Below are positions 1 through 64,000 of a DNA stretch of 64,000 bases, one piece after another. The DNA comes from an uncultured Planctomycetales bacterium (GTDB lineage: Bacteria; Planctomycetota; MHYJ01; JACPRB01). The position numbers were made by a program, and so were the translations under genes. The stretch covers positions 3,451 through 67,450 of the forward strand of contig CAZGKV010000003.1 in NCBI GenBank assembly GCA_964526305.1. The letters are read 5' to 3'. Below the pieces are notes generated by a model. That model was given only the letters and a program-made list of their open reading frames with translations, was not told the origin of the DNA and did no database searches. Position 1 is the first letter of the stretch. Each line of letters opens with the position of its first letter.

Positions 1-2
1 TC

Positions 3-518
3 ATCCTGTACCATCTCCCGCGCGCGGTCGAACACGGCCGGGATCTCGAGGCGCGAACGCACATGCAGAACGCGGCGAACATCGCCGGTCTGGCCTTTTC
101 CAACGCGAGCGTCGGCCTCACCCATGCCCTCTCGCACGCCACCGGCGCCGTCTTCAAGGTTCCTCACGGGGCGCTGAACGGGATCTTCCTCCCCGCGGTC
201 CTTCGCTTCAACTCCGGCGTTCCGACCAAGGTGACGCCGAACCCGAACGTGAAGGCCTACGTCGCTCCGAAAAAGGTCCAGATGTTCTGCGAGCTCGTCG
301 GGCTCAAGGACGTCGAGGCGCTGGCGCATCGGATCGAGGAGCTCAAGGTTCAGTGCGGGCTCCCCCGCCGCCTGCGCGACGCCGGGATCCCCGAAGCCGA
401 CTTCCGCGCGCAACTCGACCGACTCGTGGAGCTGGCGTTCCACGACCCGTCGCTCATCACCAATCCTCGCCGGCCGCTCTTGGCGGAGCTCCGGCGGATT
501 TTGGAGGAATGTTACTGA
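3..518 (+). CDS. iron-containing (group III) alcohol dehydrogenase, C-terminal fragment (5' end upstream of window)
   Basis: Open frame runs from the window edge. Translation ...NIAGLAFSNASVGLTHALSHATGAVFKVPHGALNGIFLPAVLRFN... matches the conserved C-terminal His-rich metal/NAD region of Fe-ADHs. Stop TGA 516-518 overlaps the next start (TGATG). Confidence 0.7.
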   Translation: MLYHLPRAVEHGRDLEARTHMQNAANIAGLAFSNASVGLTHALSHATGAVFKVPHGALNGIFLPAVLRFNSGVPTKVTPNPNVKAYVAPKKVQMFCELVGLKDVEALAHRIEELKVQCGLPRRLRDAGIPEADFRAQLDRLVELAFHDPSLITNPRRPLLAELRRILEECY

Positions 519-1294
519 TGGCGCAGTTCCTGAAGACCGCCGTAGAGACCGGAGTCGGAATCGTTTCCATCGACCGCCCCCCCGCCAACGTGCTTTCTTC
601 CGCCGTATTCCAGGAGATCGGGGAAGCCGTCCAGGCGTTCCACAAAGATCCCGCGGTGCGCTCGATCGTCCTGACCGGCGAGGGGGCGAACTTCGCCGCC
701 GGCGCCGATGTGAAAGAGATCGCCACGATCGCGGACGCCGCGACGGGCGAGCGGCTTTCGCGCGAGGCGATGCAGCTCACCCACCTCATCGCCGAAGGGC
801 CGCTTCCCGTCATCGCCGCCGTCAACGGCTACTGCCTCGGAGGCGGTTCCGAACTCGCCCTCGCCTGCCACCTTCGCGTCGCGAGCGATAAGGCTCGCAT
901 CGGTCAGCCGGAGATCAAGGTCGGATTCATTCCGGGCATGGGCGGCACCCAGCGGCTGCCGCGCCTCGTCGGCCCCGCCAAGGCGCTGGAGTTGCTCCTG
1001 ACCGGCGATCCGATTTCGGCCCAGGAGGCCTATCGCATCGGTCTCGTCAATCTCGTGGTTCCGGAGGCAGAGCTGCGCCGCCAAGCGGTGGGACTCGGCC
1101 GAAGGATCGGAGCGCAGAGCAAGCTTGCCATCGCCAAAACGCTCCAGGCCGTTCGCGAGGGAATGAACCAGCCGCTCCGCCCGGCGCTGGAACTGGAGTC
1201 GAGACTCTTCGGCGAGATGATGCCGACGGAGGATAAGAAGGAAGGTGTGGCCGCCTTCATGGAGAAGCGTCCGGCACAATTCAAGGACCGCTAG
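518..1294 (+). CDS. enoyl-CoA hydratase/isomerase (crotonase superfamily)
   Basis: ATG at 518 overlaps the upstream stop. ...[17 protein letters not shown]... and ...[21 protein letters not shown]... are the two oxyanion-hole segments of the crotonase fold. The in-frame upstream part of the ORF track entry (353-517) lies inside the previous gene. Confidence 0.85.
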
Positions 1295-1308
1295 ATGGGG
1301 AGAGACGG

Positions 1309-2505
1309 ATGAACGAAACCAGCACCGCCACCGGCCTTTCGTTCCAGTTCACCGAAGAGCAGGACATGATCCGCTCGATGGTCCGGGACTTCGTCGAGAA
1401 GGACGTCAAGCCTCTGGCCGCGAAGATCGACAAAGAGGGCCAGATCCCCAAGTCGCTCCTCGACAAGGCGAAAGAGCTGGGACTCTTCGGGATTTCCTTC
1501 CCCGAAGAGTACGGCGGCGCCGGCGCAGGCGAAGTGGGGTATTGCATCATGGCGGAGGAACTCGCCCATGGATGCGGCTCGCTCGCCGGGGTGATCGGGG
1601 CGCATCAGGGGATCGGCGCGATGTCCGTCTACCTCGCGGGTAGCGAGGAGCAGAAGCGCAAGTGGCTCCCCAAGCTCTCCACGGGCGAGTACGTCGCGTG
1701 TTACGCGCTGACCGAATCTTCGGGCGGGTCCGACGCCGCGATGGTCCGCTCCACCGCCGAACGGAAGGGCGCCAAGTGGGTCTTGAACGGCGAGAAGGTG
1801 TGGATCACGAACGGTCAGATGGCCAACATCTTCGTGGTATACGCCGTCACGGATCCGTCCCTTCGCGCTCATGGCGGCTTCACCGCATTCGTGGTCGAGC
1901 GACCCAACGTCGACGAGCCCCTTCCCGGACTCCGCATCGGCGCGAGCGACGAGAAGATGGGACTCCACGCCATGCACTCTCCGACGCTGTACTTCGAGAA
2001 CCTCGAGATTCCCGAGGAGAACGTCCTGGGAAAGGTCGGCGAAGGATTCAAGTATGCGATGATGGCCCTCGACCGGGGGCGCCTCTCTCTCGGCGCCGCG
2101 TGCGTCGGCGCGTCGAAAGAGATGCTCTGTCTTTCCATCGACTACGCGAAGCAGCGCCAGGCGTTCGGCAAAGCGATCGCCGAACACGAGTTCATCCAGG
2201 GCTACATCGCGGAGATGGCCGCGAAGATCTACGCGATGGAGTCGATGGTCTATCGAACCGCGTGGATGTGCGATCAAGGGCTGCGATTCAGTCGCGAGAG
2301 CGCGATCGTCAAGATGCTCTGCTCGGAGTTCAACGCGTGGATCATCGACCGCGCGCTCCAGATTCACGGCGGAATGGGGTACATGCGAGAGCTCCCGATC
2401 GAGCGGTTCTACCGCGATGAGCGGGTGAATCGGATCTTCGAGGGCACGAACGAGATCCAGCGGCTGGTGACCGCGCGAGACTTGCTCAAGAAGGGGCGGT
2501 ATTAG
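1309..2505 (+). CDS. acyl-CoA dehydrogenase
   Basis: RBS GGAGAGACGG precedes ATG 1309. 398 aa with YALTESSGGSDA, WITNG, QIHGGMGY and C-terminal FEGTNEIQ motifs typical of the ACAD family. Forms an apparent operon with the two upstream genes. Confidence 0.9.
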   Translation: MNETSTATGLSFQFTEEQDMIRSMVRDFVEKDVKPLAAKIDKEGQIPKSLLDKAKELGLFGISFPEEYGGAGAGEVGYCIMAEELAHGCGSLAGVIGAHQGIGAMSVYLAGSEEQKRKWLPKLSTGEYVACYALTESSGGSDAAMVRSTAERKGAKWVLNGEKVWITNGQMANIFVVYAVTDPSLRAHGGFTAFVVERPNVDEPLPGLRIGASDEKMGLHAMHSPTLYFENLEIPEENVLGKVGEGFKYAMMALDRGRLSLGAACVGASKEMLCLSIDYAKQRQAFGKAIAEHEFIQGYIAEMAAKIYAMESMVYRTAWMCDQGLRFSRESAIVKMLCSEFNAWIIDRALQIHGGMGYMRELPIERFYRDERVNRIFEGTNEIQRLVTARDLLKKGRY

Positions 2506-2774
2506 AGCGTCCGCCAAGACACGAGTCTTCCCTCATCCAGACGCCGCTTGTCGGACCGGAGTTTCTTGAGGTCTTCGGTTCGACTGCGCCAACAGAGGAT
2601 GTCTCGACGGCGATCATCCTGCGACACTCCTCGATCGGAAGCGGCCGTTCCGGGCTTGCCAGAAACTCGGCCCGGTCTTCCGCGCGAAACGAATTCCGCG
2701 CGGCCCATCGCAGGAGCGAGTTCGAGGGAGAATCCTCTTCGGAGACCCGCACCTATGTCAGATTGGAAATCACT

Positions 2775-3023
2775 TCATAGCTCGGACAATCGGCGCGTCT
2801 TCTTCAGGTGGAAGCCATGCCCGACTTGAACCAACTCCAATTTCAATGGAGGGGTGAGTTTGTGAACGCGGGCATGACACCGCTCCAGATTCGATCGGTT
2901 GGGGCGCACCCAGATGTCGATGTCCTCCGAGAATGTAGCCGCGCCGTACAGGACGGATGCTTGTCCGCCGATGAGGAGATACTCCACTCCTTCCCGCTCA
3001 AAGCTGCGGAAGAGATTTCGCAT
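2775..3023 (-). CDS. minimal nucleotidyltransferase (MNT)-like small protein, possible orphan antitoxin-type NTase
   Basis: 82-aa ORF. LLIGGQASVLYGAATFSEDIDIWV fits the GS...[DE]xD motif of the NTP_transf_2 fold. No HEPN partner recognised nearby. Overlaps the upstream region of the Kelch gene. Confidence 0.3.
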   Translation of the reverse strand: MRNLFRSFEREGVEYLLIGGQASVLYGAATFSEDIDIWVRPNRSNLERCHARVHKLTPPLKLELVQVGHGFHLKKTRRLSEL

Positions 3024-3264
3024 CGGGGACGGCCTGGTGGTTCTTGAGGCGGGATCGGAGTCTCCACGAACGCCGGAGTCGCTCCCTCGGGGTCAGCGAA
3101 AGCCACATCTCGAAGTACGGATCCGGAAGGAGGGAAGAAGCGCGCTCCCGATTCGGGGGGCGCCGGCTCATGCAAGGAGTATACCTCCATCGACGCCCAG
3201 ACGATTTCGCCCGATTCTCTTCCCCGGAATCCCAATGTGAATTGGCGGCTATGAGGAGGGAACC

Positions 3265-5799
3265 ATGCGAACGCGATGGGTCTTCGTCGGTTCCATCTGC
3301 GGGCTCTTCGCCATCCTGTGGTCGACCGGAGCGCAGTCGCCCCGTCCCGAAACAGCGCGCCGGATCCTCGGGTGGCGGACGGTACTTGAGAGCCCGGCGC
3401 CTACCCCTCCGACCTTCGCAACGGAGCCCTCCCACCCGGGCGACCTTCTCTTGGAGCATCGCGGAGTCCGGGTGCGCCAACGATGGGTTGGTGCCGAAGC
3501 GCGCCTGGCCCCGGCCACTGCGGAATACCCCGACTCCATGGCATCTCAGAACGGCAACCGCATTGTGGACTCCCTCTTCCTGCGCTCAATAAGCTCGGGC
3601 GATCTGCTTGTCGAGATGGCGATCGAAAGCGACGGGCACCAGTTTTCCGAGCAGGAACCGACGACCCTCATCGATTCGGATGGGACCGCGATTCTCCGTC
3701 TGGGAGAGACGCTCCTCTGGGAGCAGGGTCATCCTCGTCCGAGGATCGTTCTTCCGAAAGCGATCCGGGTCTCGGCGCGAAGAATCCTGCTCCGGCTGCC
3801 CCCCGGCGACGAATGGGGCGGTCCCGAACTCCTCCTCCAATTCATCTGGATCCAAGCGGCTGCGATGTCCGTCCCACGCGCAGGCCATCGAGCGGCGCGA
3901 CTCCCGGACGGGAGGGTCATCGTCATGGGCGGCTATAATGCCTCCTCCCTTGCTCTTTCCAGCTCCGAGATCTACGATCCGGCGAGCTCGACTTGGAGCC
4001 CTACCGACAGCCTCAAGGACCCCAGGGTTCAATTCACGGCGACGGTGCTTGCGGACGGACGGGTCTTGGTCGTAGGAGGCATCAGCAGCTCGAACGTCTT
4101 GTTCGAGTGCGAGATCTACGATCCCACGACGGAGACGTGGGCCCCGACGGGCAATCTCCCGAGACAGCTCGCAATGCACGAAGCGGTCCTCCTGTCGGAC
4201 GGCCGCGTCCTGGTCGCAGGGGGGTTCGCAAGCCCGATTGCCGCGTGTTTCCTCTTCGATCCTTCCGTAGGACAGTGGAGTACGACGGGGTCGATGGCCT
4301 CCGGACGAACCTCTCACGCGCTTACGCGACTGGGGGACGGCCGAGTCCTCGCCTCCGGTGGACAGAAATCTGGGGCGTACGCCTCGTGTGAGATTTTCGA
4401 TCCGGCTACCGGCCGATGGTCACCGACGGGATCTCTAATCGTGGGGCGCGCGCACCATTCTGCGACGCTCCTGCCCGACGGGCGCGTGTTGGCGGCCGGC
4501 GGACGTAATCCTCTGGCCAACCCCGTCGATACCACGGTTTGCGAAATCTACGACCCCTCGACGGGCACGTGGACTCAGACCACGTCTCTCGTCGCGGGGA
4601 GAAGCGGGGGCGCCAGTCTCCTCTACGGCAGCGCGTTCGTGCTGATGACGGGCGGCGGCCCCGACGGCGGTTCCTGCGTGGCGTTCGACCCGGCAACGGA
4701 GGCGTGGACCAACGTGGACCGAATGCGCACGGGTCGCGCCGGCCACACCACTACAGAATTAATGAGCGGCCAGGTACTCGCGGCCGGCGGCTCCGATCGC
4801 ACCGGAGCGTTTCTCGCTTCGAGCGAACTCACGTGCACGAACTGTCAACCGTCCTGGAAGTACACCGGCTCGCTGAGAACCCCGCGGCTGAATCACGGAG
4901 CCGTTCTCATGGCCGACGGACGGGTGCTCGTCGCGGGCGGGCAGAACAATCAGAGCGATCTGGATTCGTGCGAGATCTACGATCCTCGGACCGGACGGTG
5001 GACCGGGACGACTTCGCTCCATTCGAAAGGAGTTGTGACCCAGTGCATTCTGCTCCGGTCCGGAAGGGTCTTGCTCCACCACGCTGGAGTTCCTGGAAAC
5101 ATGGAAGTCTACAATCCTCTGGCCGCCACCTGGCGACAGGTCCCTTCACCGCAGGCCAGAGACAATGGCCGCTTGGCTCTACTGCCCAATGGAAGGGTAC
5201 TGTCCGTCCCCATCACTCTTCAGGACACGAGGTGCGAACTCTTCGACGAATCGACGGATACATGGATGCCTACAGGAAGCCTCCTTACGGCTACGAGTTC
5301 GGCAGACGCCGTTCTCTTGTCCACGGGAGTGGTTCTCCGAGCGGGCGGAACAGGCATGTTTGGAGGCCAATTCACTCAAACCTACGATCCTGCGACGGGA
5401 CAGTGGACTCAGGTAGCCGATCCAACTCAGGCATTCTCCCGGAGCACGATGATTCCCCTGCAGAATGGGGAAGCCCTGCTCTTTGGTGCTAGCACATCGG
5501 AGCTCTACCGAAATGGACAATGGGGCGCTCTTCCATGGGCCGCACTCTCCGATGTAAGCGTTGGAGTTCCGCTCCATGATGGGAGTGCGCTGGCCATCGG
5601 TGGGATCTTCGGTGGGGTGGTGGATCGCTGCCTTCTGTACCGCCAGGGGATGCCGGGGTGGAGTCCTACCGCCCCCTTGAACGTCCCCCGAGTGGATCAC
5701 ACCGCTACCGTCCTTCGGAACGGCAAGGTGTTGGTCGTAGGGGGGAGGAACGACATCGATGGCCCCCTCGCGTCCGCGGAGATCTACTCGTACTATTGA
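3265..5799 (+). CDS. secreted Kelch-repeat (galactose-oxidase-type beta-propeller) protein
   Basis: RBS GAGGAGGG lies 5 nt upstream of ATG. N-terminal signal peptide MRTRWVFVGSICGLFAILWSTGAQS. At least 12 repeats of the form ...DGRVLVVGG...YDP.T..W... characteristic of Kelch blades. Confidence 0.8.
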   Translation: MRTRWVFVGSICGLFAILWSTGAQSPRPETARRILGWRTVLESPAPTPPTFATEPSHPGDLLLEHRGVRVRQRWVGAEARLAPATAEYPDSMASQNGNRIVDSLFLRSISSGDLLVEMAIESDGHQFSEQEPTTLIDSDGTAILRLGETLLWEQGHPRPRIVLPKAIRVSARRILLRLPPGDEWGGPELLLQFIWIQAAAMSVPRAGHRAARLPDGRVIVMGGYNASSLALSSSEIYDPASSTWSPTDSLKDPRVQFTATVLADGRVLVVGGISSSNVLFECEIYDPTTETWAPTGNLPRQLAMHEAVLLSDGRVLVAGGFASPIAACFLFDPSVGQWSTTGSMASGRTSHALTRLGDGRVLASGGQKSGAYASCEIFDPATGRWSPTGSLIVGRAHHSATLLPDGRVLAAGGRNPLANPVDTTVCEIYDPSTGTWTQTTSLVAGRSGGASLLYGSAFVLMTGGGPDGGSCVAFDPATEAWTNVDRMRTGRAGHTTTELMSGQVLAAGGSDRTGAFLASSELTCTNCQPSWKYTGSLRTPRLNHGAVLMADGRVLVAGGQNNQSDLDSCEIYDPRTGRWTGTTSLHSKGVVTQCILLRSGRVLLHHAGVPGNMEVYNPLAATWRQVPSPQARDNGRLALLPNGRVLSVPITLQDTRCELFDESTDTWMPTGSLLTATSSADAVLLSTGVVLRAGGTGMFGGQFTQTYDPATGQWTQVADPTQAFSRSTMIPLQNGEALLFGASTSELYRNGQWGALPWAALSDVSVGVPLHDGSALAIGGIFGGVVDRCLLYRQGMPGWSPTAPLNVPRVDHTATVLRNGKVLVVGGRNDIDGPLASAEIYSYY

Positions 5800-5930
5800 T
5801 CGGCTTGAGCCCGCCCAGCCGAGAACAACCCATATCGGCCCGATTATTCGTCAACGCCAAGCGTAATTCCCGGAACTGACAGCCCGATCTCGGGAATTAG
5901 GACTCGCCGCATTAACGAAAGGGGTGGCGC

Positions 5931-6977
5931 ATGAGGTTGATCTCTTCTCGAGCTTGGCTTTGGCCGATGGCGCTCGTGGCCGGTCAACTGACTTCTTGCG
6001 GGGGGTGTGGCGGCGGGGGCGGTGGCGGAGGCGATTCGTCTTCGGACTCGACTCCCGCGGCCGAGTTGTCTTGGGTGAAGGACGCGGATAACCCCGTCGT
6101 CGTGGCGGATCCGACCAGCACGTGGGCGAACGGATCGGCGGAATCGCCCCACGTCCTCAAAATCGGCGATGTCTATCTCCTGTGGTTCGTGGCCGCGGAC
6201 AGCGCAGGGACGTGGCGGATCGGTCTGGCGCAGTCCCTCGACGGAGTCGAATGGGGACGCCACCCAAGCCCCGTACTGAGCCCGGGTCTAAGGGACAGTT
6301 GGGACGATCTCTTCGTGACCGACCCGTGGGTGATCTTCGACGGTCTGAAATACTGGATGTGGTATCGAGGGGGAAGCACGAAGGGGACTTTCGCGATCGG
6401 ACTCGCGACCTCCGATGACGGGGCGACCTGGAGCAAGTTCTCCGGCAATCCGGTTCTTCAAGCGGGCTCGGGCGGTTCCGGGGCCATGCTCGTCATGACG
6501 GCCGGGCCTCCGGCTCCCTCCGCCGGAAACGTCTTCAGCCCCGCCGTTCTCCGAACCGACTCGGGATTCGCCATGTGGTACAACGAGGGGAACGACGGGA
6601 TCCATCATGCTACGTCAGCGGACGGCGCCACCTGGGTGAAGACAAAGTCCGATTCCGTCTTCGGGCCAGGCGAAGGGGACTCCGGGACTCCGACGGATTG
6701 CACCGTTCTTCAGGACGGCAACGTCCTTCGGATGTGGTATGCGAGTCTGGACTCGGAAGGAATCCGGAGAATTGGGACTGCCGAGTCCTCGGATGGTATC
6801 ACCTGGACGCGATCCGGAGAGAATCCGGTTCTCGCGCCGGGGGATCCCGGGTCGTGGGACGACGGCGGCGTGGGAGAGCCTTCGGTCATCAAGGACGGCG
6901 ATGGATTCCGGATGTGGTTCACCGGCGAGCGGTCGACCGGGGGGAGTTGGGCGATCGGGCACGCCCGCTATCAATAG
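5931..6977 (+). CDS. lipoprotein with GH43/GH32-like five-bladed beta-propeller domain (putative glycoside hydrolase)
   Basis: Signal peptide with lipobox LTSC followed by a poly-Gly linker. Repeated WDD...DP.V motifs (WDDLFVTDPWVIFDG, GSWDDGGVGEPSVIKDG) typical of the GH43/GH32/GH130 beta-propeller superfamily. Confidence 0.6.
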   Translation: MRLISSRAWLWPMALVAGQLTSCGGCGGGGGGGGDSSSDSTPAAELSWVKDADNPVVVADPTSTWANGSAESPHVLKIGDVYLLWFVAADSAGTWRIGLAQSLDGVEWGRHPSPVLSPGLRDSWDDLFVTDPWVIFDGLKYWMWYRGGSTKGTFAIGLATSDDGATWSKFSGNPVLQAGSGGSGAMLVMTAGPPAPSAGNVFSPAVLRTDSGFAMWYNEGNDGIHHATSADGATWVKTKSDSVFGPGEGDSGTPTDCTVLQDGNVLRMWYASLDSEGIRRIGTAESSDGITWTRSGENPVLAPGDPGSWDDGGVGEPSVIKDGDGFRMWFTGERSTGGSWAIGHARYQ

Positions 6978-7965
6978 ACGCGAGGTTGGCCAGACACGCC
7001 CGGGCGTTCGGATGGTTTCGTCCGAGCGTCCGGGCGAAGATGTCGAGCGCCCGACGCAGGAATTCGCGAGATTCGTCCGCGCGACCGCGAGAAGCGTACA
7101 GGAGGCCGAGGTTGTTGAGGGTGATGGCGACGTCGGGATGGCGGCGCCCGAAAATCCGTTCCTTGATCGCGAGAGTCCGGCGATAGAGTCGGTCGGCCTC
7201 CCCTATTTGATTGCGCTCCGCCTGCACGGCGGCGAGGTTGTTCAGATTCACGGCGACCTCATAGTGGATCGGCCCATAGGTTCGCCGAAAGAAGGCAATG
7301 GCCCGACGGAACATCGGCTCGGCCTCGTCCAAGTTCCCCTGGTCCTGGAGGAGGGAGGCCAACGCCGCTAGGTCGGCCGCCACTACGGGATGCTTCGGCC
7401 CCAGCTCGCGGAGATGAATCTCCACCGAGCGCCGGGCGTAGGGCTCTCCACGCCGGGGATTCCCCCGCGCGTGCTCGAGACCTGCGAGATTGTGATAGAG
7501 CGATCCGCGGAGAGGATGGGCACGGCCTCGGAGGAGTCGAAGGGCGGAGCGATACTGCCGTCCGGCTTCGGAAAACCGACCCATGTACTTATAGAGGATG
7601 CCCAGGAAGTTTCGGATCGCGGCGACGTCGGCACCTTCCTTCGCCCGCATCAGGCATCGTTTCAGCCGCCGCTCGGAGGCTCGATACCGTCCTCGAATTC
7701 GGAGGAGGTTCGCGCTTCGGACTTCGGCTTCGAGGCGGATTCGTGCGTCGTGGCCAGCCAGACTCCCGGCTCGGCGATAGCATCTCTCCGCTGTTTGGAG
7801 CGACCCCATCGCCTCTTCGATCTCGCCGAGGACGAGGTGGGCGTCCGCCGATCCCGTCGTCCGGAGCGCGCGCAAGGCGGAAGTTCGGGCCTCCCGGAGA
7901 CGTCCGGCCGCGAGAAGTCGTTCCGTCGGGGTGACAGCGTCGGACTCCGCAACCGAACCGCGCAT
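6919..7965 (-). CDS. tetratricopeptide-repeat protein (TPR_10/TPR_12, kinesin-light-chain-like)
   Basis: Repeated 42-aa units ...NLA.LY..QGR..EAE.L..RAL.I.E...G..HP.VA..LNNL... The ORF track extends to 7995 through a GTG, but an ATG at 7965 has a strong RBS GGAAGGAGGT 7 nt upstream. The 3' end overlaps the convergent gene by 59 nt. Confidence 0.75.
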   Translation of the reverse strand: MRGSVAESDAVTPTERLLAAGRLREARTSALRALRTTGSADAHLVLGEIEEAMGSLQTAERCYRRAGSLAGHDARIRLEAEVRSANLLRIRGRYRASERRLKRCLMRAKEGADVAAIRNFLGILYKYMGRFSEAGRQYRSALRLLRGRAHPLRGSLYHNLAGLEHARGNPRRGEPYARRSVEIHLRELGPKHPVVAADLAALASLLQDQGNLDEAEPMFRRAIAFFRRTYGPIHYEVAVNLNNLAAVQAERNQIGEADRLYRRTLAIKERIFGRRHPDVAITLNNLGLLYASRGRADESREFLRRALDIFARTLGRNHPNARACLANLASIDSGRARSPNSPRSTARR

Positions 7966-8169
7966 CCAGGGACCTCCTTCCGCTCTTGCGCGCACCCGAA
8001 CTTGGGGAAGCTATCGGGATCGTGTTCGGACCAGCTTCTCGTTGTGATTGAGTCCGCCGCCCATGGAGCGGCCGGACCGGAGGCCCGTCTTCACCTGGAG
8101 GAGTTTCTGGTTGTGATTCATGCTTCCACCCAACGCGCCACACCGAAGGTTCGTCTTCACTCGTTTCAT
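7960..8169. repeat. direct repeat unit, copy 1 (~210 bp; small ORF plus RBS/5' end of the TPR gene)
   Basis: About 90% identical to 8375-8582 by eye. Alignable blocks include gcacccgaact..ggaagctatcgggatcgtgttcggaccag and ggagcggccggaccggaggcccgtcttcacctggaggagtttctggttgtgattcatgcttccacccaacgcgccacaccgaagg. Confidence 0.8.
8011..8169 (-). CDS. small ORF (52 aa), copy 1 of a tandemly duplicated unit: MKRVKTNLRCGALGGSMNHNQKLLQVKTGLRSGRSMGGGLNHNEKLVRTRSR
   Basis: Not in the ORF track (<60 aa). ATG start and TAG stop, with an internal GG(S/G)(M/L)NHN(Q/E)KL(L/V) repeat. Sits 45 nt upstream of the TPR gene start. A paralogous copy lies 413 bp upstream. Confidence 0.35.
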   Translation of the reverse strand: MKRVKTNLRCGALGGSMNHNQKLLQVKTGLRSGRSMGGGLNHNEKLVRTRSR

Positions 8170-8374
8170 CTCAGCACCCTTTCACGATGTTGGAACTACA
8201 TATCGCATGGATTTCCGGTCGTTTTGAATATTCTTGCGCAAGCCAAGACATAAGCACAACGCATTCGCCACCAGCGGGTTAAGATGCAAGCAAACCCGTC
8301 CGCTTCCCCAAGCCCCCTCTCCGAGGGTGAGCGGAGCGTCCGCACGCGAGGCAAGGTCGGCGCCTTGGATTCCT

Positions 8375-8582
8375 CGGTGGCGCGGTCCCTCCAGGCCCCT
8401 CCTGCACGCACCCGAACTCGGGAAAGCTATCGGGATCGTGTTCGGACCAGTTTCTCATTGTGATTGTCGCCGAACATGGAGCGGCCGGACCGGAGGCCCG
8501 TCTTCACCTGGAGGAGTTTCTGGTTGTGATTCATGCTTCCACCCAACGCGCCACACCGAAGGCTCGTCTTCACTCGTTTCAT
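8375..8582. repeat. direct repeat unit, copy 2 (~208 bp), carrying a degenerate copy of the TPR gene 5' end
   Basis: See copy 1. Downstream of the small ORF the copy retains GTGCGTGCAGGAGGGGCCTGGAGGGACC, a degraded version of the TPR start GTGCGCGCAAGAGCGGAAGGAGGTCCCTGGATGCG, with the ATG lost. Confidence 0.8.
8427..8582 (-). CDS. small ORF (51 aa), copy 2: MKRVKTSLRCGALGGSMNHNQKLLQVKTGLRSGRSMFGDNHNEKLVRTRSR
   Basis: Good RBS AAAGGAGA 7 nt upstream of ATG. Differs from copy 1 by one 3-nt in-frame indel and a few substitutions, including a synonymous AAG/AAA change. Same start/stop architecture. Confidence 0.35.
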   Translation of the reverse strand: MKRVKTSLRCGALGGSMNHNQKLLQVKTGLRSGRSMFGDNHNEKLVRTRSR

Positions 8583-8915
8583 CGCAGTCTCCTTTACCGA
8601 TTCGAGAACAGTCGATCACCAACAACCAAAGCCGATCTACAGGATCGTTTCGCACGCCTTCCGTCGAGATCCCAATCCGGAGGCGGAGGGATCTTCGCAC
8701 CACTCACGATCCATCGTCGTGTTCGGACGCCTCGCGCGCTTCTCGTCCTACAGACATAGCGCAATCGATCTCCGAGTTCCGTACCTTTCCTCTTTGTCCG
8801 GGGTCCCCAAGAAGAGTCCTTCGCGGAATGCGCGGTCCTCTTCCTGGCCGTCTACCCCGAAGCGCGGGGATTCGGACACGGAGGGAAAGGGCGGAGAGGC
8901 AATCAGGCGGGTCGA

Positions 8916-9626
8916 TCACACCCAGGGCAAGAGCATCCCCGTTCGACTCTTGTACTCCTTCCATTCTGGATGGCGCGACATGGAGGCTTCCTTCATGAGG
9001 ATGTTGGCCGCGAAAACGTTTCCCCAGACCCATAGAAGCACGATCCACGGAAACCAATGCCGCACGAGGAGCGCGTATGCGGCATAGAGCATCATCTCTC
9101 CAAGATAGTTTGGATGGCGCACGAGTCGGAACATTCCGTCGGTAATGAGTCCGGGACGCAGGCGCAACGTGAAGTACTTCTGCGCGTCCGCCGTCATCAT
9201 GATGACGACGCCCAGCGTGTGGAGCGCGATGCAGGCGGCCAGCCAGGTCCCCCCCGGGTCGCGCTTTCCTCCCAGTCCGGAAATGAGGATCACCGGGAAC
9301 GACCAATAGAGCGCCAGAACGAGAAGAAAGCTCATCAACGCTCCGCCGAAGGTGATGCGAACGTCCCATTTCGGATCGGGGAGCGCCGCGTGCTTGAGGA
9401 GCCAGCACAGGCCGTACGATCCGTGGAGGGCCAGGTAGACCCACGCCGACGTCGACCAATTGTCGAAGGCCCACATCAGCGCCAGAACGAAGGGAAGCGT
9501 TCCGCCCTTCTGAACGTTGATCACCCACGAGAGCTTGAGGAGCTTCGGTCCGCCGAGGAATTCCGTCGAGAGGTGCCGGTTGAATCCCGCCCAGGCGCGG
9601 AGCCAGGCCGGAGGGGTCTCGTTCAC
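8916..9626 (-). CDS. membrane methyltransferase of the ICMT/PEMT (isoprenylcysteine carboxyl / phospholipid methyltransferase) family
   Basis: Multi-TM protein with RHPNYLGEM and the C-terminal EASMSRHPEWKEYKSRTGMLLP (EE..L...FG..Y..Y...rliP-like) signature. Confidence 0.7.
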   Translation of the reverse strand: MNETPPAWLRAWAGFNRHLSTEFLGGPKLLKLSWVINVQKGGTLPFVLALMWAFDNWSTSAWVYLALHGSYGLCWLLKHAALPDPKWDVRITFGGALMSFLLVLALYWSFPVILISGLGGKRDPGGTWLAACIALHTLGVVIMMTADAQKYFTLRLRPGLITDGMFRLVRHPNYLGEMMLYAAYALLVRHWFPWIVLLWVWGNVFAANILMKEASMSRHPEWKEYKSRTGMLLPWV

Positions 9627-9706
9627 GGTCGAGGATGATAGCGCGAGGGCCCACGGCTCGAAACAGAATCCGTGTGGAGGGACCGTGATATCATTGTAGA
9701 AATCGA

Positions 9707-12316
9707 ATGACTGAGGATTCGGGAGATCCCAACGACTCCTTGGAGGAACGATTCCTCGAAGGCATGAGGGATCACGAGCGTTCCCGCCGCCAGGCCGCCC
9801 ATCGATACGAGAAGCTCCAAGAGATCGGACACGGGGGATTCGCCACCGTCTACAAGACCCTCGATCACGAACTCAATCGCACCGTCGCCCTCAAGCAACT
9901 TCGCCACGATCGTGCTCTTCGCTCGGAGGCCCTCCTCCGATTTCGGCGCGAGGCAGAAGTCGCCTCCCGGCTTTCCCATCCCGCGTTGGTCCCAGTCTAT
10001 GACGCCGGCGAGATCGACGGGGCTCCCTTCATCGTCATGGAGCTGGTCGAAGGCGAGCCCTTGGACGCGGTTCTCAAGCGTCGGCATCTGGGACTGCGGG
10101 TTCTCGTGGAACTCCTCGAGAAGGCGGCCCGCGGGGTCGCTCACGCCCACCAGCACGGAATCGTGCACCGAGATCTCAAGCCACAGAACATTCTCGTCAC
10201 TCCCGCCGGGGAACCCAAAGTGGCCGATTTCGGATTGGCGCACCTTCTGGAATCGGACGAGGTGCTCACCCGGACGGGAACGGCCGTCGGGACACCGTCC
10301 TACATGTCGCCGGAGCAGGTCGAAGGGCGCGTCAAGGAGATTTCGACCCGGACCGACGTGTATGCCCTGGGAGCCATCCTCTACGAAATCCTTACAGGAC
10401 GGACTCCGCATCTCGGTCAGACGCCCAAGGAGCTCTACGACAAGATCGTCAGTGACGATCCGGTTCTTCCCCGAGTGATCTCCCCCATCCTCCCCCGAGA
10501 CTTGGAGACCATCTGTCTCAAGGCCTTGGAGAAGAAACCGACGCGCCGGTACGAGACGGCCCAAGAGTTCGCGAACGAGCTCCGGAGATTCCTTCTAGAC
10601 GAGAACATCTTGGCCCGTCCTCCGGGGGTATTCCTTCGAGGCCTGCGATGGACCCGGAAGCATCGTACGCTGATGGGGATCGTCGGAGTGTTTCTTTTCG
10701 CCGCAGCGATCGGAGGAGGGCAGGCGTGGCTCCGAAACGCCGCCCGGAATCGGGATCTCCGGCGCTGGCAGGAGCGTGCCGCGTCGGCCATGGACGCGCA
10801 ACGATGGTCGGAGGCCGCTCGGTACTACGCGGAGGCGCAAAAGCGGGCTCCCGAGGATACGCACCTTGCCATGAAGCAACGAGCGGCCGAGTCGATGGCA
10901 AAGGCCGCTCGGGCTATGGAGCGGGCGACACGCGCCCGGACAATCGCCGTGGAGGAGAACTCGCGGTCCGAACACCCCCGGTCGGCCGCTTTGTCGGCTC
11001 AAGAAGCGGAGGAAGCCGCCCGAGAGGCCCTGGCCCTGGAACCGACGCTCACGGCAGCGAAGACTATCCTGGCCGAAGTCTACTTCTGGAGATTTCAGGG
11101 AGCATGGAAGTCCAAGGATTACGAGGGAAGTGAGGTTTGGGCTCGGCAGTGCCTGAATTACGCTGAGGAGTCGCATCGCGCGCAAATCTACGGTGAGGTG
11201 GAGTTGGCCCCGAATCCCTCGGTAGAACGAGCCTATCTTTTTCGGTACTCGAATCGCGGATCCCGCCAAATCCCTCTCCCCTGCTCGGCCACGGGAGAGG
11301 TTCTCGAGACGGAGATCGCCTCCGTCGAGAGCATTCCTTCCACGGCATCAGAGGAAGCGAAGGCCCGCGTGCGGACCGGGAGCGCCTACCGACTCGACGA
11401 TCTCGCATTCAACGAGGTCCGGTTTCCTCTTCGGCTCATTCCGGGGTCGTATCTAGTCCGACTTCGGCGAGACGGAGCGGTCGAGACCCGCGTGCCGCTC
11501 TTCGTAGGTCCCGGAGATTCGATTCATCTCGAGATTCCCCTGCTCCCCAAGGATGGGTTTTCGGAAGGGTTCATCTACGTTCCCCCGGGGCCGGCGCTCC
11601 TGGGCGGGGACCCCACGGCCGAGCCGATCGAGAGTTCGCGGTTCTCTCCGACGCGCACGATGGTGGCGGGATTCATCCTCATGAAGTTCTCCGTCACGTG
11701 CGCGGACTATCTCCCCTATCTCAACGACCGAAAGCGGCACACGATCGAGGAGGCGGAGCGAAGGATGCCGAAGGATTTCGGGAGTGTTCGCCACTTCCAG
11801 CGGAACGGGGACGCCCTTTCCCTGGGCTGTCAGGGCGGGGATCACGCCCTCGAGGGGCTGCTCCTTCCCGCTGTCGAGGACTTTGCGGGATGGTTCACCC
11901 GAACCCATGGGAATGGGAAGTGGGTCTTCCGGCTCCCAACGGGCAAGGAGTGGGAGAGAGCGGCGCGGGGGGCGGACGGTCGAAATTTTCCCTGGGGGAA
12001 CCGATTCGATCCGGCGCTGGCGGATGCGCGAAGAAAGACGATCTCGCACGACATGATTCGAGGAAGAGCCGGGCCCCGGTTCGGCCTCTTCCCTGGCGAT
12101 GAGTCTCCGTTCGGAGTTCGCGATATGGTCGGGGTGGTCTCCAATTGGCTCGGGACTTCCACGGTGAGCCAGACGATTCGAGAGACCGCGGGCGGTTCGT
12201 ACTCGGAGTTCGAGACTCGGTGGTGTCTCTCGATGCTTCGGAAACAGATGTTCGTGGACGAAAAAAGCTCGTACCCGGGCATCGGCTTCCGTCTCGCGGC
12301 CTCCCTCCCGAAGTGA
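9707..12316 (+). CDS. Ser/Thr protein kinase fused to a C-terminal FGE-sulfatase (SUMF1-like) domain
   Basis: Kinase subdomains are present: glycine loop GHGGFATVYK, VALK, catalytic loop HRDLKPQN, DFG, and SPE. A TM segment follows. The C-terminal region FSVTCADYLPYLND...RLPTGKEWERAARGADGRNFPWGN...GFRLAASL matches the FGE-sulfatase fold. Confidence 0.85.
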   Translation: MTEDSGDPNDSLEERFLEGMRDHERSRRQAAHRYEKLQEIGHGGFATVYKTLDHELNRTVALKQLRHDRALRSEALLRFRREAEVASRLSHPALVPVYDAGEIDGAPFIVMELVEGEPLDAVLKRRHLGLRVLVELLEKAARGVAHAHQHGIVHRDLKPQNILVTPAGEPKVADFGLAHLLESDEVLTRTGTAVGTPSYMSPEQVEGRVKEISTRTDVYALGAILYEILTGRTPHLGQTPKELYDKIVSDDPVLPRVISPILPRDLETICLKALEKKPTRRYETAQEFANELRRFLLDENILARPPGVFLRGLRWTRKHRTLMGIVGVFLFAAAIGGGQAWLRNAARNRDLRRWQERAASAMDAQRWSEAARYYAEAQKRAPEDTHLAMKQRAAESMAKAARAMERATRARTIAVEENSRSEHPRSAALSAQEAEEAAREALALEPTLTAAKTILAEVYFWRFQGAWKSKDYEGSEVWARQCLNYAEESHRAQIYGEVELAPNPSVERAYLFRYSNRGSRQIPLPCSATGEVLETEIASVESIPSTASEEAKARVRTGSAYRLDDLAFNEVRFPLRLIPGSYLVRLRRDGAVETRVPLFVGPGDSIHLEIPLLPKDGFSEGFIYVPPGPALLGGDPTAEPIESSRFSPTRTMVAGFILMKFSVTCADYLPYLNDRKRHTIEEAERRMPKDFGSVRHFQRNGDALSLGCQGGDHALEGLLLPAVEDFAGWFTRTHGNGKWVFRLPTGKEWERAARGADGRNFPWGNRFDPALADARRKTISHDMIRGRAGPRFGLFPGDESPFGVRDMVGVVSNWLGTSTVSQTIRETAGGSYSEFETRWCLSMLRKQMFVDEKSSYPGIGFRLAASLPK

Positions 12317-12438
12317 TTCCTCGCGATCCTCCGTCGCTTCGATCCTTCCGTGGAACCAATCCAAGGAGTGCCCGGTAGGATCGATCTTGCGCCCTTCTCA
12401 TTCTTGGAGCTCCCCTGGAGTGCTTTCGGAAAGCGACG

Positions 12439-13629
12439 TCAAGGAGCATAGGACCGCCGGCGCACCCCATCTCGTACAAGCTCCACCTGGGGGCGCCCCT
12501 CGATGCCCGTCACCGATCGTCCACGAGAGAGAAGGAGCGCTCCCGCGGCCTCCCCGTACCGGTGGCTTCCGTACCCGACGACAATCCGTGCCGGGGAAGT
12601 GCGATGGACTCGTGCCGGCAGCCGCCCCGGATCGCCGGTCAACTCGGTGCCCCAGTACATCAGATTCCCGTGCGCCCAAAGGTCCTCGCGGGTGTGACGA
12701 TCGACCCTGTCTCCGTTCTGAAAGTGCGGGAGTCCCAGAATGTGCCCGATCTCGTGGGCCAAGACATGAGCGCAATACTCGTCGGATCGCGCGTCGGAAA
12801 TCACAAAGCCCGGGGGCAGTCCGATGTCGGTACATCCCGTCATCCGGGTCAGCGTGTAGCCGTGAACGTGTCCGCCGTCGCCGGCGAACGCGCGCACCAG
12901 GTATACATTGAGCGCATCGGGAGTGGGATGCGAACCCATGACGGTCCGGAGGTCTCCACAGTCGAACCGCGTCGGCTCCGCCGGGCCCAGATCCATCGTC
13001 CCGTCATGCCGCGAAGTCTCGACCCGAACGCAGGAGTGTATCGTCGGGCTTGGACGGAAGAACACGCCGGCTTGGGAATAGATCGCGTTGACCCGTCGAA
13101 ACATCAAGTCCAGAGATGCTTGGGAACGAGTCGCGGTCAAGGTGTCGAGCGTCGCCCGGTGGAGCTGGACAGGAACGCTGATCCCGTCATACCGCGCGAC
13201 GGTCAGCCGGGCGACGACCTGCCCCTGGGCAGATTCGAAGTGAAGGTCGAGACGAGTCGGAGAGCCTCCGTCCGCCTCGTTCGTCGCCCGGAGAACGATT
13301 TCGTTCGAGGCGGGTAGAGGCTGCCCTGCTCTCGGTTCGACGAGTTGCGCAATCCGTGGGCCCTCCAAGCTCGGAAAGAGCGGTGCCGAATCCGCCAGTC
13401 GATCCCGAACCACGCGGACACAGATCGGTGGAAACGGATCTCCCGCCGGCGCCGGTTCGCGATTCCATCTGGTGATTCCGATCCTTGGGCCCTTGTCTCC
13501 GGTCGGATCGTGGCCGCATCGTTCGAATTCGATCCGGATCGGATCCGCGGGTCCCTCCGCAGCCCGGGTGAATCGGACCGGCGCGATTCGGTGAAGCGTA
13601 CCCGGGACCAATCGGATTCTGTAGGCCAC
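12439..13629 (-). CDS. zinc metalloprotease, metzincin-like (HExxHxxGxxH)
   Basis: HEIGHILGLPH motif. Start lies 2 nt after the stop of the upstream gene (operon). Confidence 0.65.
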   Translation of the reverse strand: MAYRIRLVPGTLHRIAPVRFTRAAEGPADPIRIEFERCGHDPTGDKGPRIGITRWNREPAPAGDPFPPICVRVVRDRLADSAPLFPSLEGPRIAQLVEPRAGQPLPASNEIVLRATNEADGGSPTRLDLHFESAQGQVVARLTVARYDGISVPVQLHRATLDTLTATRSQASLDLMFRRVNAIYSQAGVFFRPSPTIHSCVRVETSRHDGTMDLGPAEPTRFDCGDLRTVMGSHPTPDALNVYLVRAFAGDGGHVHGYTLTRMTGCTDIGLPPGFVISDARSDEYCAHVLAHEIGHILGLPHFQNGDRVDRHTREDLWAHGNLMYWGTELTGDPGRLPARVHRTSPARIVVGYGSHRYGEAAGALLLSRGRSVTGIEGRPQVELVRDGVRRRSYAP

Positions 13630-13630
13630 G

Positions 13631-14476
13631 TCAGATCTCCGCTCGGGATCTCAGCTGCGACTTCGTCTCGGGAGTCAACTCCGCGCTCGAAATCAGCCCG
13701 TGATCCGCCTGGAAACTCTGGAGCGCATTTTGCGCCCTCGGCGAATCCCGATCGTCGTCGACCAGGGAGTCGTCCCCCTCCGAAACTCGATCCTGGAGGT
13801 GCCCGGTGACGTACCCCAAGATATCCAGGCGCTTCTTCGCACCGGCGTGCGACACCGCGGCGGCTCCGTCCAACGTCTGGACACCCGGATGGAGGTCCAG
13901 CTCGTATTGCGTACCCAGGATGTGTAGCGTGAGGATCTCACTCGGGCGGATGCGAACGGTGACGTCGCCGGCGCCGTTCGTCCTGCCGCGCGCGCGTTCG
14001 GCACCGCCCGGAGAGGGTCCCTCCCGAATCACATACGGAAGATCGGAAATGCCGAGCCCATTCGCATCGCCCGGACAGAGTTGAAATCGCAAACGGATTT
14101 CGTATTCCGCTTCCCCCCCAAGACGTTGATAGACCGGCAAGGGAGTCGGAGAGACCCGTTCGGGAGGAGGAGCCATTCCCCCTACCCGCCGACTCCGACA
14201 CACGCGGATGCGACCCTGGCCAATCTCGCGCGCGACTTCGGCCAAGATCTGCGGACGCGTGAGCCGATGAACCTGAGGAACGCCCAACTCCTGAAGCGCC
14301 CCTCGCAATGCCGGCTCATTGAGAGAAGAAAAACTCGAGGTCAGGAATTGGTTCCGATCGAGAAAGGCCCGCGCCTCCTCCCGAGTGGCCAGGGGCAGCG
14401 GATCGCACCGGTCGGGAGCGGTATCCCTGCGGCCGATCAGGACAAAGGTCTCACCACTGCGGATGTATTGGAACAT
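13631..14476 (-). CDS. hypothetical protein with C-terminal putative peptidoglycan-binding (PG_binding_1-like) domain
   Basis: C-terminal ...QNALQSFQADHGLISSAELTPETKSQL resembles the PGBD consensus. Tightly linked (3-4 nt) to the kinase upstream and the protease downstream. Confidence 0.5.
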   Translation of the reverse strand: MFQYIRSGETFVLIGRRDTAPDRCDPLPLATREEARAFLDRNQFLTSSFSSLNEPALRGALQELGVPQVHRLTRPQILAEVAREIGQGRIRVCRSRRVGGMAPPPERVSPTPLPVYQRLGGEAEYEIRLRFQLCPGDANGLGISDLPYVIREGPSPGGAERARGRTNGAGDVTVRIRPSEILTLHILGTQYELDLHPGVQTLDGAAAVSHAGAKKRLDILGYVTGHLQDRVSEGDDSLVDDDRDSPRAQNALQSFQADHGLISSAELTPETKSQLRSRAEI

Positions 14477-14479
14477 GGC

Positions 14480-16378
14480 TCACTCCCGGATGCCCCACCA
14501 GCGAATCGTCCGATCCGCGCTTCCTGTGGCCAGAATCGTCTTTCGGGGATGGAAAGCGACGGCAACGACTTCGTCTTGATGGCCGCGCAGCGTCTTGATT
14601 TCCCGTCCGTCCGGGAGACTCCAGAGTCGTGCCGTACGATCGGCTCCACCGGAGGCCAAGAGTCTCCCGGAGGGGTGCATGGCGAGCGAATACACGTATC
14701 CGGAATGACCGGTGAGAACTCCCGACGGATTCCCCGAGGGGACGCTCCAAAGCCGGATCGTCCCATCCGCGCTTCCGGACGCCAGGAGCGAGCCCTCCGG
14801 AGTGAAGGCCAACGCGAGAATCAGTCCCGCATGCCCCTGAATCACCCGAGTCGGAGCATTGCTCTTTCCGTCCCAGATGCGAATCTCCTGATCCTGTCCT
14901 CCCGAGACCATCCATTCTCCCTTGGGGCTGACGGCGACCGCAAAGATCGGTTGGGTCCCGGCGCGCCAAGTTTTGACTCCCTTTCCCTCCAGGACATTCC
15001 ACAGAGTGAGATCCAAGTCGCTTCCGCACGTGAGCAGGGTCTTTCCATCCGGGCTGAAGGCCATCGCCGTGAACGAGTTTCCGGTCTTGGAAAGGGAGTG
15101 ACGGACCGAAGTAAAGGGGGCTTCTCGGAGGAGAACTCGATCGTCCTTTCCCGCCGCGGCTAAAAGACGGCCATCCGGGCTGAAGCGGACCGCGTTGACC
15201 CACCCCGCATGTCCCCCCAGACGCCCCCGTTCGCTCCCTGCCTGATCCACCAGCCTCACTTCTTGAAACGTGGCCGCGGCGACGGTATCTCCGTCCCTCG
15301 AAAAGTCCAGGGACTTGATTCCATATTCGAGCGTTACCGGCGCCCGGAGTTCGGCGAACCGATCCGCTTCAGGAACGGCAGGTTTCTCCTGCGGGGGAGG
15401 AACGGGCGGCGCCGGGAAATTCGGTCGCGGACGCGCGAGGAAGTACCCTGCGGGAGCCAAGGCCAGGAGGATCAACGCGGCGACGGCCCAGATCCAACCA
15501 CGACGTCTCCCTGGAGGATTCGATAGCGCAGCTTCGATTCCTGTCCGCAACTCCAGGATGCTCGCGGTGCGCTTCGAACGGTCGTGCGCAAGAGCGGAAG
15601 CGATGACGGAATCCATGCGGGCGTCCACCCGAGATAGGCGTGAAACCGGCTCGAATTGTCCCAAGGGTCTCTTTCCCGTCAAGAGCTCGTAAAGGACAAC
15701 CCCGGCGGCGTACACATCGGCCCGGGCATCCACTTCTCCACCTCCGGTCGACTGCTCCGGGGCCATGTAGTGTGCGGTTCCCAGAAGGTCTCCCGAGCGA
15801 GTAAGGGCGAGCTTCTGACCGGGTTCTTCCTGCAAGCTCGCCAGACCGAAGTCTGCGATCTTGAGTCGCCCCGATCGATCCAAGAGTAGGTTTTCCGGCT
15901 TGATGTCCCGGTGAACGATTCCGGCTTGATGGGCGCACGCCAAGCCGTCGCACAGCTGGAAGATGAAGTGCGCCGCCTCGGCCGGCGGGAGCTTCCCCCC
16001 GGCGATCTTCTCTCGAAGCGTGCTCCCTTCGACCAACTCCGTAACGAGATAGCAGGTGCCTTCCTCACATCCGAAATCATGGACGGTGACGATGTTGGGG
16101 TGTTGGAGCGAGGCGAGCGCTTGAGCCTCACGACGGAAGCGTGCGTTGAAAAGGGGATTCTGCGTTTGGTGGAGGATCTTGAGGGCGACAAGACGGTTGA
16201 GATCCGTTTGTCGCGCCCGGTATACCGTAGCCATGCCCCCCTGCCCTAGGGGCTCCATGACCTCGAGACCGCGGAATCGCGTGCCCGCTGCCACAGCGAC
16301 AACCTGGGGCGCCGCGGTACATTGCGGGCATCGTGAAGCCGCATAGACGGAACCGCAGGTGGAACACGTTTGAATCAC
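14480..16378 (-). CDS. Ser/Thr protein kinase with N-terminal zinc-ribbon, TM segment and C-terminal WD40 beta-propeller
   Basis: CSTCGSVYAASRCPQC zinc ribbon; kinase motifs (GQGGMATVYRA, HRDIKPEN, DFG, APE); seven repeats of the WD40 type (...SPDG..LA.GS.D..I.LW...). Confidence 0.85.
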   Translation of the reverse strand: MIQTCSTCGSVYAASRCPQCTAAPQVVAVAAGTRFRGLEVMEPLGQGGMATVYRARQTDLNRLVALKILHQTQNPLFNARFRREAQALASLQHPNIVTVHDFGCEEGTCYLVTELVEGSTLREKIAGGKLPPAEAAHFIFQLCDGLACAHQAGIVHRDIKPENLLLDRSGRLKIADFGLASLQEEPGQKLALTRSGDLLGTAHYMAPEQSTGGGEVDARADVYAAGVVLYELLTGKRPLGQFEPVSRLSRVDARMDSVIASALAHDRSKRTASILELRTGIEAALSNPPGRRRGWIWAVAALILLALAPAGYFLARPRPNFPAPPVPPPQEKPAVPEADRFAELRAPVTLEYGIKSLDFSRDGDTVAAATFQEVRLVDQAGSERGRLGGHAGWVNAVRFSPDGRLLAAAGKDDRVLLREAPFTSVRHSLSKTGNSFTAMAFSPDGKTLLTCGSDLDLTLWNVLEGKGVKTWRAGTQPIFAVAVSPKGEWMVSGGQDQEIRIWDGKSNAPTRVIQGHAGLILALAFTPEGSLLASGSADGTIRLWSVPSGNPSGVLTGHSGYVYSLAMHPSGRLLASGGADRTARLWSLPDGREIKTLRGHQDEVVAVAFHPRKTILATGSADRTIRWWGIRE

Positions 16379-16451
16379 GTTGTCGGTTCCCCTCCTCGGA
16401 AGCTGATACCCAGTATACTAGCCTCCGGACCATTCTTGTCGAGGAGCGAAC

Positions 16452-18662
16452 ATGACGCTGAATCCGAGTACCGCGGCCCAGTTCTATATCAAACTACGAA
16501 GCGACGCCCTCTCGCGCGACGGCAGTACGCCGCTGCTCGTCACCCATGCCGACGGTAGCGAGGGATTATCGAGGCCCTGGCAATTCACCGTCGAGTTCGT
16601 TTCCCACGATCTCGATGTCGAAGCGATCATGAGTCGCCGAGTCTCGCTTGTCGTCCTCCACAATCTCGGGGAATCCTCGCCCGGGAGACCCAATCTGGTG
16701 GAGCTTCAGTTCAACGGAGTGCCTCTCTCCTTGGAGCATTGCGACAGCGGCTCCTCTGCGGGCACATGGCGGGCGTACCAGATGCTCCTCATTCCCGAAA
16801 TCGCGACTCTTTCCTTCACGATACGATCCCGCGCCTTCGTCGGGAAGACGGCGCCGGAGATCGTCCGCCAAGTCTTGGAAGAGCACGGACTGCGCGAGAC
16901 GGAGCATGAATACGAATTCCGACTTTCGCGCGAGTACCGCTCCCTTCCTCACGTCCTCCAGTATCAGGAATCGGATCTTGCCCTTGTTTCGCGCCTGTTG
17001 GAGCACGAGGGGATCTTCTATTACTTCTCCCAGGCCCGAGGGGACGAGGGTCGAGATACGGTCGTCTTCGGAGACTCCGTGGCAGCCTACCCCAACCCTC
17101 TCCCAGGAGTTCCCTCCACCATCTCTTATCGACCCGCAACCGGAGCGCCCGAGAACGTCGACTGGTGGGAGACTCCCACCGTCTCTTCGTTTCACTACCG
17201 AAGGACGTTTGGTCATGGCATCGTGGAGCTGGAGGACTTCGATCCGCGCACCTTCGTCGCTAGGGTCGAGGGAAACTCCGAAACCCCGCCGAACGCAGGC
17301 ATCAATAGGGCAACGCTGTTCGAGTACGGCAACCTGGCGGAAGGCGAGGTGGACGCGCGTCGACTCCTCGAAACGCGGATCGACGAAATCCGTTCTCGCG
17401 CGAAGAGCTTCGGGGGTAGATCCAACGATCGCACGTTCCGTCCGGGGAAGAAGGTGCGTTTGAGCGATCACTACAAACCGGACTATAACGCAGAGTACCT
17501 CCTGACCGAAATGACGCACGCCTGGACGCAGGAGCTGAGTCTCGCGCCGACGCCAGGGGCCGTCGCTCGGTCCTATGCCAATCAATTCGTTTGTATTCCC
17601 GCGGAGCAGTGTTTCCGGCCGTCCAGATCTACTCCCCGCCCCATCCTTCCTTTGCTCGTCGGGCGCGTCCGTGGACCCGGTTCCGTTCCGAACCTGAATT
17701 CCCAGGGCTCCTATCAGGTCGAACTTCCGTTTCAAGTCGGTGATGAGCGAGCGAGCCAAACGGTAACGATGACCAAGGCAGAGCCGGGGGCCGGGCCCAA
17801 TCGCCAGCACTTTCCCCTCCTGCCCGATTCCGCCGTCTTGGTCCAATACCTTCACGGGGAGGCCAATTCCTGCACCCCGATCATCACCGGAGCGGCCCAC
17901 TGGCTGGGCCACCCGAGTCCGACCGTGGACGAGAACAACACCCAATACCGCATGCGCATGGCCAACGGTGTCGAATGGACCTTCGACGACGGCGGCGGGC
18001 AGCACATCCGAATCCACTGTCCGACGGAAAACGCCACGCTCCATTTGGGGGCCGAGCGGGAGGGAGTCGATCCCGGGGCGTCCATCACGACGACCGCCTC
18101 AGGTGAATTCCTCGCGATGGATCGCATCGCGCTCGTGTGCGGCGTCCGAGACCGAGACGGACTTCAACAGGTTTACGGAACCATGACTACGGCCATCAAT
18201 GAAATCGTCGACGGCCTCCAAGCGGATGTCCACGCCGGAAACTCCGTTTCACCGACGCCCCCACGGCCGAATACCGAGGGAAAGAAGAAGGCTTTCGTGG
18301 GAGGAGAAGTGGTCTTGGTGGGCGCTACCCATGCCGTCGGAGTCGTGGCGTCGGGAGAATCGGGAACCTGCGAAATCGCCGCGAACAGTACGGGAGTCTA
18401 CGGAGATTCGTTTCTGGTCCTTTCCGGCGCAGCGGTCGGCATCAGCGCGGACAGCGTGTTTCAGGTAACGACATCCGCCGGACACTTGACGCTCCAATCA
18501 GCCACCATGGCCAGCATCAAGGCGGTCCAGAAGATCCACCTTCTTTGCGGCCCAAGCCAGATTTCTCTGGAAGCCGACAAGCTGATCCTGGCGGCCCCGA
18601 AGGTCGTCGTTGCGGCGGCCGATTTCGTCTCCACTGTTCCTCCCCGGGTTGGCTCTCCATGA
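16452..18662 (+). CDS. vgrG: VgrG-like spike protein (T6SS TssI / phage baseplate hub gp27-gp5-like)
   Basis: RBS GAGGAGCG. N-terminal ...EGLSRPWQFTVEFVSHDLDVEAIMSRRVSLVV..., ...RAFVGKTAPEIVRQVLEEHGL..., ...YQESDLALVSRLLEHEGIFYYF..., VTMTKAEPG and a C-terminal beta-helix-like GxV repeat region match conserved VgrG blocks. Confidence 0.75.
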   Translation: MTLNPSTAAQFYIKLRSDALSRDGSTPLLVTHADGSEGLSRPWQFTVEFVSHDLDVEAIMSRRVSLVVLHNLGESSPGRPNLVELQFNGVPLSLEHCDSGSSAGTWRAYQMLLIPEIATLSFTIRSRAFVGKTAPEIVRQVLEEHGLRETEHEYEFRLSREYRSLPHVLQYQESDLALVSRLLEHEGIFYYFSQARGDEGRDTVVFGDSVAAYPNPLPGVPSTISYRPATGAPENVDWWETPTVSSFHYRRTFGHGIVELEDFDPRTFVARVEGNSETPPNAGINRATLFEYGNLAEGEVDARRLLETRIDEIRSRAKSFGGRSNDRTFRPGKKVRLSDHYKPDYNAEYLLTEMTHAWTQELSLAPTPGAVARSYANQFVCIPAEQCFRPSRSTPRPILPLLVGRVRGPGSVPNLNSQGSYQVELPFQVGDERASQTVTMTKAEPGAGPNRQHFPLLPDSAVLVQYLHGEANSCTPIITGAAHWLGHPSPTVDENNTQYRMRMANGVEWTFDDGGGQHIRIHCPTENATLHLGAEREGVDPGASITTTASGEFLAMDRIALVCGVRDRDGLQQVYGTMTTAINEIVDGLQADVHAGNSVSPTPPRPNTEGKKKAFVGGEVVLVGATHAVGVVASGESGTCEIAANSTGVYGDSFLVLSGAAVGISADSVFQVTTSAGHLTLQSATMASIKAVQKIHLLCGPSQISLEADKLILAAPKVVVAAADFVSTVPPRVGSP

Positions 18663-18690
18663 TCCCCAATCCTGGGGTATCCTTGGAGAC

Positions 18691-19923
18691 ATGAGAAACA
18701 GCGTTCGATGGCTCTTCATCCTCCTCCTCGCTACCGGCCTCCCGGCCGAGGAGACGCAAGTCGCGCTCAAGTCCGGTGAGAAGCTCGAGGGGCGGTTCTC
18801 GGCCGACGCGGAGGGCGTGATCCTCCTCGATGCGGGCCAGCAGAGAAAAGTGCCCTGGAGCGATGTGACGGAGATCCGCGGTCTGCTCGATCAGCCTCCT
18901 TCCGATGGGGAGCGGGAGGCGTACAAAGAAAAGCGATCCGCTGCGAGCACGGTAGACGATTGGTCGGCGCTGGGTCGATGGTGCACCCGGTATGGAATGG
19001 CTCCGGAAGCCGCGGAGGCCTTCGACGAAGCCGTGAAGCTCGATCCGGACAACAAGGTCCTTCGACGAAATGCCGGGTACGCCCAGGTCGAGGGCGCGTG
19101 GAGGAAAGGAAGCGACCTCTTCGCGGAGTGGAAGAAGGATGTCGACCTGCGAGATCCTGAGGCGCTTCTCGCTCTTGCGGACCGGTGCGCCGAGAACACT
19201 CTCTGGGACTACCAACGGCGGTGTGTCACCGCGGCCGTGGTGCTGAGGAAGGATCACCCTCAGGCGCTACTGCGGTTCAAGCCGACGACGGCGAATTCGT
19301 TCCGCCCATCGGTTGCGCTGTTCCCTCCGCTCAAGGGGTTGGTGTGGGCTTGGCCCGACAAATGTGGCCACCATTCCAAGCACGGCTACATGACCTTCGC
19401 GCTCGACCTGATCCTCGTGGATCAGCGTGGAAACCACTATCGCGATTCGGGCTGGGAGAACCACGACTACCTGGGGTGGAACGCGCCCATCTACGCCGTC
19501 GCGGACGGAACCGTCACGGACGCGCGAGATCATTTCGACGACGAACCGCCTCTCAAGGGGAGGAACAACGGGGATGCGGCCAACCATCTATCGATCCGAT
19601 GCGGAAACACCTTGGTTTTCCATCAGCACCTCAAGAAGGGTTCGCTGAAGGTCAAGACCGGCGATGCGGTGCGTCGCGGCCAGGAAGTCGCCCGAGTCGG
19701 GAACTCGGGGAACGCCTCCTATCCTCATCTCCACTTCGTCGCCTACCACTGGTTTGAGTTCGAAGGCGCATCCGACTGGCTCTCCGTTCCCTTCGCGCTC
19801 GACGACTACGAGATCGCCTTCTTGAAGCCTCAGGATCCCGGTCCCGTCAAGCGCGTCGGAGTGGCCTGCCGAAATGCCGTACCTCGCGAGGGTTGGATCA
19901 TGAGGTGGGCCGGGCCGAAGTAG
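18691..19923 (+). CDS. secreted M23 (LytM/lysostaphin-type) metallopeptidase with N-terminal domain of unknown function
   Basis: Start placed at ATG 18691, with signal peptide MRNSVRWLFILLLATGLPAEE; the ORF track begins at 18610 inside vgrG. M23 motifs: HHSKHGY...FALD, GAPIYAVADGTV, and GNSGNASYPHLHF (HxH). Confidence 0.8.
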   Translation: MRNSVRWLFILLLATGLPAEETQVALKSGEKLEGRFSADAEGVILLDAGQQRKVPWSDVTEIRGLLDQPPSDGEREAYKEKRSAASTVDDWSALGRWCTRYGMAPEAAEAFDEAVKLDPDNKVLRRNAGYAQVEGAWRKGSDLFAEWKKDVDLRDPEALLALADRCAENTLWDYQRRCVTAAVVLRKDHPQALLRFKPTTANSFRPSVALFPPLKGLVWAWPDKCGHHSKHGYMTFALDLILVDQRGNHYRDSGWENHDYLGWNAPIYAVADGTVTDARDHFDDEPPLKGRNNGDAANHLSIRCGNTLVFHQHLKKGSLKVKTGDAVRRGQEVARVGNSGNASYPHLHFVAYHWFEFEGASDWLSVPFALDDYEIAFLKPQDPGPVKRVGVACRNAVPREGWIMRWAGPK

Positions 19924-20015
19924 CTGCGCCGTTTTCGTTACGCCCTTTCGGATAATCCCACAACCCCTCTCCCCGCTCGATTGTCCAATCTTCCAAACAT
20001 TCTGAAGGAGAATCC

Positions 20016-20711
20016 ATGAGGCATTGGACCACGTTAGCCGCGCTCGCAACCATGATGGGCGCCGCCGCCGCACAGGAGGACGCGGCTTCCGAGCTCGGCA
20101 AGGCCGGAGCGAAGTCCCAGGAGTGGAAGTCCTATTCGTTCAAGATTGCCTCCAAGACGGAGGGAATGCCCCAGCGAGGCGGGGGACAGAACCCGGGGGA
20201 ACGGACGACCGAGGGAGAGTACGTCGCCGAGAAGGGCCTCCACGGGAAAGCGGGGGAAAGCGAGGTCTACAAGAAGGGAAGCAAGACGGCGGTCAAGGGC
20301 CGCGACGGAAAGTGGGCGGCCCCTGAGGGAGGCGGGCGGCGCGGAGGTCGCGGCTTGTCCGGCCTCACCGCCCCCCACGAGACCTTCAAGGAAATCGAGA
20401 AGCATTTCAAGAAGGTCGAGAAGACGGCGGACGGCGACGCGGCCGTCTACTCGGGCGAGCTCACCGCGGACGGCATCGCCAAGCTCGGCGGCGGAATGGG
20501 CCGGATGCGCGAGGGCGGCGAATCCTCCGGCACCGCCAAGGTGTACGTGGACGCTTCGGGAGAAATCACCAAGCTCGAGGTGAACACCAAGATCAAGGCG
20601 AAGTTCCAAGAGCGCGAGGTCGAAATCACGACGGCCCGCACCATCGAAGTCTCCAATCTCGGGAAGGCCGACTTCGAGATCCCCGAGGAGGTGAAAAAGC
20701 TCCTCGAGTAG
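20016..20711 (+). CDS. secreted Lys/Gly-rich hypothetical protein
   Basis: RBS GGAGAA. Signal peptide MRHWTTLAALATMMGAAAAQ. Low-complexity K/G/E-rich mature region. Confidence 0.55.
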   Translation: MRHWTTLAALATMMGAAAAQEDAASELGKAGAKSQEWKSYSFKIASKTEGMPQRGGGQNPGERTTEGEYVAEKGLHGKAGESEVYKKGSKTAVKGRDGKWAAPEGGGRRGGRGLSGLTAPHETFKEIEKHFKKVEKTADGDAAVYSGELTADGIAKLGGGMGRMREGGESSGTAKVYVDASGEITKLEVNTKIKAKFQEREVEITTARTIEVSNLGKADFEIPEEVKKLLE

Positions 20712-20771
20712 GTTTCGGAAAGGCCGCGCACGCCGAACCTTTCGGACGTACCATCTGACAGATCCTTCGGA

Positions 20772-21323
20772 ATGCTCGCGTCCGTGGCTGAGGCCGAGAC
20801 CGATTCCAACGACGAGACCTTGCTCGCCCGCGCGGCCGCGGGGGATCGCGAGTCGTTTCGCCTTCTCCACGAGCGCCATCGCAGGCGCGTGTTTCAGATC
20901 GCGTATCGGGTGACGGGCAACGCCGACGACGCGGAGGAGCTGACGCAGGAGACGTTTCTCACGATCTACCGCGAAGCCCAGACGTTCCAGGGAAGGGCGC
21001 GGTTCACGACGTGGCTGACGAGCATCGCTCTCAACAAGAGCATCAACCTCGCCAAGCAGCGACAGGGGCGGTTCTCCCTGCTTCGCCGCTTTTTCGGGAA
21101 GCCCCGGGAATCGGTTGCGGTCCCGTCCGATGCGGCTCAGGGAATCCTCGATCGCGTGGCCCCGGCCTACCGCGCGATCCTGACCCTGCGCTATGTCATG
21201 GGCTATTCGTACGAGGAGGTCGCCCAGACTTTGGGCTGCCCGCTCGGAACGGCCAAATCGAAGTTGTTCCAGGCGCACCTGGCCGTCCGCCGCGCCTTGG
21301 AAGGGAAAGGAGTCGACGAATGA
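20772..21323 (+). CDS. ECF (sigma-70 family, sigma-24-type) RNA polymerase sigma factor
   Basis: Region 2 (...ELTQETFLTIYREAQTF...RFTTWLTSIALN) and region 4 (YRAILTLRYVMGYSYEEVAQTLGCPLGTAKSKL). Confidence 0.85.
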   Translation: MLASVAEAETDSNDETLLARAAAGDRESFRLLHERHRRRVFQIAYRVTGNADDAEELTQETFLTIYREAQTFQGRARFTTWLTSIALNKSINLAKQRQGRFSLLRRFFGKPRESVAVPSDAAQGILDRVAPAYRAILTLRYVMGYSYEEVAQTLGCPLGTAKSKLFQAHLAVRRALEGKGVDE

Positions 21324-21700
21324 CCTGTTCGGCTTGCGAAGAACGGCTTCTCGATTGGCTGGACGGATCGCGCGAACCGATGGTCGAAGAGCACCTGGCC
21401 GCTTGCGCACCGTGTCGTGGGCTCTTCGAGTCGGCGCGATCCACGGCAGAGACCTTGAGATCCGCCCCGGCCGTTGTCCCACGAATCCGGCCCCGCCTCC
21501 GGTGGCGCTGGCCTGCCGCCGCGGCGGCGGTTGCGGTCATCGCCGGCGCGGGATTCCTCGCGACTCGTCGGGACGAATCCCCGCCCAAGCGCCTTCGCAT
21601 CCAAGTCGTCGATGCCGCCAATCGTGTTGAACCGGGTCACGTCGACGCTGTCTTGGACTCGATCGAAGGCGGGCCGCTGGCGGATCGAGGCTCGCGATGA
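21320..21700 (+). CDS. anti-sigma factor, zinc-finger (zf-HC2) type, single TM
   Basis: ATGA overlap with the sigma gene. CSACEERLLDWLDG...HLAACAPC matches the zf-HC2 motif. A hydrophobic segment WPAAAAAVAVIAGAGFLA follows. Confidence 0.6.
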   Translation: MTCSACEERLLDWLDGSREPMVEEHLAACAPCRGLFESARSTAETLRSAPAVVPRIRPRLRWRWPAAAAAVAVIAGAGFLATRRDESPPKRLRIQVVDAANRVEPGHVDAVLDSIEGGPLADRGSR

Positions 21701-22608
21701 AGCGGTGGGGGTTGATCGTCCTGATTCTGGGATGCCTTACAGCCACCGGGTTGGCGGTCGCCGCGAAGGTCCGCCGGGACAACGCGCGGAATCTCCTCTC
21801 CTCGATGGTCGCGGCCGAAGAGTCCGGAACGTACACCGCCGAGGTGTCCCTGCGGTATCAACGCGGGGATTCGGCCAAGTCGCATCGGATCCGAGTGATC
21901 CGAGTGTCGGGACAGACCTTTACGGAACCGCTCGATCCCTCCTCGGAGCGTCGTCCGCGGTGGCGCCATCGCGGGCCGATTACGGATGTGGACCTTCTCC
22001 TGGCAAACTACTCGGTCGCACTCGAGGGGGAAGAGCCGATCGCAGGGCGACCGGCGCGCCGGGTCGCCGTCCGACCGCGCCATCCCGACCGTCCGACCTG
22101 CACCCTCTGGATCGACCGAGAGCGATCGTTCCTCCTCAAGTACGAGACGAAGGACCGGACCTACGAGACGAACGCCATCCTGTTCGAGGCGAAAGCTCCC
22201 GAGCGGTCGGACAGCGGAAGATCCCGCGGACGCCGGGAAGTCTCCTTGTCCGAGCTGCCCCAGGCGGTGTCGTTCCCCGTCGCCGTTCCTTCCTGGCTCC
22301 CCAAGGGATTTCGCCTGCAACGTGCGAGCGTGATGAAATGGGAGTCGCACGAGTCGCTTCATCTTCTGTACACGGACGGCCTCGCGACCCTGTCCGTCTT
22401 CGAGAGCCCTGAGGGATCGGAGTGGGGCCGCCGCTGGGAGTGGTTGAAGAAGAAGGGCGGCCCGTGTTCCGCGGGCAAGGTTTCCCGCGGGGGTTGGACG
22501 ACGCTCACGATCGCCCTTGAGGGCGTGGTGGTGACCGTCGCCGGATCGATCTCCGAAAAGGAACTCGTCGATCTTCTCGAGTCGATGGACGTGCGGCGAA
22601 GGGGCTGA
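21697..22608 (+). CDS. MucB/RseB-like (LolA-fold) periplasmic sigma-regulatory protein
   Basis: ATGA overlap with the anti-sigma gene. Signal peptide present. The N-terminal ...SGTYTAEVSLRYQRGDSAKSHRIRVIRVSGQTFTEPLD... pattern resembles the RseB N-domain. Operon position after the sigma and anti-sigma genes supports the call. Confidence 0.45.
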   Translation: MKRWGLIVLILGCLTATGLAVAAKVRRDNARNLLSSMVAAEESGTYTAEVSLRYQRGDSAKSHRIRVIRVSGQTFTEPLDPSSERRPRWRHRGPITDVDLLLANYSVALEGEEPIAGRPARRVAVRPRHPDRPTCTLWIDRERSFLLKYETKDRTYETNAILFEAKAPERSDSGRSRGRREVSLSELPQAVSFPVAVPSWLPKGFRLQRASVMKWESHESLHLLYTDGLATLSVFESPEGSEWGRRWEWLKKKGGPCSAGKVSRGGWTTLTIALEGVVVTVAGSISEKELVDLLESMDVRRRG

Positions 22609-22612
22609 TCGA

Positions 22613-25600
22613 CTACTTCGAGCGGGGACCCACGAACTCCTCCTCGAGCGGCCCGATGATCTTGACGTGACCCGCGCCGGATTCCAGCGCATCGGCCAAG
22701 GCCGACGCCTCCAACTTCGAGAGCGACCCCGTGATCCAGATGGAGCCCCCGAACTTCGCTGCCTGGACTGTGGGCATCGACAGGATCCGTCCCTCCATCA
22801 GGATAGCGATCAGGCCCTTCGGCACTTGCTCATGCAGGACCTCGGTCGATCGATCAAACCGGCGGGCGCCCTCTTCGGTTAGCTCCGCGGAGAGATACCA
22901 CCCCTCATGGCTCCCCTCTTTGGCCACCGCGATCGCGATGTCGTTTCCCGTTACGCTGGGCTCCCGCAATAGCAGGATCTTCTTTCCACGAATGTGATCG
23001 TACTCCCCTTCAAGGACTTGCTCGCAATCGACCACGGCGTAGCCCTCGGGGACGGTTCCGGTCTTCCGCCACTCCTCATGCAGCTCGCGAGTCGCCACGG
23101 GCCGGAATTCCAGGTTGGGCGTCGGCTTTCCCGCGGGACGCAGCCGCTCTTTGATTCGATCGAACCCGGTACGATCCACGTTCGCCATGCGGACCCGGAC
23201 CCGACCATCTTCTTCCAACGTAATCAGAGGATCGTGGGGAAGCACTCCCTGAACACGAGCCCGAAGTCGTTGGAGCAGGAGCTCAGGAATCTGTCCCTTA
23301 CGCGAAGGCTCACCCTTGGGCCAGAGGATCTTGTATGTCAATCGCGAATAGGCGTCGTACTTCGCCACGATGGCGCGAACGGTAGGCTCTTGACGTACGA
23401 GGTCGAAGTCCGCATCCAGCCGGTCAAGGCCCAACTCGAAGGCGCGCTCCAGCATCGCCGCGATCCTCGGAATGAGCGCCGTCCGATCCGCACCTCGCTC
23501 GATATCTCGGCATCGCGCCTTGGCATACTCGACGCAGCCCTGCCGGACTCGATCGTCTCCGGGCTTGAACGGGATCTCGACAAACCACGCTCCCCACTGG
23601 TCGCGCAAGAGTTGCTCCACCCACCCGAATCGGGCCCACGGATGATCCAGGTTGTCCGATTTCCAAGCCTCGAGATCTGCCTTGCTCCCCGCCCCATCCT
23701 CGAGATAGATCTTTCGAACCCCCGCGCGCAGGAGACGGGCCTTGCCCGACTTTGGCTCCAGGGACACGGCACGATCCAGATCTTCGATCACCTGGTTTCG
23801 GTTCGGCAAGCGGTCCGGCGGACCCCACTCCTCCGTTTGAAGTAATGCCCGTACGTAATACGGCTCGGGCTCTTTGGGAAAGGCACGGAGGCTCGAATCG
23901 ATATCTTCTCGCGCGAGCGATCGAAGGCCCATCTGCCACAGGTATTGCGCGCGCCGGAGCCGCTCCCTTCCGCGCTCCCCGGTGAGCGTGACCGCAGCTT
24001 CCTCGTCTTCGAGCGCGGCTCCACACTCTCCCAACCCCCACAGGACTTTCGCCCGTTCCCCATGGCAACGCGCGTCGTTCGGTTCGACTATCAGGGCCCG
24101 ATCCAGGAACGCCCTGCGGGATCGTACCTCGGCCATCGTGTCCTTCGTAGGATTCGGGCTCACCAACATCCCCTTGAGGAGGAGGGCATCGAAGTAGACC
24201 GGATTCTCCTTCAAGGACGTGTCCAAGCCTCGATCCAAGGCTTCGTGAATCTTCAATATCCGCGCCTCCTCGGGACGAGACCAAAACCCGGGATCGTTCT
24301 GGAGTATTCCGCATGCTTTGGCGAACTCCAGCACCGACCGCAGCAGGATCGTTCGCTCCTTCTGCCCGGATCTCGCCTCCAGGAAAACCAGGTCCTTCTC
24401 CAGGGGCCCGCTCGGGAGGGAGGAAAACGCCCAACTCTGGATCGCTCGAAGGAGCCATTCCCTCACTCTGATGAGCACGCGTCGATAGCGGGCATCGTCC
24501 AGATCGGGAGACAGTTCGAGCGCCTGGGTGTAGTCCGCGACCGCCGCTTCCGTCCCCCCTAACGCCTCGTGCACTCGGCCGCGCCAGTAGTGCCGATCGG
24601 CCGTGCTGCCTTGAGTTTCGAGCGTACGATCGAGAGACGCTCGGGCCTCCTCGAGCCGCTCCCGACGTTCGGCGCGCTCCGCATGTCCCGTCCCGAATCG
24701 GGCCGATTCGAGCACCATCTGCACCCGGGCCAGGGCGAACGCATCACCGAGGTCGACGTTGAGCTTCTCGACGAGGCGATTGACCCGGATTCCCGTGCCG
24801 GCCAGCGCAGCAGAGATTTCTGCGTTCACCCACCGCATCGCGAAGTAACCGCAGCCCACGATCGCGATGAGGAGCGCGGCCGTCATGCCCAGGATGGTCG
24901 CCCTGCGGCGCGCCCACCGCGCCGCTTTCCGCGGAAGACCGGCCGGCCTGGCCATGATCGGTCGCCCATCGAGATGGCGCCTCAGATCGTCGGCCAACTC
25001 CCGGGCCGTCGCATAGCGTGCCGACTTTTCCTTTTCGAGCGCCTTGAGACAGATCGCCTCGACCTCGCGCGGCACGGCCCGATTGAGCTTGGAGGGGCGG
25101 CTCGGTTCCTCCGTCGCGATCTTCCGAAAGATCTCCATCACCGTTTCTCCCGAGTGTGGAGGTCGGCCGGTCAGGATCTCGTAGAGGATCGCGCCGAGCG
25201 AATAAACGTCCGCCCGCGCGTCGAGATCCTTCGATCCCGCCGCCTGCTCGGGACTCATGTAGGGCGGGGTCCCCAGGACGTTTCCCGTCCCCGTCGCTCC
25301 GCCTTCGGTCGTCAGGCTCTTCGCGATCCCGAAGTCCAGGATCCGCGGTTCGCCGTTCTTATCGATCATGACGTTTGTGGGCTTGAGGTCGCGATGGATC
25401 ACGCCGTTCTCGTGGGCATGGTGGACGGCGCTTGCGATTTTCTCGACCAGCCCCAGCGCCTCCCGAGATGCCCGCTCCCGATCCCGGAAGTACTCGGATA
25501 GGGTGACTCCTTCGACGAGCTCCATGCTGTAGAAATAGGTTCCGTCGTGGCTGTCGACCTCGTGGATCGGAACGATGTTGGGATGGCGAAGTTTGGCGGC

Positions 25601-25912
25601 CATCCGGGCCTCGCGCAGGAATCGTTCCACCAACTCCGCCGGCGCTCCCTGGCTCGGAAGTATCTTGAGCGCTACGGTTCGGTTGAGTCCCTTTTGCCGG
25701 GCTTTGTAGACGATCCCCATTCCCCCCGTTCCGAGGACCCCGAGGAGCACGTAGTCTCCGAATTCGGACCCGACCGAGGGGACGTCCGCCTTCGGGGCGT
25801 CCAGCATCGCGGAGAGCAGGCATTTCGGACAGGCGCCGTCGAAGCGGGCTTCCGCTTCGCGCGCGGAGACCGCGACGCCGCATCGAGGACACGTCCGAGC
25901 CACGAGTTCCAT
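22613..25912 (-). CDS. Ser/Thr protein kinase with N-terminal zinc ribbon, TM segment, TPR region and C-terminal domain of unknown function
   Basis: CPRCG...CPKC; kinase motifs (GTGGMGIVYKA, HRDLKPTN, DFG, SPE); TM helix ILGMTAALLIAIVGCGYF; TPR-like repeats. About 350 aa at the C-terminus are unassigned. Confidence 0.85.
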   Translation of the reverse strand: MELVARTCPRCGVAVSAREAEARFDGACPKCLLSAMLDAPKADVPSVGSEFGDYVLLGVLGTGGMGIVYKARQKGLNRTVALKILPSQGAPAELVERFLREARMAAKLRHPNIVPIHEVDSHDGTYFYSMELVEGVTLSEYFRDRERASREALGLVEKIASAVHHAHENGVIHRDLKPTNVMIDKNGEPRILDFGIAKSLTTEGGATGTGNVLGTPPYMSPEQAAGSKDLDARADVYSLGAILYEILTGRPPHSGETVMEIFRKIATEEPSRPSKLNRAVPREVEAICLKALEKEKSARYATARELADDLRRHLDGRPIMARPAGLPRKAARWARRRATILGMTAALLIAIVGCGYFAMRWVNAEISAALAGTGIRVNRLVEKLNVDLGDAFALARVQMVLESARFGTGHAERAERRERLEEARASLDRTLETQGSTADRHYWRGRVHEALGGTEAAVADYTQALELSPDLDDARYRRVLIRVREWLLRAIQSWAFSSLPSGPLEKDLVFLEARSGQKERTILLRSVLEFAKACGILQNDPGFWSRPEEARILKIHEALDRGLDTSLKENPVYFDALLLKGMLVSPNPTKDTMAEVRSRRAFLDRALIVEPNDARCHGERAKVLWGLGECGAALEDEEAAVTLTGERGRERLRRAQYLWQMGLRSLAREDIDSSLRAFPKEPEPYYVRALLQTEEWGPPDRLPNRNQVIEDLDRAVSLEPKSGKARLLRAGVRKIYLEDGAGSKADLEAWKSDNLDHPWARFGWVEQLLRDQWGAWFVEIPFKPGDDRVRQGCVEYAKARCRDIERGADRTALIPRIAAMLERAFELGLDRLDADFDLVRQEPTVRAIVAKYDAYSRLTYKILWPKGEPSRKGQIPELLLQRLRARVQGVLPHDPLITLEEDGRVRVRMANVDRTGFDRIKERLRPAGKPTPNLEFRPVATRELHEEWRKTGTVPEGYAVVDCEQVLEGEYDHIRGKKILLLREPSVTGNDIAIAVAKEGSHEGWYLSAELTEEGARRFDRSTEVLHEQVPKGLIAILMEGRILSMPTVQAAKFGGSIWITGSLSKLEASALADALESGAGHVKIIGPLEEEFVGPRSK

Positions 25913-25955
25913 CCTTGCACCTCCCGATAGAAGTGGGAGGGGCCGATCCGGTCTT

Positions 25956-26669
25956 TCAGAAAATCCGCCCGAACCTCGCCAATTCGCTCTCGAGATCCTC
26001 CGGCGAGGCCACCGTTTGACGGACCTCTTCCTCGAGAAGCTCGCGCAGCCGGCGCTTCCCCCGATGGAGGAGATTCGTCACAGCCTCTTCCGAGACGCTC
26101 AGTCTTCGAGCAATCTCGGCGTACGAGGCCGGTTCCGACTCGTGCGGAAAGCGCAGGCACATCGCCTCGATCCATTTGGTTCGCTCTCCCGCCCGACACT
26201 CCTCCCGAAATCGCTCCCAGACCCGGGCGAGCGTCTCGGAGACGTAGGATCGATCGAACACTCCCTCGGGATCCTCCTCGGTGAAGTGCGCTTCGGCTTC
26301 GGCGAAGTCCATCGGGACGCGAAGGGCACCGCCGCCGCGCTTGAGAGCCCGGTCCCGATCGTGCTGGTCCGAAAGGAAGCGCTGAAGGACGCCGCGAAGG
26401 AAGGCGCGAAACGATGCGGATTCGTCCTTCTTGGAGAGGATCTCCTTCTCCAGGAGATAGGCGAAGAATTCCTGCGCAAGGTCCTTGGCTTCCTCGACGT
26501 TCTTGCCCTTGCCGCGGATGTGAAGATAAACGGGCTTCCAGTATCGGGAACAGAGCCGTCCCAGGGCCGCCCGCCGATCGGCGGAATCGGGCCCCTTCGC
26601 GCGAAGAACGGTCGACCAAGCGGTCGACGACCAAGCCCCTCCCGGCCCCCCGATCTCGGTCTCGCGCAT
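25956..26669 (-). CDS. ECF-like sigma-70 family sigma factor, Ser/Thr-kinase-associated type
   Basis: Start reassigned to ATG 26669 (MRETEIGG...); the ORF track runs to 27062. ...LCSRYWKPVYLHIRGKG...AKDLAQEFFAYLLEKE... fits region 2 and ...SYAEIARRLSVSEEAVTNLLHRGKRRLRELL fits region 4. Lies immediately upstream of the kinase gene on the same strand. A paralog is at 42221. Confidence 0.65.
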   Translation of the reverse strand: MRETEIGGPGGAWSSTAWSTVLRAKGPDSADRRAALGRLCSRYWKPVYLHIRGKGKNVEEAKDLAQEFFAYLLEKEILSKKDESASFRAFLRGVLQRFLSDQHDRDRALKRGGGALRVPMDFAEAEAHFTEEDPEGVFDRSYVSETLARVWERFREECRAGERTKWIEAMCLRFPHESEPASYAEIARRLSVSEEAVTNLLHRGKRRLRELLEEEVRQTVASPEDLESELARFGRIF

Positions 26670-27004
26670 CGGGGCGTTATATCCGCGAGCGACCCCGATT
26701 TCTAGGCCGGATGCGCCGGGAGGAATTCGTAGAGCCGCTCCCAGTATCCCGGAAGGCTGCGCAGACTCGCTTCCCGCTCCCGAAGCCATTCCTGCGCTTC
26801 CCGGCGGATTTCCCAGGGAAGCTCGGGAAGCCGAGCGCGGAGACGCACGAGCGTCAGGAGCTCGAGAGCGAAGCGTTCCGGACTCATCCGTTCTCTTCTT
26901 TCGGTTTCTCCCTGGGAGAGTTTGGGGAATTCTGACCCAGACGATTTCCCGCGGATTCCGTACAAGAATTTTGGCACATGTTCTACTAAGATGATGTATA
27001 ACAA

Positions 27005-28084
27005 ATGGGGGAGGACTCCGTGAAGCGCAGAGGATTCGGGGCGGTGCTCGCGGCGGCGCCACTGGTCGTCTCGTTCGCTCCAGACATCGGAGAAGGTTCC
27101 CCGTTCCCCTACGCCCACCGAGTCCCGGCCGACGCGGCGATCTATGTCTCGGTCCCGGACCTTCCGGACTTCTTGAACCGGGTCGAGGGGCATCCGGAGT
27201 GGATCCGCGCGCTCGGGCTGGCGCCGTGGATCGAGCGCCTGACTCCCGCCCGTCCCTGGCTCGCCGGTCCCGCGGCCTTCTACGCGGTTCTGCGCCACGG
27301 GCGGCTCGAATGGAACGCCCTCCTCCGCCTCCGGAGCGGCCAGACCTATGTAGAAGGCGCGGACTATTCCGGGGCCGATTCCCTGCACCGGATTCTGGCG
27401 CCGTTCGAAAACGACCCCCCGCGCCCGCGCCTCGTCTTCAACTTCGACGCCATGCCCCCGGCCGTCCGGGAGCTCTGGGGGGAGTTCTCGCGAGCGATTC
27501 TGGAGATCGGGATCGAACGATCCCTGGTTCTCCGGGGCACGCTGACGTACCGGCCGGGCGCACGGTTGGAGATGATGGAACGGCGGGTACACGCCTCCCC
27601 CACGCCGGAGCCGGGCCCCGGGATCCTGGTTCATTCCGGGCTGAGCGACATCGAGCGGCTCTGCGAGGCGCTCGATCTCCATCCGCCTCTTCCCTCGCGC
27701 GTGCGGCGCAGCCTCGGCCCCGCGTGGGGTCTCGAGGTCCGATCGGCCGACGACCTCGCCCTCTGGTTCGAGGCGCGTGGAGACGCGCTCAAGATCCGCC
27801 CGACCCAATGGAACGGCTTCCACGTGCAGCTGGAACAGGGCCGCCTGGTCCTTCGTCACGGTCGTTCTCCTCTTCCCGGCATTCCCGGTGTCCATGCGCA
27901 GACGCGGGTCGATTCCGCTGAGGCCGCCGTGGCGCTCCGCCGCCTCCTGGGCCCCCGCGCGGAGCCTCTCGCCTCGATCCTCACCCACACTTCGCAAATC
28001 GACTCCCGGCTCCTCTATCGAGGCGAGGAAGCGGAGCTCGAGCTCCGTCTGAGCCCCCCTCTTGACACCCTCCGGACCCGGTGA
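27005..28084 (+). CDS. hypothetical protein
   Basis: 359-aa ORF first in a three-gene co-directional cluster with the following epimerase and acyltransferase. No recognisable motif. The competing 845-aa antisense ORF is rejected. Confidence 0.45.
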   Translation: MGEDSVKRRGFGAVLAAAPLVVSFAPDIGEGSPFPYAHRVPADAAIYVSVPDLPDFLNRVEGHPEWIRALGLAPWIERLTPARPWLAGPAAFYAVLRHGRLEWNALLRLRSGQTYVEGADYSGADSLHRILAPFENDPPRPRLVFNFDAMPPAVRELWGEFSRAILEIGIERSLVLRGTLTYRPGARLEMMERRVHASPTPEPGPGILVHSGLSDIERLCEALDLHPPLPSRVRRSLGPAWGLEVRSADDLALWFEARGDALKIRPTQWNGFHVQLEQGRLVLRHGRSPLPGIPGVHAQTRVDSAEAAVALRRLLGPRAEPLASILTHTSQIDSRLLYRGEEAELELRLSPPLDTLRTR

Positions 28085-28099
28085 TACAACCCCCCTTCC

Positions 28100-29035
28100 A
28101 TGGTCACCGCCACCGCAGCCCAAACCGTTCTCCTCACGGGGAGCGAGACTCCGATGGGAAGGCTCGTTCTCAAGCGGCTGGGGGCGGCCCCGGCCATCGG
28201 GCGAATCCTGACGGCCGGCACCGGCCAACCCGCGCGCGGGAAGAAGGTCAAGCACCTCAAGGTGCCTTGGGAGAGCGAGAAAATCATCGAGCCGGTGCGC
28301 CGCGAGAAGGCGGAGACGATCGTTCACCTCGGAGCTTTCGCGGGCCGAGCCCGCGATGACGCGTCGTTCGAGAAAAGCGTGCTCGGAACGATGACCCTTC
28401 TCTCCGCCGCCGTCGAGGCCGGAGTTCGGAACGTGATCTTGACCTCGAGCTACTTGGTGTACGGCGCCCACTACAACAACCCGAACTTCCTTCCGGAGTC
28501 CCGTCGCGTCCGCCTCGGCGGGCGAACCCAGGGCGCGAAAGATGCCGCCGAGATCGAGCGCCACGTACAGGAGTTCCTCCGCCACTACACGAGCCTGCGG
28601 TTGGCGATCCTCCGGCTGGCGCCCGTCGTCGGCCCGACCGTCGATTCTTCCTTCATGCGGTATCTGTCTCAGGACTCGTGTCCGGCCCTTCTCGGATACG
28701 ACCCGCTCGTCCAGCTCCTCCACGAGGAGGACGCCGCGGACGCTCTCGTCGCCGCCGCGGAATCCGACGTCTCGGGGGCCGTGAACATCGCCCCCGACGG
28801 AGTCGTCCCTCTCCTCAAGATCCTCCGTTTCCTCCGCAAGGATATCGTCGTCGTTCCGTACTTCCCGATGAGGCTCAGCGAGCAGCTCCTGGCCGCGCTC
28901 AAGACTCTGCCCTTCGACGCCTCGTATCTTCGATTCTCCGCCTGTCTGGACACCGATCGAATGGCGGAGGAGATGGGATTCCGACCGAAACGTTCCTCGA
29001 CGGAGGCGCTCCGTGCGCTTAGAGAAGGCGCTTAA
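28100..29035 (+). CDS. NAD-dependent epimerase/dehydratase (extended SDR family)
   Basis: N-terminal VLLTGSETPMGRLVLKRL Rossmann glycine motif; YxxxK-region sequence SSYLVYG. Confidence 0.7.
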   Translation: MVTATAAQTVLLTGSETPMGRLVLKRLGAAPAIGRILTAGTGQPARGKKVKHLKVPWESEKIIEPVRREKAETIVHLGAFAGRARDDASFEKSVLGTMTLLSAAVEAGVRNVILTSSYLVYGAHYNNPNFLPESRRVRLGGRTQGAKDAAEIERHVQEFLRHYTSLRLAILRLAPVVGPTVDSSFMRYLSQDSCPALLGYDPLVQLLHEEDAADALVAAAESDVSGAVNIAPDGVVPLLKILRFLRKDIVVVPYFPMRLSEQLLAALKTLPFDASYLRFSACLDTDRMAEEMGFRPKRSSTEALRALREGA

Positions 29036-30059
29036 CCCCTCGCTCCTCGCAGAGGCGCTCGAAGAGGCGCGCGATCGGCTGGGCGACGTCCTCGCCGCGT
29101 TCACCTCGGGGGACGGCGCGGCTTTGACTCGCGAGTTCAAGTCCGAGGACTTCCTTGCGCAGCTCGCCGGCGGCTTGAAAAAGCTGGGGCAAGTCGACGT
29201 CGAGACGCTCAAGGCGTTACGATTCGTCGTCCAGGCCACGATCGACAGCTACAAGGAAAGCCTCGACCGCCGACTCAAGGGCCAGTACGACGTCGACGAA
29301 TTCGGCCTCGACGAGGAATTCCTCGACCTCGTGCGCCCGCTCTTCGCCTTCCTCTACAAGAAGTGGTGGCGGGTGACGTCGCACGGGATCGAGAACATCC
29401 CCACCGATGGGGCGGCGCTCCTCGCGGCGAACCACTCGGGGAATCTCCCCTGGGACGGCGCGATGATCGCCTACACGATCTACAATGAGCTCACGCCGCC
29501 CCGAATCGCTCGTACCCTCTACCACGACTGGTTCACGCAGATCCCGTTCGTGGCTCCGTTCCTCGCCCGGACCGGCGCGGTGCACGCGGCGCCCGAGAAC
29601 GCCGAGCGCCTTCTCCGAAGCGGACAGCTCACCGCAGTGTTTCCCGAGGGAATCAAGGGAGTCGGCAAGCTTTTCAAGAACCGCTACCAACTGGCGCGCT
29701 TCGGCCGCGGCGGATTCGTGAAGGTCGCGATCCGCGCCAAGGCGCCGATCATCCCGGTCTCCGTCGTGGGCGGGGAGGAGATCTACCCCACGATCGCGCG
29801 GGCGGACTGGGTCGGCAAGCCCATCGGCGCGCCCTTCTTTCCCGTGACGCCCTTCTGGCCCTGGTTCGGCCTCCTCGGTCTCGTCCCGCTCCCGTCCAAG
29901 TGGTCGATCCATTTCGGAAAGCCCATCCCCACGGCGGAGTACTCCGATCGGGACGCGGAAAACTTCCTCGTCGTGCAGAGGCTCACCCATCGGGTCCGCG
30001 ACGAAATCCAGGAAACCCTTCAGAAGGCCGTGCTGAGAAGGAAGTCGATTTTTTTCTAG
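29013..30059 (+). CDS. lysophospholipid/glycerol-3-phosphate-type acyltransferase (PlsC/LPLAT family)
   Basis: HxxxxD motif NHSGNLPWD, FPEGIKG block, and PIIPVSVVG block. Confidence 0.7.
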   Translation: MRLEKALNPSLLAEALEEARDRLGDVLAAFTSGDGAALTREFKSEDFLAQLAGGLKKLGQVDVETLKALRFVVQATIDSYKESLDRRLKGQYDVDEFGLDEEFLDLVRPLFAFLYKKWWRVTSHGIENIPTDGAALLAANHSGNLPWDGAMIAYTIYNELTPPRIARTLYHDWFTQIPFVAPFLARTGAVHAAPENAERLLRSGQLTAVFPEGIKGVGKLFKNRYQLARFGRGGFVKVAIRAKAPIIPVSVVGGEEIYPTIARADWVGKPIGAPFFPVTPFWPWFGLLGLVPLPSKWSIHFGKPIPTAEYSDRDAENFLVVQRLTHRVRDEIQETLQKAVLRRKSIFF

Positions 30060-30118
30060 GCTCGAGGAACGCGCGGTTTCGAGCTAGGACCCGGGCGCTC
30101 CCGGGGTAGAATCTCTTC

Positions 30119-31693
30119 ATGACTATCCTGCTTCGCGCCCTCCCCGCGCTCCTTCTCCTCGCCGGCTCTCTCGATGCTCAGAACGAATCCGCCTCGGAGG
30201 AGGCTCTCAAAGAGGAAGCCGCCCGCCTCCCGGTCCTTCGCGAAGCCCTGCGCCGAACGGCGCTCATCCTCGTCCAAAACGGACAGAAGTGGATTCCCAT
30301 CGGGAGCGGCGGAGTGATTTCGCCCGAGGGCCACGTCGTCACGTGCGCCCACGTGGTCGAGGGAGGAAGGCAGGCCTTCCCGTCGGCCGAGTTCGCCGTC
30401 GTCCTCTCCGACGGAAAGCTCCACGAGGCGAAGCGGCTTGGGAAGAACTCGAACAACGACATCGCTCTCCTCAAGATCGAGGGGGAGAAACTCCCCTGCT
30501 TCGATCTCGCCGACGTGCGCCCCGCCAAGGACGAGTCCATCCTCGCCCTCGGCTACCCGGCCGGAAACGTCGGGATGTCGCAGGACTTCCGCGACGGCAC
30601 GCTGCCCCACGCCTCCGTGGCGCTCGGGCGCGTGCTCGATCCGAACCGGCGGTTCGTGATCCCGTCGGAGCACGGCTGGAAGTTCTATCCCGACTGCATC
30701 GAGAGCGACACGCCGATCTTCATGGGCAACAGCGGCGGACCCCTCGTCGACCTCCAGGGACGGCTCGTCGGATTGAACGCGGCCATCTCCAGCGCGGGAA
30801 AATCGTATACGCTCTCCGCCGCCTCGATCCTGAGCGCCCTGGACGAGATGAAGAAGGGCCGCGACGTCGAGGGCAAGCGCGTCGAGGACGGAATGAAGGG
30901 GGAGGATTACGGCCGAATCCTCGGCGACATTCTGGGATGGTCCGATCCTTCGGGCGGAGAACGCGAGTACCTCCGGCCGGGCTTCGCGCGCATGGCGGAG
31001 GCGCGAAAGTCCGGCGTCCTCCGGATCACCCGCGGGCGGGACACGGTCGGCCATGCCACGGTGCTCGACGCGGACGGGAATCTCGTCGCCGCTTCCGCCG
31101 CCCTGGACCGAAAGAGCGCGTGGGCGAAGGCGCTCGAGGCCATCGGCGAGCAACTCAAGAAAGACAAGGATCTCTGGAGCCTGTGGGAAGACGCGCGAAA
31201 ACTCCTCGGATTGGAGGAGGGGGTCGAAGTACGGCTTCCCTCCGGCAAGCGCGTGAAGGCCGAGGTCGTCCGGCGATCGGAGAAGCTCGGCGTGGTCCAT
31301 CTCAAGATCGACCCCTCGGGGGAAAAGCTCGTGCCCATCCCGGAGGCGGAGGCGGTGGGGATGGAACCGGGACGGTGGGTCGCAGTCCTGGGCGGGGGCG
31401 CGCTCCCGATTGCGGTCGGCCTTCTCTCCGCGCCGAAGCACACGATCGCCTCCGGCATGCGGATTCCGATGAGCTTCCAGGACTACATCGATGCGTGGGC
31501 GAACGACGAAGTCAAGCCGCGGGAGTTCGTGGACATCATTCTCTTCGACGCGCGGCTCGCTCCCCGCGAGCTGGGCGCGCCCCTTTGCGACGGCCGCGGA
31601 CGAATGATCGGAGTCGCGATCTTCCATCCCTCCCGGGGGACGACGTATGCGGTCCCGATCGGAGATCTCCGGAAGGAGTTCGGAGTGAAGTAG
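30119..31693 (+). CDS. secreted trypsin-like serine protease (S1, HtrA/DegP-like protease domain)
   Basis: Signal peptide. Catalytic triad context TCAHVV (His), NDIALLKI (Asp) and GNSGGPLVD (Ser). Confidence 0.8.
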   Translation: MTILLRALPALLLLAGSLDAQNESASEEALKEEAARLPVLREALRRTALILVQNGQKWIPIGSGGVISPEGHVVTCAHVVEGGRQAFPSAEFAVVLSDGKLHEAKRLGKNSNNDIALLKIEGEKLPCFDLADVRPAKDESILALGYPAGNVGMSQDFRDGTLPHASVALGRVLDPNRRFVIPSEHGWKFYPDCIESDTPIFMGNSGGPLVDLQGRLVGLNAAISSAGKSYTLSAASILSALDEMKKGRDVEGKRVEDGMKGEDYGRILGDILGWSDPSGGEREYLRPGFARMAEARKSGVLRITRGRDTVGHATVLDADGNLVAASAALDRKSAWAKALEAIGEQLKKDKDLWSLWEDARKLLGLEEGVEVRLPSGKRVKAEVVRRSEKLGVVHLKIDPSGEKLVPIPEAEAVGMEPGRWVAVLGGGALPIAVGLLSAPKHTIASGMRIPMSFQDYIDAWANDEVKPREFVDIILFDARLAPRELGAPLCDGRGRMIGVAIFHPSRGTTYAVPIGDLRKEFGVK

Positions 31694-31741
31694 GGGGCGT
31701 GCGACGCCCGATGGACCGAACGCCGCACGCCGCCTAACCGG

Positions 31742-33985
31742 CTATCGGAGAGCCAGGGAATGCTCTCCTCCTGCCGCGATCGCGCGCACGGAGCCCGCGA
31801 TCGGCACGGTCACGGGTGAGAGTCGATTCTCCGCGGTTCCATCCCCGAGCTGGCCGGAGCTGTTCCGACCCCACGCCCGAACGCTCCCGTCCGTTCGCAG
31901 CGCCAATACATGCCACTGGCCCGCCGCGATCGCGCTCACCCCATCGAGCCCCGATACGGCCGTCGGCAACGAGCGGTCGACGGTCGAGCCGTCCCCGAGT
32001 TGGCCATAGTGGTTCTTGCCCCACGTCCACACGGTGCCGTCGAAGCGGACCGCCGCGGAGAAGTGCGTACCGAGAGCCAAGGCGATGACCTTCGAGATTC
32101 CCGAAACCGCCGTCGGCACGGTCCGGTTGATCGTGGTGCCGTCTCCGAGCTGTCCGTTGCCGTTGAGCCCCCAAGCATAGATCGTTCCGTCCGAGAGAAT
32201 CGCCATGCTGTGATACGGACCCGCCGCGATGGAGACCACCCCGCCGAGGCCCGGGATCACTGCGGGTACGAGACGATTCGTGGTGGTCCCGTCCCCGAGT
32301 TGACCGTAGACGTTGTAGCCCCAGCTCCAGACGGTGCCGTCGGAGCGGAGCGCGAGCGTATGGAAAAGGCCCGAAGTGACTGAGGTAACCCCCGAGAGAC
32401 CCGCCGCGGTCACGGGAACCGTGGAATCGAGGCCGGATCCGTCTCCCAACTGACCGTAGGTATTCGACCCCCAACTCAGGATCGTTCCATCGCTCAAAAG
32501 CGCGGCGGCGTACGTGAACCCCGGAGCCACGGCTTGAACCGGAGGAAGATTCGGGATCGCTTCGAACGAGGAGTGAGCCGCGCTCGCCGAGATCCCGAGC
32601 TGTGCGAAATCATTCGCCCCGCAACCGTGAACGGATCCGTTGGTAAACCGAACGAAGGAGTTGCTAAGGGAGCCCTGAATGGAAGAGACGATCGTCGCGT
32701 CCACGCCGTCGAGAACCTTAGGTGCGGTTTGTTTCACCTCCCGGCGAAGTCCTAATTGCCCGTCCGCGTCGCTTCCCCAGGATCGTACGATCCCGTCGGA
32801 ATCGAGGGCGACCGAGTGGCTCATCCCGGCCGCGATGCGTTGAAGACCCGAAGGCGCGATGACGGGAACGGGCACGAGAGCGTCGCTCTCTTGGGAGTTT
32901 CCGAGCTGTCCATACCGGCCATATCCGCACGCGACCGCATTGCCTCCGGTCCGAAGAACGATCGTGTGCATCCCTCCCGCCACGACCGCCGTCGCATCGG
33001 TAATATAGTCAAGCCCCGTATCATCGCGCATCTGCGCCGGGGTCGTCCGGTTGAAAATGTCGCCCACCCCCAGACGCCCGCTCCCGTTGTTGCCCCAGAC
33101 CCAAACCGTTCCATCGTTTCGAAGAGTGACCGAGTGGATGTAGCCTCCCGCGATCGCCGTCACGTTCGAGAGGCCCGGCACGGTGATCGGATCGGGATTC
33201 GGCGTCTCGCCGGTCGCCGCGCCGTTGCCGAGCTGGGAATACCGATTCCATCCCCACGCCTTGACGGTTCCGTCCGAAAGCAGCGCCAACGAGTGGCTCC
33301 CGCCGGCCGCGATGGCGAGCACGTTGGAGAGAACGGAGATCTGGACCGGTTGGTTGCGATTCGAGGTCGTCCCGTCTCCGAGCTGGCCGTAGTTGTTTCG
33401 GCCCCAGACCCAGATCGTTCCGTCGGAGCGAAGGGCGAGGGAGTGAGCTCCCCCCGCCGCGACGGCGATCACACCGGAGAGGCCGGTGACCGGCACCGGG
33501 GTAGAGGAGTCGTTTGCCGTTCCGTCCCCGAGTTGACCCAAGAGGTTGTACCCCCAGGCGACCACAGTACCGTCGCTCTTCAGGGCCAACGCGTGAGAGC
33601 TTCCCGCGGAGACGGTCACGATTCCCGTCGTTCCGGAAACTGCGGCGGCCCGACCGTCCGCCGTCAGCCCGCTCCCGGTCCCGAGTTGTCCTTTGTTGTT
33701 GAAGCCCCAGCTTCTCACCGTTCCGTCGCTGAGGAGCGCCAGGGTGAAATGATCGCCGCTCGAGATCGAGGTCACTCCGGAGAGATCGGTGAGCGAGACC
33801 GGGGCCGCCCGGAAGGTGAGACTTCCGAACCCCAGTTGGCCGTACCGATCCGAGCCCCAGGAGAGAACGGCCGGTGCGGGAGTTTCGGCCGCGGTGGAGC
33901 TATCGTCCCCTCCACCTCCCCCGCCGCCACCGCCGCAGGCGCCCAAGAGTGCCACGAGAAGAAAAGCGCCGCTCGATCGTTTCAT
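31742..33985 (-). CDS. lipoprotein with RCC1 (regulator of chromosome condensation)-type beta-propeller repeats
   Basis: Lipobox LGAC plus poly-Gly linker. At least 12 repeats of ...G.N.YGQLGDGT...P..V....V..IAAG..HSLAL..DG.V..WG. Confidence 0.8.
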   Translation of the reverse strand: MKRSSGAFLLVALLGACGGGGGGGGGDDSSTAAETPAPAVLSWGSDRYGQLGFGSLTFRAAPVSLTDLSGVTSISSGDHFTLALLSDGTVRSWGFNNKGQLGTGSGLTADGRAAAVSGTTGIVTVSAGSSHALALKSDGTVVAWGYNLLGQLGDGTANDSSTPVPVTGLSGVIAVAAGGAHSLALRSDGTIWVWGRNNYGQLGDGTTSNRNQPVQISVLSNVLAIAAGGSHSLALLSDGTVKAWGWNRYSQLGNGAATGETPNPDPITVPGLSNVTAIAGGYIHSVTLRNDGTVWVWGNNGSGRLGVGDIFNRTTPAQMRDDTGLDYITDATAVVAGGMHTIVLRTGGNAVACGYGRYGQLGNSQESDALVPVPVIAPSGLQRIAAGMSHSVALDSDGIVRSWGSDADGQLGLRREVKQTAPKVLDGVDATIVSSIQGSLSNSFVRFTNGSVHGCGANDFAQLGISASAAHSSFEAIPNLPPVQAVAPGFTYAAALLSDGTILSWGSNTYGQLGDGSGLDSTVPVTAAGLSGVTSVTSGLFHTLALRSDGTVWSWGYNVYGQLGDGTTTNRLVPAVIPGLGGVVSIAAGPYHSMAILSDGTIYAWGLNGNGQLGDGTTINRTVPTAVSGISKVIALALGTHFSAAVRFDGTVWTWGKNHYGQLGDGSTVDRSLPTAVSGLDGVSAIAAGQWHVLALRTDGSVRAWGRNSSGQLGDGTAENRLSPVTVPIAGSVRAIAAGGEHSLALR

Positions 33986-34063
33986 CCGATCCTCCGTTTC
34001 CGCGCAGGGACGCTTCCTTATCTGCGCTCGGGTACGGGCCTCGGAGGAAAATGTGAACCCGGC

Positions 34064-37000
34064 TCAATTCCCGCGGCGCCGGAGCTTTTTCCGCACCCGC
34101 TGCAGGTCTTTCTGAGTGCCGGCGCGATACGACCAATCCGGGGAGGCGCACTCCAGCGCCCGCTCGTAGTCTCGAACCGCCCCGGACAGGTCGCCGAGCG
34201 AATACCGTGCATTGCCGCGATTCCGCCAGGTCTCGGGGTCCCTCGGTTTGAGAACCAGCGCCTGGGTGTAGTCGGCCAAGGCACCGAGTTGGTCTCCGAG
34301 TTTCCGCCTGGCGTTTCCGCGCATGTACCAGGCTGGGGCATGCGTGGGAAAGACCCGGAGCGCGTCGGCGAAATCGGCACAGGCGCCGATCCGATCTCCG
34401 ACAGCCGCACGGCTGGAGCCCCGTCGGGTGAAGGACTCCTCCATCGTAGGCTTCGCGTCGAGGGCGCGCGTGAATTCCTGAATCGCGCTGGAGTGATTCC
34501 CGGCGGCCTGGAGAACGAATCCACGCGCGTATCGGGCGCCGGGATGGTGGGGGTCTAGGAGGAGCGCCTGGGACGCATCTGCAAGACCCCCCGCCACGTC
34601 GTTCGACGCCAGCCTCAGGTGGGCTCGTCGATTCCATGTCGCGGACTTCCAAGGTTCGCTCCGCAGCGAGGAAGTGTACTCCGCCACGGCGGCGCGGAAG
34701 TTCCCTGTCTTGCCCAGGATCTCGCCGCGCGCGAAATGCGCCCCAGCGTGTCCGGGCTCGACCTTCAAGAACTCCGCGTAGTCGGTCAATGCGGCTTCGA
34801 AATCGCGGATCTCCTTTCGGACACCGGCTCGATTCAATAGAGCCGTCGGATGGCCTGGTTGGACTCCCAGAGCTCGAGTCTGGTCCTCCAAAGATCCCAG
34901 GAGATCTCCCTTCCGTCGACGAACGATACCTCGATTGACGTAGGCCTCCACGAATTCGGGACGGAGGCGGAGCACCTCGGTGAAGTCGACGATCGCCTCT
35001 TCGAACTTCCCCAGATCTCCCCGCACAATTCCCCGATTGTAAAGGACGTCGCAGTCCGCGCCGTCCATCCTGAGAACTTCCGTGAAGTCCGCCTCCGCCC
35101 GTTTCCATTCTTGAAGGCCGTGCAGAAGGGTTCCGCGATTCAGGAGCGCCGGCCGGTATTGGGGAAAGACCTCCAGTGCGGCCGAGTAGTCGGCGAGAGC
35201 CCGTCCGGATTCCCCTTGCTGCGCCCGCATCGCTCCGCGGAGGAACCGCCCCCACGGATAATGAGGTCGCCTCCGAAGGGCTTGGTTCAGCAACTCAAAG
35301 GCCGCCGGGGAATTCTGGTCGGCGGCGGCGAGAAGGCATTGGAATTCCTCCACTCCGAGCAGGGAAGGAAAACGCTCCATGCCCTCTTGACAGAGAGCTT
35401 GTACGCCTTCCCGGGTCCCGTCCACCATCGCAAGATGAGCCCGCGCCAGATGGCGCTCCAGTTCCGTCGATCCCTCCCACCCCCCGGCCGCAAGCCGGAG
35501 GGACTGTTGCGCCTGAGCGTTTAGCCGGCGAGAACTCTTGATTCGTTCCTGAGCCTCGCGAGGCGAGCCTACCAGCGTCGAGAAGGCCAGCTCCAGATAG
35601 ACCCGGCCGAGGTACGCATGAATCCGCGCATCCGTGGGGACAAGCTCCGCCGCGCGAAGGAGCGCTTGCTCGGCTCGAGTGAGGTTCCCCACGACATACC
35701 ATCCGGTCCCCAGAGTCGTCCACACGTCAGGGTGGCGGGCAAAGGCCGGATCGGCCGCAACCGGTTCGAGTTCTTCCAAGGCTCGCTCGAGGGGTCCCAG
35801 GCGGGCCCGAATGTCGATGTCCGGGATATAGAAGCCCTGCCGGGTTTCTTCGATCTTGCGTTCCAGCGGGCGAATCCGTTGCGCCTGCAAGTCGAGAAAG
35901 CGTCGGCGATCCCTCTCTTTGGTCTCCATCTCCCTGCGCAGCTGCTCCAGCCGAAGATCGCGCCTCCGAGAAATCTCCCTAAGCCCCACCCCCGCGATGA
36001 TCGCGGCCAAGAGAACGGTCCCGAGGATTGCCATGATCCCCGGCCTCCGCGCCAATCGCTTCTTGATCCGGTACGACCAACTCGGAGGTCTCGCAAGAAT
36101 CGGCTCGCCTCTTCGAGCCCGCGCCAAGTCCTCGGCAAAACCGCCCGCGTCCGCGTACCGCCGGATACGCTCCTTGCAGAGCGCCTTGAGACAGATCACC
36201 TCCAGGTCGCGCGAGACGTCGCGCCCGCAAAGGGAGGGTCTCACCGGATCGGATTTCAGAATGCGGAGGAAGAGTTCGGGAGGGGTCGTCCCCGAAAACG
36301 GCGGATGGCCCGTCAAGATCTCGTAGAGCATCACCCCGAGCGAAAAAACGTCGGATCGCGAGTCGGTCTCCGCGGTTCTCCCTTCCACCTGTTCCGGCGA
36401 CATGTACTGCGGAGTCCCCATGAGCCCGTGGGTTCGGGTGAGTCTGGTCGCAAAGCTCTTGGCCTTGGCTAAGCCGAAGTCCGTCAGCATCACCCGCCCG
36501 CCCTGCTCGACGAGGACGTTTCCCGGCTTGAGATCCCGGTGAACGACTCCCCGGGCGTGGGCGTAGGCGACGCCGAGCGAGACTTCTTCGAGCATCCGAA
36601 GCAGTTCCCTCCGGGGAGTTCTCCCGCGCGCCACGAGATCCGCGAGCGTCTCCCCTTCGACGAAGTCCATCACGATGAAGTGGGTGGGGCGGCCCTGCCC
36701 ATCGGGAGCGACGCCCACCTCGTGGACCGCGACGATGTTCGGATGGCGAAGCTGCGCGGCGATCGCCGCTTCCCGATGGAGACGCCTCAGGGTCTCCGGA
36801 TCCGCTTCCCCATCCCGAAGAACCTTGAGCGCGACCCTGCGTCGGAGGTCGGTGTCCGTCGCCTCATGGACGATCCCCATCCCGCCTCTGGCCACCTCCC
36901 GGACGAGGACATAGCGTCCCAAGCGATTCGCCAGAGGCGTGGGTGGGGCGTGGAGCCGGTCGAGGATTTCCAGGTAGTGCTGCGGCGAAAGAAACCCGCG

Positions 37001-37183
37001 GCGGAGAAGGATTTCGCTCAACCGTACGGCTTCTCCAAGCCGTCGTCGTTCCTCGAGGCAGGATTCGAGCTCCTCGACCGTGACGGCCGCTTCCGCCAAG
37101 ATCGCGCGTTCGAACGCCTCTTCGTCGGCATCCCGGTAGGCGTTCCGAAGCAAGTATCGATACGGTTCAGGCAAGGAGACCAT
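34064..37183 (-). CDS. Ser/Thr protein kinase with TM segment and extensive C-terminal TPR array
   Basis: Kinase motifs (GGMGIVHEA, HRDLKPGN, DFG, SPE); TM helix IMAILGTVLLAAIIAGVGL; at least 12 TPR units. Paralog of the gene at 39055. Confidence 0.85.
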   Translation of the reverse strand: MVSLPEPYRYLLRNAYRDADEEAFERAILAEAAVTVEELESCLEERRRLGEAVRLSEILLRRGFLSPQHYLEILDRLHAPPTPLANRLGRYVLVREVARGGMGIVHEATDTDLRRRVALKVLRDGEADPETLRRLHREAAIAAQLRHPNIVAVHEVGVAPDGQGRPTHFIVMDFVEGETLADLVARGRTPRRELLRMLEEVSLGVAYAHARGVVHRDLKPGNVLVEQGGRVMLTDFGLAKAKSFATRLTRTHGLMGTPQYMSPEQVEGRTAETDSRSDVFSLGVMLYEILTGHPPFSGTTPPELFLRILKSDPVRPSLCGRDVSRDLEVICLKALCKERIRRYADAGGFAEDLARARRGEPILARPPSWSYRIKKRLARRPGIMAILGTVLLAAIIAGVGLREISRRRDLRLEQLRREMETKERDRRRFLDLQAQRIRPLERKIEETRQGFYIPDIDIRARLGPLERALEELEPVAADPAFARHPDVWTTLGTGWYVVGNLTRAEQALLRAAELVPTDARIHAYLGRVYLELAFSTLVGSPREAQERIKSSRRLNAQAQQSLRLAAGGWEGSTELERHLARAHLAMVDGTREGVQALCQEGMERFPSLLGVEEFQCLLAAADQNSPAAFELLNQALRRRPHYPWGRFLRGAMRAQQGESGRALADYSAALEVFPQYRPALLNRGTLLHGLQEWKRAEADFTEVLRMDGADCDVLYNRGIVRGDLGKFEEAIVDFTEVLRLRPEFVEAYVNRGIVRRRKGDLLGSLEDQTRALGVQPGHPTALLNRAGVRKEIRDFEAALTDYAEFLKVEPGHAGAHFARGEILGKTGNFRAAVAEYTSSLRSEPWKSATWNRRAHLRLASNDVAGGLADASQALLLDPHHPGARYARGFVLQAAGNHSSAIQEFTRALDAKPTMEESFTRRGSSRAAVGDRIGACADFADALRVFPTHAPAWYMRGNARRKLGDQLGALADYTQALVLKPRDPETWRNRGNARYSLGDLSGAVRDYERALECASPDWSYRAGTQKDLQRVRKKLRRRGN

Positions 37184-37240
37184 CGGGACTCCAGACGCCG
37201 TCTTGTCTGCGCTTGCGGGGGAATCCAGAGAGAGATTCGC

Positions 37241-37573
37241 CTACGGGCGGGTCTGGTCGAGTAACGACGACGGCCGCGCCGCTTCTTCCCTGACGATTCT
37301 CGTGTACGCCTCCACCGCCGTCCTCCCTCGGTACGGCCGCGATCCCGTCAGGATCTCGTACGGCATCACCCCCAACGCGTGCACGTCCGTCCTCGCATCC
37401 ACCTCCCTCACCCGCCCGGACTTCCCCGACCGCCGACACTCTTCCTGCGCCGCCTCGATCTCCTCCGCCGACAGCCCTGCGATCCGCCGGGCCGCTTCGG
37501 CGGACTTTTCCACCGACGCGATTCCCCACGCATTGGACAGAAGGTTGCGATGGGCAGAGGGAAGTAAAACCAT
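37241..37573 (-). pseudogene. Ser/Thr kinase gene fragment: N-terminus of the 39055-42174 paralog joined to part of its kinase C-lobe, then truncated
   Basis: MVLLPSAHRNLLSNAWGIASVEKSAEAARRIAGLSAEEIEAAQEECRR matches residues 23-70 of the downstream kinase. GRVREVDARTDVHALGVM.YEILTGS.P.RGRTAVE.YT.IVREE.ARPSSL matches its residues ~280-330. About 225 aa are deleted internally and the reading frame is lost after SSL. Confidence 0.55.
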
Positions 37574-37630
37574 AAGATAGGAATCAATATGCCCGAATTC
37601 GGGAAAATCGGATCCTGAGACTTCTCATCG

Positions 37631-38974
37631 TCACGGCGCCTGCTGAGCGACGGCACATCCCGTCGACGTCGCGGTGGAGGTCGACGTGGCAACCGTCGGG
37701 CTTTGAGCGGCTCCGCTTCCCAGGGTGGAGGTATCCGTCACCGTCGCAGAGGTGGTCGAGGAACCGGCGGCCGAGTCGATTCCGAGAGGGGGCACGGTCC
37801 CGTCGCTCGCCAACCGCAGGACCCAGAAGTCTTTGCCCCCGGACCCGTACGATTCAGTCCGCCCGGCGATCGCAATCGATCCATCGGAGGCTGTCCGAAG
37901 CGACAGGGCCGCATCGTTGGAGATGCCTCCATAGGCGCGCTGCCAGGAGATCGCTCCGGTACTCGTGAGGGACACCACCCACCCCTGACCGTCCGTCGCT
38001 GTTCCCGTACTCCCGGCGAAGAGGATACCGCCCGAATCGAGCTGCCGAACGGAATACGCGTAATCGGGACTCGAAGCGACGCCAATTTGTTTCTGCCACT
38101 CGAGAGCGCCGGCGCCGGAGAGTTTCAGGAGCCAGGCATCCCACGCACCCGCGCTGGTGCGCCCGGCCACGATGTACCCTCCGTCGGTCGTTTGGTGAAT
38201 CGAGTCCGCTAGATCGCTGGCGCTTCCGTTCCCGTAGGCATATTGCCAGGTCACGGCCCCCGAGTTCGAGAGCTTGACGACCCAGATGTTGTAGGGACCG
38301 GCCCCCTCTTCGACGACCCCGGCAAAAACGTATCCCCCGTCAGAGGTCTGCTGGATGCTCTTCGCCTGATCCAGCCCCGCGCCGCCGTAGGCCCGCTCCC
38401 AATCGAGGCTGAGGTCGGCATTGAGTTTCAAGATCCAGGCATCGTCGTTATTGACCCCGATCTGGCCGGCCACGACATAGCCCCCATCCGTAGTTTGCTG
38501 AATCGCCCATCCGATCTCGGAGGTGGAAGTCCCGTAACTCTTCTGATTCTGGATCTCTCCCGTCGATTCGAGCTTCAGCACCCAGACGTCGCTGATCCCC
38601 GCAGCGAAAGAATTCGTGGAACCCACTACGGCATAGCCGCCATCGTTCGTCGTACAAACCCCATAGGCACGATCGGTGGATGCCCCTCCGTACGCCTTCT
38701 GCCATTCGACGGCACCCTCGGCCGAGAGTTTCACCGCCCAGAGATCCTCGCTGCCGTGCCCGAAGCTCGTCGTCCATCCCACGACGATCATCCCGTCGTC
38801 CCCAGTCGGACACACCGCGCCGGCCTCCTCCGTGCCGGTTCCACCATAGGACCTGGCCCACGGAGTGACGACCTCCGTTTCGCCGCTGTCCGTGTCTTCG
38901 CCAGAAGACCCTCCGCCACCTGAGCCACATCCGACGAGTACGAGCGTCATGCAGAATCGGCTGATGGATCGCAC
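37631..38974 (-). CDS. lipoprotein with seven ~50-aa beta-propeller-type repeats (SBBP/PQQ-like)
   Basis: Lipobox LVGC plus G/S linker. Repeats of W.KAYGG...D.A.S..QT.DGGY.VAG.T.S.G....D.W.LKL...G...W. Confidence 0.7.
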   Translation of the reverse strand: MRSISRFCMTLVLVGCGSGGGGSSGEDTDSGETEVVTPWARSYGGTGTEEAGAVCPTGDDGMIVVGWTTSFGHGSEDLWAVKLSAEGAVEWQKAYGGASTDRAYGVCTTNDGGYAVVGSTNSFAAGISDVWVLKLESTGEIQNQKSYGTSTSEIGWAIQQTTDGGYVVAGQIGVNNDDAWILKLNADLSLDWERAYGGAGLDQAKSIQQTSDGGYVFAGVVEEGAGPYNIWVVKLSNSGAVTWQYAYGNGSASDLADSIHQTTDGGYIVAGRTSAGAWDAWLLKLSGAGALEWQKQIGVASSPDYAYSVRQLDSGGILFAGSTGTATDGQGWVVSLTSTGAISWQRAYGGISNDAALSLRTASDGSIAIAGRTESYGSGGKDFWVLRLASDGTVPPLGIDSAAGSSTTSATVTDTSTLGSGAAQSPTVATSTSTATSTGCAVAQQAP

Positions 38975-39054
38975 AGCGGACCTCCTGTTGTGTCTCCCTC
39001 TCCTGTCTGCAGTTCGGGGTTCTTTCAGGAAAGGATTCGGGCAAGACGCCGGGC

Positions 39055-42000
39055 TTATCGATGGCCGGACTTGCGGTTCAGCTGATCCAACGCCTGGCGT
39101 GCTTGGCGATTCCGCGGATCCAAACTCAGGGCTCGGATGAAATCAGCCCGGGCCGCGTCCTCTTCCTCGAGGGCGATCCATACGAACCCCCGCCGGATCC
39201 AACCCTCCGCGAATCGAGGACGACGATTCACGGCTTCATTGCAATCCAGAAGCGCGCCTCGCGGATCCCCTATGGTCATCCGAACCCAGGCTCGCTCGAG
39301 CCAGGCCACATCGGCGCCGGAAGGATCGACCTCGATCGCGCGGTTCAAATCGAAAAGGGCTCCGGAGAAGTCCCGCCGCGAAGCCCGGACGTACCCGCGA
39401 AGAAACCACGCCTCTGCCGTACGCGGATTCCATGCCAAACTCTGATTCGCGTCCGTCCACGTACGGTCGAGATTGCCCTGTCGCTTCCATGTTCCCGCGC
39501 GCAGGCACCACATCCTGGCCGAACTCGGCCGAAGCCGAAGCGCCCCCGTGAAGTCTCGGAGGGCTCCGGAGAAGTCTCCCAATCCGCGTCGGACCAACCC
39601 CGCATCGTGATAGAGATCCGGATCGGCGGGATCGCTTTCGATCGCCTCCGCGAAGTCCGTGAGGGCGCCTCTGAGGTCTCCGAGCCTGACGCGGGTCCGC
39701 GCTCGGATGGCCAACGCGTACCGGTTCCGCGGTTGCCGGTGAAGCGCCAGGGTTGCATCGAGGAAGGCGCCCGCATGATCTTTGAGGAGTGCCCGAAGCC
39801 GGGCCCGCTTCGTATACGCCGGAACGTAGTCCGGATTGAATCGAAGAGCCTCCTCCAAGTCTTGAAGTGCCCCGATCGAATCGCCTCTCTCAAGACGCGC
39901 GCTGGCTCGACCGGCATACGCCATGCTGAACCCCGGACGGATGTGAAGAGCGGCGGTGAAATCGGATATCGCCTCCTCCCACCGACCCATTTGGTGATGG
40001 AGCACCCCTCGGCCCGTGTACGCCCAGTACAGACGAGGATCTTGCTCGATCGATTTTCCATAATCCGTCAGAGCCTCGCGATTCCGTCCTCCCTCGTGGT
40101 AGAGCTCGCCCCGGAAGAGGAAGAGCCACGGGGCATAGGGACGGATTTGAACCGCCTTGGTCAGATCCACAATCGGATCTCGATCGCTTCCGTGTCGGAG
40201 CATCGCCAGCGCGACCCAAAACTCCTCCACGCCCGGAGCATCGCCGAACGTCTCGACGCCTTCACGGGCCAGCCGGCAGTTCTGGTGGTGTTGGTCGTCC
40301 TCGGATTGGTGTATTCGGGCAAGGTGAAGTTCGATGGGAGTTGCCCCCTCCCACCCTCGGATCGCTCTGCGGAAATGGCGTGAAGCCTGCGCCAGCATCT
40401 TGTGAATCTCAGAGTTCGGCGACGGATCCTCGCTGTCTCGCAGGCGGGCAATGAGGGAGCGGTCCAAGTACACCCTTCCGAGATACGCCGCTACCCGGGC
40501 GTCGTCCGGAGACCGATGCGCCGCCTCCAGAAGGGCCTCTTCCGCTCGCGCGAGATCCCCCAAGACGTACCAACCCATCCCGATCGTCGCCCACACCTCG
40601 GAGTGGGAGCGAAACGCGGGATCCGCCGCGAAGGACTCGAACTCGAGAAGCGCCTTCTCCAATTCCTCAAGGTGAGCGCGGACATTCGCGTTCGGGATAT
40701 AGAACATCGTGCGCGACTTCTCGATCTTGGCTTGGAGACGCGGGATCCATTCTCCCTGAAACGCCAGGTATCGTCGCCGGCCCTCTTCTTCCGCCTCGAC
40801 GGTCCGAAGTCGCGCGCGGCTCTCCTCTCGAATCCCCTCGAGCGCAGGATCGGGTCGAATCCCGAGCGCCCGATCGCATTCGACCATGGCGCGGCCCCAC
40901 TCTCCCTCCGCAAAGGCGCGCTGCGCCGAGTCTCGACTTCGGTCGAACTCCCGCCGCCGCACGACCTGGCCCACGGTGACGGCCGTGGTGAAGGCCCCGG
41001 CCAGCGCCGCGATCGACGCCGCCACCAGCACGGGCTGCCGCGCCAGCTTTCGACGCAGGAGGAAGAACACGCTGGGCGGTCTCGCCCGGATCGGCTCCCC
41101 CCGGCGGAATCTCCCCAAGTCCTCCGCGAACTCCGTCGCATTCCGATACCGCCGGTTCTTCTCCTTCGACATCGCCTTGAGACAGATGATCTCCACGTCC
41201 CGCGCGATCGTCCGATTCAACGAAGACGGCCGCGCCGGTTCTTCCCTGACGATCTTCGTGTACACCTCCACCGCCGTCCTCCCTCGGAACGGCAGCGATC
41301 CCGTCAGGATCTCGTACAGCATCACGCCCAACGCGTGCACGTCCGTCCTCGCATCCACCTCCCTCACCCGCCCCTCCGCCTGCTCCGGCGCCATGTATTG
41401 CGGCGTCCCCAACAGCTCGTTCGTCCCCGTCAGCTTCGTCACGAAGCTCTCCGCCTTCGCCAGCCCGAAGTCCGTCAGCATCACCCTCCCCCCCCGCTCC
41501 ACCAACACGTTCGCCGGCTTCAGATCCCGGTGCACGATTCCCTTCTCGTGCGCATGCCCCACCGCCCTCGCCACCTCCTCCAGCATCCGCATCAGCTCCG
41601 GCTTCGCCGTCCTTCCTTCCCCCATCAACGCCGCCAGCGTCGGCCCCTCGATGTAGTCCATCGCGATGAAATGCGTCGGCTCCCCCTCCGGCCCCTCCGC
41701 CACCCCCACCTCGTGCACCGTCACGATGTTCGCATGTCTCAGTTGCGCCGCGATCGACGCCTCCCGGTGCAGCCGTCTCACCGTTTCCGGTGCCGCGTCC
41801 CCATGCCGCAGCACCTTCAGCGCCACCCGCCTCTTGAGCTCCGGATCGTCCGCCTCGTACACGATCCCCATCCCTCCCCGCGCGATTTCCCGCAGCAGCC
41901 GATACCGCCCCACCTTCCGCACCCCTGGCTCTTCCGGAGCGTGCAAGCGATCCAGGATCTCCAGATAGTGCCGGGGCGAGAGGAGTCCTTGGCGAAGCAA

Positions 42001-42174
42001 GACCTCGCCTATGCGCCCGGAGTCTCCCGGCCGACGACATTCTTCTTGCGCCGCCTCGATCTCCTCCGCCGACAGCCCCGCGATTTGCCGGGCCGCTTCG
42101 GCGAACTTTTCCACCGACGCGATTCCCCACGCGTCGGCCAGGAGGTTCCGATGGGGAGCTGGGAGCGAGACCAT
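39055..42174 (-). CDS. Ser/Thr protein kinase with TM segment and extensive C-terminal TPR array
   Basis: Start reassigned to ATG 42174 (MVSLPAPHRNLL..., homologous to the start of the 34064 paralog). The ORF track runs to 42240 and would overlap the divergent sigma gene. Kinase motifs and at least 12 TPR units. Confidence 0.85.
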   Translation of the reverse strand: MVSLPAPHRNLLADAWGIASVEKFAEAARQIAGLSAEEIEAAQEECRRPGDSGRIGEVLLRQGLLSPRHYLEILDRLHAPEEPGVRKVGRYRLLREIARGGMGIVYEADDPELKRRVALKVLRHGDAAPETVRRLHREASIAAQLRHANIVTVHEVGVAEGPEGEPTHFIAMDYIEGPTLAALMGEGRTAKPELMRMLEEVARAVGHAHEKGIVHRDLKPANVLVERGGRVMLTDFGLAKAESFVTKLTGTNELLGTPQYMAPEQAEGRVREVDARTDVHALGVMLYEILTGSLPFRGRTAVEVYTKIVREEPARPSSLNRTIARDVEIICLKAMSKEKNRRYRNATEFAEDLGRFRRGEPIRARPPSVFFLLRRKLARQPVLVAASIAALAGAFTTAVTVGQVVRRREFDRSRDSAQRAFAEGEWGRAMVECDRALGIRPDPALEGIREESRARLRTVEAEEEGRRRYLAFQGEWIPRLQAKIEKSRTMFYIPNANVRAHLEELEKALLEFESFAADPAFRSHSEVWATIGMGWYVLGDLARAEEALLEAAHRSPDDARVAAYLGRVYLDRSLIARLRDSEDPSPNSEIHKMLAQASRHFRRAIRGWEGATPIELHLARIHQSEDDQHHQNCRLAREGVETFGDAPGVEEFWVALAMLRHGSDRDPIVDLTKAVQIRPYAPWLFLFRGELYHEGGRNREALTDYGKSIEQDPRLYWAYTGRGVLHHQMGRWEEAISDFTAALHIRPGFSMAYAGRASARLERGDSIGALQDLEEALRFNPDYVPAYTKRARLRALLKDHAGAFLDATLALHRQPRNRYALAIRARTRVRLGDLRGALTDFAEAIESDPADPDLYHDAGLVRRGLGDFSGALRDFTGALRLRPSSARMWCLRAGTWKRQGNLDRTWTDANQSLAWNPRTAEAWFLRGYVRASRRDFSGALFDLNRAIEVDPSGADVAWLERAWVRMTIGDPRGALLDCNEAVNRRPRFAEGWIRRGFVWIALEEEDAARADFIRALSLDPRNRQARQALDQLNRKSGHR

Positions 42175-42220
42175 AGGATACGAATCAGTATACCTGGGTT
42201 CGGGATGATATGATTCGGAT

Positions 42221-42964
42221 GTGACGGGGCCGCTGGACACTTCGCTCGGGGGCGACGCGCGAGGATTCCCCTCGACCCACTGGAGCCTGCTGCGCGACGC
42301 CCGTAACCGCGACGCACCTGCCTACCGTCAGGCTTTGGAAGATTTGTGCCGGCGTTATTGGAAGCCCGCCTACTGCTTTGCCCGAGCCACTCGCGACCTC
42401 TCGAACGAGGAGGCGAAGGATGCGGTCCAGGAGTTCTTTGCGGAGTTGATCGAAGGGGACTTCTTTGCGCGATTCTCTCCGGAACGCGGTAGCTTTCGCG
42501 CCTATCTCAAGGGAGCGCTCACCCTCTTTCTCCTGGAGCGCCGGCGAAAGGCGGGAGCGCAGAAGCGCGGAGGCACGCGAAAGATTCTCGGCCTGGAGGA
42601 TTCCGACTTCACCCGCGCGGAGGCGGAGGCTCGCCGCGAAGGAGAATCGCCCGAGGCCGCCTTCGACCGGCAATGGGCCATGGACGCGATCGATCACGCC
42701 CTTCGCGATCTCGAGGAGGAGTACGGCCGATCGAATCGCGATTCCTGGTTCGCGGTCTTCCGCCGCTACGAGTGGGGAACGCCGGGCACCTATGCGGACT
42801 TGGCCCGAGAGTTCGGAATCGCGGAGTCGGAGGTCGGGTCCGCGCTCGCCCACGCGCGGCGGCGCTTCCGCGAGCTCTTCCTCGATCGCATCCGGGCCTA
42901 CACCGACAGCGAGGGGGAGGCCGCCACGGAATTGGCTTGGATTCTCTCGCTCCTGGGGCGATAA
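42221..42964 (+). CDS. ECF-like sigma-70 family sigma factor, Ser/Thr-kinase-associated type
   Basis: GTG start. Paralog of 25956-26669 (...LCRRYWKPAYCFARAT...EAKDAVQEFFAELIEGDF...TYADLAREFGIAESEVGSALAHARRRFRELF). Divergently adjacent to the kinase at 39055. Confidence 0.65.
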   Translation: MTGPLDTSLGGDARGFPSTHWSLLRDARNRDAPAYRQALEDLCRRYWKPAYCFARATRDLSNEEAKDAVQEFFAELIEGDFFARFSPERGSFRAYLKGALTLFLLERRRKAGAQKRGGTRKILGLEDSDFTRAEAEARREGESPEAAFDRQWAMDAIDHALRDLEEEYGRSNRDSWFAVFRRYEWGTPGTYADLAREFGIAESEVGSALAHARRRFRELFLDRIRAYTDSEGEAATELAWILSLLGR

Positions 42965-43030
42965 GGTCCTTCGGAAAAGGAGGCGCGTGGGGTCCGGTGT
43001 GTGGACCCCACGCGTGCCTGTGGTGGTGGT

Positions 43031-45514
43031 TTACCAGAATTTGAGCTTGCGGATCGCGCCGACGACTCCTCGCCGCACCGCGCTTGCGCCGCGCTTGGCG
43101 GCGTTCCAGGTCTCCGACGCCCGGTCGGCCGTCCAGGAACCCGCGGCCTTCATCCCCTGCCAAGTCGCCGCCAGGGCACGGTCGACGTAGGGGGTGATCT
43201 TTTCCGCGCCCCAGAGCATGACCGCGACCTGCGCGATCTCGAGCGCCCCGATGCCGACCCAACCTACCGGGCCGGCCGCAATGAGCGCGGGATAGACGGC
43301 TGCCCGGAGAGCGGCCTTGACGGGCATCATCGCCAGCATGGAAACCCCGAAGGACGTCGCATCCGTTGCGACGGCCCGGAGACTCTTCTGTCCGGAGGCG
43401 GCATGCATGATCGCCACTCCGGCATAGAGGGGCAGGGAGAAGCGCGTCACCGACGCCAGGGCGCCGCGCATCCCCAAGGCGGCTACGCCGCGGGTCGTGA
43501 CGTACTCGAGGCCCGCAAAAAGGCCGAACCCGCCGATGAAGGACGGTGAGAGCAGTCCCTTCGCGGCATCTCGGATACGGCCGGGATCGCCGTGCCAGAG
43601 GGCCTGCACCGTCTCCTTGAGCATCACCCCGCCGGCGAAGAATCCCATGCCGAGGGCACCGCGTCCCATCGCGCCCGCCGCCCGACCGAGCGCCGCTCGG
43701 TGGGGCTTCGCCGATGCGCCGCGGCCGTAGAGTTCCGGCCACCGGCTGCGGATCTCTTTCGCGAGCTCTGCGTCGCTTATCTTCGAAACCTCTTCGTGCC
43801 GGAATAGGGAGCGGAGTCCGGCCTTCTTGGCGAATGCGGCCTCGGCGCGGAAAGCCTCGACTTCACTTGCCGTCCGGCCGGTCTTGACGAATCCGTACGC
43901 ATGCGTGGCCTCGTGCACGAGCTCGACCGCAAGGCTCTTCGCCGAATTCTCGCGGACCAGGAAGACTTCGGCTCCCAGCGCCCCGGCCCCGCGGCTTCCG
44001 AGCTTCTTGGCATCGACCCAGTACACGCGGATTTCGCCCTGCCGTACCGCCTCGGCCAGATGGCGGGTGCCCGGACGATCGAGCCACCGGAGGACCTCGG
44101 CAAGCTTTTGGTCGGCGAAGGCGTCGGCCCGAGCGATCGGGGCACGTGTCCCCGTCCAGTTTTCCCACGTGCGACGGAGGCTGAGCCGGCGCCGGATCTT
44201 CGAAAGAAACGGCCGGTCCTTCGGACGCGAAGCCACTCCGTCGAACTCCGCCATTCCAAGTTCCTTGGCCTCGACGAGCTTGCCCTCGCCGTCGAAGAGT
44301 TCCATCTTGAAGCGGTCGTTGTAGCGCTTGTGTACTCGGCCGACCCGCACGATCCCCTCCGCCGTCTGGATCTCGGCGAGCTCGATCGTCGCTCCGTCGA
44401 CCTTGACTGTGCCCTCCGACGCGATGCGGACCTCGTACATCACGAAGGGATTGTCCAGGCCGCCCCACGTGTCTCCGCGGCCGGGCTCGTAGAAGTCCGC
44501 CACCCGGACTTGGGCCCCGACCGCCTTGAGCGGATCGGGAAAGTGGTTCCGCACGAACCGCTCGTAGGGGGTCCATTCCAATCCGAGCTCTCCGAGGAGC
44601 TTGCGGAACTCCGCCTCCGCCACCGTCGGGCTCCGAAGCGCATCGCGCTGGGCCTGAGTGAACTTGTGCGGCTCGATCGGCTTTCCCTTCGCCTCGAGGT
44701 GCTTGAGATACCGACCGAGGAAGCGCGCCTCGTCGTAGAGATCCTTCGGTCCCGACTGACCGCAGAACAACCGGACTTCGACCGTCGGCGGAGAGTCGGT
44801 CCACAAGTTCGTAAGGTTGACGTCCCGATAGCGCTGGCTGCCGAAGATCGGCTTCAGCGCGTCCAGGACGTCCTGATACTCGTACTTCCCTTTGGCCGCC
44901 GCCTTCCGGTCGATGGCCTCGATCACATCGATGAAGGCGTCCTGCTCGCCGCGTTCGAAGAGCGTCCGAGCGTTGTAGTGATCTCCCAGATCGTTGAAGA
45001 TCCCCTCGATGTAGGCCCGGTTGTGGATATCGACGAGGAGATTCCGCAGAAGAAGCGGGTTGTCCACGAAGATCTTCTTGTCGACGTGGATGTGTCCTCC
45101 GGTGCCCCACTTCGGATTGTCGGGGAGTTTCGTCTTGAGACCCACCGCCCACATCGCTTCATAGAGGGGGGTCATCTTCCGAACCACGTCGCTCAACTTC
45201 ATCGGGGGAGGCTGAACTTCGATGACTCCCGGATCCGTTCCGATGTTCCACTTCTGTCCTTCCCACTCGATCACATGGCCGTAGCCGTTATCTCTTCGCG
45301 AACCGGGCATGCGCGCCAGGAGCTCGTTGATGAGCGCGTCGCGCTTTGCCTCACGGGCCGTGCTGCTGACGCTCCAGTCGTCGCTGTAGATGTTGTCGTC
45401 CGTCGCCGTCGGTTCGAATCCGAAGATCAGAGCATCTTCCCGTACTTCCTGAGCTTGGGCGAGACCGAGGGATGCGACCGTGAGCAGGAGGATCCAAGAA
45501 GGGCGCCGCACCAT
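43031..45514 (-). CDS. large secreted protein, paralog A of a three-member family (shared C-terminal glycine-zipper-rich module; HExxH motif; N-terminal module with HIHVD motif)
   Basis: RBS AAGGAAG. Signal peptide MVRRPSWILLLTVASLGLAQAQE. HEATH in ...SLAVELVHEATHAYGF... The C-terminal ~250 aa (GAMGRGALGMGFFAGGVM..., SFIGGFGLFAGLEYV..., PVGWVGIGALEIAQVAVMLWGAEKITPYV..., ends AIRKLKFW) are conserved with paralogs B and C. Confidence 0.8.
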   Translation of the reverse strand: MVRRPSWILLLTVASLGLAQAQEVREDALIFGFEPTATDDNIYSDDWSVSSTAREAKRDALINELLARMPGSRRDNGYGHVIEWEGQKWNIGTDPGVIEVQPPPMKLSDVVRKMTPLYEAMWAVGLKTKLPDNPKWGTGGHIHVDKKIFVDNPLLLRNLLVDIHNRAYIEGIFNDLGDHYNARTLFERGEQDAFIDVIEAIDRKAAAKGKYEYQDVLDALKPIFGSQRYRDVNLTNLWTDSPPTVEVRLFCGQSGPKDLYDEARFLGRYLKHLEAKGKPIEPHKFTQAQRDALRSPTVAEAEFRKLLGELGLEWTPYERFVRNHFPDPLKAVGAQVRVADFYEPGRGDTWGGLDNPFVMYEVRIASEGTVKVDGATIELAEIQTAEGIVRVGRVHKRYNDRFKMELFDGEGKLVEAKELGMAEFDGVASRPKDRPFLSKIRRRLSLRRTWENWTGTRAPIARADAFADQKLAEVLRWLDRPGTRHLAEAVRQGEIRVYWVDAKKLGSRGAGALGAEVFLVRENSAKSLAVELVHEATHAYGFVKTGRTASEVEAFRAEAAFAKKAGLRSLFRHEEVSKISDAELAKEIRSRWPELYGRGASAKPHRAALGRAAGAMGRGALGMGFFAGGVMLKETVQALWHGDPGRIRDAAKGLLSPSFIGGFGLFAGLEYVTTRGVAALGMRGALASVTRFSLPLYAGVAIMHAASGQKSLRAVATDATSFGVSMLAMMPVKAALRAAVYPALIAAGPVGWVGIGALEIAQVAVMLWGAEKITPYVDRALAATWQGMKAAGSWTADRASETWNAAKRGASAVRRGVVGAIRKLKFW

Positions 45515-45577
45515 GGCTTTCTTCCTTGAGTTCTAGGCCAAGAGGACCGACCACCACACCTGCCGGTGCCCAGGGTA

Positions 45578-45594
45578 TTGCAACCGCCGTGCCA
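45578..45594 (-). promoter_or_regulatory. sigma-54 (-24/-12) promoter for paralog A
   Basis: Minus-strand sequence CTGGCACGGCGGTTGCAA, i.e. TGGCACG-N4-TTGCA, a full consensus match with correct GG/GC spacing. Lies about 54 nt upstream of the ATG of paralog A. Confidence 0.6.
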
Positions 45595-45702
45595 GGGACC
45601 GCCCGAGGGAAGCGCCTTCCGAAAACGCCCGCTTTCGGCCATCGTTGCCCGCCTCCGGGCGGCCGCCATGGCGCAATGCGTCACGCCGAAGGGAAACCGA
45701 AG

Positions 45703-45718
45703 TGGCACACCCGTTGCA
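45703..45718 (+). promoter_or_regulatory. sigma-54 (-24/-12) promoter for the 45795-52055 operon
   Basis: TGGCACACCCGTTGCA, i.e. TGGCAC-N5-TTGCA with GG and GC at consensus spacing. About 65 nt upstream of RBS/ATG 45795. Arranged divergently from the minus-strand promoter. Confidence 0.6.
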
Positions 45719-45794
45719 TTACCCCCGCTGCCCCCGGTTCCGGTGTCGTGGTGGTGCACGCCGCGGGGGAGTGGTGGATTGAGGAGAACGCCCC

Positions 45795-46688
45795 ATGTCC
45801 CGCGAACACGTATGGAAGTTCGGATGGATCGCCCCTGCTTTGCTCTTGGTCCTCCTGGCCGCACTGCTCTTGCGCCCCACGCAGGATTCCAAGGAACCCA
45901 AGCCGCGGAGCGCGACTTCGAAGATGCAGGTCCAGGAGACGACGCCTTCTCTGGAGAATCACGCTTCGCGGAACCCGGCATCCACGGAGCGGAAGCAGCC
46001 GCGACTTCGCGCCGAGGACACGGAAGAAGAGGATGAGTTGGAAGTCCACGAGAGGAGCGCCGCGGACGTCATCGCGGCCGATCCCTTGAAGTCCTCCCTC
46101 AAGACGGCTCTGACGCGGTTCGCCTCCCTTAAGTCCTACAGCTACTTGATCTCCGTGACGGTCTACGAGAACGGAAAGCCGATCCTCGAAACCAAGTCGG
46201 GCGGACAGGTAAAGGACCAGCAGATCGTGATGGGACTCACGGAAGTCCAGGGGGAAGTCTTCGAGGTGGCGAGCCGCGGTGCCGAATCGCGGATCCGCAG
46301 ACCGGGGGAGGAGTGGAGCGAGGCTGAGAACGGATGGTACGAGGCGGGAGAGGTCGACCCGCGGGCCGCCGAGATGGCCGAGGCGTGGGCCGATCCCGTC
46401 CTCGCATCCATGCCGCTCCGATCCGCCCCGACCGAAAACGTCGGCGGAGTGGACTGCAGCGCGATGACGCTCAATCTCGAAGGCGCGCTGCCGGGCGACG
46501 AGAACGTGAAGTCCGGCTCGGGCGCGAGCGCCGTCACCTTCGTCGTCGATCCCGACGGTCAGATCCGCCGGTGGCGACTGACGATGGAGATGAACCAGGA
46601 CGGAAAGAAAATGAAGACCGTCGCGGAGGCGGACTTCTCGGGTTTCGATGCTCCTTGGACCGTTCCTCTTCCGGAGTGGATGCAATGA
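45795..46688 (+). CDS. N-terminally membrane-anchored hypothetical protein, translationally coupled to paralog B
   Basis: RBS GAGGAG. TM helix WIAPALLLVLLAALLL followed by an acidic, low-complexity region and a ~180-aa C-terminal domain. Stop overlaps the start of the next gene (ATGA). Confidence 0.6.
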   Translation: MSREHVWKFGWIAPALLLVLLAALLLRPTQDSKEPKPRSATSKMQVQETTPSLENHASRNPASTERKQPRLRAEDTEEEDELEVHERSAADVIAADPLKSSLKTALTRFASLKSYSYLISVTVYENGKPILETKSGGQVKDQQIVMGLTEVQGEVFEVASRGAESRIRRPGEEWSEAENGWYEAGEVDPRAAEMAEAWADPVLASMPLRSAPTENVGGVDCSAMTLNLEGALPGDENVKSGSGASAVTFVVDPDGQIRRWRLTMEMNQDGKKMKTVAEADFSGFDAPWTVPLPEWMQ

Positions 46689-49528
46689 AACGCTGGACGC
46701 TTCTCTTCTGGCTGGTCCTCGCGGTCCCCGCGACCGCGCAGGACATCGAGAATCCGGAGTACCTGCGCCGAGCCGCGTGGGGATTGGCGAAGCAGAACCG
46801 GGCCAAGTCGCTCTACCTCTTCCTCGAGAACCAGTTCCCGACCTTTACGGGACTCGCGGAGGCGGCCGGACTTCCCGAGGCGCTGGACGGCGGGCTCTCG
46901 CTTCCGTCGTTCCGGAAGAGCTTCCACCAGAAGTTGAAGTCCTATAAGCCTTCCTCCGACCAACCCTCGGCCAAGGCGATGAAGGCGCTCTTCGACGCGC
47001 TCCACGGAGTCCTGACCGTCTTCCCGCTCCAGCCCCCGGCGCCCGGGGAGTCCGTCCGAGCGCTCGTACAGAACCGCGGCCCCCCGGAGGCGCTCCTCGA
47101 AAAGTTCTACAACGTCAGCGAGACCTATCTTGCGGGCTGGGACAAGCTCAAGACGATCTCGGTCAAGTCCGTTCCGGGAGAACTCGTGTGGTTCAACCCC
47201 GATCTCGCGATCCCCGAACTCGGGATCAAACCCGGCGTTCCTCTCACGGACGCGCAAAAGGCCCTCGTCCTGAAGTTCTTCTCGGTGCGGGTCACGAACG
47301 ACGCCGCCGCGAAGATCGGCGAAGCCTCCTATCCCTCCGATGTCGGACGCGCGGTGAACCCCCGCTCGGGCGTGCTCACGATCGTCGACGGCAACGACGG
47401 CAAGCTTCTCCCCGACCTCACCCTCAAGGGCACCGGAAGCAATTCGGATCCGGCCTCGACCTCCGAATGGTCGGGCAAGCTCGACGTCGGGGAAGCGATC
47501 TTCGACTCCGAGGTCTCTCTCTCCTTGATGCGAGAAGGGGTTCGAATCTACACGCCCGTGGCCGTCATCGCGGATCCGGCGAACCCCGCCAAGGGAGTCT
47601 CCGTCCGGGCCTCGATGACCTTCCTTCGCCATAGCCACATCTTGACGAACGGCTGGGGAAGCGTCACGCCGGAGGATGCGAAATTCCTCATCGAGAAGAT
47701 CCGGCAGAACGCGACCCTCGCCGAGGGACAGGAATTCGATCTGCGGGAATGGGCGAAGGACGTTCTCCCGAGGCTCGCGGGCCGAAACGCAGGGCTGATG
47801 TCGGGCCTCGGAGTCCGGCACGGCTCGGCGACCGACAGCAACATCGGCGTAGGCGAGCAAGTGGACTTCGGCGAGCCTTCCCTGGGAAACAAGCCATCGG
47901 AATCGCAAAAGGACTGGCACTGGAAGGCGCTCGAAAACATCACGAACGCGGCGAATCTCTCTCTTCCGGAAGGACAGAAGATCGACCTCGCCGCCTCCAA
48001 GGTCCTCTTCGAGGCCGAATTCTCCTCCTCGGTCGCTCGGGTCATCGACGAGGGGCTGCGACTCCGCGTCGGCGCCGAAAACCTCTCCCTCATGGACGAG
48101 TCCCACCGGAAGCGGTTGTACGAGGGGTACCTCGAGTCGCTCCGAGACTTGTCCGAGGCTCAGCTGCGGCAGGAAGTGGTCCGGCTGGGGCTCGAGAAGG
48201 TCGCCGTCGCCAAGACCCTCACGGCGGATCAGGCGCGTACGAAGATCCGGGACGCCTTCCGGAACGCGGACGTCTCGAAGCTCGAGCCCCTGCTCCGGCT
48301 TCTCGGGGTCGCGGAGTTCCGCGCCCGCGAGCTGGCCCTTCGGGGCGAGCCCCTCGCCAAGCTCCGCACGATGGCGCGGGATCGCGGGATCCGGAGTCCG
48401 GAAGGGCTCAACCGTTCTCAGCTCGCGCGGGAGATCGCCCTCTGGGGAGGAGCGGTTTCGCGACCGCGTTCGAACGAGCCGGAGCTCACGCGCCGGCTAC
48501 AGGGGGCCCTGAATTCCGCGATGCGGGCCGCCGACGGGATGGACCCCGCGCGGCGCGGCACGCGCGTCGAAGCGACGCTTCGCCGGCTCATGGCGGCGGA
48601 ACCCGGACTCTACTTCAACGTGAAGATCGCCGAACTCAACGGAAAGCGATTCGTATACGAGATCGGCGGACGGCGCGCGCTCCTCCCCGGAGGTCGCGTC
48701 ATCGCGGAGGCGGACGTTCTGAGACTGAAGCCCGGCCTGGCCCTGGAACTCGGGGCGGAGTTCGATTCCGCCAAGGTCGATCTCGCCTGGGAGATCAAGA
48801 GCTCGAGGCGGCCGATGCGTCCCTCGCAGGGAGAGCTCTATCGCTCCGTCTTCGGCCGCGCCCCGATCGAGATGCATCCGACGGAAGTTGCGGCCCGGCC
48901 GCGGGGCCGAAGTTCGGCTCGAGCGGCGATCGGTCAAGGAGCGGTCGGTCTCGGCATCTTTGCGGCCGGCTTCCTCGTGAAGGAAGCGGTTCAGGGGCTC
49001 GCCTCGGGCGACACCCAGCGGATCCGGAACGCGTTCCGTCACCTGAAGTCCCCCTGGTTCGCCGGGGGATTCGCGGTCTTTAGCGGCGTGGAATGGGCGG
49101 CGTCGAAGGCCTTGGGGGGGGCGAAAGGAGCGTGGGGCGCAGTCGGGCGCTTCGCGCTGCCCATCTACGCCGGCGTTTCGATTCTGCACCTCGTCCAGGG
49201 GAAGCGCGACCTCAAGTCGATCGCGACGGAGGCGACCTCCTTCGCCGTCTCCGCCCTGGCGATGCAGCCGGTGATGCACGCCATCCGCGGCGCGCTCTAT
49301 CCGGCCCTGGCCGCGGCCCCGCCGTGGGGCTGGGTCGGCATCGGTGCGATCGAGATCGCCAACGCCGCCGTGATGCTCTTCGGCGCGGAGAAGATCTCTC
49401 CGTATGTCGATCAGGCGCTCACGGCGACATGGAACGGAGCGAAAGCCGGTACCGCCTGGGTCAAGAAGGGCGCGACCGCTGTGGGACATAGGGTGATGGC
49501 CTCGGTTTCAAGACTCAAGTTTTGGTGA
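46685..49528 (+). CDS. large secreted protein, paralog B (shared C-terminal module; HExxH position degenerated to GAEFD; contains Rho-N-like helix-hairpin segment)
   Basis: Start taken at ATG 46685 (signal peptide MKRWTLLFWLVLAVPATAQD); the ORF track begins at 46334 inside the previous gene. C-terminal ...GQGAVGLGIFAAGFLVKEAVQG...PPWGWVGIGAIEIANAAVML...VSRLKFW. Where A and C have HEATH, B has ...LALELGAEFDSA... Confidence 0.8.
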   Translation: MKRWTLLFWLVLAVPATAQDIENPEYLRRAAWGLAKQNRAKSLYLFLENQFPTFTGLAEAAGLPEALDGGLSLPSFRKSFHQKLKSYKPSSDQPSAKAMKALFDALHGVLTVFPLQPPAPGESVRALVQNRGPPEALLEKFYNVSETYLAGWDKLKTISVKSVPGELVWFNPDLAIPELGIKPGVPLTDAQKALVLKFFSVRVTNDAAAKIGEASYPSDVGRAVNPRSGVLTIVDGNDGKLLPDLTLKGTGSNSDPASTSEWSGKLDVGEAIFDSEVSLSLMREGVRIYTPVAVIADPANPAKGVSVRASMTFLRHSHILTNGWGSVTPEDAKFLIEKIRQNATLAEGQEFDLREWAKDVLPRLAGRNAGLMSGLGVRHGSATDSNIGVGEQVDFGEPSLGNKPSESQKDWHWKALENITNAANLSLPEGQKIDLAASKVLFEAEFSSSVARVIDEGLRLRVGAENLSLMDESHRKRLYEGYLESLRDLSEAQLRQEVVRLGLEKVAVAKTLTADQARTKIRDAFRNADVSKLEPLLRLLGVAEFRARELALRGEPLAKLRTMARDRGIRSPEGLNRSQLAREIALWGGAVSRPRSNEPELTRRLQGALNSAMRAADGMDPARRGTRVEATLRRLMAAEPGLYFNVKIAELNGKRFVYEIGGRRALLPGGRVIAEADVLRLKPGLALELGAEFDSAKVDLAWEIKSSRRPMRPSQGELYRSVFGRAPIEMHPTEVAARPRGRSSARAAIGQGAVGLGIFAAGFLVKEAVQGLASGDTQRIRNAFRHLKSPWFAGGFAVFSGVEWAASKALGGAKGAWGAVGRFALPIYAGVSILHLVQGKRDLKSIATEATSFAVSALAMQPVMHAIRGALYPALAAAPPWGWVGIGAIEIANAAVMLFGAEKISPYVDQALTATWNGAKAGTAWVKKGATAVGHRVMASVSRLKFW

Positions 49529-49532
49529 TGCG

Positions 49533-52055
49533 ATGATGCTGAAGCTGCTCTTGGCGTTTCTGATCTCCACGGACCATCCGATCCTCTCGGACGCCCATCT
49601 GGAGGCGCTGATCCAGAACTACGGTCAGTCGATCCCGATCAAGACCGCCGAGGGATTGGGCGAGGCGCTCTACTGGGCGAACCTCGTCCAGAAGGACGCG
49701 ACGACCGTCGAGGTCACCGACAAGCTGATTCGGGACGTCGTGGCCGTCCGCCGATTTCACCAGCGCGCGCGCTACAACGTCGGCGACCGGCTGATCGTGC
49801 GCGCTTCGGAAGGGGGACTGTCCCCGCGCGCGGAGATCGCGACGGTGAATCCGGACGGGACGTACGACGTCATCGTGTGGGATAAGCTGAAGTCGTTCCT
49901 CCTTCCCAATACCAGCGCCGACGCCACCCGGGCGATGATCGACGAGGCGACGGGCGAGCTGGCCAAGCCGGGGAAGACGCAGGTCGAGGTCACCGACCCG
50001 GTAACCGGCGTGAAAAAGAAGGTTTGGATGGAGCGGCCGTGGCTGGAGCGTCCGAATCTTCGAACGGTCAAGATGACCCATACGGAGATCGCGGCGCTCA
50101 ACGGGCCGCCCAACATCGCGTTCCGCCAGCGGTACAACGTCTATGGCTACATCGTGGACGCCTTCACCCCCGGCTACGATCCGGTGCTCGAAAAGCGCCT
50201 CGCCAAGGCGGTGAAGGTCCTCGACCAGATGGTAGCGAAGGGCGAGCTCGACCTTCGCTGGCCGGAGAATCCCGCCGAGCAGCCGAAGTTCATGGAAAAG
50301 CTCCTCCGGGCCCAGCGGAAGCTCATCCGCACCGTGTGGTCCCAGAACGAGATGTCCTACCTCCGCGGGGACGAGGCCAGCAAGCGCTGGAACGAGGCGA
50401 TGTCCGATCCGACGCTCAAGGAGGGGTACTCGCACAAAGTCGGAGCTCAGCTCAAGGCGCGCGTCGGGGTTTGCAGCGATCAGACCGCCGGCATTACGTC
50501 GGTGCTTCGGGAAATCGGCCGTCGAGCGGGCTTCGAGATCCGTCCCGTGAGCGGCCGCACGCTCGACGGGGGAGGCCACGCCTTCGCCGTAATCCGGCTG
50601 GCGGACGGCAAGCTGCATCTGATCGATCCGTCCTGGCATTCGGTCTCGAGCCACACGAAGAACATCGCGTTGGAGTCGATCGATTTCGCGACCTTCGACA
50701 AGCGTTGGTGGTCCAACCGAGACCTCGGCTCCTTCGTCGAGACGTCGGTGGAGACGCCGCGGAAGGCCGGTCGCGGATTTACCGACACGCAAGATGCGCT
50801 CTTCCGCGCCACGGCCAAGAAGGGCCTGGGCGACGTCGCGGCTCGCCCGATCGAGCGGACGTGGATGGAAGAGATGCTGGAGCGGTACGAGGTCTACGAG
50901 CCCGCGGAGCCGAATGCGGTCCGCTGGCGCCGAGTGCCGGAATACGCCGTCTGGGCCGAGCCGATCACGGATTCGAAGATCGGCGAAGCGGTGGACATCA
51001 TGCGGGAACATGGCGCCGGCAAGTTGGCCGATCTGATCCTCCGCGGGGACATTCGGGTGTACTGGGTCGAGCCGCGAAGCCTGGGTTCGGCGGGGGCGAT
51101 CACCGACGGCCGGTTCATCTACGTGACTCGCGGGGCGACGGGCAAGAAGCTCGCCCTCGAGCTCGTCCACGAGGCGACGCATGCCGAAGGATTCCTCCGT
51201 ACGGGCCGTCCGGCGTCCGAGGTACAGGCCTTCCGCGCCGAGGCGGCGTTCGCCCAACGGGCCGGCGTGAAGTCCGTGTTCCGTCACGACAAGATTTCCC
51301 GGATGAGCGACGCCGAACTGGCGCGGGAGATCGAGCGGCGCTGGCCCGATCTGTACACGTCGGCCCGCGAGGGAGTTCCCGCCCGCGGTCACCGGGCTCG
51401 CATCGCAAGCGCCGCGAAGACCGTCGGTCGCGGGGCCATGGGCGCCGGGATCTTCGCCGCAGGGTTCCTCGTCAAGGAGACGATCCAGGGGATCTGGCAC
51501 GGAGACTGGGGCCGCATCAAGAGCGCGGTCCATGAGCTCAAGAGCCCGTGGTTCCTGGGCGGTTTCGCCGTCTTCAGCGGAGTGGAGTACGCCTCGGCGA
51601 AGATGCTCTCCGGAACCAAGGGGATGTGGGGCTCCGTCGGTCGCTTCGCCCTGCCGCTCTATGCGGGCGTCGCCCTCCTCCAGCTCGCCCAAGGCAAGCG
51701 CGACCTGAAGTCGATCGCGACGGAAGCGACGTCCTTCGCCGCTTCCGCCCTCGCGATGATGCCCGTGATGAACGCGATCCGGGGATCGCTCTATCCGGCC
51801 TTGGCCGCGGCTCCGCCGTGGGGCTGGGTCGGCATCGGCGCGATCGAAATCGCCAACGCGGCCGTGATGCTGTGGGGCGCCGAGAAAATGGCCCCCTACG
51901 TCGATAAGGCGATCACCGCGACCGTGAGCGCGACCAAGAAGGCCGCCTCGTGGGTCGCCGAAAAGGCTACGGGAGTCTGGCACGACACCGTGAGCGGATT
52001 CAACTCGGTGCGTCGCGGCGCGGTTTCGATGGCGCGGCGCCTCAAGTTCTGGTAA
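49533..52055 (+). CDS. large protein, paralog C (transglutaminase-like Cys/His/Asp module, HExxH motif, shared C-terminal module)
   Basis: Starts 5 nt after the stop of paralog B. GVCSDQTAGITSVLREIGRRAGFEIRPVSG...GGGHAFAVIRLADGKLHLIDPSW fits the transglutaminase-core/papain-like C...H...D signature. LELVHEATHAEGF. C-terminal ...GRGAMGAGIFAAGFLVKETIQG...PPWGWVGIGAIEIANAAVML...ARRLKFW. Confidence 0.8.
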   Translation: MMLKLLLAFLISTDHPILSDAHLEALIQNYGQSIPIKTAEGLGEALYWANLVQKDATTVEVTDKLIRDVVAVRRFHQRARYNVGDRLIVRASEGGLSPRAEIATVNPDGTYDVIVWDKLKSFLLPNTSADATRAMIDEATGELAKPGKTQVEVTDPVTGVKKKVWMERPWLERPNLRTVKMTHTEIAALNGPPNIAFRQRYNVYGYIVDAFTPGYDPVLEKRLAKAVKVLDQMVAKGELDLRWPENPAEQPKFMEKLLRAQRKLIRTVWSQNEMSYLRGDEASKRWNEAMSDPTLKEGYSHKVGAQLKARVGVCSDQTAGITSVLREIGRRAGFEIRPVSGRTLDGGGHAFAVIRLADGKLHLIDPSWHSVSSHTKNIALESIDFATFDKRWWSNRDLGSFVETSVETPRKAGRGFTDTQDALFRATAKKGLGDVAARPIERTWMEEMLERYEVYEPAEPNAVRWRRVPEYAVWAEPITDSKIGEAVDIMREHGAGKLADLILRGDIRVYWVEPRSLGSAGAITDGRFIYVTRGATGKKLALELVHEATHAEGFLRTGRPASEVQAFRAEAAFAQRAGVKSVFRHDKISRMSDAELAREIERRWPDLYTSAREGVPARGHRARIASAAKTVGRGAMGAGIFAAGFLVKETIQGIWHGDWGRIKSAVHELKSPWFLGGFAVFSGVEYASAKMLSGTKGMWGSVGRFALPLYAGVALLQLAQGKRDLKSIATEATSFAASALAMMPVMNAIRGSLYPALAAAPPWGWVGIGAIEIANAAVMLWGAEKMAPYVDKAITATVSATKKAASWVAEKATGVWHDTVSGFNSVRRGAVSMARRLKFW

Positions 52056-52110
52056 CGCAGATCCGATCCCTCAATCCGAGGCGGGGCCTGCTTGTGCGGG
52101 CCCCGCTCCC

Positions 52111-53589
52111 TTATTCGGGGCCGACGATCCCGTACTTCTCCATGCGCCGGCCGAAGGCTTTGCGGTCCAGGTTGAGGGAGCGCGCGGCCTTGGAGACGTT
52201 GCCTCCGGCCGCCGCGAGCGCATCTTGGATGCGCTTCCGCTCGAGCCCCTCGACCTCGCCGGGGAGACCGGCCTCCGGAACGTCGCGCCGGAGGACCCGG
52301 GGAGAGATCGCGTCGACGGAGAGGACGTCTCCGCAGAGAAGCGCCGCGCGCTTGAGTTCGTTCACCAGCTCGCGTACGTTCCCCGGCCACGGATAGGCCG
52401 CCAGCGTTCGCAAGGCCGCCTCCTCCACTCGAGGGGGTTTGCGACCGATGCTTTGGCACACCCTCCCGAGATGGTGTTCCACGAGTCGCGGCAGGTCCTC
52501 GAGGCGCCGGCGGAGCGGCGGCAGCTCGAGATGGATGACGTTCAGGCGGTGGAAGAGATCTTCGCGGAACTCTCCCTCGCGAATCATCGATTCCAGATCC
52601 TGATTCGTCGCGCTCACGATCCGGACGTCGACGCGGATGGGTCCGCGCCCGCCGACGGGGCGGATCTGTTGGTCCTCCAGGACCCGCAGGAGCTTGGCCT
52701 GCATCCCCGCGCTCATGTTCTCGACCTCGTCGAGAAAGAGCGTGCCGCCGTCCGTGATCTCGAAGAGCCCCTTCTTGTCCCCCGCCGCGCCGGTGAAGGC
52801 GCCTTTGACGTGGCCGAAGAGCTCGGATTCGAGGAGCGTCTCGTTGAACTCCGCGCAATTGACCGCGAGGAATGGGCCGTCGCGGCGCGGGCTGTGGAGA
52901 TGGATTTCCCGCGCGGTGAGTTCCTTCCCCGAACCGGTCTCTCCCTGGATCAGGACGGGGAAGTCGACCTGAGCGACGCGTTCGATCATCGCAAAGACCT
53001 GGCGCATCGCGGGCGAGGCGCCGACCATCGAGCCCATGCCGTGTTCGATTTCGCGGCGGGTTTCCCGGAGCTGTTCCGAGAGCGCGGCGACGCGGTTCTT
53101 GAGCTCCCATCTCTCGACGGCCGCGGCGAAGGGGGTGCGAGCGCGGGTGGCGAAGGCGACGCAGAGATCGAGGTCTTCGGAGAAAAAGCGCGCCCGATCC
53201 GCGGAGACGTCGAGGTAGATCACTCCCGCGGGGCCGGGGATCGGAACGCACAGAAGCGACTTGGCGTCCATGGACTGGATGCTCTGCCGATCGCGGAGAA
53301 GGGCCTCCTCGTGCGTGTCCGCGATGAGAGCCGGGCGGCCCGATTCCAAGACCTGCTCGACCACGCCGAAACTGATGCGGAGGGTCTCCCCCGCCAGGAG
53401 CGCCGGATCGATGGAGCGCGAGGCCACGAAGCGAGGGGCCCGGGCGGGATCGACGAGGATCATGAAGCCCCGTTCGGCCCGGACGGCGCTCACCAATTCC
53501 CCCAGAGCGGCGTCGAGCATCCGTTCCGGTTCGGGCCCCGCCTCGAGCATTCGGTCCAGGACTCCGAGGAGTCGGTCGCGAAGCTCCAT
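52111..53589 (-). CDS. sigma-54-dependent transcriptional activator (bEBP) with N-terminal GAF-like sensor, AAA+ sigma-54-interaction domain and C-terminal Fis-type HTH
   Basis: Start chosen at MELRDRLL (ATG 53589); the ORF track extends further, to 53766. Walker A GETGSGKE; GAFTGA sigma-54 contact motif; ESELFGH; arginine-finger region; C-terminal ...GNVSKAARSLNLDRKAFGRRMEKYGI. Confidence 0.8.
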   Translation of the reverse strand: MELRDRLLGVLDRMLEAGPEPERMLDAALGELVSAVRAERGFMILVDPARAPRFVASRSIDPALLAGETLRISFGVVEQVLESGRPALIADTHEEALLRDRQSIQSMDAKSLLCVPIPGPAGVIYLDVSADRARFFSEDLDLCVAFATRARTPFAAAVERWELKNRVAALSEQLRETRREIEHGMGSMVGASPAMRQVFAMIERVAQVDFPVLIQGETGSGKELTAREIHLHSPRRDGPFLAVNCAEFNETLLESELFGHVKGAFTGAAGDKKGLFEITDGGTLFLDEVENMSAGMQAKLLRVLEDQQIRPVGGRGPIRVDVRIVSATNQDLESMIREGEFREDLFHRLNVIHLELPPLRRRLEDLPRLVEHHLGRVCQSIGRKPPRVEEAALRTLAAYPWPGNVRELVNELKRAALLCGDVLSVDAISPRVLRRDVPEAGLPGEVEGLERKRIQDALAAAGGNVSKAARSLNLDRKAFGRRMEKYGIVGPE

Positions 53590-53725
53590 GGGGGTCGGAT
53601 CATAGCACCGGCCTCCGAGCCGCGCCACCCATAGAAGGCCCATATGGGGACCCATACGTCCGTACACTTTTGCATTGACACGGCCCGCGACGTTGGCACA
53701 ATAGCCTCCCCTCGGAGGGAATCGG

Positions 53726-56707
53726 ATGGACGGGAAAGCCCTGGGACAGCTCGCCCTCGTTCGCAAGGGCGTCGGACACGACCAGCTCCGCGAGGCGCTG
53801 GAGACCCAGTCGCGCTCCGTCCCGCGCCGCCCCCTCGGCCAAATCCTGGTCGAGAGCGGCTACCTCACCGCCTCGGATCTCGAGGACCTCCTTCGCGCTC
53901 AATCGAAACTCCGCCAGAGTCGCGAGGAGCGGTTCGGGGAGGTTGCGGTGCAGATGGGGTTCCTCACCCCGGAACGCCTGGAGCCCGCCTTGGAGGAGTG
54001 GCGTCGCCTGGTGGCCTCCGGCGCGCCCGTACAGCTCGGCCAGTTCCTTCTCCGCAGAGGATTGCTCACGCTGGACCAACTCCTCGAGGTCCTCCAGCGA
54101 CAAAAGCGCGTCATCATGCGCTGTCCTCGGTGCGCGCGCAAATTCACCGTCCCCACGGGCAAGAAGGGGCCGACCTGTCTGGGCTGTCAGACTCCCCTCT
54201 CGATGCTCCTGGAGGTTACGGATCCCGGGGCGGAGCTGCGCCGCTCGAAGCAGGAGGACTCCGGAGGTCTCAAGCGGCTCGGGAAGTACCAGATCCTGGC
54301 TCCGCTGGGTCAAGGAGCCAAGGGGATGGTCTTCAAAGCGCGGGATCCGGAGCTGGAGCGGATCGTCGCCGTCAAGGTCCTCAAGCAACTCGAGGGCGCT
54401 CGGCCCGACCAGGTCCAACGCTTCGTTCGCGAGGCGCGATTGGCGGGAAAGCTCCGCCATCCGAACATCGTGCGCGTCCACGACATCGGCTCCGACGGCC
54501 CTCTGCACTTCTTCGCCATGGATTTCGTGCCGGGCTCCGCTCTCGACGCCGTCCTGAAACGCAAGCCGCTGGGGATTCGCCGCTCCGCCGAGCTCGTGGC
54601 CAAGGTGGCGGAGGCGGTCCACTACGCCCATTCGGAAGGAATCGTCCATCGCGACCTCAAACCCGGGAACATCATGCTCGACGACAAGGACGAGCCCGTC
54701 GTAATGGACTTCGGACTGGCCAAATTGCTGACGGGATCCGACGTCCTCACCAAGACGGGCGCGGCGATGGGGACGCCGTACTACATGTCGCCCGAGCAGG
54801 CCCGCGGACGAGGCCGGGCCGTCGACGCCCGGAGTGACGTCTTCGCGCTCGGGGTGATCCTGTATGAATGCGTCGCGCGACGTCTGCCTTTCTTGGGCGA
54901 GAGCGTCGCCGAGATCGCGACCAAGATCGCGCAAGAGGATCCGCCCGCTCCGCGGTCGTTCGTGGCGCAAATTCCGCGGGATCTGGAATGGATCATCCTC
55001 AAGGCCCTGGAAAAAGAGCCCGAGCGCCGCTTCCAAAGCGCCCAGGAGCTCGCCGAGGATCTCCGGCGCTTCCTCGAGGGCGAGGCCGTCCGCGCTCGCC
55101 CCACCGGAATCTTCTACCGGATGCGCAAGATGGCTCGGCGGCGAGAGGCGCGCGTGGCCGCTCTCGTCCTCGCCTTTTCGACGGTATTGGCGGCGACGGC
55201 GGTGGCGGTTTCCCGCCCCTCCGCGCGCGATGCCCGCGCCGTCCCTCTGAGCCCGGCGTCCGGCTCCCACCTGGCCGAACGGCAGCGAAAGGTCGATGGA
55301 ACTCTCTACGCCCTCTGGGAAGAGGCGCGTTCGTATCTCCACGGAATCTATACCGCTCGAGAACTCTCCGATACGGAGCTCGCGCAGTTCCGGACGCGCC
55401 TCGCCGCCTACCGGGACCGATTCCGCGACTCCGGAGCCCTCGATCCGGACGGAGGCACCACGCTGGCGAAATACTTCCGAGCCCGGCTCCATCTCGAGAC
55501 GATGGAACACGACCGCGCCTTGGCCGAGCTCGAGGAGGCGATCCGGATCGAATCCTCCCGGAGCGGTCCGAATCTCGGCCTCTACTATCTCTTGCAGGCG
55601 AACGTCTACATGGAGCTCCAGATCTGGGTCCTGGGCGAGGACGGGGAGCGGGCGCTTCTCCTCGAGAAGGCGCGCGAATCCCTGGCTCGAGCCCGGGGAC
55701 ACGCCGTACCGAGCGAGGAGGAGGATACCGCGGCCTTGGCGACGGCCATTCAGGAGGCGACCGAGGGTCGATACGGCGCGGCGGTGGAGCGCCTCACGAA
55801 ACTGTACGAATCGCGCCGCAGGCCCGAGTTTCTGTGGGCCGTGGGGGCCGTTCACTTCACGGCGGCGGTGGCGAATCGCGACACCCTTCCGGTCCACCTT
55901 GAGCGCGCGATTCAGGCCCAGGAGCAGCTCCTGGCCACGATGCCGCACTATGCCAAGGCCCGTCTCGCGCGCGCCCACGCCCAGGTGCTCGCCATGCGCG
56001 GGACTCCCGCGATCCAGGACGCGACCGCCGCGATTCGTCTCCTTCCCGGCGTGTCCGACGGTTATCTCGTGCGGGCGACGGCGCTTTCTCTCGCCGGTCG
56101 CGCCGAAGAGGCGCTCGCGGATTGCGAGAAGGCGCTCGCCCTCGATTCGCGCGACGATTACGCCTACATGCAGCGCTCGACCGCGCTCGTCATGCTCGGT
56201 CGACTCGAAGAAGCGCAGCGCGACGCGGCCAAGGCGATCGAGCTTCATCCCGAAGGGGTGGAAGGCTACGTCGCCCGTGGGACGATTTATCTCCTGGAAG
56301 GGCGTATGGAGGAGGCCGAGAAGGACATCGAGGTCGTCTTCCGGCGAAGTCCCGGCAGCGTCAACGCCCACACGATGGGCGTCACCCTCACCATGATGCG
56401 AGGCCACTTCGACGAGGCGGAGAAGCGCTGCGACGAGTGGCTCCGGGCCGATCCCCATTCCCCGCTCGCCTACGGCCTGCGGGCGATGATCTACTATCGC
56501 CAGAATCGGCAGGAGAATGCGCTCAAGGACGCGGAACACGCGATCGCCCTATCGGAGGAAACCCCTCACGCGCGGCTCGTCCGCGGCCTCATCGCGTTCG
56601 AGCGGGGGGACTTCCGCACCGCGCGCAACGATCTCACCTTCTGCAAGGCTTATCCCCAGTTCCAGGAGATCGTGAAGGACGTGCTCCCGAAACTTCCCAC
56701 GCCGTAG
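53726..56707 (+). CDS. Ser/Thr protein kinase with N-terminal region, zinc ribbon, TM segment and C-terminal TPR array
   Basis: RBS GGAGGG. CPRCARKF...CLGCQ; kinase motifs (GQGAKGMVFKA, HRDLKPGN, DFG, SPE); TM helix VAALVLAFSTVLAATAVAV; TPR units. Confidence 0.85.
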   Translation: MDGKALGQLALVRKGVGHDQLREALETQSRSVPRRPLGQILVESGYLTASDLEDLLRAQSKLRQSREERFGEVAVQMGFLTPERLEPALEEWRRLVASGAPVQLGQFLLRRGLLTLDQLLEVLQRQKRVIMRCPRCARKFTVPTGKKGPTCLGCQTPLSMLLEVTDPGAELRRSKQEDSGGLKRLGKYQILAPLGQGAKGMVFKARDPELERIVAVKVLKQLEGARPDQVQRFVREARLAGKLRHPNIVRVHDIGSDGPLHFFAMDFVPGSALDAVLKRKPLGIRRSAELVAKVAEAVHYAHSEGIVHRDLKPGNIMLDDKDEPVVMDFGLAKLLTGSDVLTKTGAAMGTPYYMSPEQARGRGRAVDARSDVFALGVILYECVARRLPFLGESVAEIATKIAQEDPPAPRSFVAQIPRDLEWIILKALEKEPERRFQSAQELAEDLRRFLEGEAVRARPTGIFYRMRKMARRREARVAALVLAFSTVLAATAVAVSRPSARDARAVPLSPASGSHLAERQRKVDGTLYALWEEARSYLHGIYTARELSDTELAQFRTRLAAYRDRFRDSGALDPDGGTTLAKYFRARLHLETMEHDRALAELEEAIRIESSRSGPNLGLYYLLQANVYMELQIWVLGEDGERALLLEKARESLARARGHAVPSEEEDTAALATAIQEATEGRYGAAVERLTKLYESRRRPEFLWAVGAVHFTAAVANRDTLPVHLERAIQAQEQLLATMPHYAKARLARAHAQVLAMRGTPAIQDATAAIRLLPGVSDGYLVRATALSLAGRAEEALADCEKALALDSRDDYAYMQRSTALVMLGRLEEAQRDAAKAIELHPEGVEGYVARGTIYLLEGRMEEAEKDIEVVFRRSPGSVNAHTMGVTLTMMRGHFDEAEKRCDEWLRADPHSPLAYGLRAMIYYRQNRQENALKDAEHAIALSEETPHARLVRGLIAFERGDFRTARNDLTFCKAYPQFQEIVKDVLPKLPTP

Positions 56708-56830
56708 CCGCCCGATTTCGGGCGCATCCGGTCGCCTCTGGGCAGACCACAGACTCGGCACGAGGGAGAGAGTCCTGGCCTCTCGATTGCTCCCGACAGG
56801 GCACCGGGACTCAATTCTTCGGAGGGACCT

Positions 56831-57676
56831 TTGAAGATCCGACTTGCCGTTCTGCTCGCGTTCGCTCTCGGAGGGACCGCGTTCGCCGCCGACGACCCCC
56901 CCTCCACCTTCGCTCGGGACTTTCTGAAGATTCTCCGAAATCCGCAGAATGAAGCCGGGGCCTTCCTCCAGTCCGATCTCCGGCGTCCGGACGCGCTGGT
57001 CGACTTCTTGACGTGGCTCGACCGTCGCGTGCAGGAGGACGCTCGCTTCTGGATGGTCCTCTCCGGGGATTGGTCGAACACCAAGGACCTCAAGGAGGTG
57101 TCCCGGCTCATCCTGGAGCGGGCCCAGCAGGAGGGATTGACGCTGCAGCGGGGATGGATTCCGCGACGCCTCGCCATTCACAAAGCCTCGCACAAGGGCG
57201 GCGTGGTAGAGATCAAGGTGTTGAACGCGTTCCGCCCCAGGACGGGAGCGTACGCCGACATCGTCGAGCGGGGGACGAAGCCTCAAGGCCAGGGGTACAT
57301 GCTCGTGGGAAGGGGATCCTACGAATCGCTCGAGATCCTTTTCGACGTCTACGGAACTCCTTCGGGCTCCAAGAAGATCGGCATCCCTTTCGTAGAGCGG
57401 GATGCCAGCACGGGGTGGAGACACGCCCTCGGGGTTCTGGACGACCAGACCAGCGCCGGGGAGTCGGCCTGGCTGGCGGACGCGCGCCTCTATCTCCGGG
57501 GACTTCCGTCGGCCACGACCTTGGCCTCTCTCTGGCGCATGGAAGGAGACACGAGGGGTTGGCACAAGATTCCCGTGTATTCCCAGAAGCGCGCCAACGC
57601 CGGGATCTACGGGACCGGTCAACTCCGATGGTGGACGTTCTGGCGATGGGTTCGCGTCGACCCGATTCCGTACTAG
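56831..57676 (+). CDS. secreted hypothetical protein
   Basis: TTG start preceded by RBS GGAGGG. Signal peptide MKIRLAVLLAFALGGTAFA. No recognisable motif. Confidence 0.55.
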   Translation: MKIRLAVLLAFALGGTAFAADDPPSTFARDFLKILRNPQNEAGAFLQSDLRRPDALVDFLTWLDRRVQEDARFWMVLSGDWSNTKDLKEVSRLILERAQQEGLTLQRGWIPRRLAIHKASHKGGVVEIKVLNAFRPRTGAYADIVERGTKPQGQGYMLVGRGSYESLEILFDVYGTPSGSKKIGIPFVERDASTGWRHALGVLDDQTSAGESAWLADARLYLRGLPSATTLASLWRMEGDTRGWHKIPVYSQKRANAGIYGTGQLRWWTFWRWVRVDPIPY

Positions 57677-58143
57677 TTCGCGCCGGAAGGCGTCTCTTCC
57701 GCGGGAGGCGCTTTCGGACGTCGAGGTTTCGTGCGTCCCCCGAGCTTCTTCTCGAGCGAGACGATTTTCTGCTCGAGAGACTCTACGGTCTTGGCCAGCG
57801 AGTCGAATTCCGAGCGGGAGGGGATCCGAAGTCCCTTGAGGGCGTTTTCGAGGCCGGGTCCAAAAAACCGATCGGCGTGCTCGACGAGGGCTTCTTTGAT
57901 CTTCGCGCCCGACTGAAGAACGCTCGTGAAAAAGCTCTTGGGGAGCTGGCTCTTGTGCTTGCGTTCCTTGTCGAGGAGGATTTGCGACAGGGTGACGGTC
58001 GTGAGATCGTCGTCCGTCTCGTTGTCGAGAACTTTGACGTCGGCCCCGCCGCGGACGAGGGCCGCCACCTCCTCGAGAGTCACGTACCGCTTATCCTCGG
58101 TGTCGTACAGCTTCCGGTTCGAGTATCTCTTGATGACGCGCAT
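57673..58143 (-). CDS. phaR: polyhydroxyalkanoate synthesis repressor PhaR
   Basis: N-terminal IKRYSNRKLYDTEDKRYVTLEEV... is the signature PhaR DNA-binding motif. PHA-granule-associated C-terminal region. Confidence 0.8.
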   Translation of the reverse strand: MRVIKRYSNRKLYDTEDKRYVTLEEVAALVRGGADVKVLDNETDDDLTTVTLSQILLDKERKHKSQLPKSFFTSVLQSGAKIKEALVEHADRFFGPGLENALKGLRIPSRSEFDSLAKTVESLEQKIVSLEKKLGGRTKPRRPKAPPAEETPSGAN

Positions 58144-58225
58144 CGCTTCCCCGTGGCGGGAAGGGCCGCTCGAACCGGCGTTGGGGAGACCGGGCCAAGG
58201 CGCCCGGCCTCCCTCACGTCCGGAG

Positions 58226-58561
58226 CTACTTGTGCTTCTTGAGCGAATCGACCTTCGCGGCCAGCGCGTCGATCCGTTTGGCCAGGTCGACGAAGTCCTT
58301 CTTGGTCACGAGGGGCATATACCCCAGGACCCGCTTGACTCCGTCGCCCGCCTTGTCGGTCGCCTGGGTGCGCTTCTCGCCCAGCTTCTTGAGAGCCTTC
58401 TTGAGCTCGGGCTCGACCTCTTCGCCCTTGGACACCCACTTCTTGGCGAGGTCGGCAGCGCCTTCCTTCGCCATGACCGCCGCGCCGACTCCGGCGAGGA
58501 CGACCCGGCGAAGTTCCTTCTTCAGGTTCTCCAGGCTCACCTTTTCTCTGACCTTTTCCAC
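58226..58561 (-). CDS. phasin-family PHA granule-associated protein
   Basis: 111-aa alpha-helical K/E/A-rich protein (...AVMAKEGAADLAKKWVSKGEEVEPELKKALKKLGEKR...LVTKKDFVDLAKRIDALAAKVDSLK) of the phasin type. Adjacent to phaR. Confidence 0.7.
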   Translation of the reverse strand: MEKVREKVSLENLKKELRRVVLAGVGAAVMAKEGAADLAKKWVSKGEEVEPELKKALKKLGEKRTQATDKAGDGVKRVLGYMPLVTKKDFVDLAKRIDALAAKVDSLKKHK

Positions 58562-58753
58562 TTCCAGCCTCCTTTCATTCTAGGCTACGGGGGACGCAGC
58601 CGTCAATCCCTTTTGACGCACCGCATTATGGCCGGAGTATGACGCGCCGCGTCATGAAAGTCAAGAGGAAATCGTTCTCGAATTCGCGCCCGAGAGTTCC
58701 CTCTCCGCGGGCCCGGAAAAGCATCGGGAATACTTGACATCCATTACATATGG

Positions 58754-59278
58754 GTGATACACTCCTTCCGGGAGAACAAATCCGTGCCCGCCCTCTGGCG
58801 TCATGGCCTTCTTGCGATCGTCGCCCTCGCCTGCGGCGGGGCCGTCTTTTTCCTCTCGGCCCGCATCTGGGGGCGAACCGACACCCGGCTCGTCCGGGTG
58901 AAGTTCGACGATCGCCAGGGGCCTCGGCTGCTGAAGCTGGAGGGACGCCCCGACGACCGGCTCGAGTACGTTCCCGCCCCTCCCGAGGTTTTCCGGGCGG
59001 CCCGACCCGGGGACCAGGTGCTCTGCCGCGTCCGCCGAATCCCCGAGTTCGAGGTGGAATCGGCCGAATTCCGGCTCTATCGCGGAAGCCAAGAACTCGC
59101 CCGTTGGTCCGAAGGCGGATCCAAGTTCTGGATCGCCTGCGGTGGACTCTCCCTTCTGACGGGCCTCCTCGGGGCTTGGATCCTCGGTCTGGCCTTTCGA
59201 CGAACCCCGACTCGGCCCACCCTCTCTCCCCCGACGCGCCTTCTCCGTCGCGACGAGCTGACGCCCTTCTCGCGCTAG
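58754..59278 (+). CDS. hypothetical membrane protein (two predicted TM helices)
   Basis: GTG start. Hydrophobic segments LLAIVALACGGAVFFLSA and IACGGLSLLTGLLGAWILGLAF. Weak support only. Confidence 0.35.
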   Translation: MIHSFRENKSVPALWRHGLLAIVALACGGAVFFLSARIWGRTDTRLVRVKFDDRQGPRLLKLEGRPDDRLEYVPAPPEVFRAARPGDQVLCRVRRIPEFEVESAEFRLYRGSQELARWSEGGSKFWIACGGLSLLTGLLGAWILGLAFRRTPTRPTLSPPTRLLRRDELTPFSR

Positions 59279-59399
59279 CGGGAGTCAGCGCTGATTTCGG
59301 AGGTTGTCGCATCTCAGCGACAACCGAGGGAATCAGGCGTGTCGAACCACTAGAGATTGTTGTATCGACGCGCCCCCTCCGGCTGGTACTCTTCCAGCC

Positions 59400-60221
59400 A
59401 TGCGAAGGACGATCGCCGCGCTGATGGCCCTCTTGGGCTGCGGAACCAAGGTCGATTACGGATACCACGCGATCCCCGTCGACCGCTACTCCCACGAGAC
59501 GTTCGACGCGCTCCTCCGGAAGCACGTGGACGGGAGGGGGAAAGTGGACTATGGCGCGTGGAAGTCGAACGCCGAGGACATGAAGACGCTCGACGAATAC
59601 GTCAACCTCATCGCGAACGCCTCGCCGCTCTCGCGGAAGGAACTGTTCCCCACGAAGCGGGACGTCCTCGCCTACTGGATCAACGCCTATAACGCGCTCG
59701 TGATCCGGGCCGTGCTCCAGGCCTGGCCCATCCGGAGCGTGACGGACGTGAAGAGCGGTTCGAACTTCGTGCGTGGGCAGGGGTTCTTCGCGAACCGGAA
59801 GTACCGGGTCGGAGGGGAATGGATCAGCCTCTACGATCTCGAAAACCGACACATCCGAAACGAACAGGATCCTCGGGTCCACTTCGCGCTCAATTGCGCC
59901 TCCGGATCTTGCCCCCCGCTTCCGAACACGACCTTCAAGAGCGACGAATTGGAAAAGACCCTCGACGCGGCGGCCCGGGGGTTCGTCAATTCGGAGGAAA
60001 ACGTCTTCGTCAGCGAGAAACGAACCTCGGTGTTCCTCTCGAAGATTTTCGACTGGTACGAGGACGACTTCCTCAAGGCGCTCCGCCGGCCCGGAGCCAC
60101 CATCCTCGACTATCTCCTTCTCTATGCCGAGGCTCCGCTGGCGGAGAGACTCCGAACCGCGAAGGCGGCGAAATACGACATCGCCTACCTCGAATACGAC
60201 TGGACCCTGAACGGAAAGTAG
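59400..60221 (+). CDS. DUF547-domain lipoprotein
   Basis: Start reassigned to ATG 59400 (MRRTIAALMALLGCGTK, lipobox LLGC). ...AYWINAYNALVI..., ...HFALNCASGSCPPL... and ...FDWYEDDF are DUF547 hallmarks. Confidence 0.7.
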   Translation: MRRTIAALMALLGCGTKVDYGYHAIPVDRYSHETFDALLRKHVDGRGKVDYGAWKSNAEDMKTLDEYVNLIANASPLSRKELFPTKRDVLAYWINAYNALVIRAVLQAWPIRSVTDVKSGSNFVRGQGFFANRKYRVGGEWISLYDLENRHIRNEQDPRVHFALNCASGSCPPLPNTTFKSDELEKTLDAAARGFVNSEENVFVSEKRTSVFLSKIFDWYEDDFLKALRRPGATILDYLLLYAEAPLAERLRTAKAAKYDIAYLEYDWTLNGK

Positions 60222-60229
60222 GAGAGAGC

Positions 60230-61585
60230 GTGGATCACCTGATCGAGGTCACCCGGACCCTCTGCCCCGACTGCCTCCAGGTGGTCGACGGCCAGGTCGT
60301 CGAACGCGAGGGGAAGGCGTACCTGCGCCGGCGGTGCCCCACCCACGGGATCCGCGAGGGAATCGTGTCCGGCGATGTCGCGATGTACACGGAGGCGGCC
60401 CAGTACAACAAGCCGGGCACGATGCCCGTCAAATTCGGCGCCCCGGTACGGAACGGATGCCCGTACGACTGCGGTCTCTGCGCCGAGCACAAGCAACATA
60501 CCTGCCTCGCGCTCATCGAGGTCACGAACGCCTGCAACATGCGGTGTCCGACCTGCTTCGCTTCCAGCGGCGTCGGCGACTATCTCGACCTCGACACGAT
60601 CACCCGGATGATCGAGACCTTCGTTTCGCACGAAACCAACCCCGAAGTGCTCATGCTCTCGGGCGGCGAACCCACCATCCATCCCGAGATCCTCCGGATC
60701 GTCGAGATCGCGAAGGAGCGGGGGGTCAAGTGGGTGGTCATCAACACCAACGGGAAGAAAATCGCGGGCAACGAGGCGTTCGCGCGCCGGCTGGCCGAGC
60801 GGAAGGTGTGGCTCTACCTGCAGTTCGACGGATTCAAGCCGGAGACCGGACTTCGCATCCGCGGCGAGAGAGATCTGCTGGAGGACAAGCTCCGCTGCGT
60901 GGAAACGTGCGAAAAGGTCGATCTCCCCGCGATCGCCGTCATGACCGTCGAGGAAGGCGTGAACGACGACGAAATCGGAGCCGTCTGCGAATTCGTGCTT
61001 CGGTCGCCGATCCTGAAGGGGGTCTGTTATCAACCCGTGTTTCATGCCGGCCGCCACGACGGCCATTTCAATCCGATGACCCGAATCACGCTCGCGGACG
61101 TCGTGCACCGGTTGGTCGAGCAGACGAACGGGAAATTCCGAATCCGAGACTTCATTCCCGATCCCTGTCCCTACCCCACGTGCGGTTCGACGACCTACGT
61201 GTACGCGGACCCCGAGAAACCGATGGTGCTCCCGCGGATGGTGGACGTGCACACCTACCTCAATTACGCGCAGAATCGGACGGTGCCCGATGCGGCGCGA
61301 TTCCTCCGCGAACGGCTGGAAGGACTTTTCTCGGCGAGCGCGCTTCCGACGACGCCCGGGATCGTCGAGCGCTTCTGCGATTCCTGCGGGCTCTCGCTCG
61401 TCGAACTGGCGGCCGACGCGCCGAAGCGGCTCAAGATGATCAAGGTGAAGCCGTTCATGGACGCCTGGACGTTCGATCTCAAGCGCATCATGAAGTGTTG
61501 CGTCCACGAGGTCTCGACCGACGGCCGGCTGGTTCCGTTCTGCGCGTGGAACAACATCCCTCAGTACCGGGCCGCGCACCGATGA
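60230..61585 (+). CDS. radical SAM enzyme with N-terminal zinc-ribbon and C-terminal Cys-rich (SPASM/twitch-like) region
   Basis: GTG start after RBS GGAGAGAG. N-terminal CPDC...CPTHG. Radical SAM cluster motif CNMRCPTC, with SGGEPT and INTNG blocks. C-terminal Cys cluster CPYPTCG...CDSCG...CCVHEVSTDGRLVPFC. Confidence 0.75.
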   Translation: MDHLIEVTRTLCPDCLQVVDGQVVEREGKAYLRRRCPTHGIREGIVSGDVAMYTEAAQYNKPGTMPVKFGAPVRNGCPYDCGLCAEHKQHTCLALIEVTNACNMRCPTCFASSGVGDYLDLDTITRMIETFVSHETNPEVLMLSGGEPTIHPEILRIVEIAKERGVKWVVINTNGKKIAGNEAFARRLAERKVWLYLQFDGFKPETGLRIRGERDLLEDKLRCVETCEKVDLPAIAVMTVEEGVNDDEIGAVCEFVLRSPILKGVCYQPVFHAGRHDGHFNPMTRITLADVVHRLVEQTNGKFRIRDFIPDPCPYPTCGSTTYVYADPEKPMVLPRMVDVHTYLNYAQNRTVPDAARFLRERLEGLFSASALPTTPGIVERFCDSCGLSLVELAADAPKRLKMIKVKPFMDAWTFDLKRIMKCCVHEVSTDGRLVPFCAWNNIPQYRAAHR

Positions 61586-62343
61586 ACTGCTGCGTCGACT
61601 TCTACCGGAACCCGCTCGTCCGACTGATCCTGGGCGAGTCCTGGCATCCGGGCGGCCTCGAGCTCACCCGCCGCCTTGCGCGGCACTTTCATGGCCGGGT
61701 GCTGGACGTGGCGTGCGGCTCCGGGGTCAGCGTCGAACTCCTCCGACGCGAGTTCGGCCTTCGCGCGGTGGGGCTGGACGCGCGCAGGGAGGGCGTTTCG
61801 CTTCGCGGACGGGCGGGGCGCCTGCCGTTCCGCGACGGCTCGTTCGACGGCGTGCTCGTCGAATGCGCCTTGAGCACGTTCGAGGACCAGGAGCGCGCCC
61901 TGGCGGAGATCCGGCGAGTGTTGGCCCCCGGAGGAACGCTCGCGATCTCGGACATGACCGTGGAAGGACCGCTTCCGGCCGAGTTCGACGGGGCGATCGC
62001 CACCGTCGCCTGCCTCGTTCGAGCGAGGAGCCGCGAGGGCTGGGGCACTCTCCTGAGATCGGCGGGGTTTTTCGAAGTACGCACGGAAGATCGGAGCTCC
62101 GACCTCGACTCGCTCTTGCTCTCCGTCGAGGAGAAGGTCGAGGCGGTGCGGATTTTCGGGGTGCCGGTCGAGGAGGTCCGCCGCCATCTTGCGACCGCGC
62201 GCGCGCTCACGCAGGAAGGGCGGTTGGGCTACGCGGCGATGGTCGCGTCTCGAAGTGGGCCCGCGGTTTCCGCGGATGCTTCAGCAACGTCCACAGACCG
62301 ACGGCGGACATCAGGAATCCCCAGAAGCAGACCCACTGAGTGA
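61582..62343 (+). CDS. class I SAM-dependent methyltransferase
   Basis: ATGA overlap with the radical SAM gene. Motif I VLDVACGSG; acidic post-I residue; motif II-like LVECAL; LAPGGTLAI. The 3' end overlaps convergent lgt by ~137 nt, so the true C-terminus may be shorter. Confidence 0.65.
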   Translation: MNCCVDFYRNPLVRLILGESWHPGGLELTRRLARHFHGRVLDVACGSGVSVELLRREFGLRAVGLDARREGVSLRGRAGRLPFRDGSFDGVLVECALSTFEDQERALAEIRRVLAPGGTLAISDMTVEGPLPAEFDGAIATVACLVRARSREGWGTLLRSAGFFEVRTEDRSSDLDSLLLSVEEKVEAVRIFGVPVEEVRRHLATARALTQEGRLGYAAMVASRSGPAVSADASATSTDRRRTSGIPRSRPTE

Positions 62344-62959
62344 AGGTCAGTCCGAACCAGTAGACGCCGGTCCGTCCCGGGTCCCCGCGAAGAAACTCGA
62401 TCGCGAAACGAGACGCGGGGTAGAGCATATAGCACCAGCAGGGGATGAGTCCGATGCGCGGCCATCTCCAGAACAGCCACGATAGGACGGCGAAGATCGC
62501 GAAGCAGGCGCCCGATTCGTAGAGTTGCGTCGGATGTCGGTCGAGTCCGAAAGGAAGCTCCGCCGGCCTCCCGTAGCAGCACCCCGTCAGGAAACAACCG
62601 ATCTTGCCGATCGCGACGCCGAGGAAGATGCAGGGATTGGCGACGTCCCCCACGACCAGGAGATTCTTCCCACGGGCCAGGGAATAGAAAATCGCCGTCG
62701 TCAGCGCCCCGATCAGCCCCCCCGCCAGGAGGTATCCGCGGCTCCAGTCCCGGAGCATCTCCCAGGAAAAACTCGCCGGGTTCTGCGACAGAAAGCCGAG
62801 CTTGCCGCCCAGGATCCCCGCGAACGTGGAAAGCACCCCCATCTTGAAGACGAATTCGGGTTCGAGTCCTCCCGGCCGCGCGCGACGGAGCGCGACGATC
62901 ATCGCGACCCAGAATCCGGCGGCATTGAGGAGCCCATAGATCTTCACGGGCACGTGCAC
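62207..62959 (-). CDS. lgt: prolipoprotein diacylglyceryl transferase
   Basis: Multi-TM protein. HPTQLYES signature and G..G...Y conserved blocks of Lgt. Confidence 0.8.
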   Translation of the reverse strand: MHVPVKIYGLLNAAGFWVAMIVALRRARPGGLEPEFVFKMGVLSTFAGILGGKLGFLSQNPASFSWEMLRDWSRGYLLAGGLIGALTTAIFYSLARGKNLLVVGDVANPCIFLGVAIGKIGCFLTGCCYGRPAELPFGLDRHPTQLYESGACFAIFAVLSWLFWRWPRIGLIPCWCYMLYPASRFAIEFLRGDPGRTGVYWFGLTFTQWVCFWGFLMSAVGLWTLLKHPRKPRAHFETRPSPRSPTALPA

Positions 62960-63240
62960 CCGCCCTTGCCGTCATCCCCTCCGGGCGCTCCCGTACAGTG
63001 CTTGCACTCGCACTTGCCTTTCTTTTTCGCGCACTCGCATCCGCCCGTCCCGCAGTAGCACTTCGCGTCCTTTTCGCCCGAGCAGTGGTTGCAGGCGCAT
63101 CCCTTCGGACACCGACAGCCTTCCGAGTCGCGGACGTAGCGGCGCGATACGTCCTTCTTCGAGTCGAGCAGCCACCAGCATCCCGTGCCGAGGGCGAGAA
63201 CCGCGGTCAGTCCGATGCTCGCGAGGATGGCTTTCTTCAC
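62944..63240 (-). CDS. Cys-rich small secreted/lipoprotein, metallothionein-like
   Basis: 98 aa with signal/TM segment MKKAILASIGLTAVLALGTGC. The mature part has ~20 Cys in CxC/CxxC arrays (CRCPKGCACNHC, CYCGTGGCECAKKKGKCECKHC, GGCTCP). Confidence 0.55.
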   Translation of the reverse strand: MKKAILASIGLTAVLALGTGCWWLLDSKKDVSRRYVRDSEGCRCPKGCACNHCSGEKDAKCYCGTGGCECAKKKGKCECKHCTGAPGGDDGKGGCTCP

Positions 63241-63284
63241 GACGCCTCCGACCCAATCCTGGTTAGAACGGGCGCTCTCTCAAA

Positions 63285-63716
63285 TCAGCCGACGACGAGT
63301 TCGGCCTTTCCCTTCGCCTCGAGAATCTTCGGATACTGGGAATAGAGCGGCTTGAGAATGGGAAGGATCTTCATGATCTTGAAGATCGGACCCTTGGCCA
63401 CGACGTCGCGCTTGGTGAGGGCGACGAGCAGGTTCACCTTCCCGAGCCAGAATCGATGGCCGACGTCCGCGGTCATGAAGAACTCGACCTCGGGGGTCAA
63501 CCCGCCGGGGCCTTCGCACCACGACACCACCATTCCGGGCTGCTGGGGCGGATTCGCGCAATCGATCGTGATCACCGTCTCCGGGTTCGTGTAATTGAGC
63601 CGGATGACGAGCCCCGTCGCCTTCAGCTTCGGGGCGACCTCCGGGTGCCGGCCCGCCCAGTCGAAGAGTCCGCCGATACAGTCGACGACTTCCTTCGAGT
63701 TCTTGAAAAACGCCAT
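63285..63716 (-). CDS. SCP2 (sterol-carrier-protein-2)-domain protein
   Basis: Start reassigned to MAFFKNSKEVVD. ...ATGLVIRLNYTNPETVITID... and ...FFMTADVGHRFWLGKVNLLVALTKRDVVAKGPIFKIMKILPILKPL fit the SCP2 fold consensus. Confidence 0.5.
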   Translation of the reverse strand: MAFFKNSKEVVDCIGGLFDWAGRHPEVAPKLKATGLVIRLNYTNPETVITIDCANPPQQPGMVVSWCEGPGGLTPEVEFFMTADVGHRFWLGKVNLLVALTKRDVVAKGPIFKIMKILPILKPLYSQYPKILEAKGKAELVVG

Positions 63717-63727
63717 ACCGTCCCCTC

Positions 63728-64000
63728 CTAACGAGAGATCTCGAGTACGATTTCGTGCAGCCAGGTCACGCCCCACTTCACCGAACTCACGCGGACCCGT
63801 TCGTTGTGATTGTGGACCGTCGCGCGCTCCTCTTCCGTCGTCGGGCAGGGATGGATCCCGTAGACGGGCACTCCCTTTTGACGGAGGAATCGAGAGTCGG
63901 TCGCGCCGGTGAGCAGGATCGGAACCACGGGAGCGCCCGGAGCCAGCCGCTTCGATACGGCGCGGATCGCCTCCACCGCCTCGTTTTCCACCGGGGAGGC
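63728..64000 (-). CDS. M20-family peptidase/deacylase (ArgE/DapE-like), C-terminal fragment; 5' end beyond window
   Basis: ...LLTGATDSRFLRQKGVPVYGIHP...ERATVHNHNERVRV... matches the C-terminal metal-binding block of M20 enzymes. The frame stays open to the window edge. Confidence 0.55.
   Translation of the reverse strand, partial: ASPVENEAVEAIRAVSKRLAPGAPVVPILLTGATDSRFLRQKGVPVYGIHPCPTTEEERATVHNHNERVRVSSVKWGVTWLHEIVLEISR

What the first reader, a model, noticed from the sequence alone, without database searches (positions are those of the whole stretch)
7955..8590. Tandem segmental duplication (~210-bp units, 413 bp apart) each carrying an intact 51-52-codon ORF with an internal NHN(Q/E)KL repeat, immediately upstream of a TPR gene
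Both copies keep ATG, stop and an RBS; copy 2 has AAAGGAGA. They differ by an in-frame 3-nt indel plus a few substitutions, one of them synonymous, so the reading frame is preserved between copies. The peptides (MKRVKT.LRCGALGGSMNHNQKLLQVKTGLRSGRSM(GGGL/FGD)NHNEKLVRTRSR) are basic and themselves internally repeated. Copy 2 also dragged along a now-degenerate copy of the RBS and first codons of the TPR gene, so the duplication post-dates the operon arrangement. No family I know matches these peptides. They could be a small regulatory or precursor peptide pair, or the repeat could be a non-coding RNA element. An alternative +1 reading frame is open in copy 1 only.
Basis: seen in the sequence. 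Interest (0 to 1): 0.55.

Follow-up and report, generated by a model that had tools for sequence, protein, structure and literature searches.

The report
Paired NHN-repeat small protein genes
The two tiny duplicated ORFs are real genes from a large, widespread and so far unnamed family of small proteins built from repeated "GG…Asn-His-Asn-Gln/Glu" units; these genes sit beside TPR proteins, Ser/Thr kinases, ECF sigma factors and peptide exporters, which suggests an undescribed peptide-based signalling or secreted-peptide system.

Summary
Two minus-strand ORFs (8011-8169, 52 aa; 8427-8582, 51 aa) lie in a ~215-225-nt duplicated segment, 413/416 nt apart, directly upstream of a TPR gene. They are coding, not an RNA element. 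There is no Rfam hit and no excess RNA structure. The copies differ only at family-variable residues, and both changes inside the NHNEKL motif are synonymous. An exhaustive HMMER search and a profile search found at least 1,594 related small proteins, none with a Pfam or NCBIfam family. All are tandem ~20-aa units with a near-invariant N-H-N-(Q/E) core. In 72 loci from Acidobacteriota, Myxococcota, Planctomycetota, Chloroflexota and others, these genes recur next to four gene types. The first is an all-TPR (TPR_10/12) protein, often the next gene downstream, as here. The second is an ECF sigma factor (TIGR02999/PF07638) paired with a Hanks kinase. The third is a peptide exporter or processor (C39-ABC+HlyD, HExxH-protease-HlyD fusion, MFS). 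The fourth, less often, is an AfsR-like regulator. A reverse search starting from the TPR protein recovered NHN-repeat ORFs upstream in 4 of 5 relatives. The likeliest function is a disordered repeat peptide that docks on the partner TPR protein and is probably exported and processed as a signal. No experiment supports this yet.

The parts
8427..8582 (-). Copy 2 small gene, 51 aa: MKRVKTSLRCGALGGSMNHNQKLLQVKTGLRSGRSMFGDNHNEKLVRTRSR. It contains two NHN-repeat units.
   Evidence: ORF list. Called as a gene in public metagenome contigs. Scores 54 bits, E 6e-16, with two domains against a leave-out unit HMM.
8589..8596 (-). Ribosome-binding site of copy 2 (AAAGGAGA), 6 nt before the ATG.
   Evidence: Read from the sequence. 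Similar RBS-like motifs precede 74 of 88 family genes, against 11 of 88 in a control window.
8011..8169 (-). Copy 1 small gene, 52 aa: MKRVKTNLRCGALGGSMNHNQKLLQVKTGLRSGRSMGGGLNHNEKLVRTRSR. It contains two NHN-repeat units.
   Evidence: ORF list, public gene call, 55.5 bits and E 2e-16 against the leave-out unit HMM, query of the exhaustive HMMER search.
8177..8183 (-). Weaker RBS-like GAAAGGG upstream of copy 1.
   Evidence: Read from the sequence.
7957..8181 (-). Duplicated segment, copy 1. It runs from ~12 nt of 5' leader through the ORF and a ~45-nt 3' region up to the TPR start codon.
8385..8594 (-). Duplicated segment, copy 2. Its 3' end (about 8385-8405) is a decayed copy of the TPR RBS and start: a 9-nt deletion removes the RBS and ATG has become AGG.
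   Evidence: Alignments.
8186..8290 (-). Unique low-GC spacer directly upstream of copy 1 (46.7% GC against 64.4% for the window). It is a possible separate promoter region for copy 1 and the TPR gene. This role is inferred only.
   Evidence: Composition and lack of similarity to the region upstream of copy 2. No sigma-70-like site was found by the simple scan.
6919..7965 (-). Partner gene: a 348-aa all-TPR protein (TPR_12/TPR_10/NPHP3-type) with no other domain and no obvious signal peptide. Its RBS AAGGAGG lies at 7973-7979, 45 nt downstream of the copy 1 stop codon.
   Evidence: Pfam TPR_12 E 4e-57 and TPR_10 E 3e-40. Similar TPR proteins occur in 26 of 72 family loci, and in 12 of these they are immediately downstream on the same strand. 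The reverse search from this protein recovers NHN-repeat ORFs upstream.
9707..12316 (+). Hanks-type Ser/Thr kinase with a transmembrane segment, a TPR-like stretch and a C-terminal FGE-sulfatase domain, 1.1 kb from copy 2 and divergently oriented. It is a possible but unproven functional neighbour. Kinases are the commonest family neighbour elsewhere, but six occur in this window.
   Evidence: Pfam, kinase density in the window, kinase adjacency in other loci.

Best explanation
The two ORFs are tandem paralogues of a widespread, unnamed family of small, intrinsically disordered repeat proteins. I call them NHN-repeat peptides.

Each ~20-aa unit is a variable arm ending in Gly-Gly, a 1-4-residue spacer, and a near-invariant Asn-His-Asn-Gln/Glu motif. 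In this lineage the arm is basic: V-K-T-x-L-R-x-G.

Proposed mechanism, all of it inferred:
1. The peptide genes are co-expressed with the all-TPR protein encoded immediately downstream.
2. The iterated NHN units are short linear motifs that dock multivalently on that TPR array.
3. In most lineages the peptide/TPR pair is wired into an ECF-sigma/Hanks-kinase signalling module.
4. The peptides are handed to dedicated peptide exporters and proteases, so they act as multi-unit pro-peptides of an exported, processed peptide. This product would be a signal or bacteriocin-like agent, and the TPR protein would be its intracellular chaperone or receptor.

The duplication in this window is the usual way the family expands: 20 of 72 loci carry two or more copies.

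Shown: the ORFs are coding, they belong to the family, and the neighbourhood is conserved. Inferred: TPR binding, export, cleavage at Gly-Gly, and a signalling role.
For: Coding.
- No Rfam hit, and RNA folding is no better than shuffles.
- Copy differences fall at family-variable positions, while both changes inside NHNEKL are synonymous.
- Strong RBS.

Family.
- Exhaustive phmmer gave 24 hits at E<=1e-3, all repeat proteins with the same unit.
- The profile search gave 1,594 proteins at E<=1e-3, with no Pfam domain in all but one of the 120 listed.
- A logo from 410 units shows N 98%, H 99%, N 97%, Q/E 97%.
- A leave-out HMM scores the window ORFs at E 2e-16, against 0.35 for the next ORF.

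Disorder. AF2 gives pLDDT 48 with no secondary structure for the window peptide.

TPR partner.
- A similar TPR_10/12 protein occurs in 26 of 72 loci. In 12 it is the next gene on the same strand, with a gap of 126 nt or less.
- It accompanies the basic, acidic, Chloroflexota and actinomycete subfamilies.
- The reverse search from the window TPR found 5 relatives at 45-47% (L133-L136) or 37% (L141) identity. Four of them have NHN-repeat ORFs just upstream.

Signalling context.
- An ECF sigma (PF07638; TIGR02999 above cutoff) occurs in 20 of 72 loci, almost always directly adjacent to the peptide gene.
- Kinases of 820-950 aa are separated from peptide genes by 4-33 nt.

Export and processing.
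- HlyD + C39-ABC (+ABC) lies directly downstream in L007, L086, L098 and L110; L018 shows HlyD only before the locus ends. The Q...DCGPA...H catalytic motif is intact.
- A daptide-like HExxH intramembrane protease fused to HlyD occurs in 7 acidic-subfamily loci.
- MFS exporters occur in L030, L071, L089 and L057.
- Some members continue into a canonical '...LEQVAGG' leader end plus a Cys/Ser/Thr-rich tail (P0016, P0038, P0047).
- A Cys-containing subfamily has Sec-type N-termini (P0019, L078).

Precedent for repeat-to-TPR docking. AfsS repeats are required for binding the TPR-containing regulator AfsR (PMC10832544).
Against: - No exporter, HExxH protease or TIGR02999 sigma factor lies anywhere in this 64-kb window. 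The export step therefore has no local support for this organism.
- The window peptides have no Sec signal. Their N-terminus (MKRVKTNLRCGALGG) does not fit the LSxxELxxIxGG double-glycine leader consensus.
- Exporters are adjacent in only about 16 of 72 loci.
- Kinases and TPR proteins are abundant in these phyla (six kinases in this window alone), and I could not compute a genome-wide background rate.
- TPR binding was not tested.
- No promoter motif common to the family was found.
- No expression or proteomic data exist.
- One member fuses the repeats to a methyltransferase (L006). This fits a docking tag as well as, or better than, a cleaved product.
Confidence: 0.45

Rival explanations
1. 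Purely intracellular regulatory adaptor, working like Streptomyces AfsS. The small disordered repeat protein is never exported. It binds the neighbouring TPR protein, or TPR-containing kinases and AfsR-like regulators, through its repeats and modulates kinase/ECF-sigma/transcription-factor output.
For: - No signal peptide, and predicted disorder.
- The TPR gene is immediately downstream here and in 12 loci.
- Peptide genes are embedded between ECF sigma and kinase genes, in the slot where an anti-sigma factor usually sits (L130; L076, L112, L033).
- BTAD-NB-ARC-TPR (AfsR-like) genes flank peptide genes in L006, L084 and L089.
- NHN repeats are fused to a cytoplasmic-type methyltransferase in L006.
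- AfsS has 2-5 short Asn/His-containing repeats that are required for binding AfsR, and the kinase AfsK acts upstream (PMC10832544).
- No exporter lies in this window.
Against: - It does not explain the recurrent, directly adjacent C39-ABC/HlyD, HExxH-protease-HlyD and MFS genes.
- It does not explain the members that carry a canonical double-glycine leader plus core tail.
- It does not explain the Sec-signal-bearing Cys subfamily.
- Sequence homology to AfsS was not tested.
- The window TPR protein has no DNA-binding or NTPase domain.
Confidence: 0.3
2. Structural beta-solenoid or functional-amyloid-like subunit. Each unit forms a strand-turn-strand, and units stack with Asn/His/Gln ladders, as in curli CsgA or FapC. 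The result would be fibres or a metal-binding surface after export.
For: - AF2 of a 5-repeat member predicts two strands per unit.
- The best Foldseek matches are the FapC and CsgA amyloids, ice-binding beta-helices and bactofilin.
- The units are ~20-aa imperfect repeats with conserved Gly and Asn/Gln.
- Some members have up to 14 units.
- Type-I-like exporters are adjacent in some loci.
Against: - The model is low confidence (pLDDT 56.5, pTM 0.44).
- No Foldseek match is significant (best E 0.013, TM 0.2).
- The window proteins have only two units and are predicted disordered.
- The arm of the unit is replaced by helix-prone acidic sequence in another subfamily while NHN is kept. This argues for a recognition motif rather than a fold.
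- No curli or Fap-type secretion genes were seen.
Confidence: 0.1
3. Leader-like or substrate peptides for a post-translational modification centred on the Asn-His-Asn motif: a RiPP whose modifying enzyme is encoded elsewhere or is not yet recognised.
For: - A near-invariant 4-residue motif is iterated like the multi-core precursors of known RiPPs.
- A JmjC/cupin-8 oxygenase lies directly downstream in L016.
- A SAM-methyltransferase fusion and a B12-radical-SAM cluster with Nif11-like peptides lie next to NHN genes in L006.
- RiPP-type HExxH protease homologues are present.
- Two unannotated conserved neighbours exist (clusters c7 and c9).
Against: - No candidate modifying enzyme recurs across loci. 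Each was seen in one locus only.
- None lies in the window. The upstream DUF1295/ICMT-like gene is not linked to the family: a 90%-identical homologue sits in a different context without peptides.
Confidence: 0.1
4. The repeat is a non-coding RNA or DNA element, and the ORFs are fortuitous.
For: The 3' untranslated ~45 nt is conserved between the copies almost as well as the ORF. One alternative frame is open in copy 1.
Against: - No Rfam match at E<=1.
- Folding z-scores are +0.49 and +0.52.
- Protein-level homologues exist across several phyla with divergent DNA.
- RBS motifs are present.
- The substitution pattern respects the motif.
- The alternative frame is closed in copy 2.
Confidence: 0.02

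Closest known systems
AfsK-AfsR-AfsS system of Streptomyces (small repeat protein AfsS)
   Same: AfsS is a small protein of 63-87 aa with 2-5 short Asn/His-containing repeats (TxxDNHMPxxPA; NTHITD). It is encoded next to a TPR-containing regulator and has a Hanks kinase upstream. The repeats are required for binding the TPR-containing partner (PMC10832544). Some NHN-repeat genes are flanked by AfsR-like BTAD-NB-ARC-TPR genes (L006, L084, L089).
   Different: No sequence homology has been shown. The partner here is a bare TPR protein without SARP or ATPase domains. The family occurs mainly outside the Actinomycetota. It is frequently linked to ECF sigma factors and to peptide exporters, which AfsS is not.
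Double-glycine-leader peptides exported by C39 peptidase-ABC transporters (class II bacteriocins, Nif11/NHLP-type RiPP precursors)
   Same: The genes are small, often in tandem paralogous arrays, and lie next to HlyD + C39-ABC(+ABC) with an intact catalytic Cys motif. A Gly-Gly is present in every unit. Acidic-subfamily units (LSVEEMEEVIAP...) resemble the LSxEELExVAGG leader end. Some members end in a canonical leader end plus core.
   Different: The Gly-Gly context (V-K-A-G-G) does not fit the leader consensus. The motif is iterated 2-14 times instead of occurring once. No core peptide or modifying enzyme is evident in most members, including the window pair. No exporter lies in the window. 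NCBIfam NHLP models are matched only below their cutoffs.
RRNPP-type peptide signalling (Rap/NprR/PlcR/PrgX/AimR with Phr-like peptides)
   Same: A cytoplasmic TPR protein is encoded next to a small peptide gene, and the idea is that a processed peptide is the TPR ligand. One partner TPR has a faint RNPP_C match (E 9e-4, L007).
   Different: The peptides lack Sec signals. The TPR proteins lack HTH or phosphatase domains. The organisms are didermic Acidobacteriota, Planctomycetota and others. The link is to Hanks kinases and ECF sigma factors. The RNPP match is far below significance.
Kinase-associated ECF sigma factors (ECF43 and related groups, TIGR02999/PF07638)
   Same: The sigma factors next to the peptide genes belong to TIGR02999 and are paired with Hanks kinases and no anti-sigma factor. 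This is the arrangement described for kinase-regulated ECF groups (PMC7826278).
   Different: The text passages of that paper that I read mention no conserved small repeat protein or TPR partner in these modules. The window itself has no such sigma factor nearby.
Functional amyloid subunits CsgA/FapC
   Same: These also have ~20-aa imperfect repeats rich in Gly/Asn/Gln and a predicted strand-turn-strand per unit. They are the top, though non-significant, structural matches.
   Different: NHN-repeat peptides have no Sec signal and no curli or Fap machinery. The model is low confidence. The motif is conserved while the arms are not.

Membership tests
NHN-repeat small proteins (unnamed family defined here) | Two or more tandem ~20-aa units, each with a near-invariant N-H-N-(Q/E) motif | tested here: met
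   Both window proteins have two units (NHNQ and NHNE). A leave-out unit HMM gives 2 domains each, 25-29 bits per unit, with whole-ORF E 2e-16 and 6e-16.
NHN-repeat small proteins (unnamed family defined here) | Basic-subfamily arm [VI]-[KR]-[TS]-x-[VLI]-[KR]-A-G-G before the motif | tested here: met
   The window units read VKTNLRCGALGG and VKTGLRSGRSMGGG. The Ala position holds Cys or Ser (1% and 5% states in 410 units), and the Gly-Gly is displaced by 2-4 residues. This makes them a divergent but recognisable variant.
NHN-repeat small proteins (unnamed family defined here) | Significant sequence similarity to other members found by an unbiased search | tested here: met
   phmmer against 1.84 billion representatives gave P0005 at E 4e-14 and 22 further repeat proteins at E<=1e-3. 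The profile search gave 1,594 proteins.
NHN-repeat small proteins (unnamed family defined here) | All-TPR (TPR_10/12) partner gene adjacent, typically next downstream | tested here: met
   The window TPR gene lies 45 nt downstream of copy 1. The same arrangement occurs in 12 loci and was recovered by the reverse search.
Double-glycine-leader peptides / PCAT substrates | N-terminal leader matching LSxxELxxIxGG | tested here: not met
   The N-terminus is MKRVKTNLRCGALGG. Gly-Gly is present, but hydrophobic and acidic residues are not at the consensus positions (by inspection).
Double-glycine-leader peptides / PCAT substrates | Adjacent C39 peptidase-ABC exporter with accessory HlyD | tested here: not met
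   tblastn of the family-linked PCAT, HlyD and HExxH-HlyD proteins against the whole 64-kb window found nothing. The feature is met in relatives L007, L086, L098 and L110; L018 shows HlyD only.
RiPP precursors (general) | Co-localised modifying enzyme acting on a core peptide | tested here: not met
   No recurrent modifying enzyme was found in 72 loci. There are single cases only: JmjC in L016, and the methyltransferase fusion and B12-rSAM in L006. The window's DUF1295/ICMT-like neighbour is not family-linked.
AfsS-like small regulators | Small protein with 2-5 short repeats encoded next to a TPR-containing partner | tested here: met
   The window proteins are 52 and 51 aa with two repeats, and the TPR gene is adjacent. 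This is a resemblance in architecture only.
AfsS-like small regulators | Sequence homology to AfsS, and a partner that is an AfsR-type SARP-NB-ARC-TPR regulator | tested here: not met
   The window partner is TPR-only. AfsR-like neighbours occur only in L006, L084 and L089.
RRNPP peptide-receptor pairs | Sec-exported pro-peptide plus a TPR receptor carrying an HTH or phosphatase domain | tested here: not met
   The peptides have no hydrophobic N-terminal segment. The TPR protein has no additional domain.
Structured non-coding RNA | Match to a known RNA family, or folding energy below shuffled controls | tested here: not met
   Rfam gave 0 matches at E<=1. Folding z-scores are +0.49 and +0.52.
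Functional amyloid / beta-solenoid repeat proteins | Confident beta-solenoid model with significant structural matches | tested here: inconclusive
   The window peptide has pLDDT 48 and no secondary structure. A 5-repeat member has pLDDT 56.5 with strand pairs. The best Foldseek match is E 0.013, TM 0.2.

The most novel reading that the evidence does not exclude
NHN-repeat peptides are the ligands of a previously unrecognised peptide signalling circuit in didermic soil and sediment phyla (Acidobacteriota, Planctomycetota, Myxococcota, Chloroflexota). In this reading, an ECF sigma factor (TIGR02999 type) drives the multi-unit pro-peptide gene. A C39-ABC/HlyD, HExxH-protease-HlyD or MFS system exports the pro-peptide and cuts it into NHN-containing units. 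TPR domains, standalone or on Hanks kinases, then sense the units and feed back on the sigma factor. This would be a Gram-negative counterpart of RRNPP-type quorum sensing built from different parts.
Probability: 0.2. Interest if true: 0.85.

Novelty: new variant of a known kind. Interest (0 to 1): 0.66.

Why it matters
Small proteins are systematically under-annotated. Here a 52-aa ORF pair leads to a family of at least ~1,600 clustered sequences that has no Pfam or NCBIfam model and no mention that I could find in the searchable literature. The family has one of the most sharply conserved short motifs one can see: N-H-N-Q/E at 97-99% over 410 units.

Its genes are tightly associated with kinase-linked ECF sigma factors. 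The inputs and outputs of those factors are largely unknown in Acidobacteriota and Planctomycetota. The family is also associated with dedicated TPR proteins and peptide exporters.

If the peptides are ligands or adaptors of these modules, three things follow:
- It gives a concrete, testable handle on how kinase-dependent ECF sigma factors are controlled.
- It would extend the AfsS/AfsR principle (repeat peptide docking on a TPR regulator) far beyond Streptomyces.
- If the peptides are exported, it defines a new class of multi-unit secreted peptides in phyla that are hard to culture and rich in unexplored natural products.

Tried and rejected
1. Curated families. Pfam, NCBIfam and PADLOC scans of the peptides and of 20 family members gave nothing meaningful.

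2. Word-indexed homologue search with the single peptide found only itself. The exhaustive search was needed.

3. The search for related loci with the family alignment failed because no 7-10-column block was conserved enough. I replaced it with a custom DNA pattern of three NHN(Q/E) codon motifs. About 45 of its 120 hits were low-complexity chance matches such as Asn/His/Gln-rich tracts.

4. A metagenome scan for close relatives of the window peptide found none.

5. Orthologous-region test. Contigs with 90%-identical neighbours could not be retrieved. A contig with a 90%-identical DUF1295 gene (L003) and one with a 74%-identical acyl-CoA dehydrogenase (L143) are not syntenic and carry no NHN genes. 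Three further metagenome contigs are 100% identical to the window, so they give no polymorphism data. A dN/dS test on orthologues was therefore impossible.

6. The DUF1295/ICMT-like membrane methyltransferase upstream was considered as a peptide-modifying enzyme. I rejected it because it is not linked to the family elsewhere.

7. A search for a shared ECF-type promoter upstream of family genes (dyad enumeration, all 88 genes and the 26 next to ECF genes) found nothing above shuffled controls. The sigma-70/terminator scan was also uninformative.

8. The N-glycosylation sequon idea (N-x-S/T inside NHN-Q-T) was rejected as a defining feature. The window peptides and several subfamilies have K/R/G at that position.

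9. Literature searches for the motif strings (NHNQ, NHNET, VKAGG, 'NHN motif' and others) returned only noise.

10. A third degenerate copy upstream of copy 2 was suggested by a 12-nt match at 8717-8728. I rejected it as chance: E 0.78, with no extended similarity.

11. The afdb50 fold library was unavailable.

Full report
**1. Observation**

The region was read directly. The minus strand carries two small ORFs: 8011-8169 (52 aa, MKRVKTNLRCGALGGSMNHNQKLLQVKTGLRSGRSMGGGLNHNEKLVRTRSR) and 8427-8582 (51 aa...SMFGDNHNEKLVRTRSR).

The repeat finder reports two blocks of direct repeat, 8055-8188/8468-8601 (93% identity) and 7980-8050/8396-8466 (90%), offset by 413 and 416 nt. This means there is a 3-nt indel between them.

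A codon-level comparison shows 149 of 159 identical positions. There are three non-synonymous codons (N7S, G37F, L40D), a one-codon indel and two synonymous changes (N43, K45).

Similarity begins ~14 nt upstream of each ATG, so it includes the RBS (AAAGGAGA in copy 2). It continues ~45 nt past the stop codon, up to the start codon of the downstream TPR gene. In copy 2 that stretch has lost 9 nt (the RBS) and ATG has become AGG. The ~200 nt between the copies is unique, and its half nearest copy 1 is low in GC (46.7% against 64.4% for the window).

There is no third copy in the window. Three independent metagenome contigs are 100% identical over 2.7 kb.

**2. Coding or RNA?**

- Rfam finds nothing at E<=1.
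- Each unit folds no better than dinucleotide shuffles, with z-scores of +0.49 and +0.52.
- The non-synonymous differences between the copies lie at positions that vary across the family. Both changes inside the conserved NHNEKL stretch are synonymous.
- The alternative frame that is open in copy 1 is closed in copy 2.
- Most decisively, the proteins have relatives in several phyla (next section).

The RNA reading is rejected.

**3. A large unannotated family**

Pfam, NCBIfam and PADLOC do not recognise the peptides, and a word-indexed search found only self.

An exhaustive phmmer search of 1.84 billion representative proteins found 24 hits at E<=1e-3. All are small proteins made of tandem units such as LRVKTGVKAGGxxxNHNQSLL. 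A profile of 20 of them retrieved 1,594 proteins at E<=1e-3. Every source name among the 120 listed is 'hypothetical protein' except one ('CxxC motif-containing protein', P0104). One listed protein, P0127, has a Pfam domain.

A DNA pattern of three NHN(Q/E) codon motifs pulled 120 genomic loci from GTDB representatives. Sixty-eight of them encode proteins matching a unit HMM, with 2-14 units each. A further seven carry acidic or actinomycete-type variants that the HMM missed.

Taxa include Acidobacteriota (Blastocatellia, Bryobacterales, Terriglobia, Thermoanaerobaculia), Myxococcota (Sorangium), Planctomycetota, Verrucomicrobiota and Chloroflexota, plus some actinomycetes.

Across 410 units, the arm reads V/I-K/R-T/S-x-V/L/I-K/R-A-G-G. 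The core is N (98%), H (99%), N (97%), Q/E (97%), T/S (84%). In other subfamilies the arm is replaced entirely. Examples are the acidic LSVEEMEEVIAP(A/G)Lxx, the Chloroflexota VVQKPGRALTx, the actinomycete RRGISL, and the Cys-containing CSPxVCGS. NHN(E/Q) is retained in all of them. The motif, not the arm or the charge, is therefore the conserved element.

A unit HMM built without the window sequences scores the two window ORFs at 55 and 54 bits (E ~1e-16). The next best of 1,606 ORFs has E 0.35.

Family genes have RBS-like motifs in 74 of 88 cases, against 11 of 88 in a control window. Twenty of 72 loci carry two or more family genes, so the window's duplication is typical of the family.

**4. 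Conserved neighbours**

I clustered the ORFs of 72 loci and annotated the clusters.

(a) TPR partner. An all-TPR protein of 280-420 aa (TPR_12/TPR_10), similar to the window's at E<1e-10, is present in 26 of 72 loci. In 12 it is the very next gene on the same strand, with a gap of 126 nt or less, as in the window. This holds across the basic, acidic, Chloroflexota and actinomycete subfamilies.

As an independent check, I searched metagenomes with the window TPR protein. Of five relatives at 45-47% (L133-L136) or 37% (L141) identity, four have NHN-repeat ORFs immediately upstream (L133, L134, L135 with two, and L141). The fifth has only 184 nt of upstream sequence.

(b) ECF sigma and kinase. 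ECF sigma factors of PF07638, which score above the TIGR02999 cutoff, are present in 20 of 72 loci. In nearly all of these they are directly adjacent to a peptide gene. The arrangement is either divergent ([kinase<][ECF<][PEP>]) or co-oriented ([ECF>][PEP>][kinase>], for example L130).

The paired proteins of 820-950 aa are Hanks kinases with C-terminal TPR-like regions. They are separated from peptide genes by as little as 4-33 nt. Kinase-associated ECF groups lacking anti-sigma factors are known (PMC7826278). In the text passages of that paper that I read, no small repeat protein is mentioned.

(c) Export and processing.
- HlyD + C39-peptidase ABC (+ a second ABC) lie directly downstream in L007, L086, L098 and L110; L018 shows HlyD only before the locus ends. 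The catalytic Q...DCGPA...H signature is intact.
- All seven loci of one acidic-subfamily group carry a ~900-aa protein. Its N-terminal part matches the daptide intramembrane HExxH protease (NF041824, E 7e-58, below cutoff) and the YydH/LiaK RiPP protease. Its C-terminal part is HlyD.
- MFS exporters follow the TPR gene in the Chloroflexota loci and lie next to it in L057.

(d) AfsR-like regulators. BTAD-NB-ARC-TPR genes flank peptide genes in L006, L084 and L089.

(e) Single cases. These are a JmjC/cupin-8 oxygenase (L016), an NHN-repeat-methyltransferase fusion, and a Nif11-like-peptide/B12-radical-SAM cluster (L006).

Some members continue after the repeats into a canonical double-glycine leader end plus a Cys/Ser/Thr-rich tail (P0016, P0038, P0047). 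A Cys-containing subfamily has Sec-type N-termini (P0019, L078).

**5. The window locus in this light**

The window has the minimal version: two peptide genes plus the TPR gene.

The DUF1295/ICMT-like gene upstream (8916-9626) is not part of the system. A 90%-identical homologue sits in an unrelated context without peptides.

A membrane Hanks kinase with a C-terminal FGE-sulfatase domain lies 1.1 kb away (9707-12316). However, the window holds six kinases, so adjacency alone is weak evidence. No exporter, HExxH protease or TIGR02999 sigma factor is present in the 64 kb.

The organism is uncultured. The best named relatives of a housekeeping gene, at 57-66% identity, are Planctomycetota MAGs. 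A 74% relative's contig carries PSCyt/PSD1 genes typical of that phylum. This placement is tentative.

**6. Structure**

AF2 with the family alignment predicts the window peptide as disordered: pLDDT 48 with no secondary structure.

A 5-unit member gives a low-confidence model (pLDDT 56.5, pTM 0.44) with two strands per unit. Its best PDB matches are the FapC and CsgA amyloids and beta-helical ice-binding proteins, none of them significant (best E 0.013, TM 0.2).

I treat the beta-solenoid idea as a minority rival.

**7. Mechanism**

Shown:
- The ORFs are coding genes.
- They belong to a sharply defined family.
- The neighbourhood of TPR, ECF/kinase and exporter genes is conserved.

Inferred:
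- The NHN units are short linear motifs that dock on the partner TPR array. The precedent is AfsS, whose repeats are needed to bind the TPR-containing AfsR downstream of the kinase AfsK (PMC10832544).
- In many lineages the proteins are exported and cut, either by the C39 domain at the Gly-Gly that precedes every NHN or by the HExxH protease. This would give NHN-containing peptides that act as signals or bacteriocin-like agents.

I put 0.45 on the combined 'TPR-docked, exported pro-peptide' reading. I put 0.30 on a purely intracellular AfsS-like adaptor, which the window locus, lacking any exporter, fits equally well. The modification-substrate and amyloid-like readings get 0.10 each, and a non-coding element gets 0.02.

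**8. Novelty and verdict**

The components (small repeat peptide, TPR partner, PCAT export, kinase-linked ECF) each have precedents. The family, its NHN motif and this combination of neighbours are not in Pfam or NCBIfam, and not in the literature I could search. I therefore rate it a new variant of a known kind.

The finding is worth following up. It turns an anonymous 52-aa ORF pair into an entry point to a widespread, uncharacterised small-protein system. Function remains unproven, and the window itself offers only the peptide-TPR pair.

Noticed in passing
window 9707-12316, 14480-16378, ~24947-25813, ~36047-36949, ~41035-41919, ~54227-55120: Six Hanks-type Ser/Thr kinase genes lie in 64 kb. 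They include a kinase-TM-TPR-FGE-sulfatase fusion (9707-12316) and a kinase-WD40 fusion (14480-16378). This density is unusually high.
   Followed up: partly
window 16452-18662 and 18610-19923: A VgrG-like protein (Phage_GPD, E 2e-59) is followed by an M23 peptidase-domain ORF. This may be a type VI secretion spike/effector pair or a phage-tail-like module. A relative contig (L003) also has a Phage_GPD gene.
   Followed up: no
window 8916-9626 (-) and locus L003 10001-10699: A DUF1295/ICMT-like membrane methyltransferase is 90% identical between the window and a Logan contig, but it is embedded in completely different neighbourhoods on both sides. This suggests mobility of this gene or extensive rearrangement.
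   Followed up: partly
L006 2725-3624: Three NHN-repeat units are fused in frame to the N-terminus of a SAM-dependent methyltransferase (Methyltransf_23/31-type). This is a 'Rosetta-stone' fusion suggesting the repeats can act as a docking tag on a larger protein.
   Followed up: partly
L006 12384-15226: An NHN-repeat gene is followed by two 66-aa Nif11-like peptides (MTFNPQQLT...) and a B12-binding radical SAM enzyme. This is a separate RiPP-type cluster directly next to family genes and AfsR-like regulators.
   Followed up: partly
L111 3820-4722, L120 3256-4161, L093 5597-6751 (cluster c7); L018 2856-4238, L033 2384-3727 (cluster c9); L120 2200-2529, L106 4526-4921, L007 7293-7565 (cluster c8): Three further conserved neighbour families (~300 aa, ~450 aa, ~110 aa) recur next to NHN-repeat genes; members of c7, c9 and c8 were tested and have no Pfam or NCBIfam match. 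They are candidates for unknown components of the system.
   Followed up: no
P0019 (431 aa) and L078 3855-4637: A Sec-signal-bearing subfamily has the NHNETLVRD motif preceded by a CSPxVCG disulfide-like loop, repeated many times in a larger secreted protein.
   Followed up: no
window 21697-22608: There is a MucB/RseB-like ORF, which suggests an RpoE-type envelope-stress sigma module nearby. It is unrelated to the TIGR02999 sigma factors linked to the family.
   Followed up: no

Follow-up and report, generated by a model that had tools for sequence, protein, structure and literature searches.

A vgrG-like spike gene standing apart from any type VI secretion system (T6SS) cluster, with an M23 peptidase gene directly behind it, raises the question of which of its neighbors, if any, the spike would carry. 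We examined it in a stretch of 64,000 nucleotides, referred to here in its entirety as the window (Table 1). In a sequence-only reading of this DNA, the peptidase had been said to look like "classical VgrG-linked cargo." The explanation that we favor, with moderate confidence, is a different one: the locus would be an auxiliary vgrG island whose T6SS core lies elsewhere, with the products of the divergently transcribed genes g281 and g396 as the likeliest cargo and the M23 peptidase as a Sec-exported protein that is not cargo.

Table 1. Features of the vgrG locus and of the genes on either side of it (window coordinates)
Feature	Position	Strand	Basis
g396, metzincin-type zinc metallopeptidase, 396 aa, without signal peptide	12439..13629	-	Family alignment, profile search
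g281, 281 aa, without signal peptide	13631..14476	-	Weak PF01471 match, residues 214-274
Ser/Thr kinase + WD40	14480..16294	-	Pkinase, WD40 (precomputed Pfam); kinase confirmed by NCBIfam
Divergent intergenic region, 157 nt, between kinase operon and vgrG	16295..16451	.	Presumed site of both promoters
vgrG (tssI), 736 aa	16452..18662	+	TIGR03361, TIGR01646, PF05954 matches
M23 (LytM-type) zinc peptidase, 410 aa, predicted exported	18691..19923	+	PF01551, AF2 model, Foldseek
g231, 231 aa, Lys/Gly/Glu-rich	20016..20711	+	No Pfam or NCBIfam match
ECF sigma factor	20772-21323	+	Sigma70_r2/r4_2 (precomputed Pfam)
zf-HC2 anti-sigma factor	21320-21700	+	Weak zf-HC2 match
MucB/RseB-like protein	21697-22608	+	MucB_RseB (precomputed Pfam), weak RseB NCBIfam match

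The assignment of the spike gene proposed in the sequence-only reading was borne out by the domain searches. The protein matches TIGR03361 (TssI/VgrG) with 206.1 bits and TIGR01646 with 146.9 bits, above the respective NCBIfam cut-offs of 186.35 and 121.8, and PF05954 (Phage_GPD) over residues 37 to 361 with an E value of 1.8e-59. Behind a core made of gp27-like and gp5-OB parts (residues ~25 to 517) comes a C-terminal region, putatively beta-helical, which includes a Pro/Lys-rich loop near residues 600 to 625 and a weak DUF2345 match at residues 674 to 724 (E 0.01 to 0.07). The sequence is divergent, no other sequence exceeding 34% identity; the best non-self homologs, all of them VgrGs, share 32 to 34% identity, and several homologs can be aligned across 89 to 97% of the length. 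The Pfam search gave no match to PF04717, PF06715, or PF22178, and the Phage_base_V and Gp5_trimer_C matches present in most homologs are absent. By the curated NCBIfam cut-offs, the predicted protein is a bona fide T6SS spike (T6SS-i).

The stop codon of vgrG (TGA, 18660 to 18662) and the ATG of the M23 gene (18691) are separated by 28 nt on the same strand, as the earlier reading had it, and a GGAG sequence lies 4 to 7 nt upstream of this ATG. From the short gap and the shared strand, co-transcription of the two genes is likely; such co-transcription is the usual signature of cargo and counts against the explanation that we favor. The encoded protein matches PF01551 (Peptidase_M23) above the cut-off (E 3.1e-12) and consists of a signal-like helix (residues 2 to 14), a small beta domain (22 to 63), a TPR-like helical domain (72 to 203, with weak TPR matches at 88 to 133), and the M23 domain (216 to 406). 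Its AF2 model has a pLDDT of 84.9, and the top Foldseek matches of this model are ShyA, EnvC, StM23, DipM, Csd1/2, LytM, and lysostaphin, M23 structures being matched at an E value of 1e-7. D239, H313, H346, and H348 are invariant among 62 M23 sequences and H227 is conserved in at least 90% of them; the zinc ligands and the catalytic histidines of the M23 fold are present. The H-to-D spacing (x11) is atypical, and we take it to be reminiscent of M23A enzymes such as LasA.

The N terminus of the M23 protein (MRNSVRWLFILLLATGLPA, followed by EE) displays two Arg residues and then an 11-residue hydrophobic core with a mean Kyte-Doolittle value of 2.37, which points to a Sec-type signal peptide. 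An N-terminal hydrophobic segment is found in 57 of the 62 family members. The caution expressed in the sequence-only reading about this signal was justified.

Downstream of the peptidase gene, the product of g231 shows a signal-like N terminus as well (MRHWTTLAALATMMGAAAA, followed by QE), and genes for an ECF sigma factor, an anti-sigma factor, and an RseB-like protein come next on the strand shared by vgrG, the M23 gene, and g231, with short or overlapping junctions. No homolog of g231 was found near the M23 relatives or in the other vgrG loci examined. The g231 protein could be proposed, as a weak candidate, either for an immunity protein or for a member of an envelope-stress cluster.

If the M23 protein were the cargo of VgrG, it would be delivered into rival cells as a peptidoglycan endopeptidase, with g231 providing periplasmic immunity and with the signal either bypassed or a cytoplasmic pool loaded. 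The 28-nt gap leaves no space for a terminator, every catalytic residue is conserved, Acinetobacter and Enterobacter have vgrG-linked effectors with M23 domains, the gene that follows, as immunity genes do, codes for a small protein predicted to be exported, and azurin, which bears a signal, has been reported to be exported by a T6SS from a cytoplasmic pool (PMC6907878). However, adjacency to vgrG is the one trait of cargo observed here: the signal-like N terminus is kept throughout most of the family, and the family shows no linkage to vgrG, PAAR, or adaptor genes. Full-length relatives number three, from two lineages (31 to 33% identity, 94 to 95% coverage); their contigs hold no vgrG, and their contexts are of a housekeeping type, with neighboring genes for a metallophosphoesterase, MoaE, and ribonucleotide reductase. 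Moreover, the protein has no T6SS marker or adaptor domain (no MIX, FIX, DUF3289, or LysM domain in Pfam and NCBIfam), known M23 T6SS effectors are twice as large and carry LysM domains, which it lacks, and g231 has no counterpart beside any M23 relative. According to the literature (PMC6833914), signal peptides had not been encountered in T6SS effectors. Since the family appears to be Sec-exported and the full-length relatives never adjoin vgrG, we judge delivery by the spike unlikely; the probable role of the M23 protein is that of a bystander or helper exported by Sec. A variant of this idea, modeled on the claim made for azurin, in which the enzyme would be a dual-routed substrate, with a periplasmic pool formed via Sec, a cytoplasmic pool on the spike, and g231 as exported immunity protein, appears very improbable; if true, it would provide the first signal-bearing antibacterial T6SS effector.

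Alternatively, the M23 protein could be an accessory enzyme of the T6SS, a periplasmic peptidoglycan hydrolase that locally opens the producer's own sacculus for the apparatus or the spike, comparable to TagX or to recruited MltE. Such a role would reconcile the Sec signal with the probable co-transcription with vgrG, and recruitment or a ShyA-like autoinhibition could be the task of the TPR-like domain. In the case of TagX, whose gene lies among T6SS genes, a peptidase that faces the periplasm can be needed for biogenesis without being secreted (PMC5061870). Nevertheless, we hold it to be quite unlikely: enzymes of this kind sit in core clusters and not beside an orphan vgrG, no M23 gene is present in the related vgrG loci examined (L013, L015, L017, L021, and L023), and relatives of the protein are found in non-T6SS contexts.

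The divergent operon of kinase, peptidoglycan-binding, and metzincin genes was correctly recognized in the sequence-only reading, but it is more than the neighbor it was taken for, as its last two genes recur beside vgrG or PAAR in other lineages. The kinase gene comes first, 3 nt separate it from g281 and 1 nt separates g281 from g396, and a sigma-70-like site (consensus match only) lies on the minus strand at 16442 to 16415, between kinase gene and vgrG. The kinase gene product combines an N-terminal cytoplasmic kinase, one transmembrane segment, and a WD40 beta-propeller and, by analogy with PpkA, might take part in T6SS control. In the g281 protein, a LysM-like motif at the N terminus and a beta domain precede a PG_binding_1-like domain at the C terminus. 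The protein is homologous to the PG_binding_1 proteins of 155 to 166 aa encoded ahead of each metzincin gene in L013 and L021 (tblastn E values of 1.4e-10 and 1e-5). It is a candidate adaptor or co-effector of the g396 metzincin.

The g396 protein presents an HExxHxxGxxH zinc site (H292-E-I-G-H296-I-L-G-L-P-H302), a Met-turn candidate (L323-M324), and similarity to metzincin catalytic domains. H292, E293, H296, and H302 are invariant among 60 family members and L323-M324 is near-invariant, while the family profile matches trimerelysin II (E 2.9e-8 over 138 positions), ulilysin (4e-5), and adamalysins; Reprolysin_3 is matched by 17 of the 60 members. The family comprises ~300 sequence clusters and is covered by no Pfam or NCBIfam model; the AF2 model of g396 (pLDDT 46) is too poor for use. 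None of the 60 members carries an N-terminal hydrophobic segment, nor do the g281-type partners, and in this the pair and the M23 family form a dichotomy.

Homologs of the g281-g396 pair adjoin vgrG or PAAR in all four informative loci (L013, L021, L022, and L023), with the window's own locus and P0240, a 1.6-kb contig, left out as uninformative. The four loci differ widely in base composition. In L013 (GC 66%), three tandem copies of the pair follow vgrG inside a T6SS cluster; L021 (GC 48%) shows the order TssE-F-G-ClpV-VgrG-PAAR-pair-HEAT; L022 (GC 71.5%) has PAAR-PG_binding_1, the pair, and a HEAT-repeat gene; and in L023, from an Acidobacteria MAG, an orphan vgrG is convergent with the pair. 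T6SS core genes are present in two of the four loci, and in two (L021 and L022) the pair comes immediately after a PAAR gene. Furthermore, a HEAT-repeat gene lies downstream of the metzincin gene in L013, L021, and L022, and the third gene of L023 (255 aa) is weakly similar. The HEAT-repeat protein has no signal peptide, and its gene may serve a purpose other than immunity. A profile search of the window gave no HEAT-repeat counterpart (best E value, 1.1), and no cognate immunity gene was found by this profile beside g396. It follows from the lack of both a HEAT-repeat gene and PAAR in the window that the module is here either incomplete or differently organized; in addition, the pair lies on the strand opposite vgrG and behind the kinase gene, while in L013 and L021 it is located downstream of vgrG. 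Both points weigh against the explanation that we favor. We consider g396 a candidate T6SS cargo toxin.

As for the wider surroundings, the sequence-only reading had seen no T6SS core, PAAR, or adaptor gene nearby, and our searches agree with it. Pfam scans and precomputed Pfam annotation of the window gave no T6SS core, PAAR, DUF4123, DUF1795, DUF2169, phage, or eCIS family, phmmer --max with TssA/B/C/Hcp/E/F/G/ClpV and PAAR queries returned nothing from any window open reading frame of at least 50 aa, and no T6SS core, PAAR, adaptor, phage, or eCIS gene was found in the flanking 2.6 kb on the left or 10 kb on the right. The stretch covered thus amounts to ~77 kb (the window and about 13 kb of flank), and the absence of a T6SS core gene from it counts against our preferred explanation. 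A second contig, L015, from the same JGI sample carries a vgrG-DUF2169 locus, and its tetranucleotide profile correlates with that of the window at 0.977, compared with 0.979 to 0.985 among chunks of the window and 0.973 for a contig that is known to come from the same genome as the window. Because the composition of L015 matches that of the window, the organism is likely to have two or more vgrG loci, as is typical of T6SS-bearing genomes.

The three nearest relatives of the VgrG protein belong to canonical T6SS loci or neighbor them: the gene for P0005 directly follows a run of T6SS core genes, TssA-B-C-Hcp-E-F-G-ClpV, a DUF2169-pentapeptide adaptor gene comes after that for P0004, and P0002 belongs to a tandem vgrG pair. 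That VgrG is a stranded relic or part of another contractile machine (a prophage baseplate hub, or the phage-tail-like or eCIS context considered in the sequence-only reading) in a genome without T6SS would fit the ~77 kb free of core genes, the divergence of the protein, and its two missing Pfam domains, but it is very unlikely, given an intact full-length open reading frame above the T6SS-specific TIGR03361 cut-off, nearest relatives that are T6SS-i VgrGs, no sheath, tube, baseplate, or other phage gene and no eCIS gene in ~77 kb, adjoining genes homologous to T6SS- or PAAR-linked cargo genes, and the probable second vgrG-DUF2169 locus in the same genome.

In the auxiliary-island explanation, the T6SS core would be encoded elsewhere in the genome. 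The g281 and g396 proteins would be made in the cytoplasm and loaded on a VgrG/PAAR tip, presumably that of the present VgrG, with g281 serving as adaptor or co-effector; they would then be fired into target cells, where g396 could act as the toxin. Sec would carry the M23 protein into the periplasm of the producing cell itself, where it would work as a ShyA/MepM-like peptidoglycan endopeptidase, probably regulated by its N-terminal TPR-like domain. Functionally, it would either be unconnected with the T6SS or be linked with the downstream envelope cluster of g231 and the ECF sigma, anti-sigma, and RseB-like genes, and its probable co-transcription with vgrG would merely reflect the 28-nt spacing.

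The locus, then, is probably an ordinary auxiliary vgrG island, and to catalogue it as a "VgrG-M23 effector pair" would be a mistake; with adjacency as sole criterion, a Sec-exported housekeeping-type peptidase would be mis-annotated as a toxin. A useful by-product of the analysis is the pair of a PG_binding_1 protein and a metzincin of ~390 aa, which is plausibly an undescribed T6SS effector family; full-text literature searches found no description of it.

Comparable vgrG-effector islands occur in T6SS-bearing bacteria, for example as auxiliary clusters in Vibrio cholerae. As in the vgrG islands of A. baumannii (PMC6833914), vgrG lies alone, off the core cluster, among housekeeping genes, and beside it are candidate toxin genes whose products lack a signal peptide and have domains related to the cell envelope. 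Different from such islands, the genes for the candidate cargo follow a Ser/Thr kinase gene on the strand opposite vgrG, no recognizable immunity, PAAR, or DUF4123/DUF1795/DUF2169 gene is present in the window, and the usual cargo slot holds a predicted Sec-exported enzyme.

With the VgrG-linked M23 effectors (A. baumannii Tpe4/14/18/24/29 and the Enterobacter DUF3289-M23 protein), the locus shares an M23 domain encoded right after vgrG. However, those effectors, described as LysM proteins of 670 to 850 aa (PMC6833914), contain LysM/NlpD or DUF3289 modules and no signal peptide, whereas the protein examined here has 410 aa, a conserved signal-like N terminus, a TPR-like domain, and relatives that are not vgrG linked. 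It resembles ShyA, MepM, and the Csd proteins (PDB 6ue4, 6u2a, 2gu1, and 5j1l), its best structural matches, which are likewise Sec-exported (a prediction in our case) multidomain proteins with a C-terminal M23 domain and the same conserved catalytic residues; it differs from them in an N-terminal part made of a small beta domain and TPR-like helices and in the spacing of the first zinc ligands (H227-x11-D239 instead of HxxxD). TagX (PMC5061870) is also a periplasm-facing peptidoglycan peptidase that neighbors T6SS genes and is not secreted, but it is a membrane-anchored L,D-endopeptidase of the VanY/LAS family in core clusters, unlike the soluble M23 enzyme beside an orphan vgrG.

Finally, g396 is an HExxH zinc peptidase like the VgrG2b C-terminal domain of P. 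aeruginosa (PMC6899460), which has a periplasmic immunity protein, Rhs-M91 (PMC13556075), and the Tox-MPTase families (PMC3482391), metallopeptidase toxins delivered by the VgrG/PAAR spike. Different from these, homologs of g396 are followed by a signal-less HEAT-repeat protein, absent here, and g396 is a free-standing metzincin of ~390 aa, with an HExxHxxxxxH site and a Met-turn, that invariably has a small PG_binding_1 protein as its partner.

We confirmed, far beyond chance, the presence of a VgrG-like gene followed by a gene for an M23 peptidase, the arrangement described in the sequence-only reading: domain matches, model cut-offs and ORF coordinates all bear it out. The 736-aa product of the first ORF matches Phage_GPD in the Pfam scan (E 1.8e-59) and scores above the curated threshold in each of the two VgrG models for T6SS (TIGR03361, 206 bits versus 186; TIGR01646, 147 bits versus 122). 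A gap of 28 nt separates its stop codon (18660 to 18662) from the M23 ATG at 18691, ahead of which lies a GGAG. In the 410-aa product of the second ORF, the same scan identified weak TPR matches besides the Peptidase_M23 domain (E 3.1e-12). The Sec-type signal attributed to this protein also stands, since its N-terminus, MRNSVRWLFILLLATGLPA/EE, resembles a Sec signal and a hydrophobic N-terminus occurs in 57 of 62 homologues.

The M23 protein had been proposed as VgrG-linked cargo, which four lines of evidence suggest it probably is not. The loading of T6SS effectors takes place in the cytoplasm, and nearly all of the M23 family carries a signal-like N-terminus. According to a survey of vgrG-linked effectors, no effector bearing a signal peptide had been found (PMC6833914). 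The best matches of M23 are from Planctomycetes, and only three relatives are full length (31 to 33% identity, 94 to 95% coverage), all from marine MAGs labelled Planctomycetes; their neighbors, namely, metallophosphoesterase, MoaE/ThiS and ribonucleotide reductase genes, denote housekeeping contexts, and no vgrG occurs anywhere on the contigs of the three, which are 5 to 22 kb long. Furthermore, the AlphaFold model (pLDDT 84.9) predicts a signal helix followed by a small beta domain, then a TPR-like helical domain and the M23 domain, with ShyA, EnvC, DipM, Csd1/2, LytM and lysostaphin, i.e., periplasmic endopeptidases and their kin, as the best structural matches. Finally, no M23 gene occurs in any of the related vgrG loci examined. 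With these observations in place, it is unlikely that M23 is the true cargo and the exported 231-aa protein encoded 3' of it (g231) its immunity protein, even considering the short spacing to vgrG, the existence of vgrG-linked M23 effectors and the one paper reporting a signal-bearing T6SS substrate (PMC6907878).

The simplest reading is a role of M23 in envelope maintenance in the producer, because the genes that follow on the same strand encode the exported g231 and then an ECF sigma/anti-sigma/RseB-like trio. The idea that g231 is conserved as a partner, either of M23 or of the vgrG module, was rejected, as no homologue of it was found in any related locus. A wall-opening helper resembling TagX (PMC5061870) would make the signal peptide compatible with co-transcription, but the related loci give no support to such a role, which we regard as quite improbable.

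With regard to the VgrG, its best non-self homologues (32 to 34% identity) are all VgrGs, and the species-representative genomes returned matches of only 25 to 27% identity, in unrelated MAGs. One relative (P0005, in locus L013) lies directly 3' of TssA-TssB-TssC-Hcp-TssE-TssF-TssG-ClpV, another (P0004, on contig L015) has a DUF2169-pentapeptide adaptor next downstream, and a third (P0002) is one of a tandem vgrG pair. In particular, L015 features an FHA-GAF-sigma-54 activator preceding an 872-aa vgrG, which is followed by the DUF2169-pentapeptide gene and by that of a 616-aa pure pentapeptide-repeat protein. Contig and window were obtained from one and the same JGI sample, and the tetranucleotide z-score profile of the contig correlates with that of the window at r = 0.977, compared to 0.979 to 0.985 for intra-window chunks, 0.973 for a contig known to be from the window's genome and -0.23 to 0.90 for the other loci. 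Since the two profiles are indistinguishable, L015 probably belongs to the same genome, so that two or more vgrG loci are likely in this organism.

T6SS genes were sought by Pfam scans, some precomputed and some new, that covered practically all window genes, and by unfiltered phmmer searches of all window ORFs of at least 50 aa with TssA/B/C, Hcp, TssE/F/G, ClpV and PAAR queries. Neither T6SS core, PAAR or adaptor genes nor phage or eCIS genes were found in the 64-kb window or in the flanks (2.6 kb to the left and 10 kb to the right). The absence of core and PAAR genes near vgrG, as first noticed, thus extends over this whole region, and the phage-tail-like or eCIS context suggested at the same time is not supported, also in view of the VgrG scores. 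We interpret the vgrG as an intact T6SS-i spike gene that occupies an auxiliary position and infer a core T6SS apparatus in the window's genome; that the VgrG is a relic or a non-T6SS spike is improbable.

The window otherwise contains six Ser/Thr kinases (one fused to an FGE-sulfatase and one to WD40), ECF sigma factors, with the Planctomycete-type family PF07638 represented, one sigma-54 activator and metabolic genes (table). The divergent-operon kinase could be a PpkA-like regulator; its adjacency means little in a genome so rich in kinases. The 7.5-kb island shows no sign of foreign composition (tetranucleotide correlation 0.948; GC3 of 0.68 to 0.76, values that other window genes cover as well). 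Terminator-like sites were rarer than in shuffled sequence, and the promoter scan was uninformative; a sigma-54-like motif, TGGAAC-N4-TTGA, at 16360 to 16375 was discarded for its wrong spacing. The genes of the vgrG-M23 region of this uncultured organism also occur on metagenome contigs (from JGI sample 3300022563 and from one ENA and one Logan assembly) and on a 133.7-kb NCBI/GEM MAG contig. The window covers the join of two JGI contigs (12.3 and 65.1 kb; 1 to 9700 versus 9700 to 64000), which are united in the longer NCBI/GEM assembly alone and meet near 9.6 to 9.7 kb, with a DUF1295/PEMT-like gene on one side and a kinase gene on the other.

Coordinates of the features in the window and, where a locus is named, in related loci
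Feature	Position	Strand	Remarks
vgrG	16452-18662	+	
M23 peptidase gene	18691-19923	+	
Kinase-WD40 gene	14480-16294	-	divergent operon, first gene
g281	13631-14476	-	divergent operon, 3-nt gap after kinase gene
g396	12439-13629	-	divergent operon, 1-nt gap after g281; motif HEIGHILGLPH
Recurring module	L013:12373-20430; L021:8358-11941; L022:5298-9455; L023:314-5868		downstream of or beside vgrG
Second vgrG region	L015:3540-14128		
Ser/Thr kinases	9707-12316, 14480-16294, 22613-25912, 34064-37183, 39055-42240, 53726-56707		most fused to TPR repeats
ECF sigma factors	20772-21323, 25956-26669, 42221-42964		
Four large ORFs, 827-1064 aa	26702-29239 (-), 43031-45514 (-), 46334-49528 (+), 49533-52055 (+)		high GC3; no Pfam match at E 1e-3
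GAF-sigma-54 activator	52111-53766		adjoined by tandem ORF pair 46334-52055
RCC1-repeat protein, 747 aa	31742-33985	-	12 repeats; eukaryote-like repeat protein
Kelch beta-propeller protein, 844 aa	3265-5799	+	eukaryote-like repeat protein
98-aa exported protein	62944-63240	-	extremely Cys/Gly/Lys-rich (CxC, CxxC repeats); lipoprotein-like N-terminus (LALGTGC); directly upstream of lgt

The cargo of the VgrG is more likely the g281-g396 pair, a PG_binding_1-like and a metzincin-type protein whose genes do not follow vgrG but are divergent from it. No Pfam or NCBIfam model exists for either protein. Their homologues in the T6SS cluster of L013 are encoded by a gene pair that occurs in three copies immediately 3' of the vgrG (tblastn E 6.5e-18 for g396 and 1.4e-10 for g281). 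The search for relatives, including a metagenome scan with the g396 alignment that gave at least two loci among the matches listed, some of them to unspecific patterns, brought at least three further loci; in every informative locus among these, the pair is linked to vgrG or PAAR. In L021 (GC 48%), the pair lies between the gene of a PAAR protein, itself preceded by TssE-F-G-ClpV-VgrG, and a HEAT-repeat gene, and in L022 (GC 71.5%) between the gene of a PAAR-PG_binding_1 protein and HEAT; in L023, from an Acidobacteria MAG, an orphan vgrG and a LysM/PG_binding_1 gene are convergent with the pair and a 255-aa gene, in housekeeping surroundings. The recurring module comprises a PAAR or LysM protein whose C-terminus is PG_binding_1, a 155- to 166-aa PG_binding_1 protein, a metzincin of about 390 aa for which Pfam has no model, and a signal-less HEAT-repeat protein of 255 to 285 aa, the pair-plus-HEAT unit being present in triplicate in L013. 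The window lacks the HEAT-repeat gene as well as a PAAR gene.

A word-based search retrieved two relatives of g396, and an exhaustive profile search 299 representatives, a set of proteins only, without genomic context. The zinc-site residues H, E, H and H are invariant in 60 aligned members and an LM, the Met-turn candidate, nearly so; the family profile matches adamalysin-type (2.9e-8) and ulilysin (4e-5) structures, and Reprolysin_3 matches 17 of the 60. An AF2 model of g396 from a three-sequence alignment was unusable (pLDDT 46). No N-terminal hydrophobic segment was found in any of the 60 members or in the partner proteins. Because a predicted signal-less protease accompanies a signal-less PG_binding_1 protein beside vgrG or PAAR, the pair bears what, by sequence, is a classical T6SS cargo signature. 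The module as a whole resembles a cassette of T6SS effectors not described so far. The HEAT partners, having no signal peptides, may serve as immunity proteins in the cytoplasm or as chaperones. Matrixin pro-domains likewise have the PG_binding_1 fold, and g281 could for this reason be an inhibitor or adaptor instead of a wall-binding module.

We regard the locus as an ordinary auxiliary vgrG island, in which the pairing of vgrG with M23 is most likely coincidental or regulatory and not one of spike and cargo. Its interest is modest and lies in the unannotated metzincin/PG_binding_1(/HEAT) module, a possible family of T6SS effectors. The M23 enzyme itself looks active, judging from the invariant residues D239, H313, H346 and H348 and from H227, conserved in at least 90%; different from the canonical M23 site, where the spacing is HxxxD, it features H-x11-D.

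Follow-up and report, generated by a model that had tools for sequence, protein, structure and literature searches.

Sigma-54 promoters of the -24/-12 type carry an invariant GG and an invariant GC exactly 10 nt apart, within TGGCAC-N5-TTGC(A/T). Divergent pairs of such promoters under the control of one enhancer-binding protein (bEBP) have already been described. In E. coli and Salmonella, zraP and zraSR are transcribed from divergent sigma-54 promoters that both depend on ZraR (PMC4987338). That system resembles the locus described here in its back-to-back sigma-54 promoters, its short intergenic region and an exported protein among its products, and probably also in its single bEBP. It differs in the unrelated sequence of its binding site and in the nature of ZraR, a response regulator whose own gene belongs to one of the divergent operons, leading to autoregulation. 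At the present locus, in contrast, the candidate activator has a GAF sensor, and its gene lies convergent downstream, outside either divergent unit.

In D. vulgaris Hildenborough, the divergent operons orp1 and orp2 are kept in step by DVU2106, which binds to palindromic sequences (PMC3897727). The likeness to our locus consists of poorly characterised target proteins, palindromic sites and, probably, control by one locally encoded bEBP. In the orp system, however, the EBP sites are located at -131 and -88, and IHF sites lie between the enhancer and the promoters (PMC3897727), whereas here the site centres lie between about -65 and -95, with no visible IHF-like sequence. Moreover, DVU2106 is part of the orp cluster, whereas the activator gene here belongs to neither divergent unit.

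The active hexamer of NorR, which is a GAF-type bEBP, is built on several dyad enhancer sites (PMC2831303). The domain order of NorR, NifA and FhlA (GAF, AAA+ with GAFTGA, Fis-type HTH) is that of our candidate activator, and the FhlA site CATTTCGTACGAAATG (PMC4987338) is a 16-bp 7-2-7 palindrome of the same geometry as the palindrome CGCCCGATTTCGGGCG described below. The sequence of their enhancer sites, however, is not that of the sites found here. Myxococcus xanthus, with its Nla-type regulators, is likewise GC-rich and rich in Ser/Thr kinases, and has bEBP repeat sites upstream of TGGCACG-N4-TTGC(T/A) (PMC7910581); it differs in its Nla28 half-site, CT(C/G)CG(C/G)AG, and in that many of its sigma-54 promoters are intragenic. 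The regulatory logic of our locus, that is, sigma-54 with a bEBP and divergent promoters with a probable common enhancer, is one that is already known, so that the understanding of transcription is left unchanged by it. What is unusual here are the short enhancer-promoter distances and the rare, uncharacterised target proteins.

The whole stretch of DNA that was analysed, 64,000 nucleotides long and referred to below as the window, has a GC content of about 64%. It makes up nearly all of a 65-kb contig (Ga0212128_10000056) of JGI metagenome 3300022563; a 133.7-kb contig carries the genes of the locus as well. Numerous Ser/Thr kinases with fused TPR, WD40 or FGE-sulfatase domains are encoded in it, and also an RCC1-repeat protein and a VgrG. 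The region under study and the genes on its two sides are the following.

45515-45794: divergent intergenic gap of 280 bp, between gene A (minus strand) and the 297-aa gene (plus strand)
43031-45514, minus strand: gene A, 827 aa, ATG at 45514, with the signal peptide MVRRPSWILLLTVASLGLAQAQ
45795-46688, plus strand: gene at the head of the plus operon, coding for 297 aa, ATG at 45795, with an N-terminal membrane anchor
46685-49528, plus strand: paralogue B, 947 aa, with a signal peptide
49533-52055, plus strand: paralogue C, 840 aa

The last three genes are tightly packed and constitute the plus operon (45795-52055), the start of paralogue B overlapping the preceding stop codon (ATGA). A longer mechanical ORF from 46334 was also considered for paralogue B, and was ruled out by a JGI gene call (Ga0212128_10000056, metagenome 3300022563). 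According to the original prediction, a 280-bp gap separates gene A on the minus strand from the 45795-52055 operon on the plus strand; the gene coordinates agree with this, and the gap is a genuine divergent intergenic region. When the ORFs of the window were scanned for domains, no transposase or recombinase gene was found near the gap. The rpoN gene is absent from the 64-kb window, and an ECF sigma gene (42221-42964) adjoins the locus.

Two sigma-54 elements are located in the gap.

45594->45579, minus strand: PA, TGGCACGGCGGTTGCA, with GG at 45593-45592 and GC at 45581-45580, facing gene A
45703-45718, plus strand: PB, TGGCACACCCGTTGCA, with GG at 45704-45705 and GC at 45716-45717, facing the 45795-52055 operon

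When the window was searched for TGGCAC-N5-TTGCW, PA and PB were the sole exact matches, and 100 dinucleotide shuffles gave 0.00. No third site appeared in the window even when one mismatch was allowed. For scoring, the consensus TGGCACG-N4-TTGCW (12 positions, quoted in PMC7910581) was used, with GG and GC required. By this measure PA has no mismatch and PB has one (A for G after CAC). In Markov shuffles, sites with ≤1 mismatch turned up at a background rate of 0.19 per 64 kb; in real metagenomic DNA from unrelated sources (766 kb, with zero exact matches) the rate was 0.5 per 64 kb. The number of such sites expected by chance in the 280-bp gap is ~0.002, so that two correctly oriented sites are far beyond chance. 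All remaining sites of the window, with 2-3 mismatches each, are no more frequent than chance predicts (19 observed vs 19.8 expected). The flanks of PA also fit the extended consensus, with C before TGG and A three nt after TTGCA.

Thus, the two near-consensus sigma-54 elements of the original prediction are both present in the sequence in the correct orientation, and the low probability that it had assigned to a divergent pair arising by chance is borne out. PB lies exactly at the position given for it. For the minus-strand element, the exact match to TGGCACG-N4-TTGCA was correct, but its span (45578-45594) was 1 nt short at one end: the longer form of PA, CTGGCACGGCGGTTGCAA, spans 45578-45595 on the minus strand.

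The -24 GGs of PA and PB are 111 bp apart, and the two elements stand back to back, facing outwards. The start codon of gene A lies 66 nt from the C of its -12 GC, and that of the plus operon 78 nt. Taking this C as -12, transcription is predicted to start at ~45568 from PA and at ~45729 from PB, giving predicted 5' UTRs of ~54 and ~66 nt, respectively; the 50-70 nt that had been proposed between each promoter and its start codon are roughly right. Both ATGs are preceded by a Shine-Dalgarno sequence (AAGGAAG for gene A, GAGGAG for the plus operon). In the gap region, no match was found to a sigma-70-type -35/-10 promoter, a terminator-like site or an Rfam family. A riboswitch or structured leader was rejected on the grounds of zero Rfam matches and of leaders that are not unusually structured, those of PA and PB folding no more stably than shuffles. 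The sequences GGAAAC and CGTT near PB were considered as an ECF-type promoter for the ECF sigma factor, and were rejected, as the spacer between them is only 13 nt. Taken from the sequence, PA and PB are very likely genuine sigma-54 promoters.

Between the two promoters lie several elements with dyad symmetry, of which the following are needed here.

45608-45620: dyad 1, GGAAGCGCCTTCC, perfect 5-3-5, between s1 and PA
45619-45638: dyad 2, CCGAAA-N8-TTTCGG, with perfect 6-bp arms (9 bp with one mismatch)
45627-45640: s1, GCCCGCTTTCGGCC, with one mismatch to GCCCG-N4-CGGGC
45647-45660: s2, GCCCGCCTCCGGGC, an exact GCCCG-N4-CGGGC palindrome, exactly 20 bp from s1

The 108-bp inter-promoter stretch contains six dyads with arms of ≥5 bp, compared with 2.5 in shuffles (p ~0.075), and as many dyads are found in only 0.5% of the real 108-bp windows of the contig. 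Singly, dyads 1 and 2 are statistically unremarkable. Both had been predicted: the perfect 5-3-5 dyad is present at 45608-45620 as described, and the second one exists too, though at 45619-45638 and not at 45621-45638. They had also been put forward as activator sites. For dyad 2 this proposal gains from its overlap with the recurrent palindrome s1, to which its right half belongs; for GGAAGCGCCTTCC it found no support. This sequence recurs neither elsewhere in the window nor at the equivalent position of two further promoters described below (P3 and L003), and since it has no counterpart elsewhere, it was rejected as an enhancer. A cluster of palindromes at 45647-45673 had been absent from the original prediction.

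The sites s1 and s2 were detected as a direct repeat, GCCCGCTTTCGG / GCCCGCCTCCGG, 20 bp apart, each copy lying within a 14-bp palindrome. The centre of s1 is 40.5 nt from the GG of PA and 70.5 nt from that of PB, while the centre of s2 is 60.5 nt from the GG of PA and 50.5 nt from that of PB. With respect to the predicted starts, the centres are at ~-65/-85 for PA and at ~-75/-95 for PB. As s1 and s2 are 20 bp apart, they would lie on the same side of the helix; and as their distances to PA and to PB differ by 10 bp, which is one helical turn, both promoters would see s1/s2 on the same face. No AT-rich IHF-like site is visible between s1/s2 and the promoters.

Exact GCCCG-N4-CGGGC occurs only three times in the window, namely as s2, as a coding-region copy at 39791, and at 56710-56723. 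Counted singly, sites with ≤1 mismatch show no enrichment in the window (20 found vs 15.9 expected). Pairs of sites were then counted without regard to promoter positions, a pair being defined as two GCCCG-N4-CGGGC-like sites at a spacing of exactly 20 bp that together have ≤3 mismatches. Only the pairs at 45627 and 56710 were found in the window (0.08 expected), plus one at 9952 in L003, a locus on another contig of the same metagenome. The other spacings across 15-25 bp gave nothing but one pair at 23 bp. Each of the three 20-bp pairs precedes a sigma-54-like element, and the distance between the -24 GG and the nearer centre is 39.5-40.5 nt. The features of the second and third of these promoters are as follows.

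56776-56791, plus strand: P3, sigma-54-like element TGGCCTCTCGATTGCT, with 3 mismatches, followed after 40 nt by a TTG start (56831)
56710-56723: s3, GCCCGATTTCGGGC, inside the 16-nt palindrome CGCCCGATTTCGGGCG, its centre 60.5 nt from the GG of P3
56730-56743: s4, GGTCGCCTCTGGGC, a weaker site exactly 20 bp from s3, its centre 40.5 nt from the GG of P3
56831-57676, plus strand: gene downstream of P3, 281 aa, product secreted (signal peptide)
L003, 10017-10032: sigma-54-like element CGGCACGGGAATTGCC, directly upstream of the gene for P0002
L003, 9972-9985: proximal site GCCCGATTTCGGGC, its centre 39.5 nt from the GG
L003, 9952-9965: distal site GCCCGCAATCGACC, its centre 59.5 nt from the GG

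The TTG start of the P3 gene is preceded by a good Shine-Dalgarno sequence, GGAGGGA, and its 281-aa product matched no known family. With its three mismatches, P3 alone is at chance level; its support is the enhancer architecture upstream of it. P0002 is the closest homologue of gene A (59% identical). The element in front of it would leave a leader of ~3 nt before the likely true start, the ATG at 10046, which matches the start of A; otherwise, the element would be inside the called ORF that starts at 10001. P3 and L003 share the identical 17-mer CCGCCCGATTTCGGGCG.

When the enhancer regions were aligned by anchoring them on the -24 GG, identity was 30/50 for PA and L003 (p<0.0002), 24/50 for P3 and L003 (p=0.007), and 22/50 for PA and P3 (p=0.025), in comparisons that were designed after the data had been seen. 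The regions of PA, P3 and L003 downstream of -12 showed no significant likeness, and an unanchored local alignment of the upstream regions of PA and L003 was not significant (p ~0.11). In unrelated metagenomes, a sigma-54-like element was found within 25-80 nt of CGCCCGATTTCGGGCG in 3/120 contigs, among the matches listed (at least 120). Taken together, s1 and s2 probably form a shared two-site activator-binding enhancer for PA and PB.

The occurrence of sigma-54 elements was also examined at other loci that encode homologues of the target proteins. In L156, which comes from a different organism and assembly (71% GC), TGGCTCCGTCATTGCA lies 35 nt before the ATG of the homologue. No sigma-54 element was found at the homologous loci L007, L153, L154 and L155. 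Sigma-54 control thus appears to recur in the target family without being universal in it (two loci with an element, four without). An orthologue of the 297-aa protein, P0006 (58% identity), is encoded on an ENA contig of sample ERZ27297570 that has 200 bp upstream.

A candidate for the activator is encoded next to the plus operon.

52111-53589, minus strand: candidate bEBP gene, ATG at 53589, product starting with MELRD

The predicted protein has GAF, Sigma54_activat (PF00158, E 4.7e-70), AAA_lid and HTH_8 domains, with the Walker A motif GETGSGKE, the Walker B motif LFLDEVE and an intact GAFTGA. It was the only bEBP among the ORFs of the window that were scanned. Its gene, located after the PB operon and before P3, has an upstream region of its own (53590-53725). 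It is convergent with paralogue C, the two stop codons being 56 bp apart, with a GC hairpin between them at ~52070-52110. The best NCBIfam matches of the protein were NifA (362.8; cut-off 528.85) and NorR (319.9; cut-off 476). These scores are far below the equivalog cut-offs, and the protein is hence not an orthologue of either, although it has their architecture. Comparison with GTDB species genomes gave only generic AAA+ matches of 35-54% identity, from unrelated phyla and with no synteny. By its domains and NCBIfam scores, the protein is a putative GAF-type activator that is not an orthologue of any named regulator. No cognate histidine kinase is evident for it. In the gap between the bEBP gene and the neighbouring kinase gene, TTGGCACAATAGCC near 53693 was considered as a sigma-54 site and rejected, as it has no correctly spaced GC. 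The protein was paired with s1/s2 through gene proximity only, and is most likely their partner.

It is likely, in our view, that the gap is a compact bidirectional sigma-54 control region, in which the neighbouring GAF bEBP activates both promoters through s1/s2. Transcription would run leftwards from PA into gene A and rightwards from PB through the three-gene operon 45795-52055. A bEBP, most likely the 52111-53589 protein, would occupy s1 and s2 as two dimers. A signal at the GAF domain would relieve the bEBP, which would then oligomerise on the enhancer into its active form; a signal-relieved GAF domain and assembly of the oligomer on the enhancer have been described for NorR (PMC2831303, PMC2941729). 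The oligomer would reach either closed complex by DNA looping, and ATP hydrolysis through the GAFTGA loop would open the promoter. By this mechanism gene A and the operon of the 297-aa gene, B and C would be switched on together, and the genes at P3 and L003 would be further targets. The presence of this two-site enhancer at P3 and L003, at an equal distance, points to a small regulon around the activator gene, made up of secreted proteins.

Other explanations were weighed against this mechanism. The arms of PA and PB form a 22-nt inverted repeat, TGGCAC-N5-TTGCA(A/T)TACCC, with 82% complementarity and 108 nt between the arms. As this repeat extends past the sigma-54 core (TTGCAWTACCC), its arms might have another role, with an incidental likeness to sigma-54 promoters: they could be a recombination site, an operator bound by a dimeric regulator or the termini of a small mobile element. 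However, the identity is concentrated on the TGGCAC and TTGCA contacts, and the N5 spacers differ (GGCGG vs ACCCG), which is the pattern expected if selection acts on those contacts. Single -24/-12-like elements precede the homologues in L003 and L156, the bEBP gene is adjacent, and a transposase or recombinase gene is absent nearby; such a role is thus highly improbable. We consider it equally improbable that PA and PB are chance matches in GC-rich DNA, or that one of them works while the other is an inactive sigma-54 binding site. Against such a reading stand the ~0.002 sites expected in the gap and the intergenic position and correct orientation of both elements; moreover, neither gene set has another recognisable promoter. 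In its favour, PB deviates from the extended consensus in two places, the flanking Y and the G that follows CAC, and non-productive sigma-54 binding sites are common in E. coli (PMC4591121).

A further explanation, which is unlikely but less so than these two, accepts PA and PB as real and takes the palindromes to be sites for another bEBP or for a repressor or architectural protein, or to be non-regulatory GC hairpins, the true enhancer lying elsewhere, e.g. in the flanking coding regions. The bEBP was assigned through its proximity, and s1/s2 are unusually near the promoters, the usual enhancer-promoter distance being 80-150 bp (PMC7910581). The site s3, in the gap after the kinase gene, begins 3 nt after the stop codon, the perfect 16-mer CGCCCGATTTCGGGCG is a terminator stem in L152, and the counts of single sites were not enriched. 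On the other hand, across 86 kb the 20-bp pair at the fixed 40/60-nt distance from the -24 GG is confined to three promoters. The flanking genes diverge both at the 45.6-kb region and at L003, which leaves nothing to terminate there, and the bEBP gene lies between two of the three putative targets.

The locus offers a precise handle for testing, in the form of its two promoters, the proposed 34-bp enhancer between them and the candidate for their activator. Given a full genome, further members of the regulon could be listed by means of the enhancer motif. Should the short enhancer-promoter spacing be confirmed, it would provide a useful natural case in which to study looping constraints. Tight, signal-gated co-expression from a sigma-54 switch suggests that the target proteins are deployed conditionally.

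Common to the proteins A, B and C is a helical, Gly/Ala-rich domain of ~230 aa at the C-terminus, which ends in LKFW. A and C are 49% identical over the C-terminal 400 aa, the HEATH-containing region included. No Pfam or NCBIfam family was found for A, B, C or the 297-aa protein, save for a sub-threshold match of A to the DUF2126 'amidoligase' family, and a PDB sequence search gave nothing. The AF2 model of A has a mean pLDDT of 59.8, i.e. moderate confidence. When the N-terminal domain of this model was submitted to Foldseek, weak matches, consistent with one another, to glutamine synthetase and gamma-glutamylmethylamide synthetase were obtained (probability ≤0.96, E 0.05). These fold matches agree with the weak DUF2126 match in A. 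The evidence is weak, and a glutamine synthetase-like 'amidoligase' fold for the N-terminal domain of A is to be taken as a lead, not as a finding.

A more far-reaching interpretation is put forward only tentatively, as we would sooner doubt it than rely on it in full. The gap may be an unusually compact cassette, in which a two-site enhancer with centres 40-70 bp from -24 fires promoters 111 bp apart without an IHF site. Together with P3 and L003, it may constitute the regulon of a new GAF-type activator for a very rare, uncharacterised secreted modular family, whose members would combine a glutamine synthetase-like amidoligase or HExxH N-terminal part with the LKFW C-terminal domain. In an uncultivated lineage, such a regulon could serve as a signal-induced system of effectors or of envelope remodelling.

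As for the distribution of the target proteins, a scan with the paralogue alignment found no relatives among 185,579 GTDB species genomes. Word-indexed searches of 5.8 billion clusters returned four proteins for A, two for the 297-aa protein and five for C, and a profile search of 1.84 billion representatives returned 301 proteins. In this set of 301, the N-terminal and C-terminal domains occur independently of each other, and the C-terminal domain ends proteins with varied N-termini.

The candidate third sigma-54 promoter, P3, is weaker than the divergent elements PA (45579-45594, minus strand) and PB (45703-45718, plus strand); its three mismatches put it at chance level when taken alone. 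The features of its region are as follows:

56709-56724, perfect 16-nt palindrome CGCCCGATTTCGGGCG, upstream of P3
56776-56791, plus strand, candidate third sigma-54 promoter TGGCCTCTCGATTGCT (P3)
56831, TTG start of the gene after P3, whose product is a secreted protein of 281 aa outside any known family

A weaker site lies 20 bp downstream of the CGCCCGATTTCGGGCG palindrome, still upstream of P3. It was also observed that PA and P3 have GGGCACCGG in common, exactly 8 nt past the TTGC and around the predicted start site.

On L003, another contig of the same metagenome that carries a homologue of gene A (43031-45514, minus strand), the element TGGCACGCCGTTCGCT (17995-18010) has one mismatch relative to the sigma-54 consensus, and a Peptidase_C70 gene (AvrRpt2-like cysteine protease) is located 36 nt downstream. 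No clear GCCCG-N4-CGGGC pair, the candidate enhancer site, was found upstream of TGGCACGCCGTTCGCT in L003. In another metagenome, the locus L007 (7919-13233) contains three tandem paralogues of the N-terminal domain of A. All three open with MGG(N/S)(A/F)SGISGG, and they have neither the LKFW-ended C-terminal domain nor any sigma-54-like element.

GGTGT(C)GTGGTGGT-like runs are present in both predicted 5' leaders: in that of PA at 45547-45560 (minus strand), where GTGGTGG appears a single time, and in that of PB at 45741-45777 (plus strand), where there are two copies of it. These runs could be what is left of an event that duplicated promoter and leader in inverted orientation, or an RNA-level motif.

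The three secreted paralogues A, B (46685-49528) and C (49533-52055) have in common a Gly/Ala-rich helical C-terminal domain of ~230 aa, always LKFW-ended. A profile search showed that many proteins carry this domain at the C terminus behind unrelated N-termini, such as a trehalose-synthase-like GT1 or HEAT repeats. A HEATH (HExxH) motif is present in A and C, and the N-terminal domain of A weakly resembles glutamine synthetase/amidoligase.

The remaining features of the window are listed here:

9707-12316, Ser/Thr protein kinase gene
14480-16378, Ser/Thr protein kinase gene
16452-19923, VgrG (Phage_GPD) gene, then a TPR/M23-peptidase gene
22613-25912, Ser/Thr protein kinase gene
34064-37183, Ser/Thr protein kinase gene
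39055-42240, Ser/Thr protein kinase gene
42221-42964, gene for an ECF-type sigma factor (scoring above the TIGR02937 cut-off)
52056-52110, GC-rich hairpin GGCGGGGCC...GGGCCCCGC, separating the stop codons of C and of the bEBP gene, which converge on it
53726-56707, Ser/Thr protein kinase gene

The hairpin is probably a bidirectional terminator that lacks a T-run. The ECF sigma gene sits between a Ser/Thr kinase gene and A, with which it is convergent; L155, a locus in a Planctomycetes MAG where three members of the family stand in tandem, likewise has a kinase as well as an ECF sigma/FecR pair in its vicinity.

Ser/Thr kinase genes number six in the 64 kb, their products being fused to FGE-sulfatase, WD40, SecDF-P1-head or TPR domains, and two of the six flank the putatively sigma-54-controlled locus and the bEBP gene. 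The VgrG and TPR/M23-peptidase genes, ~25 kb away from the sigma-54 promoter locus, resemble the spike and effector of a type VI secretion system.
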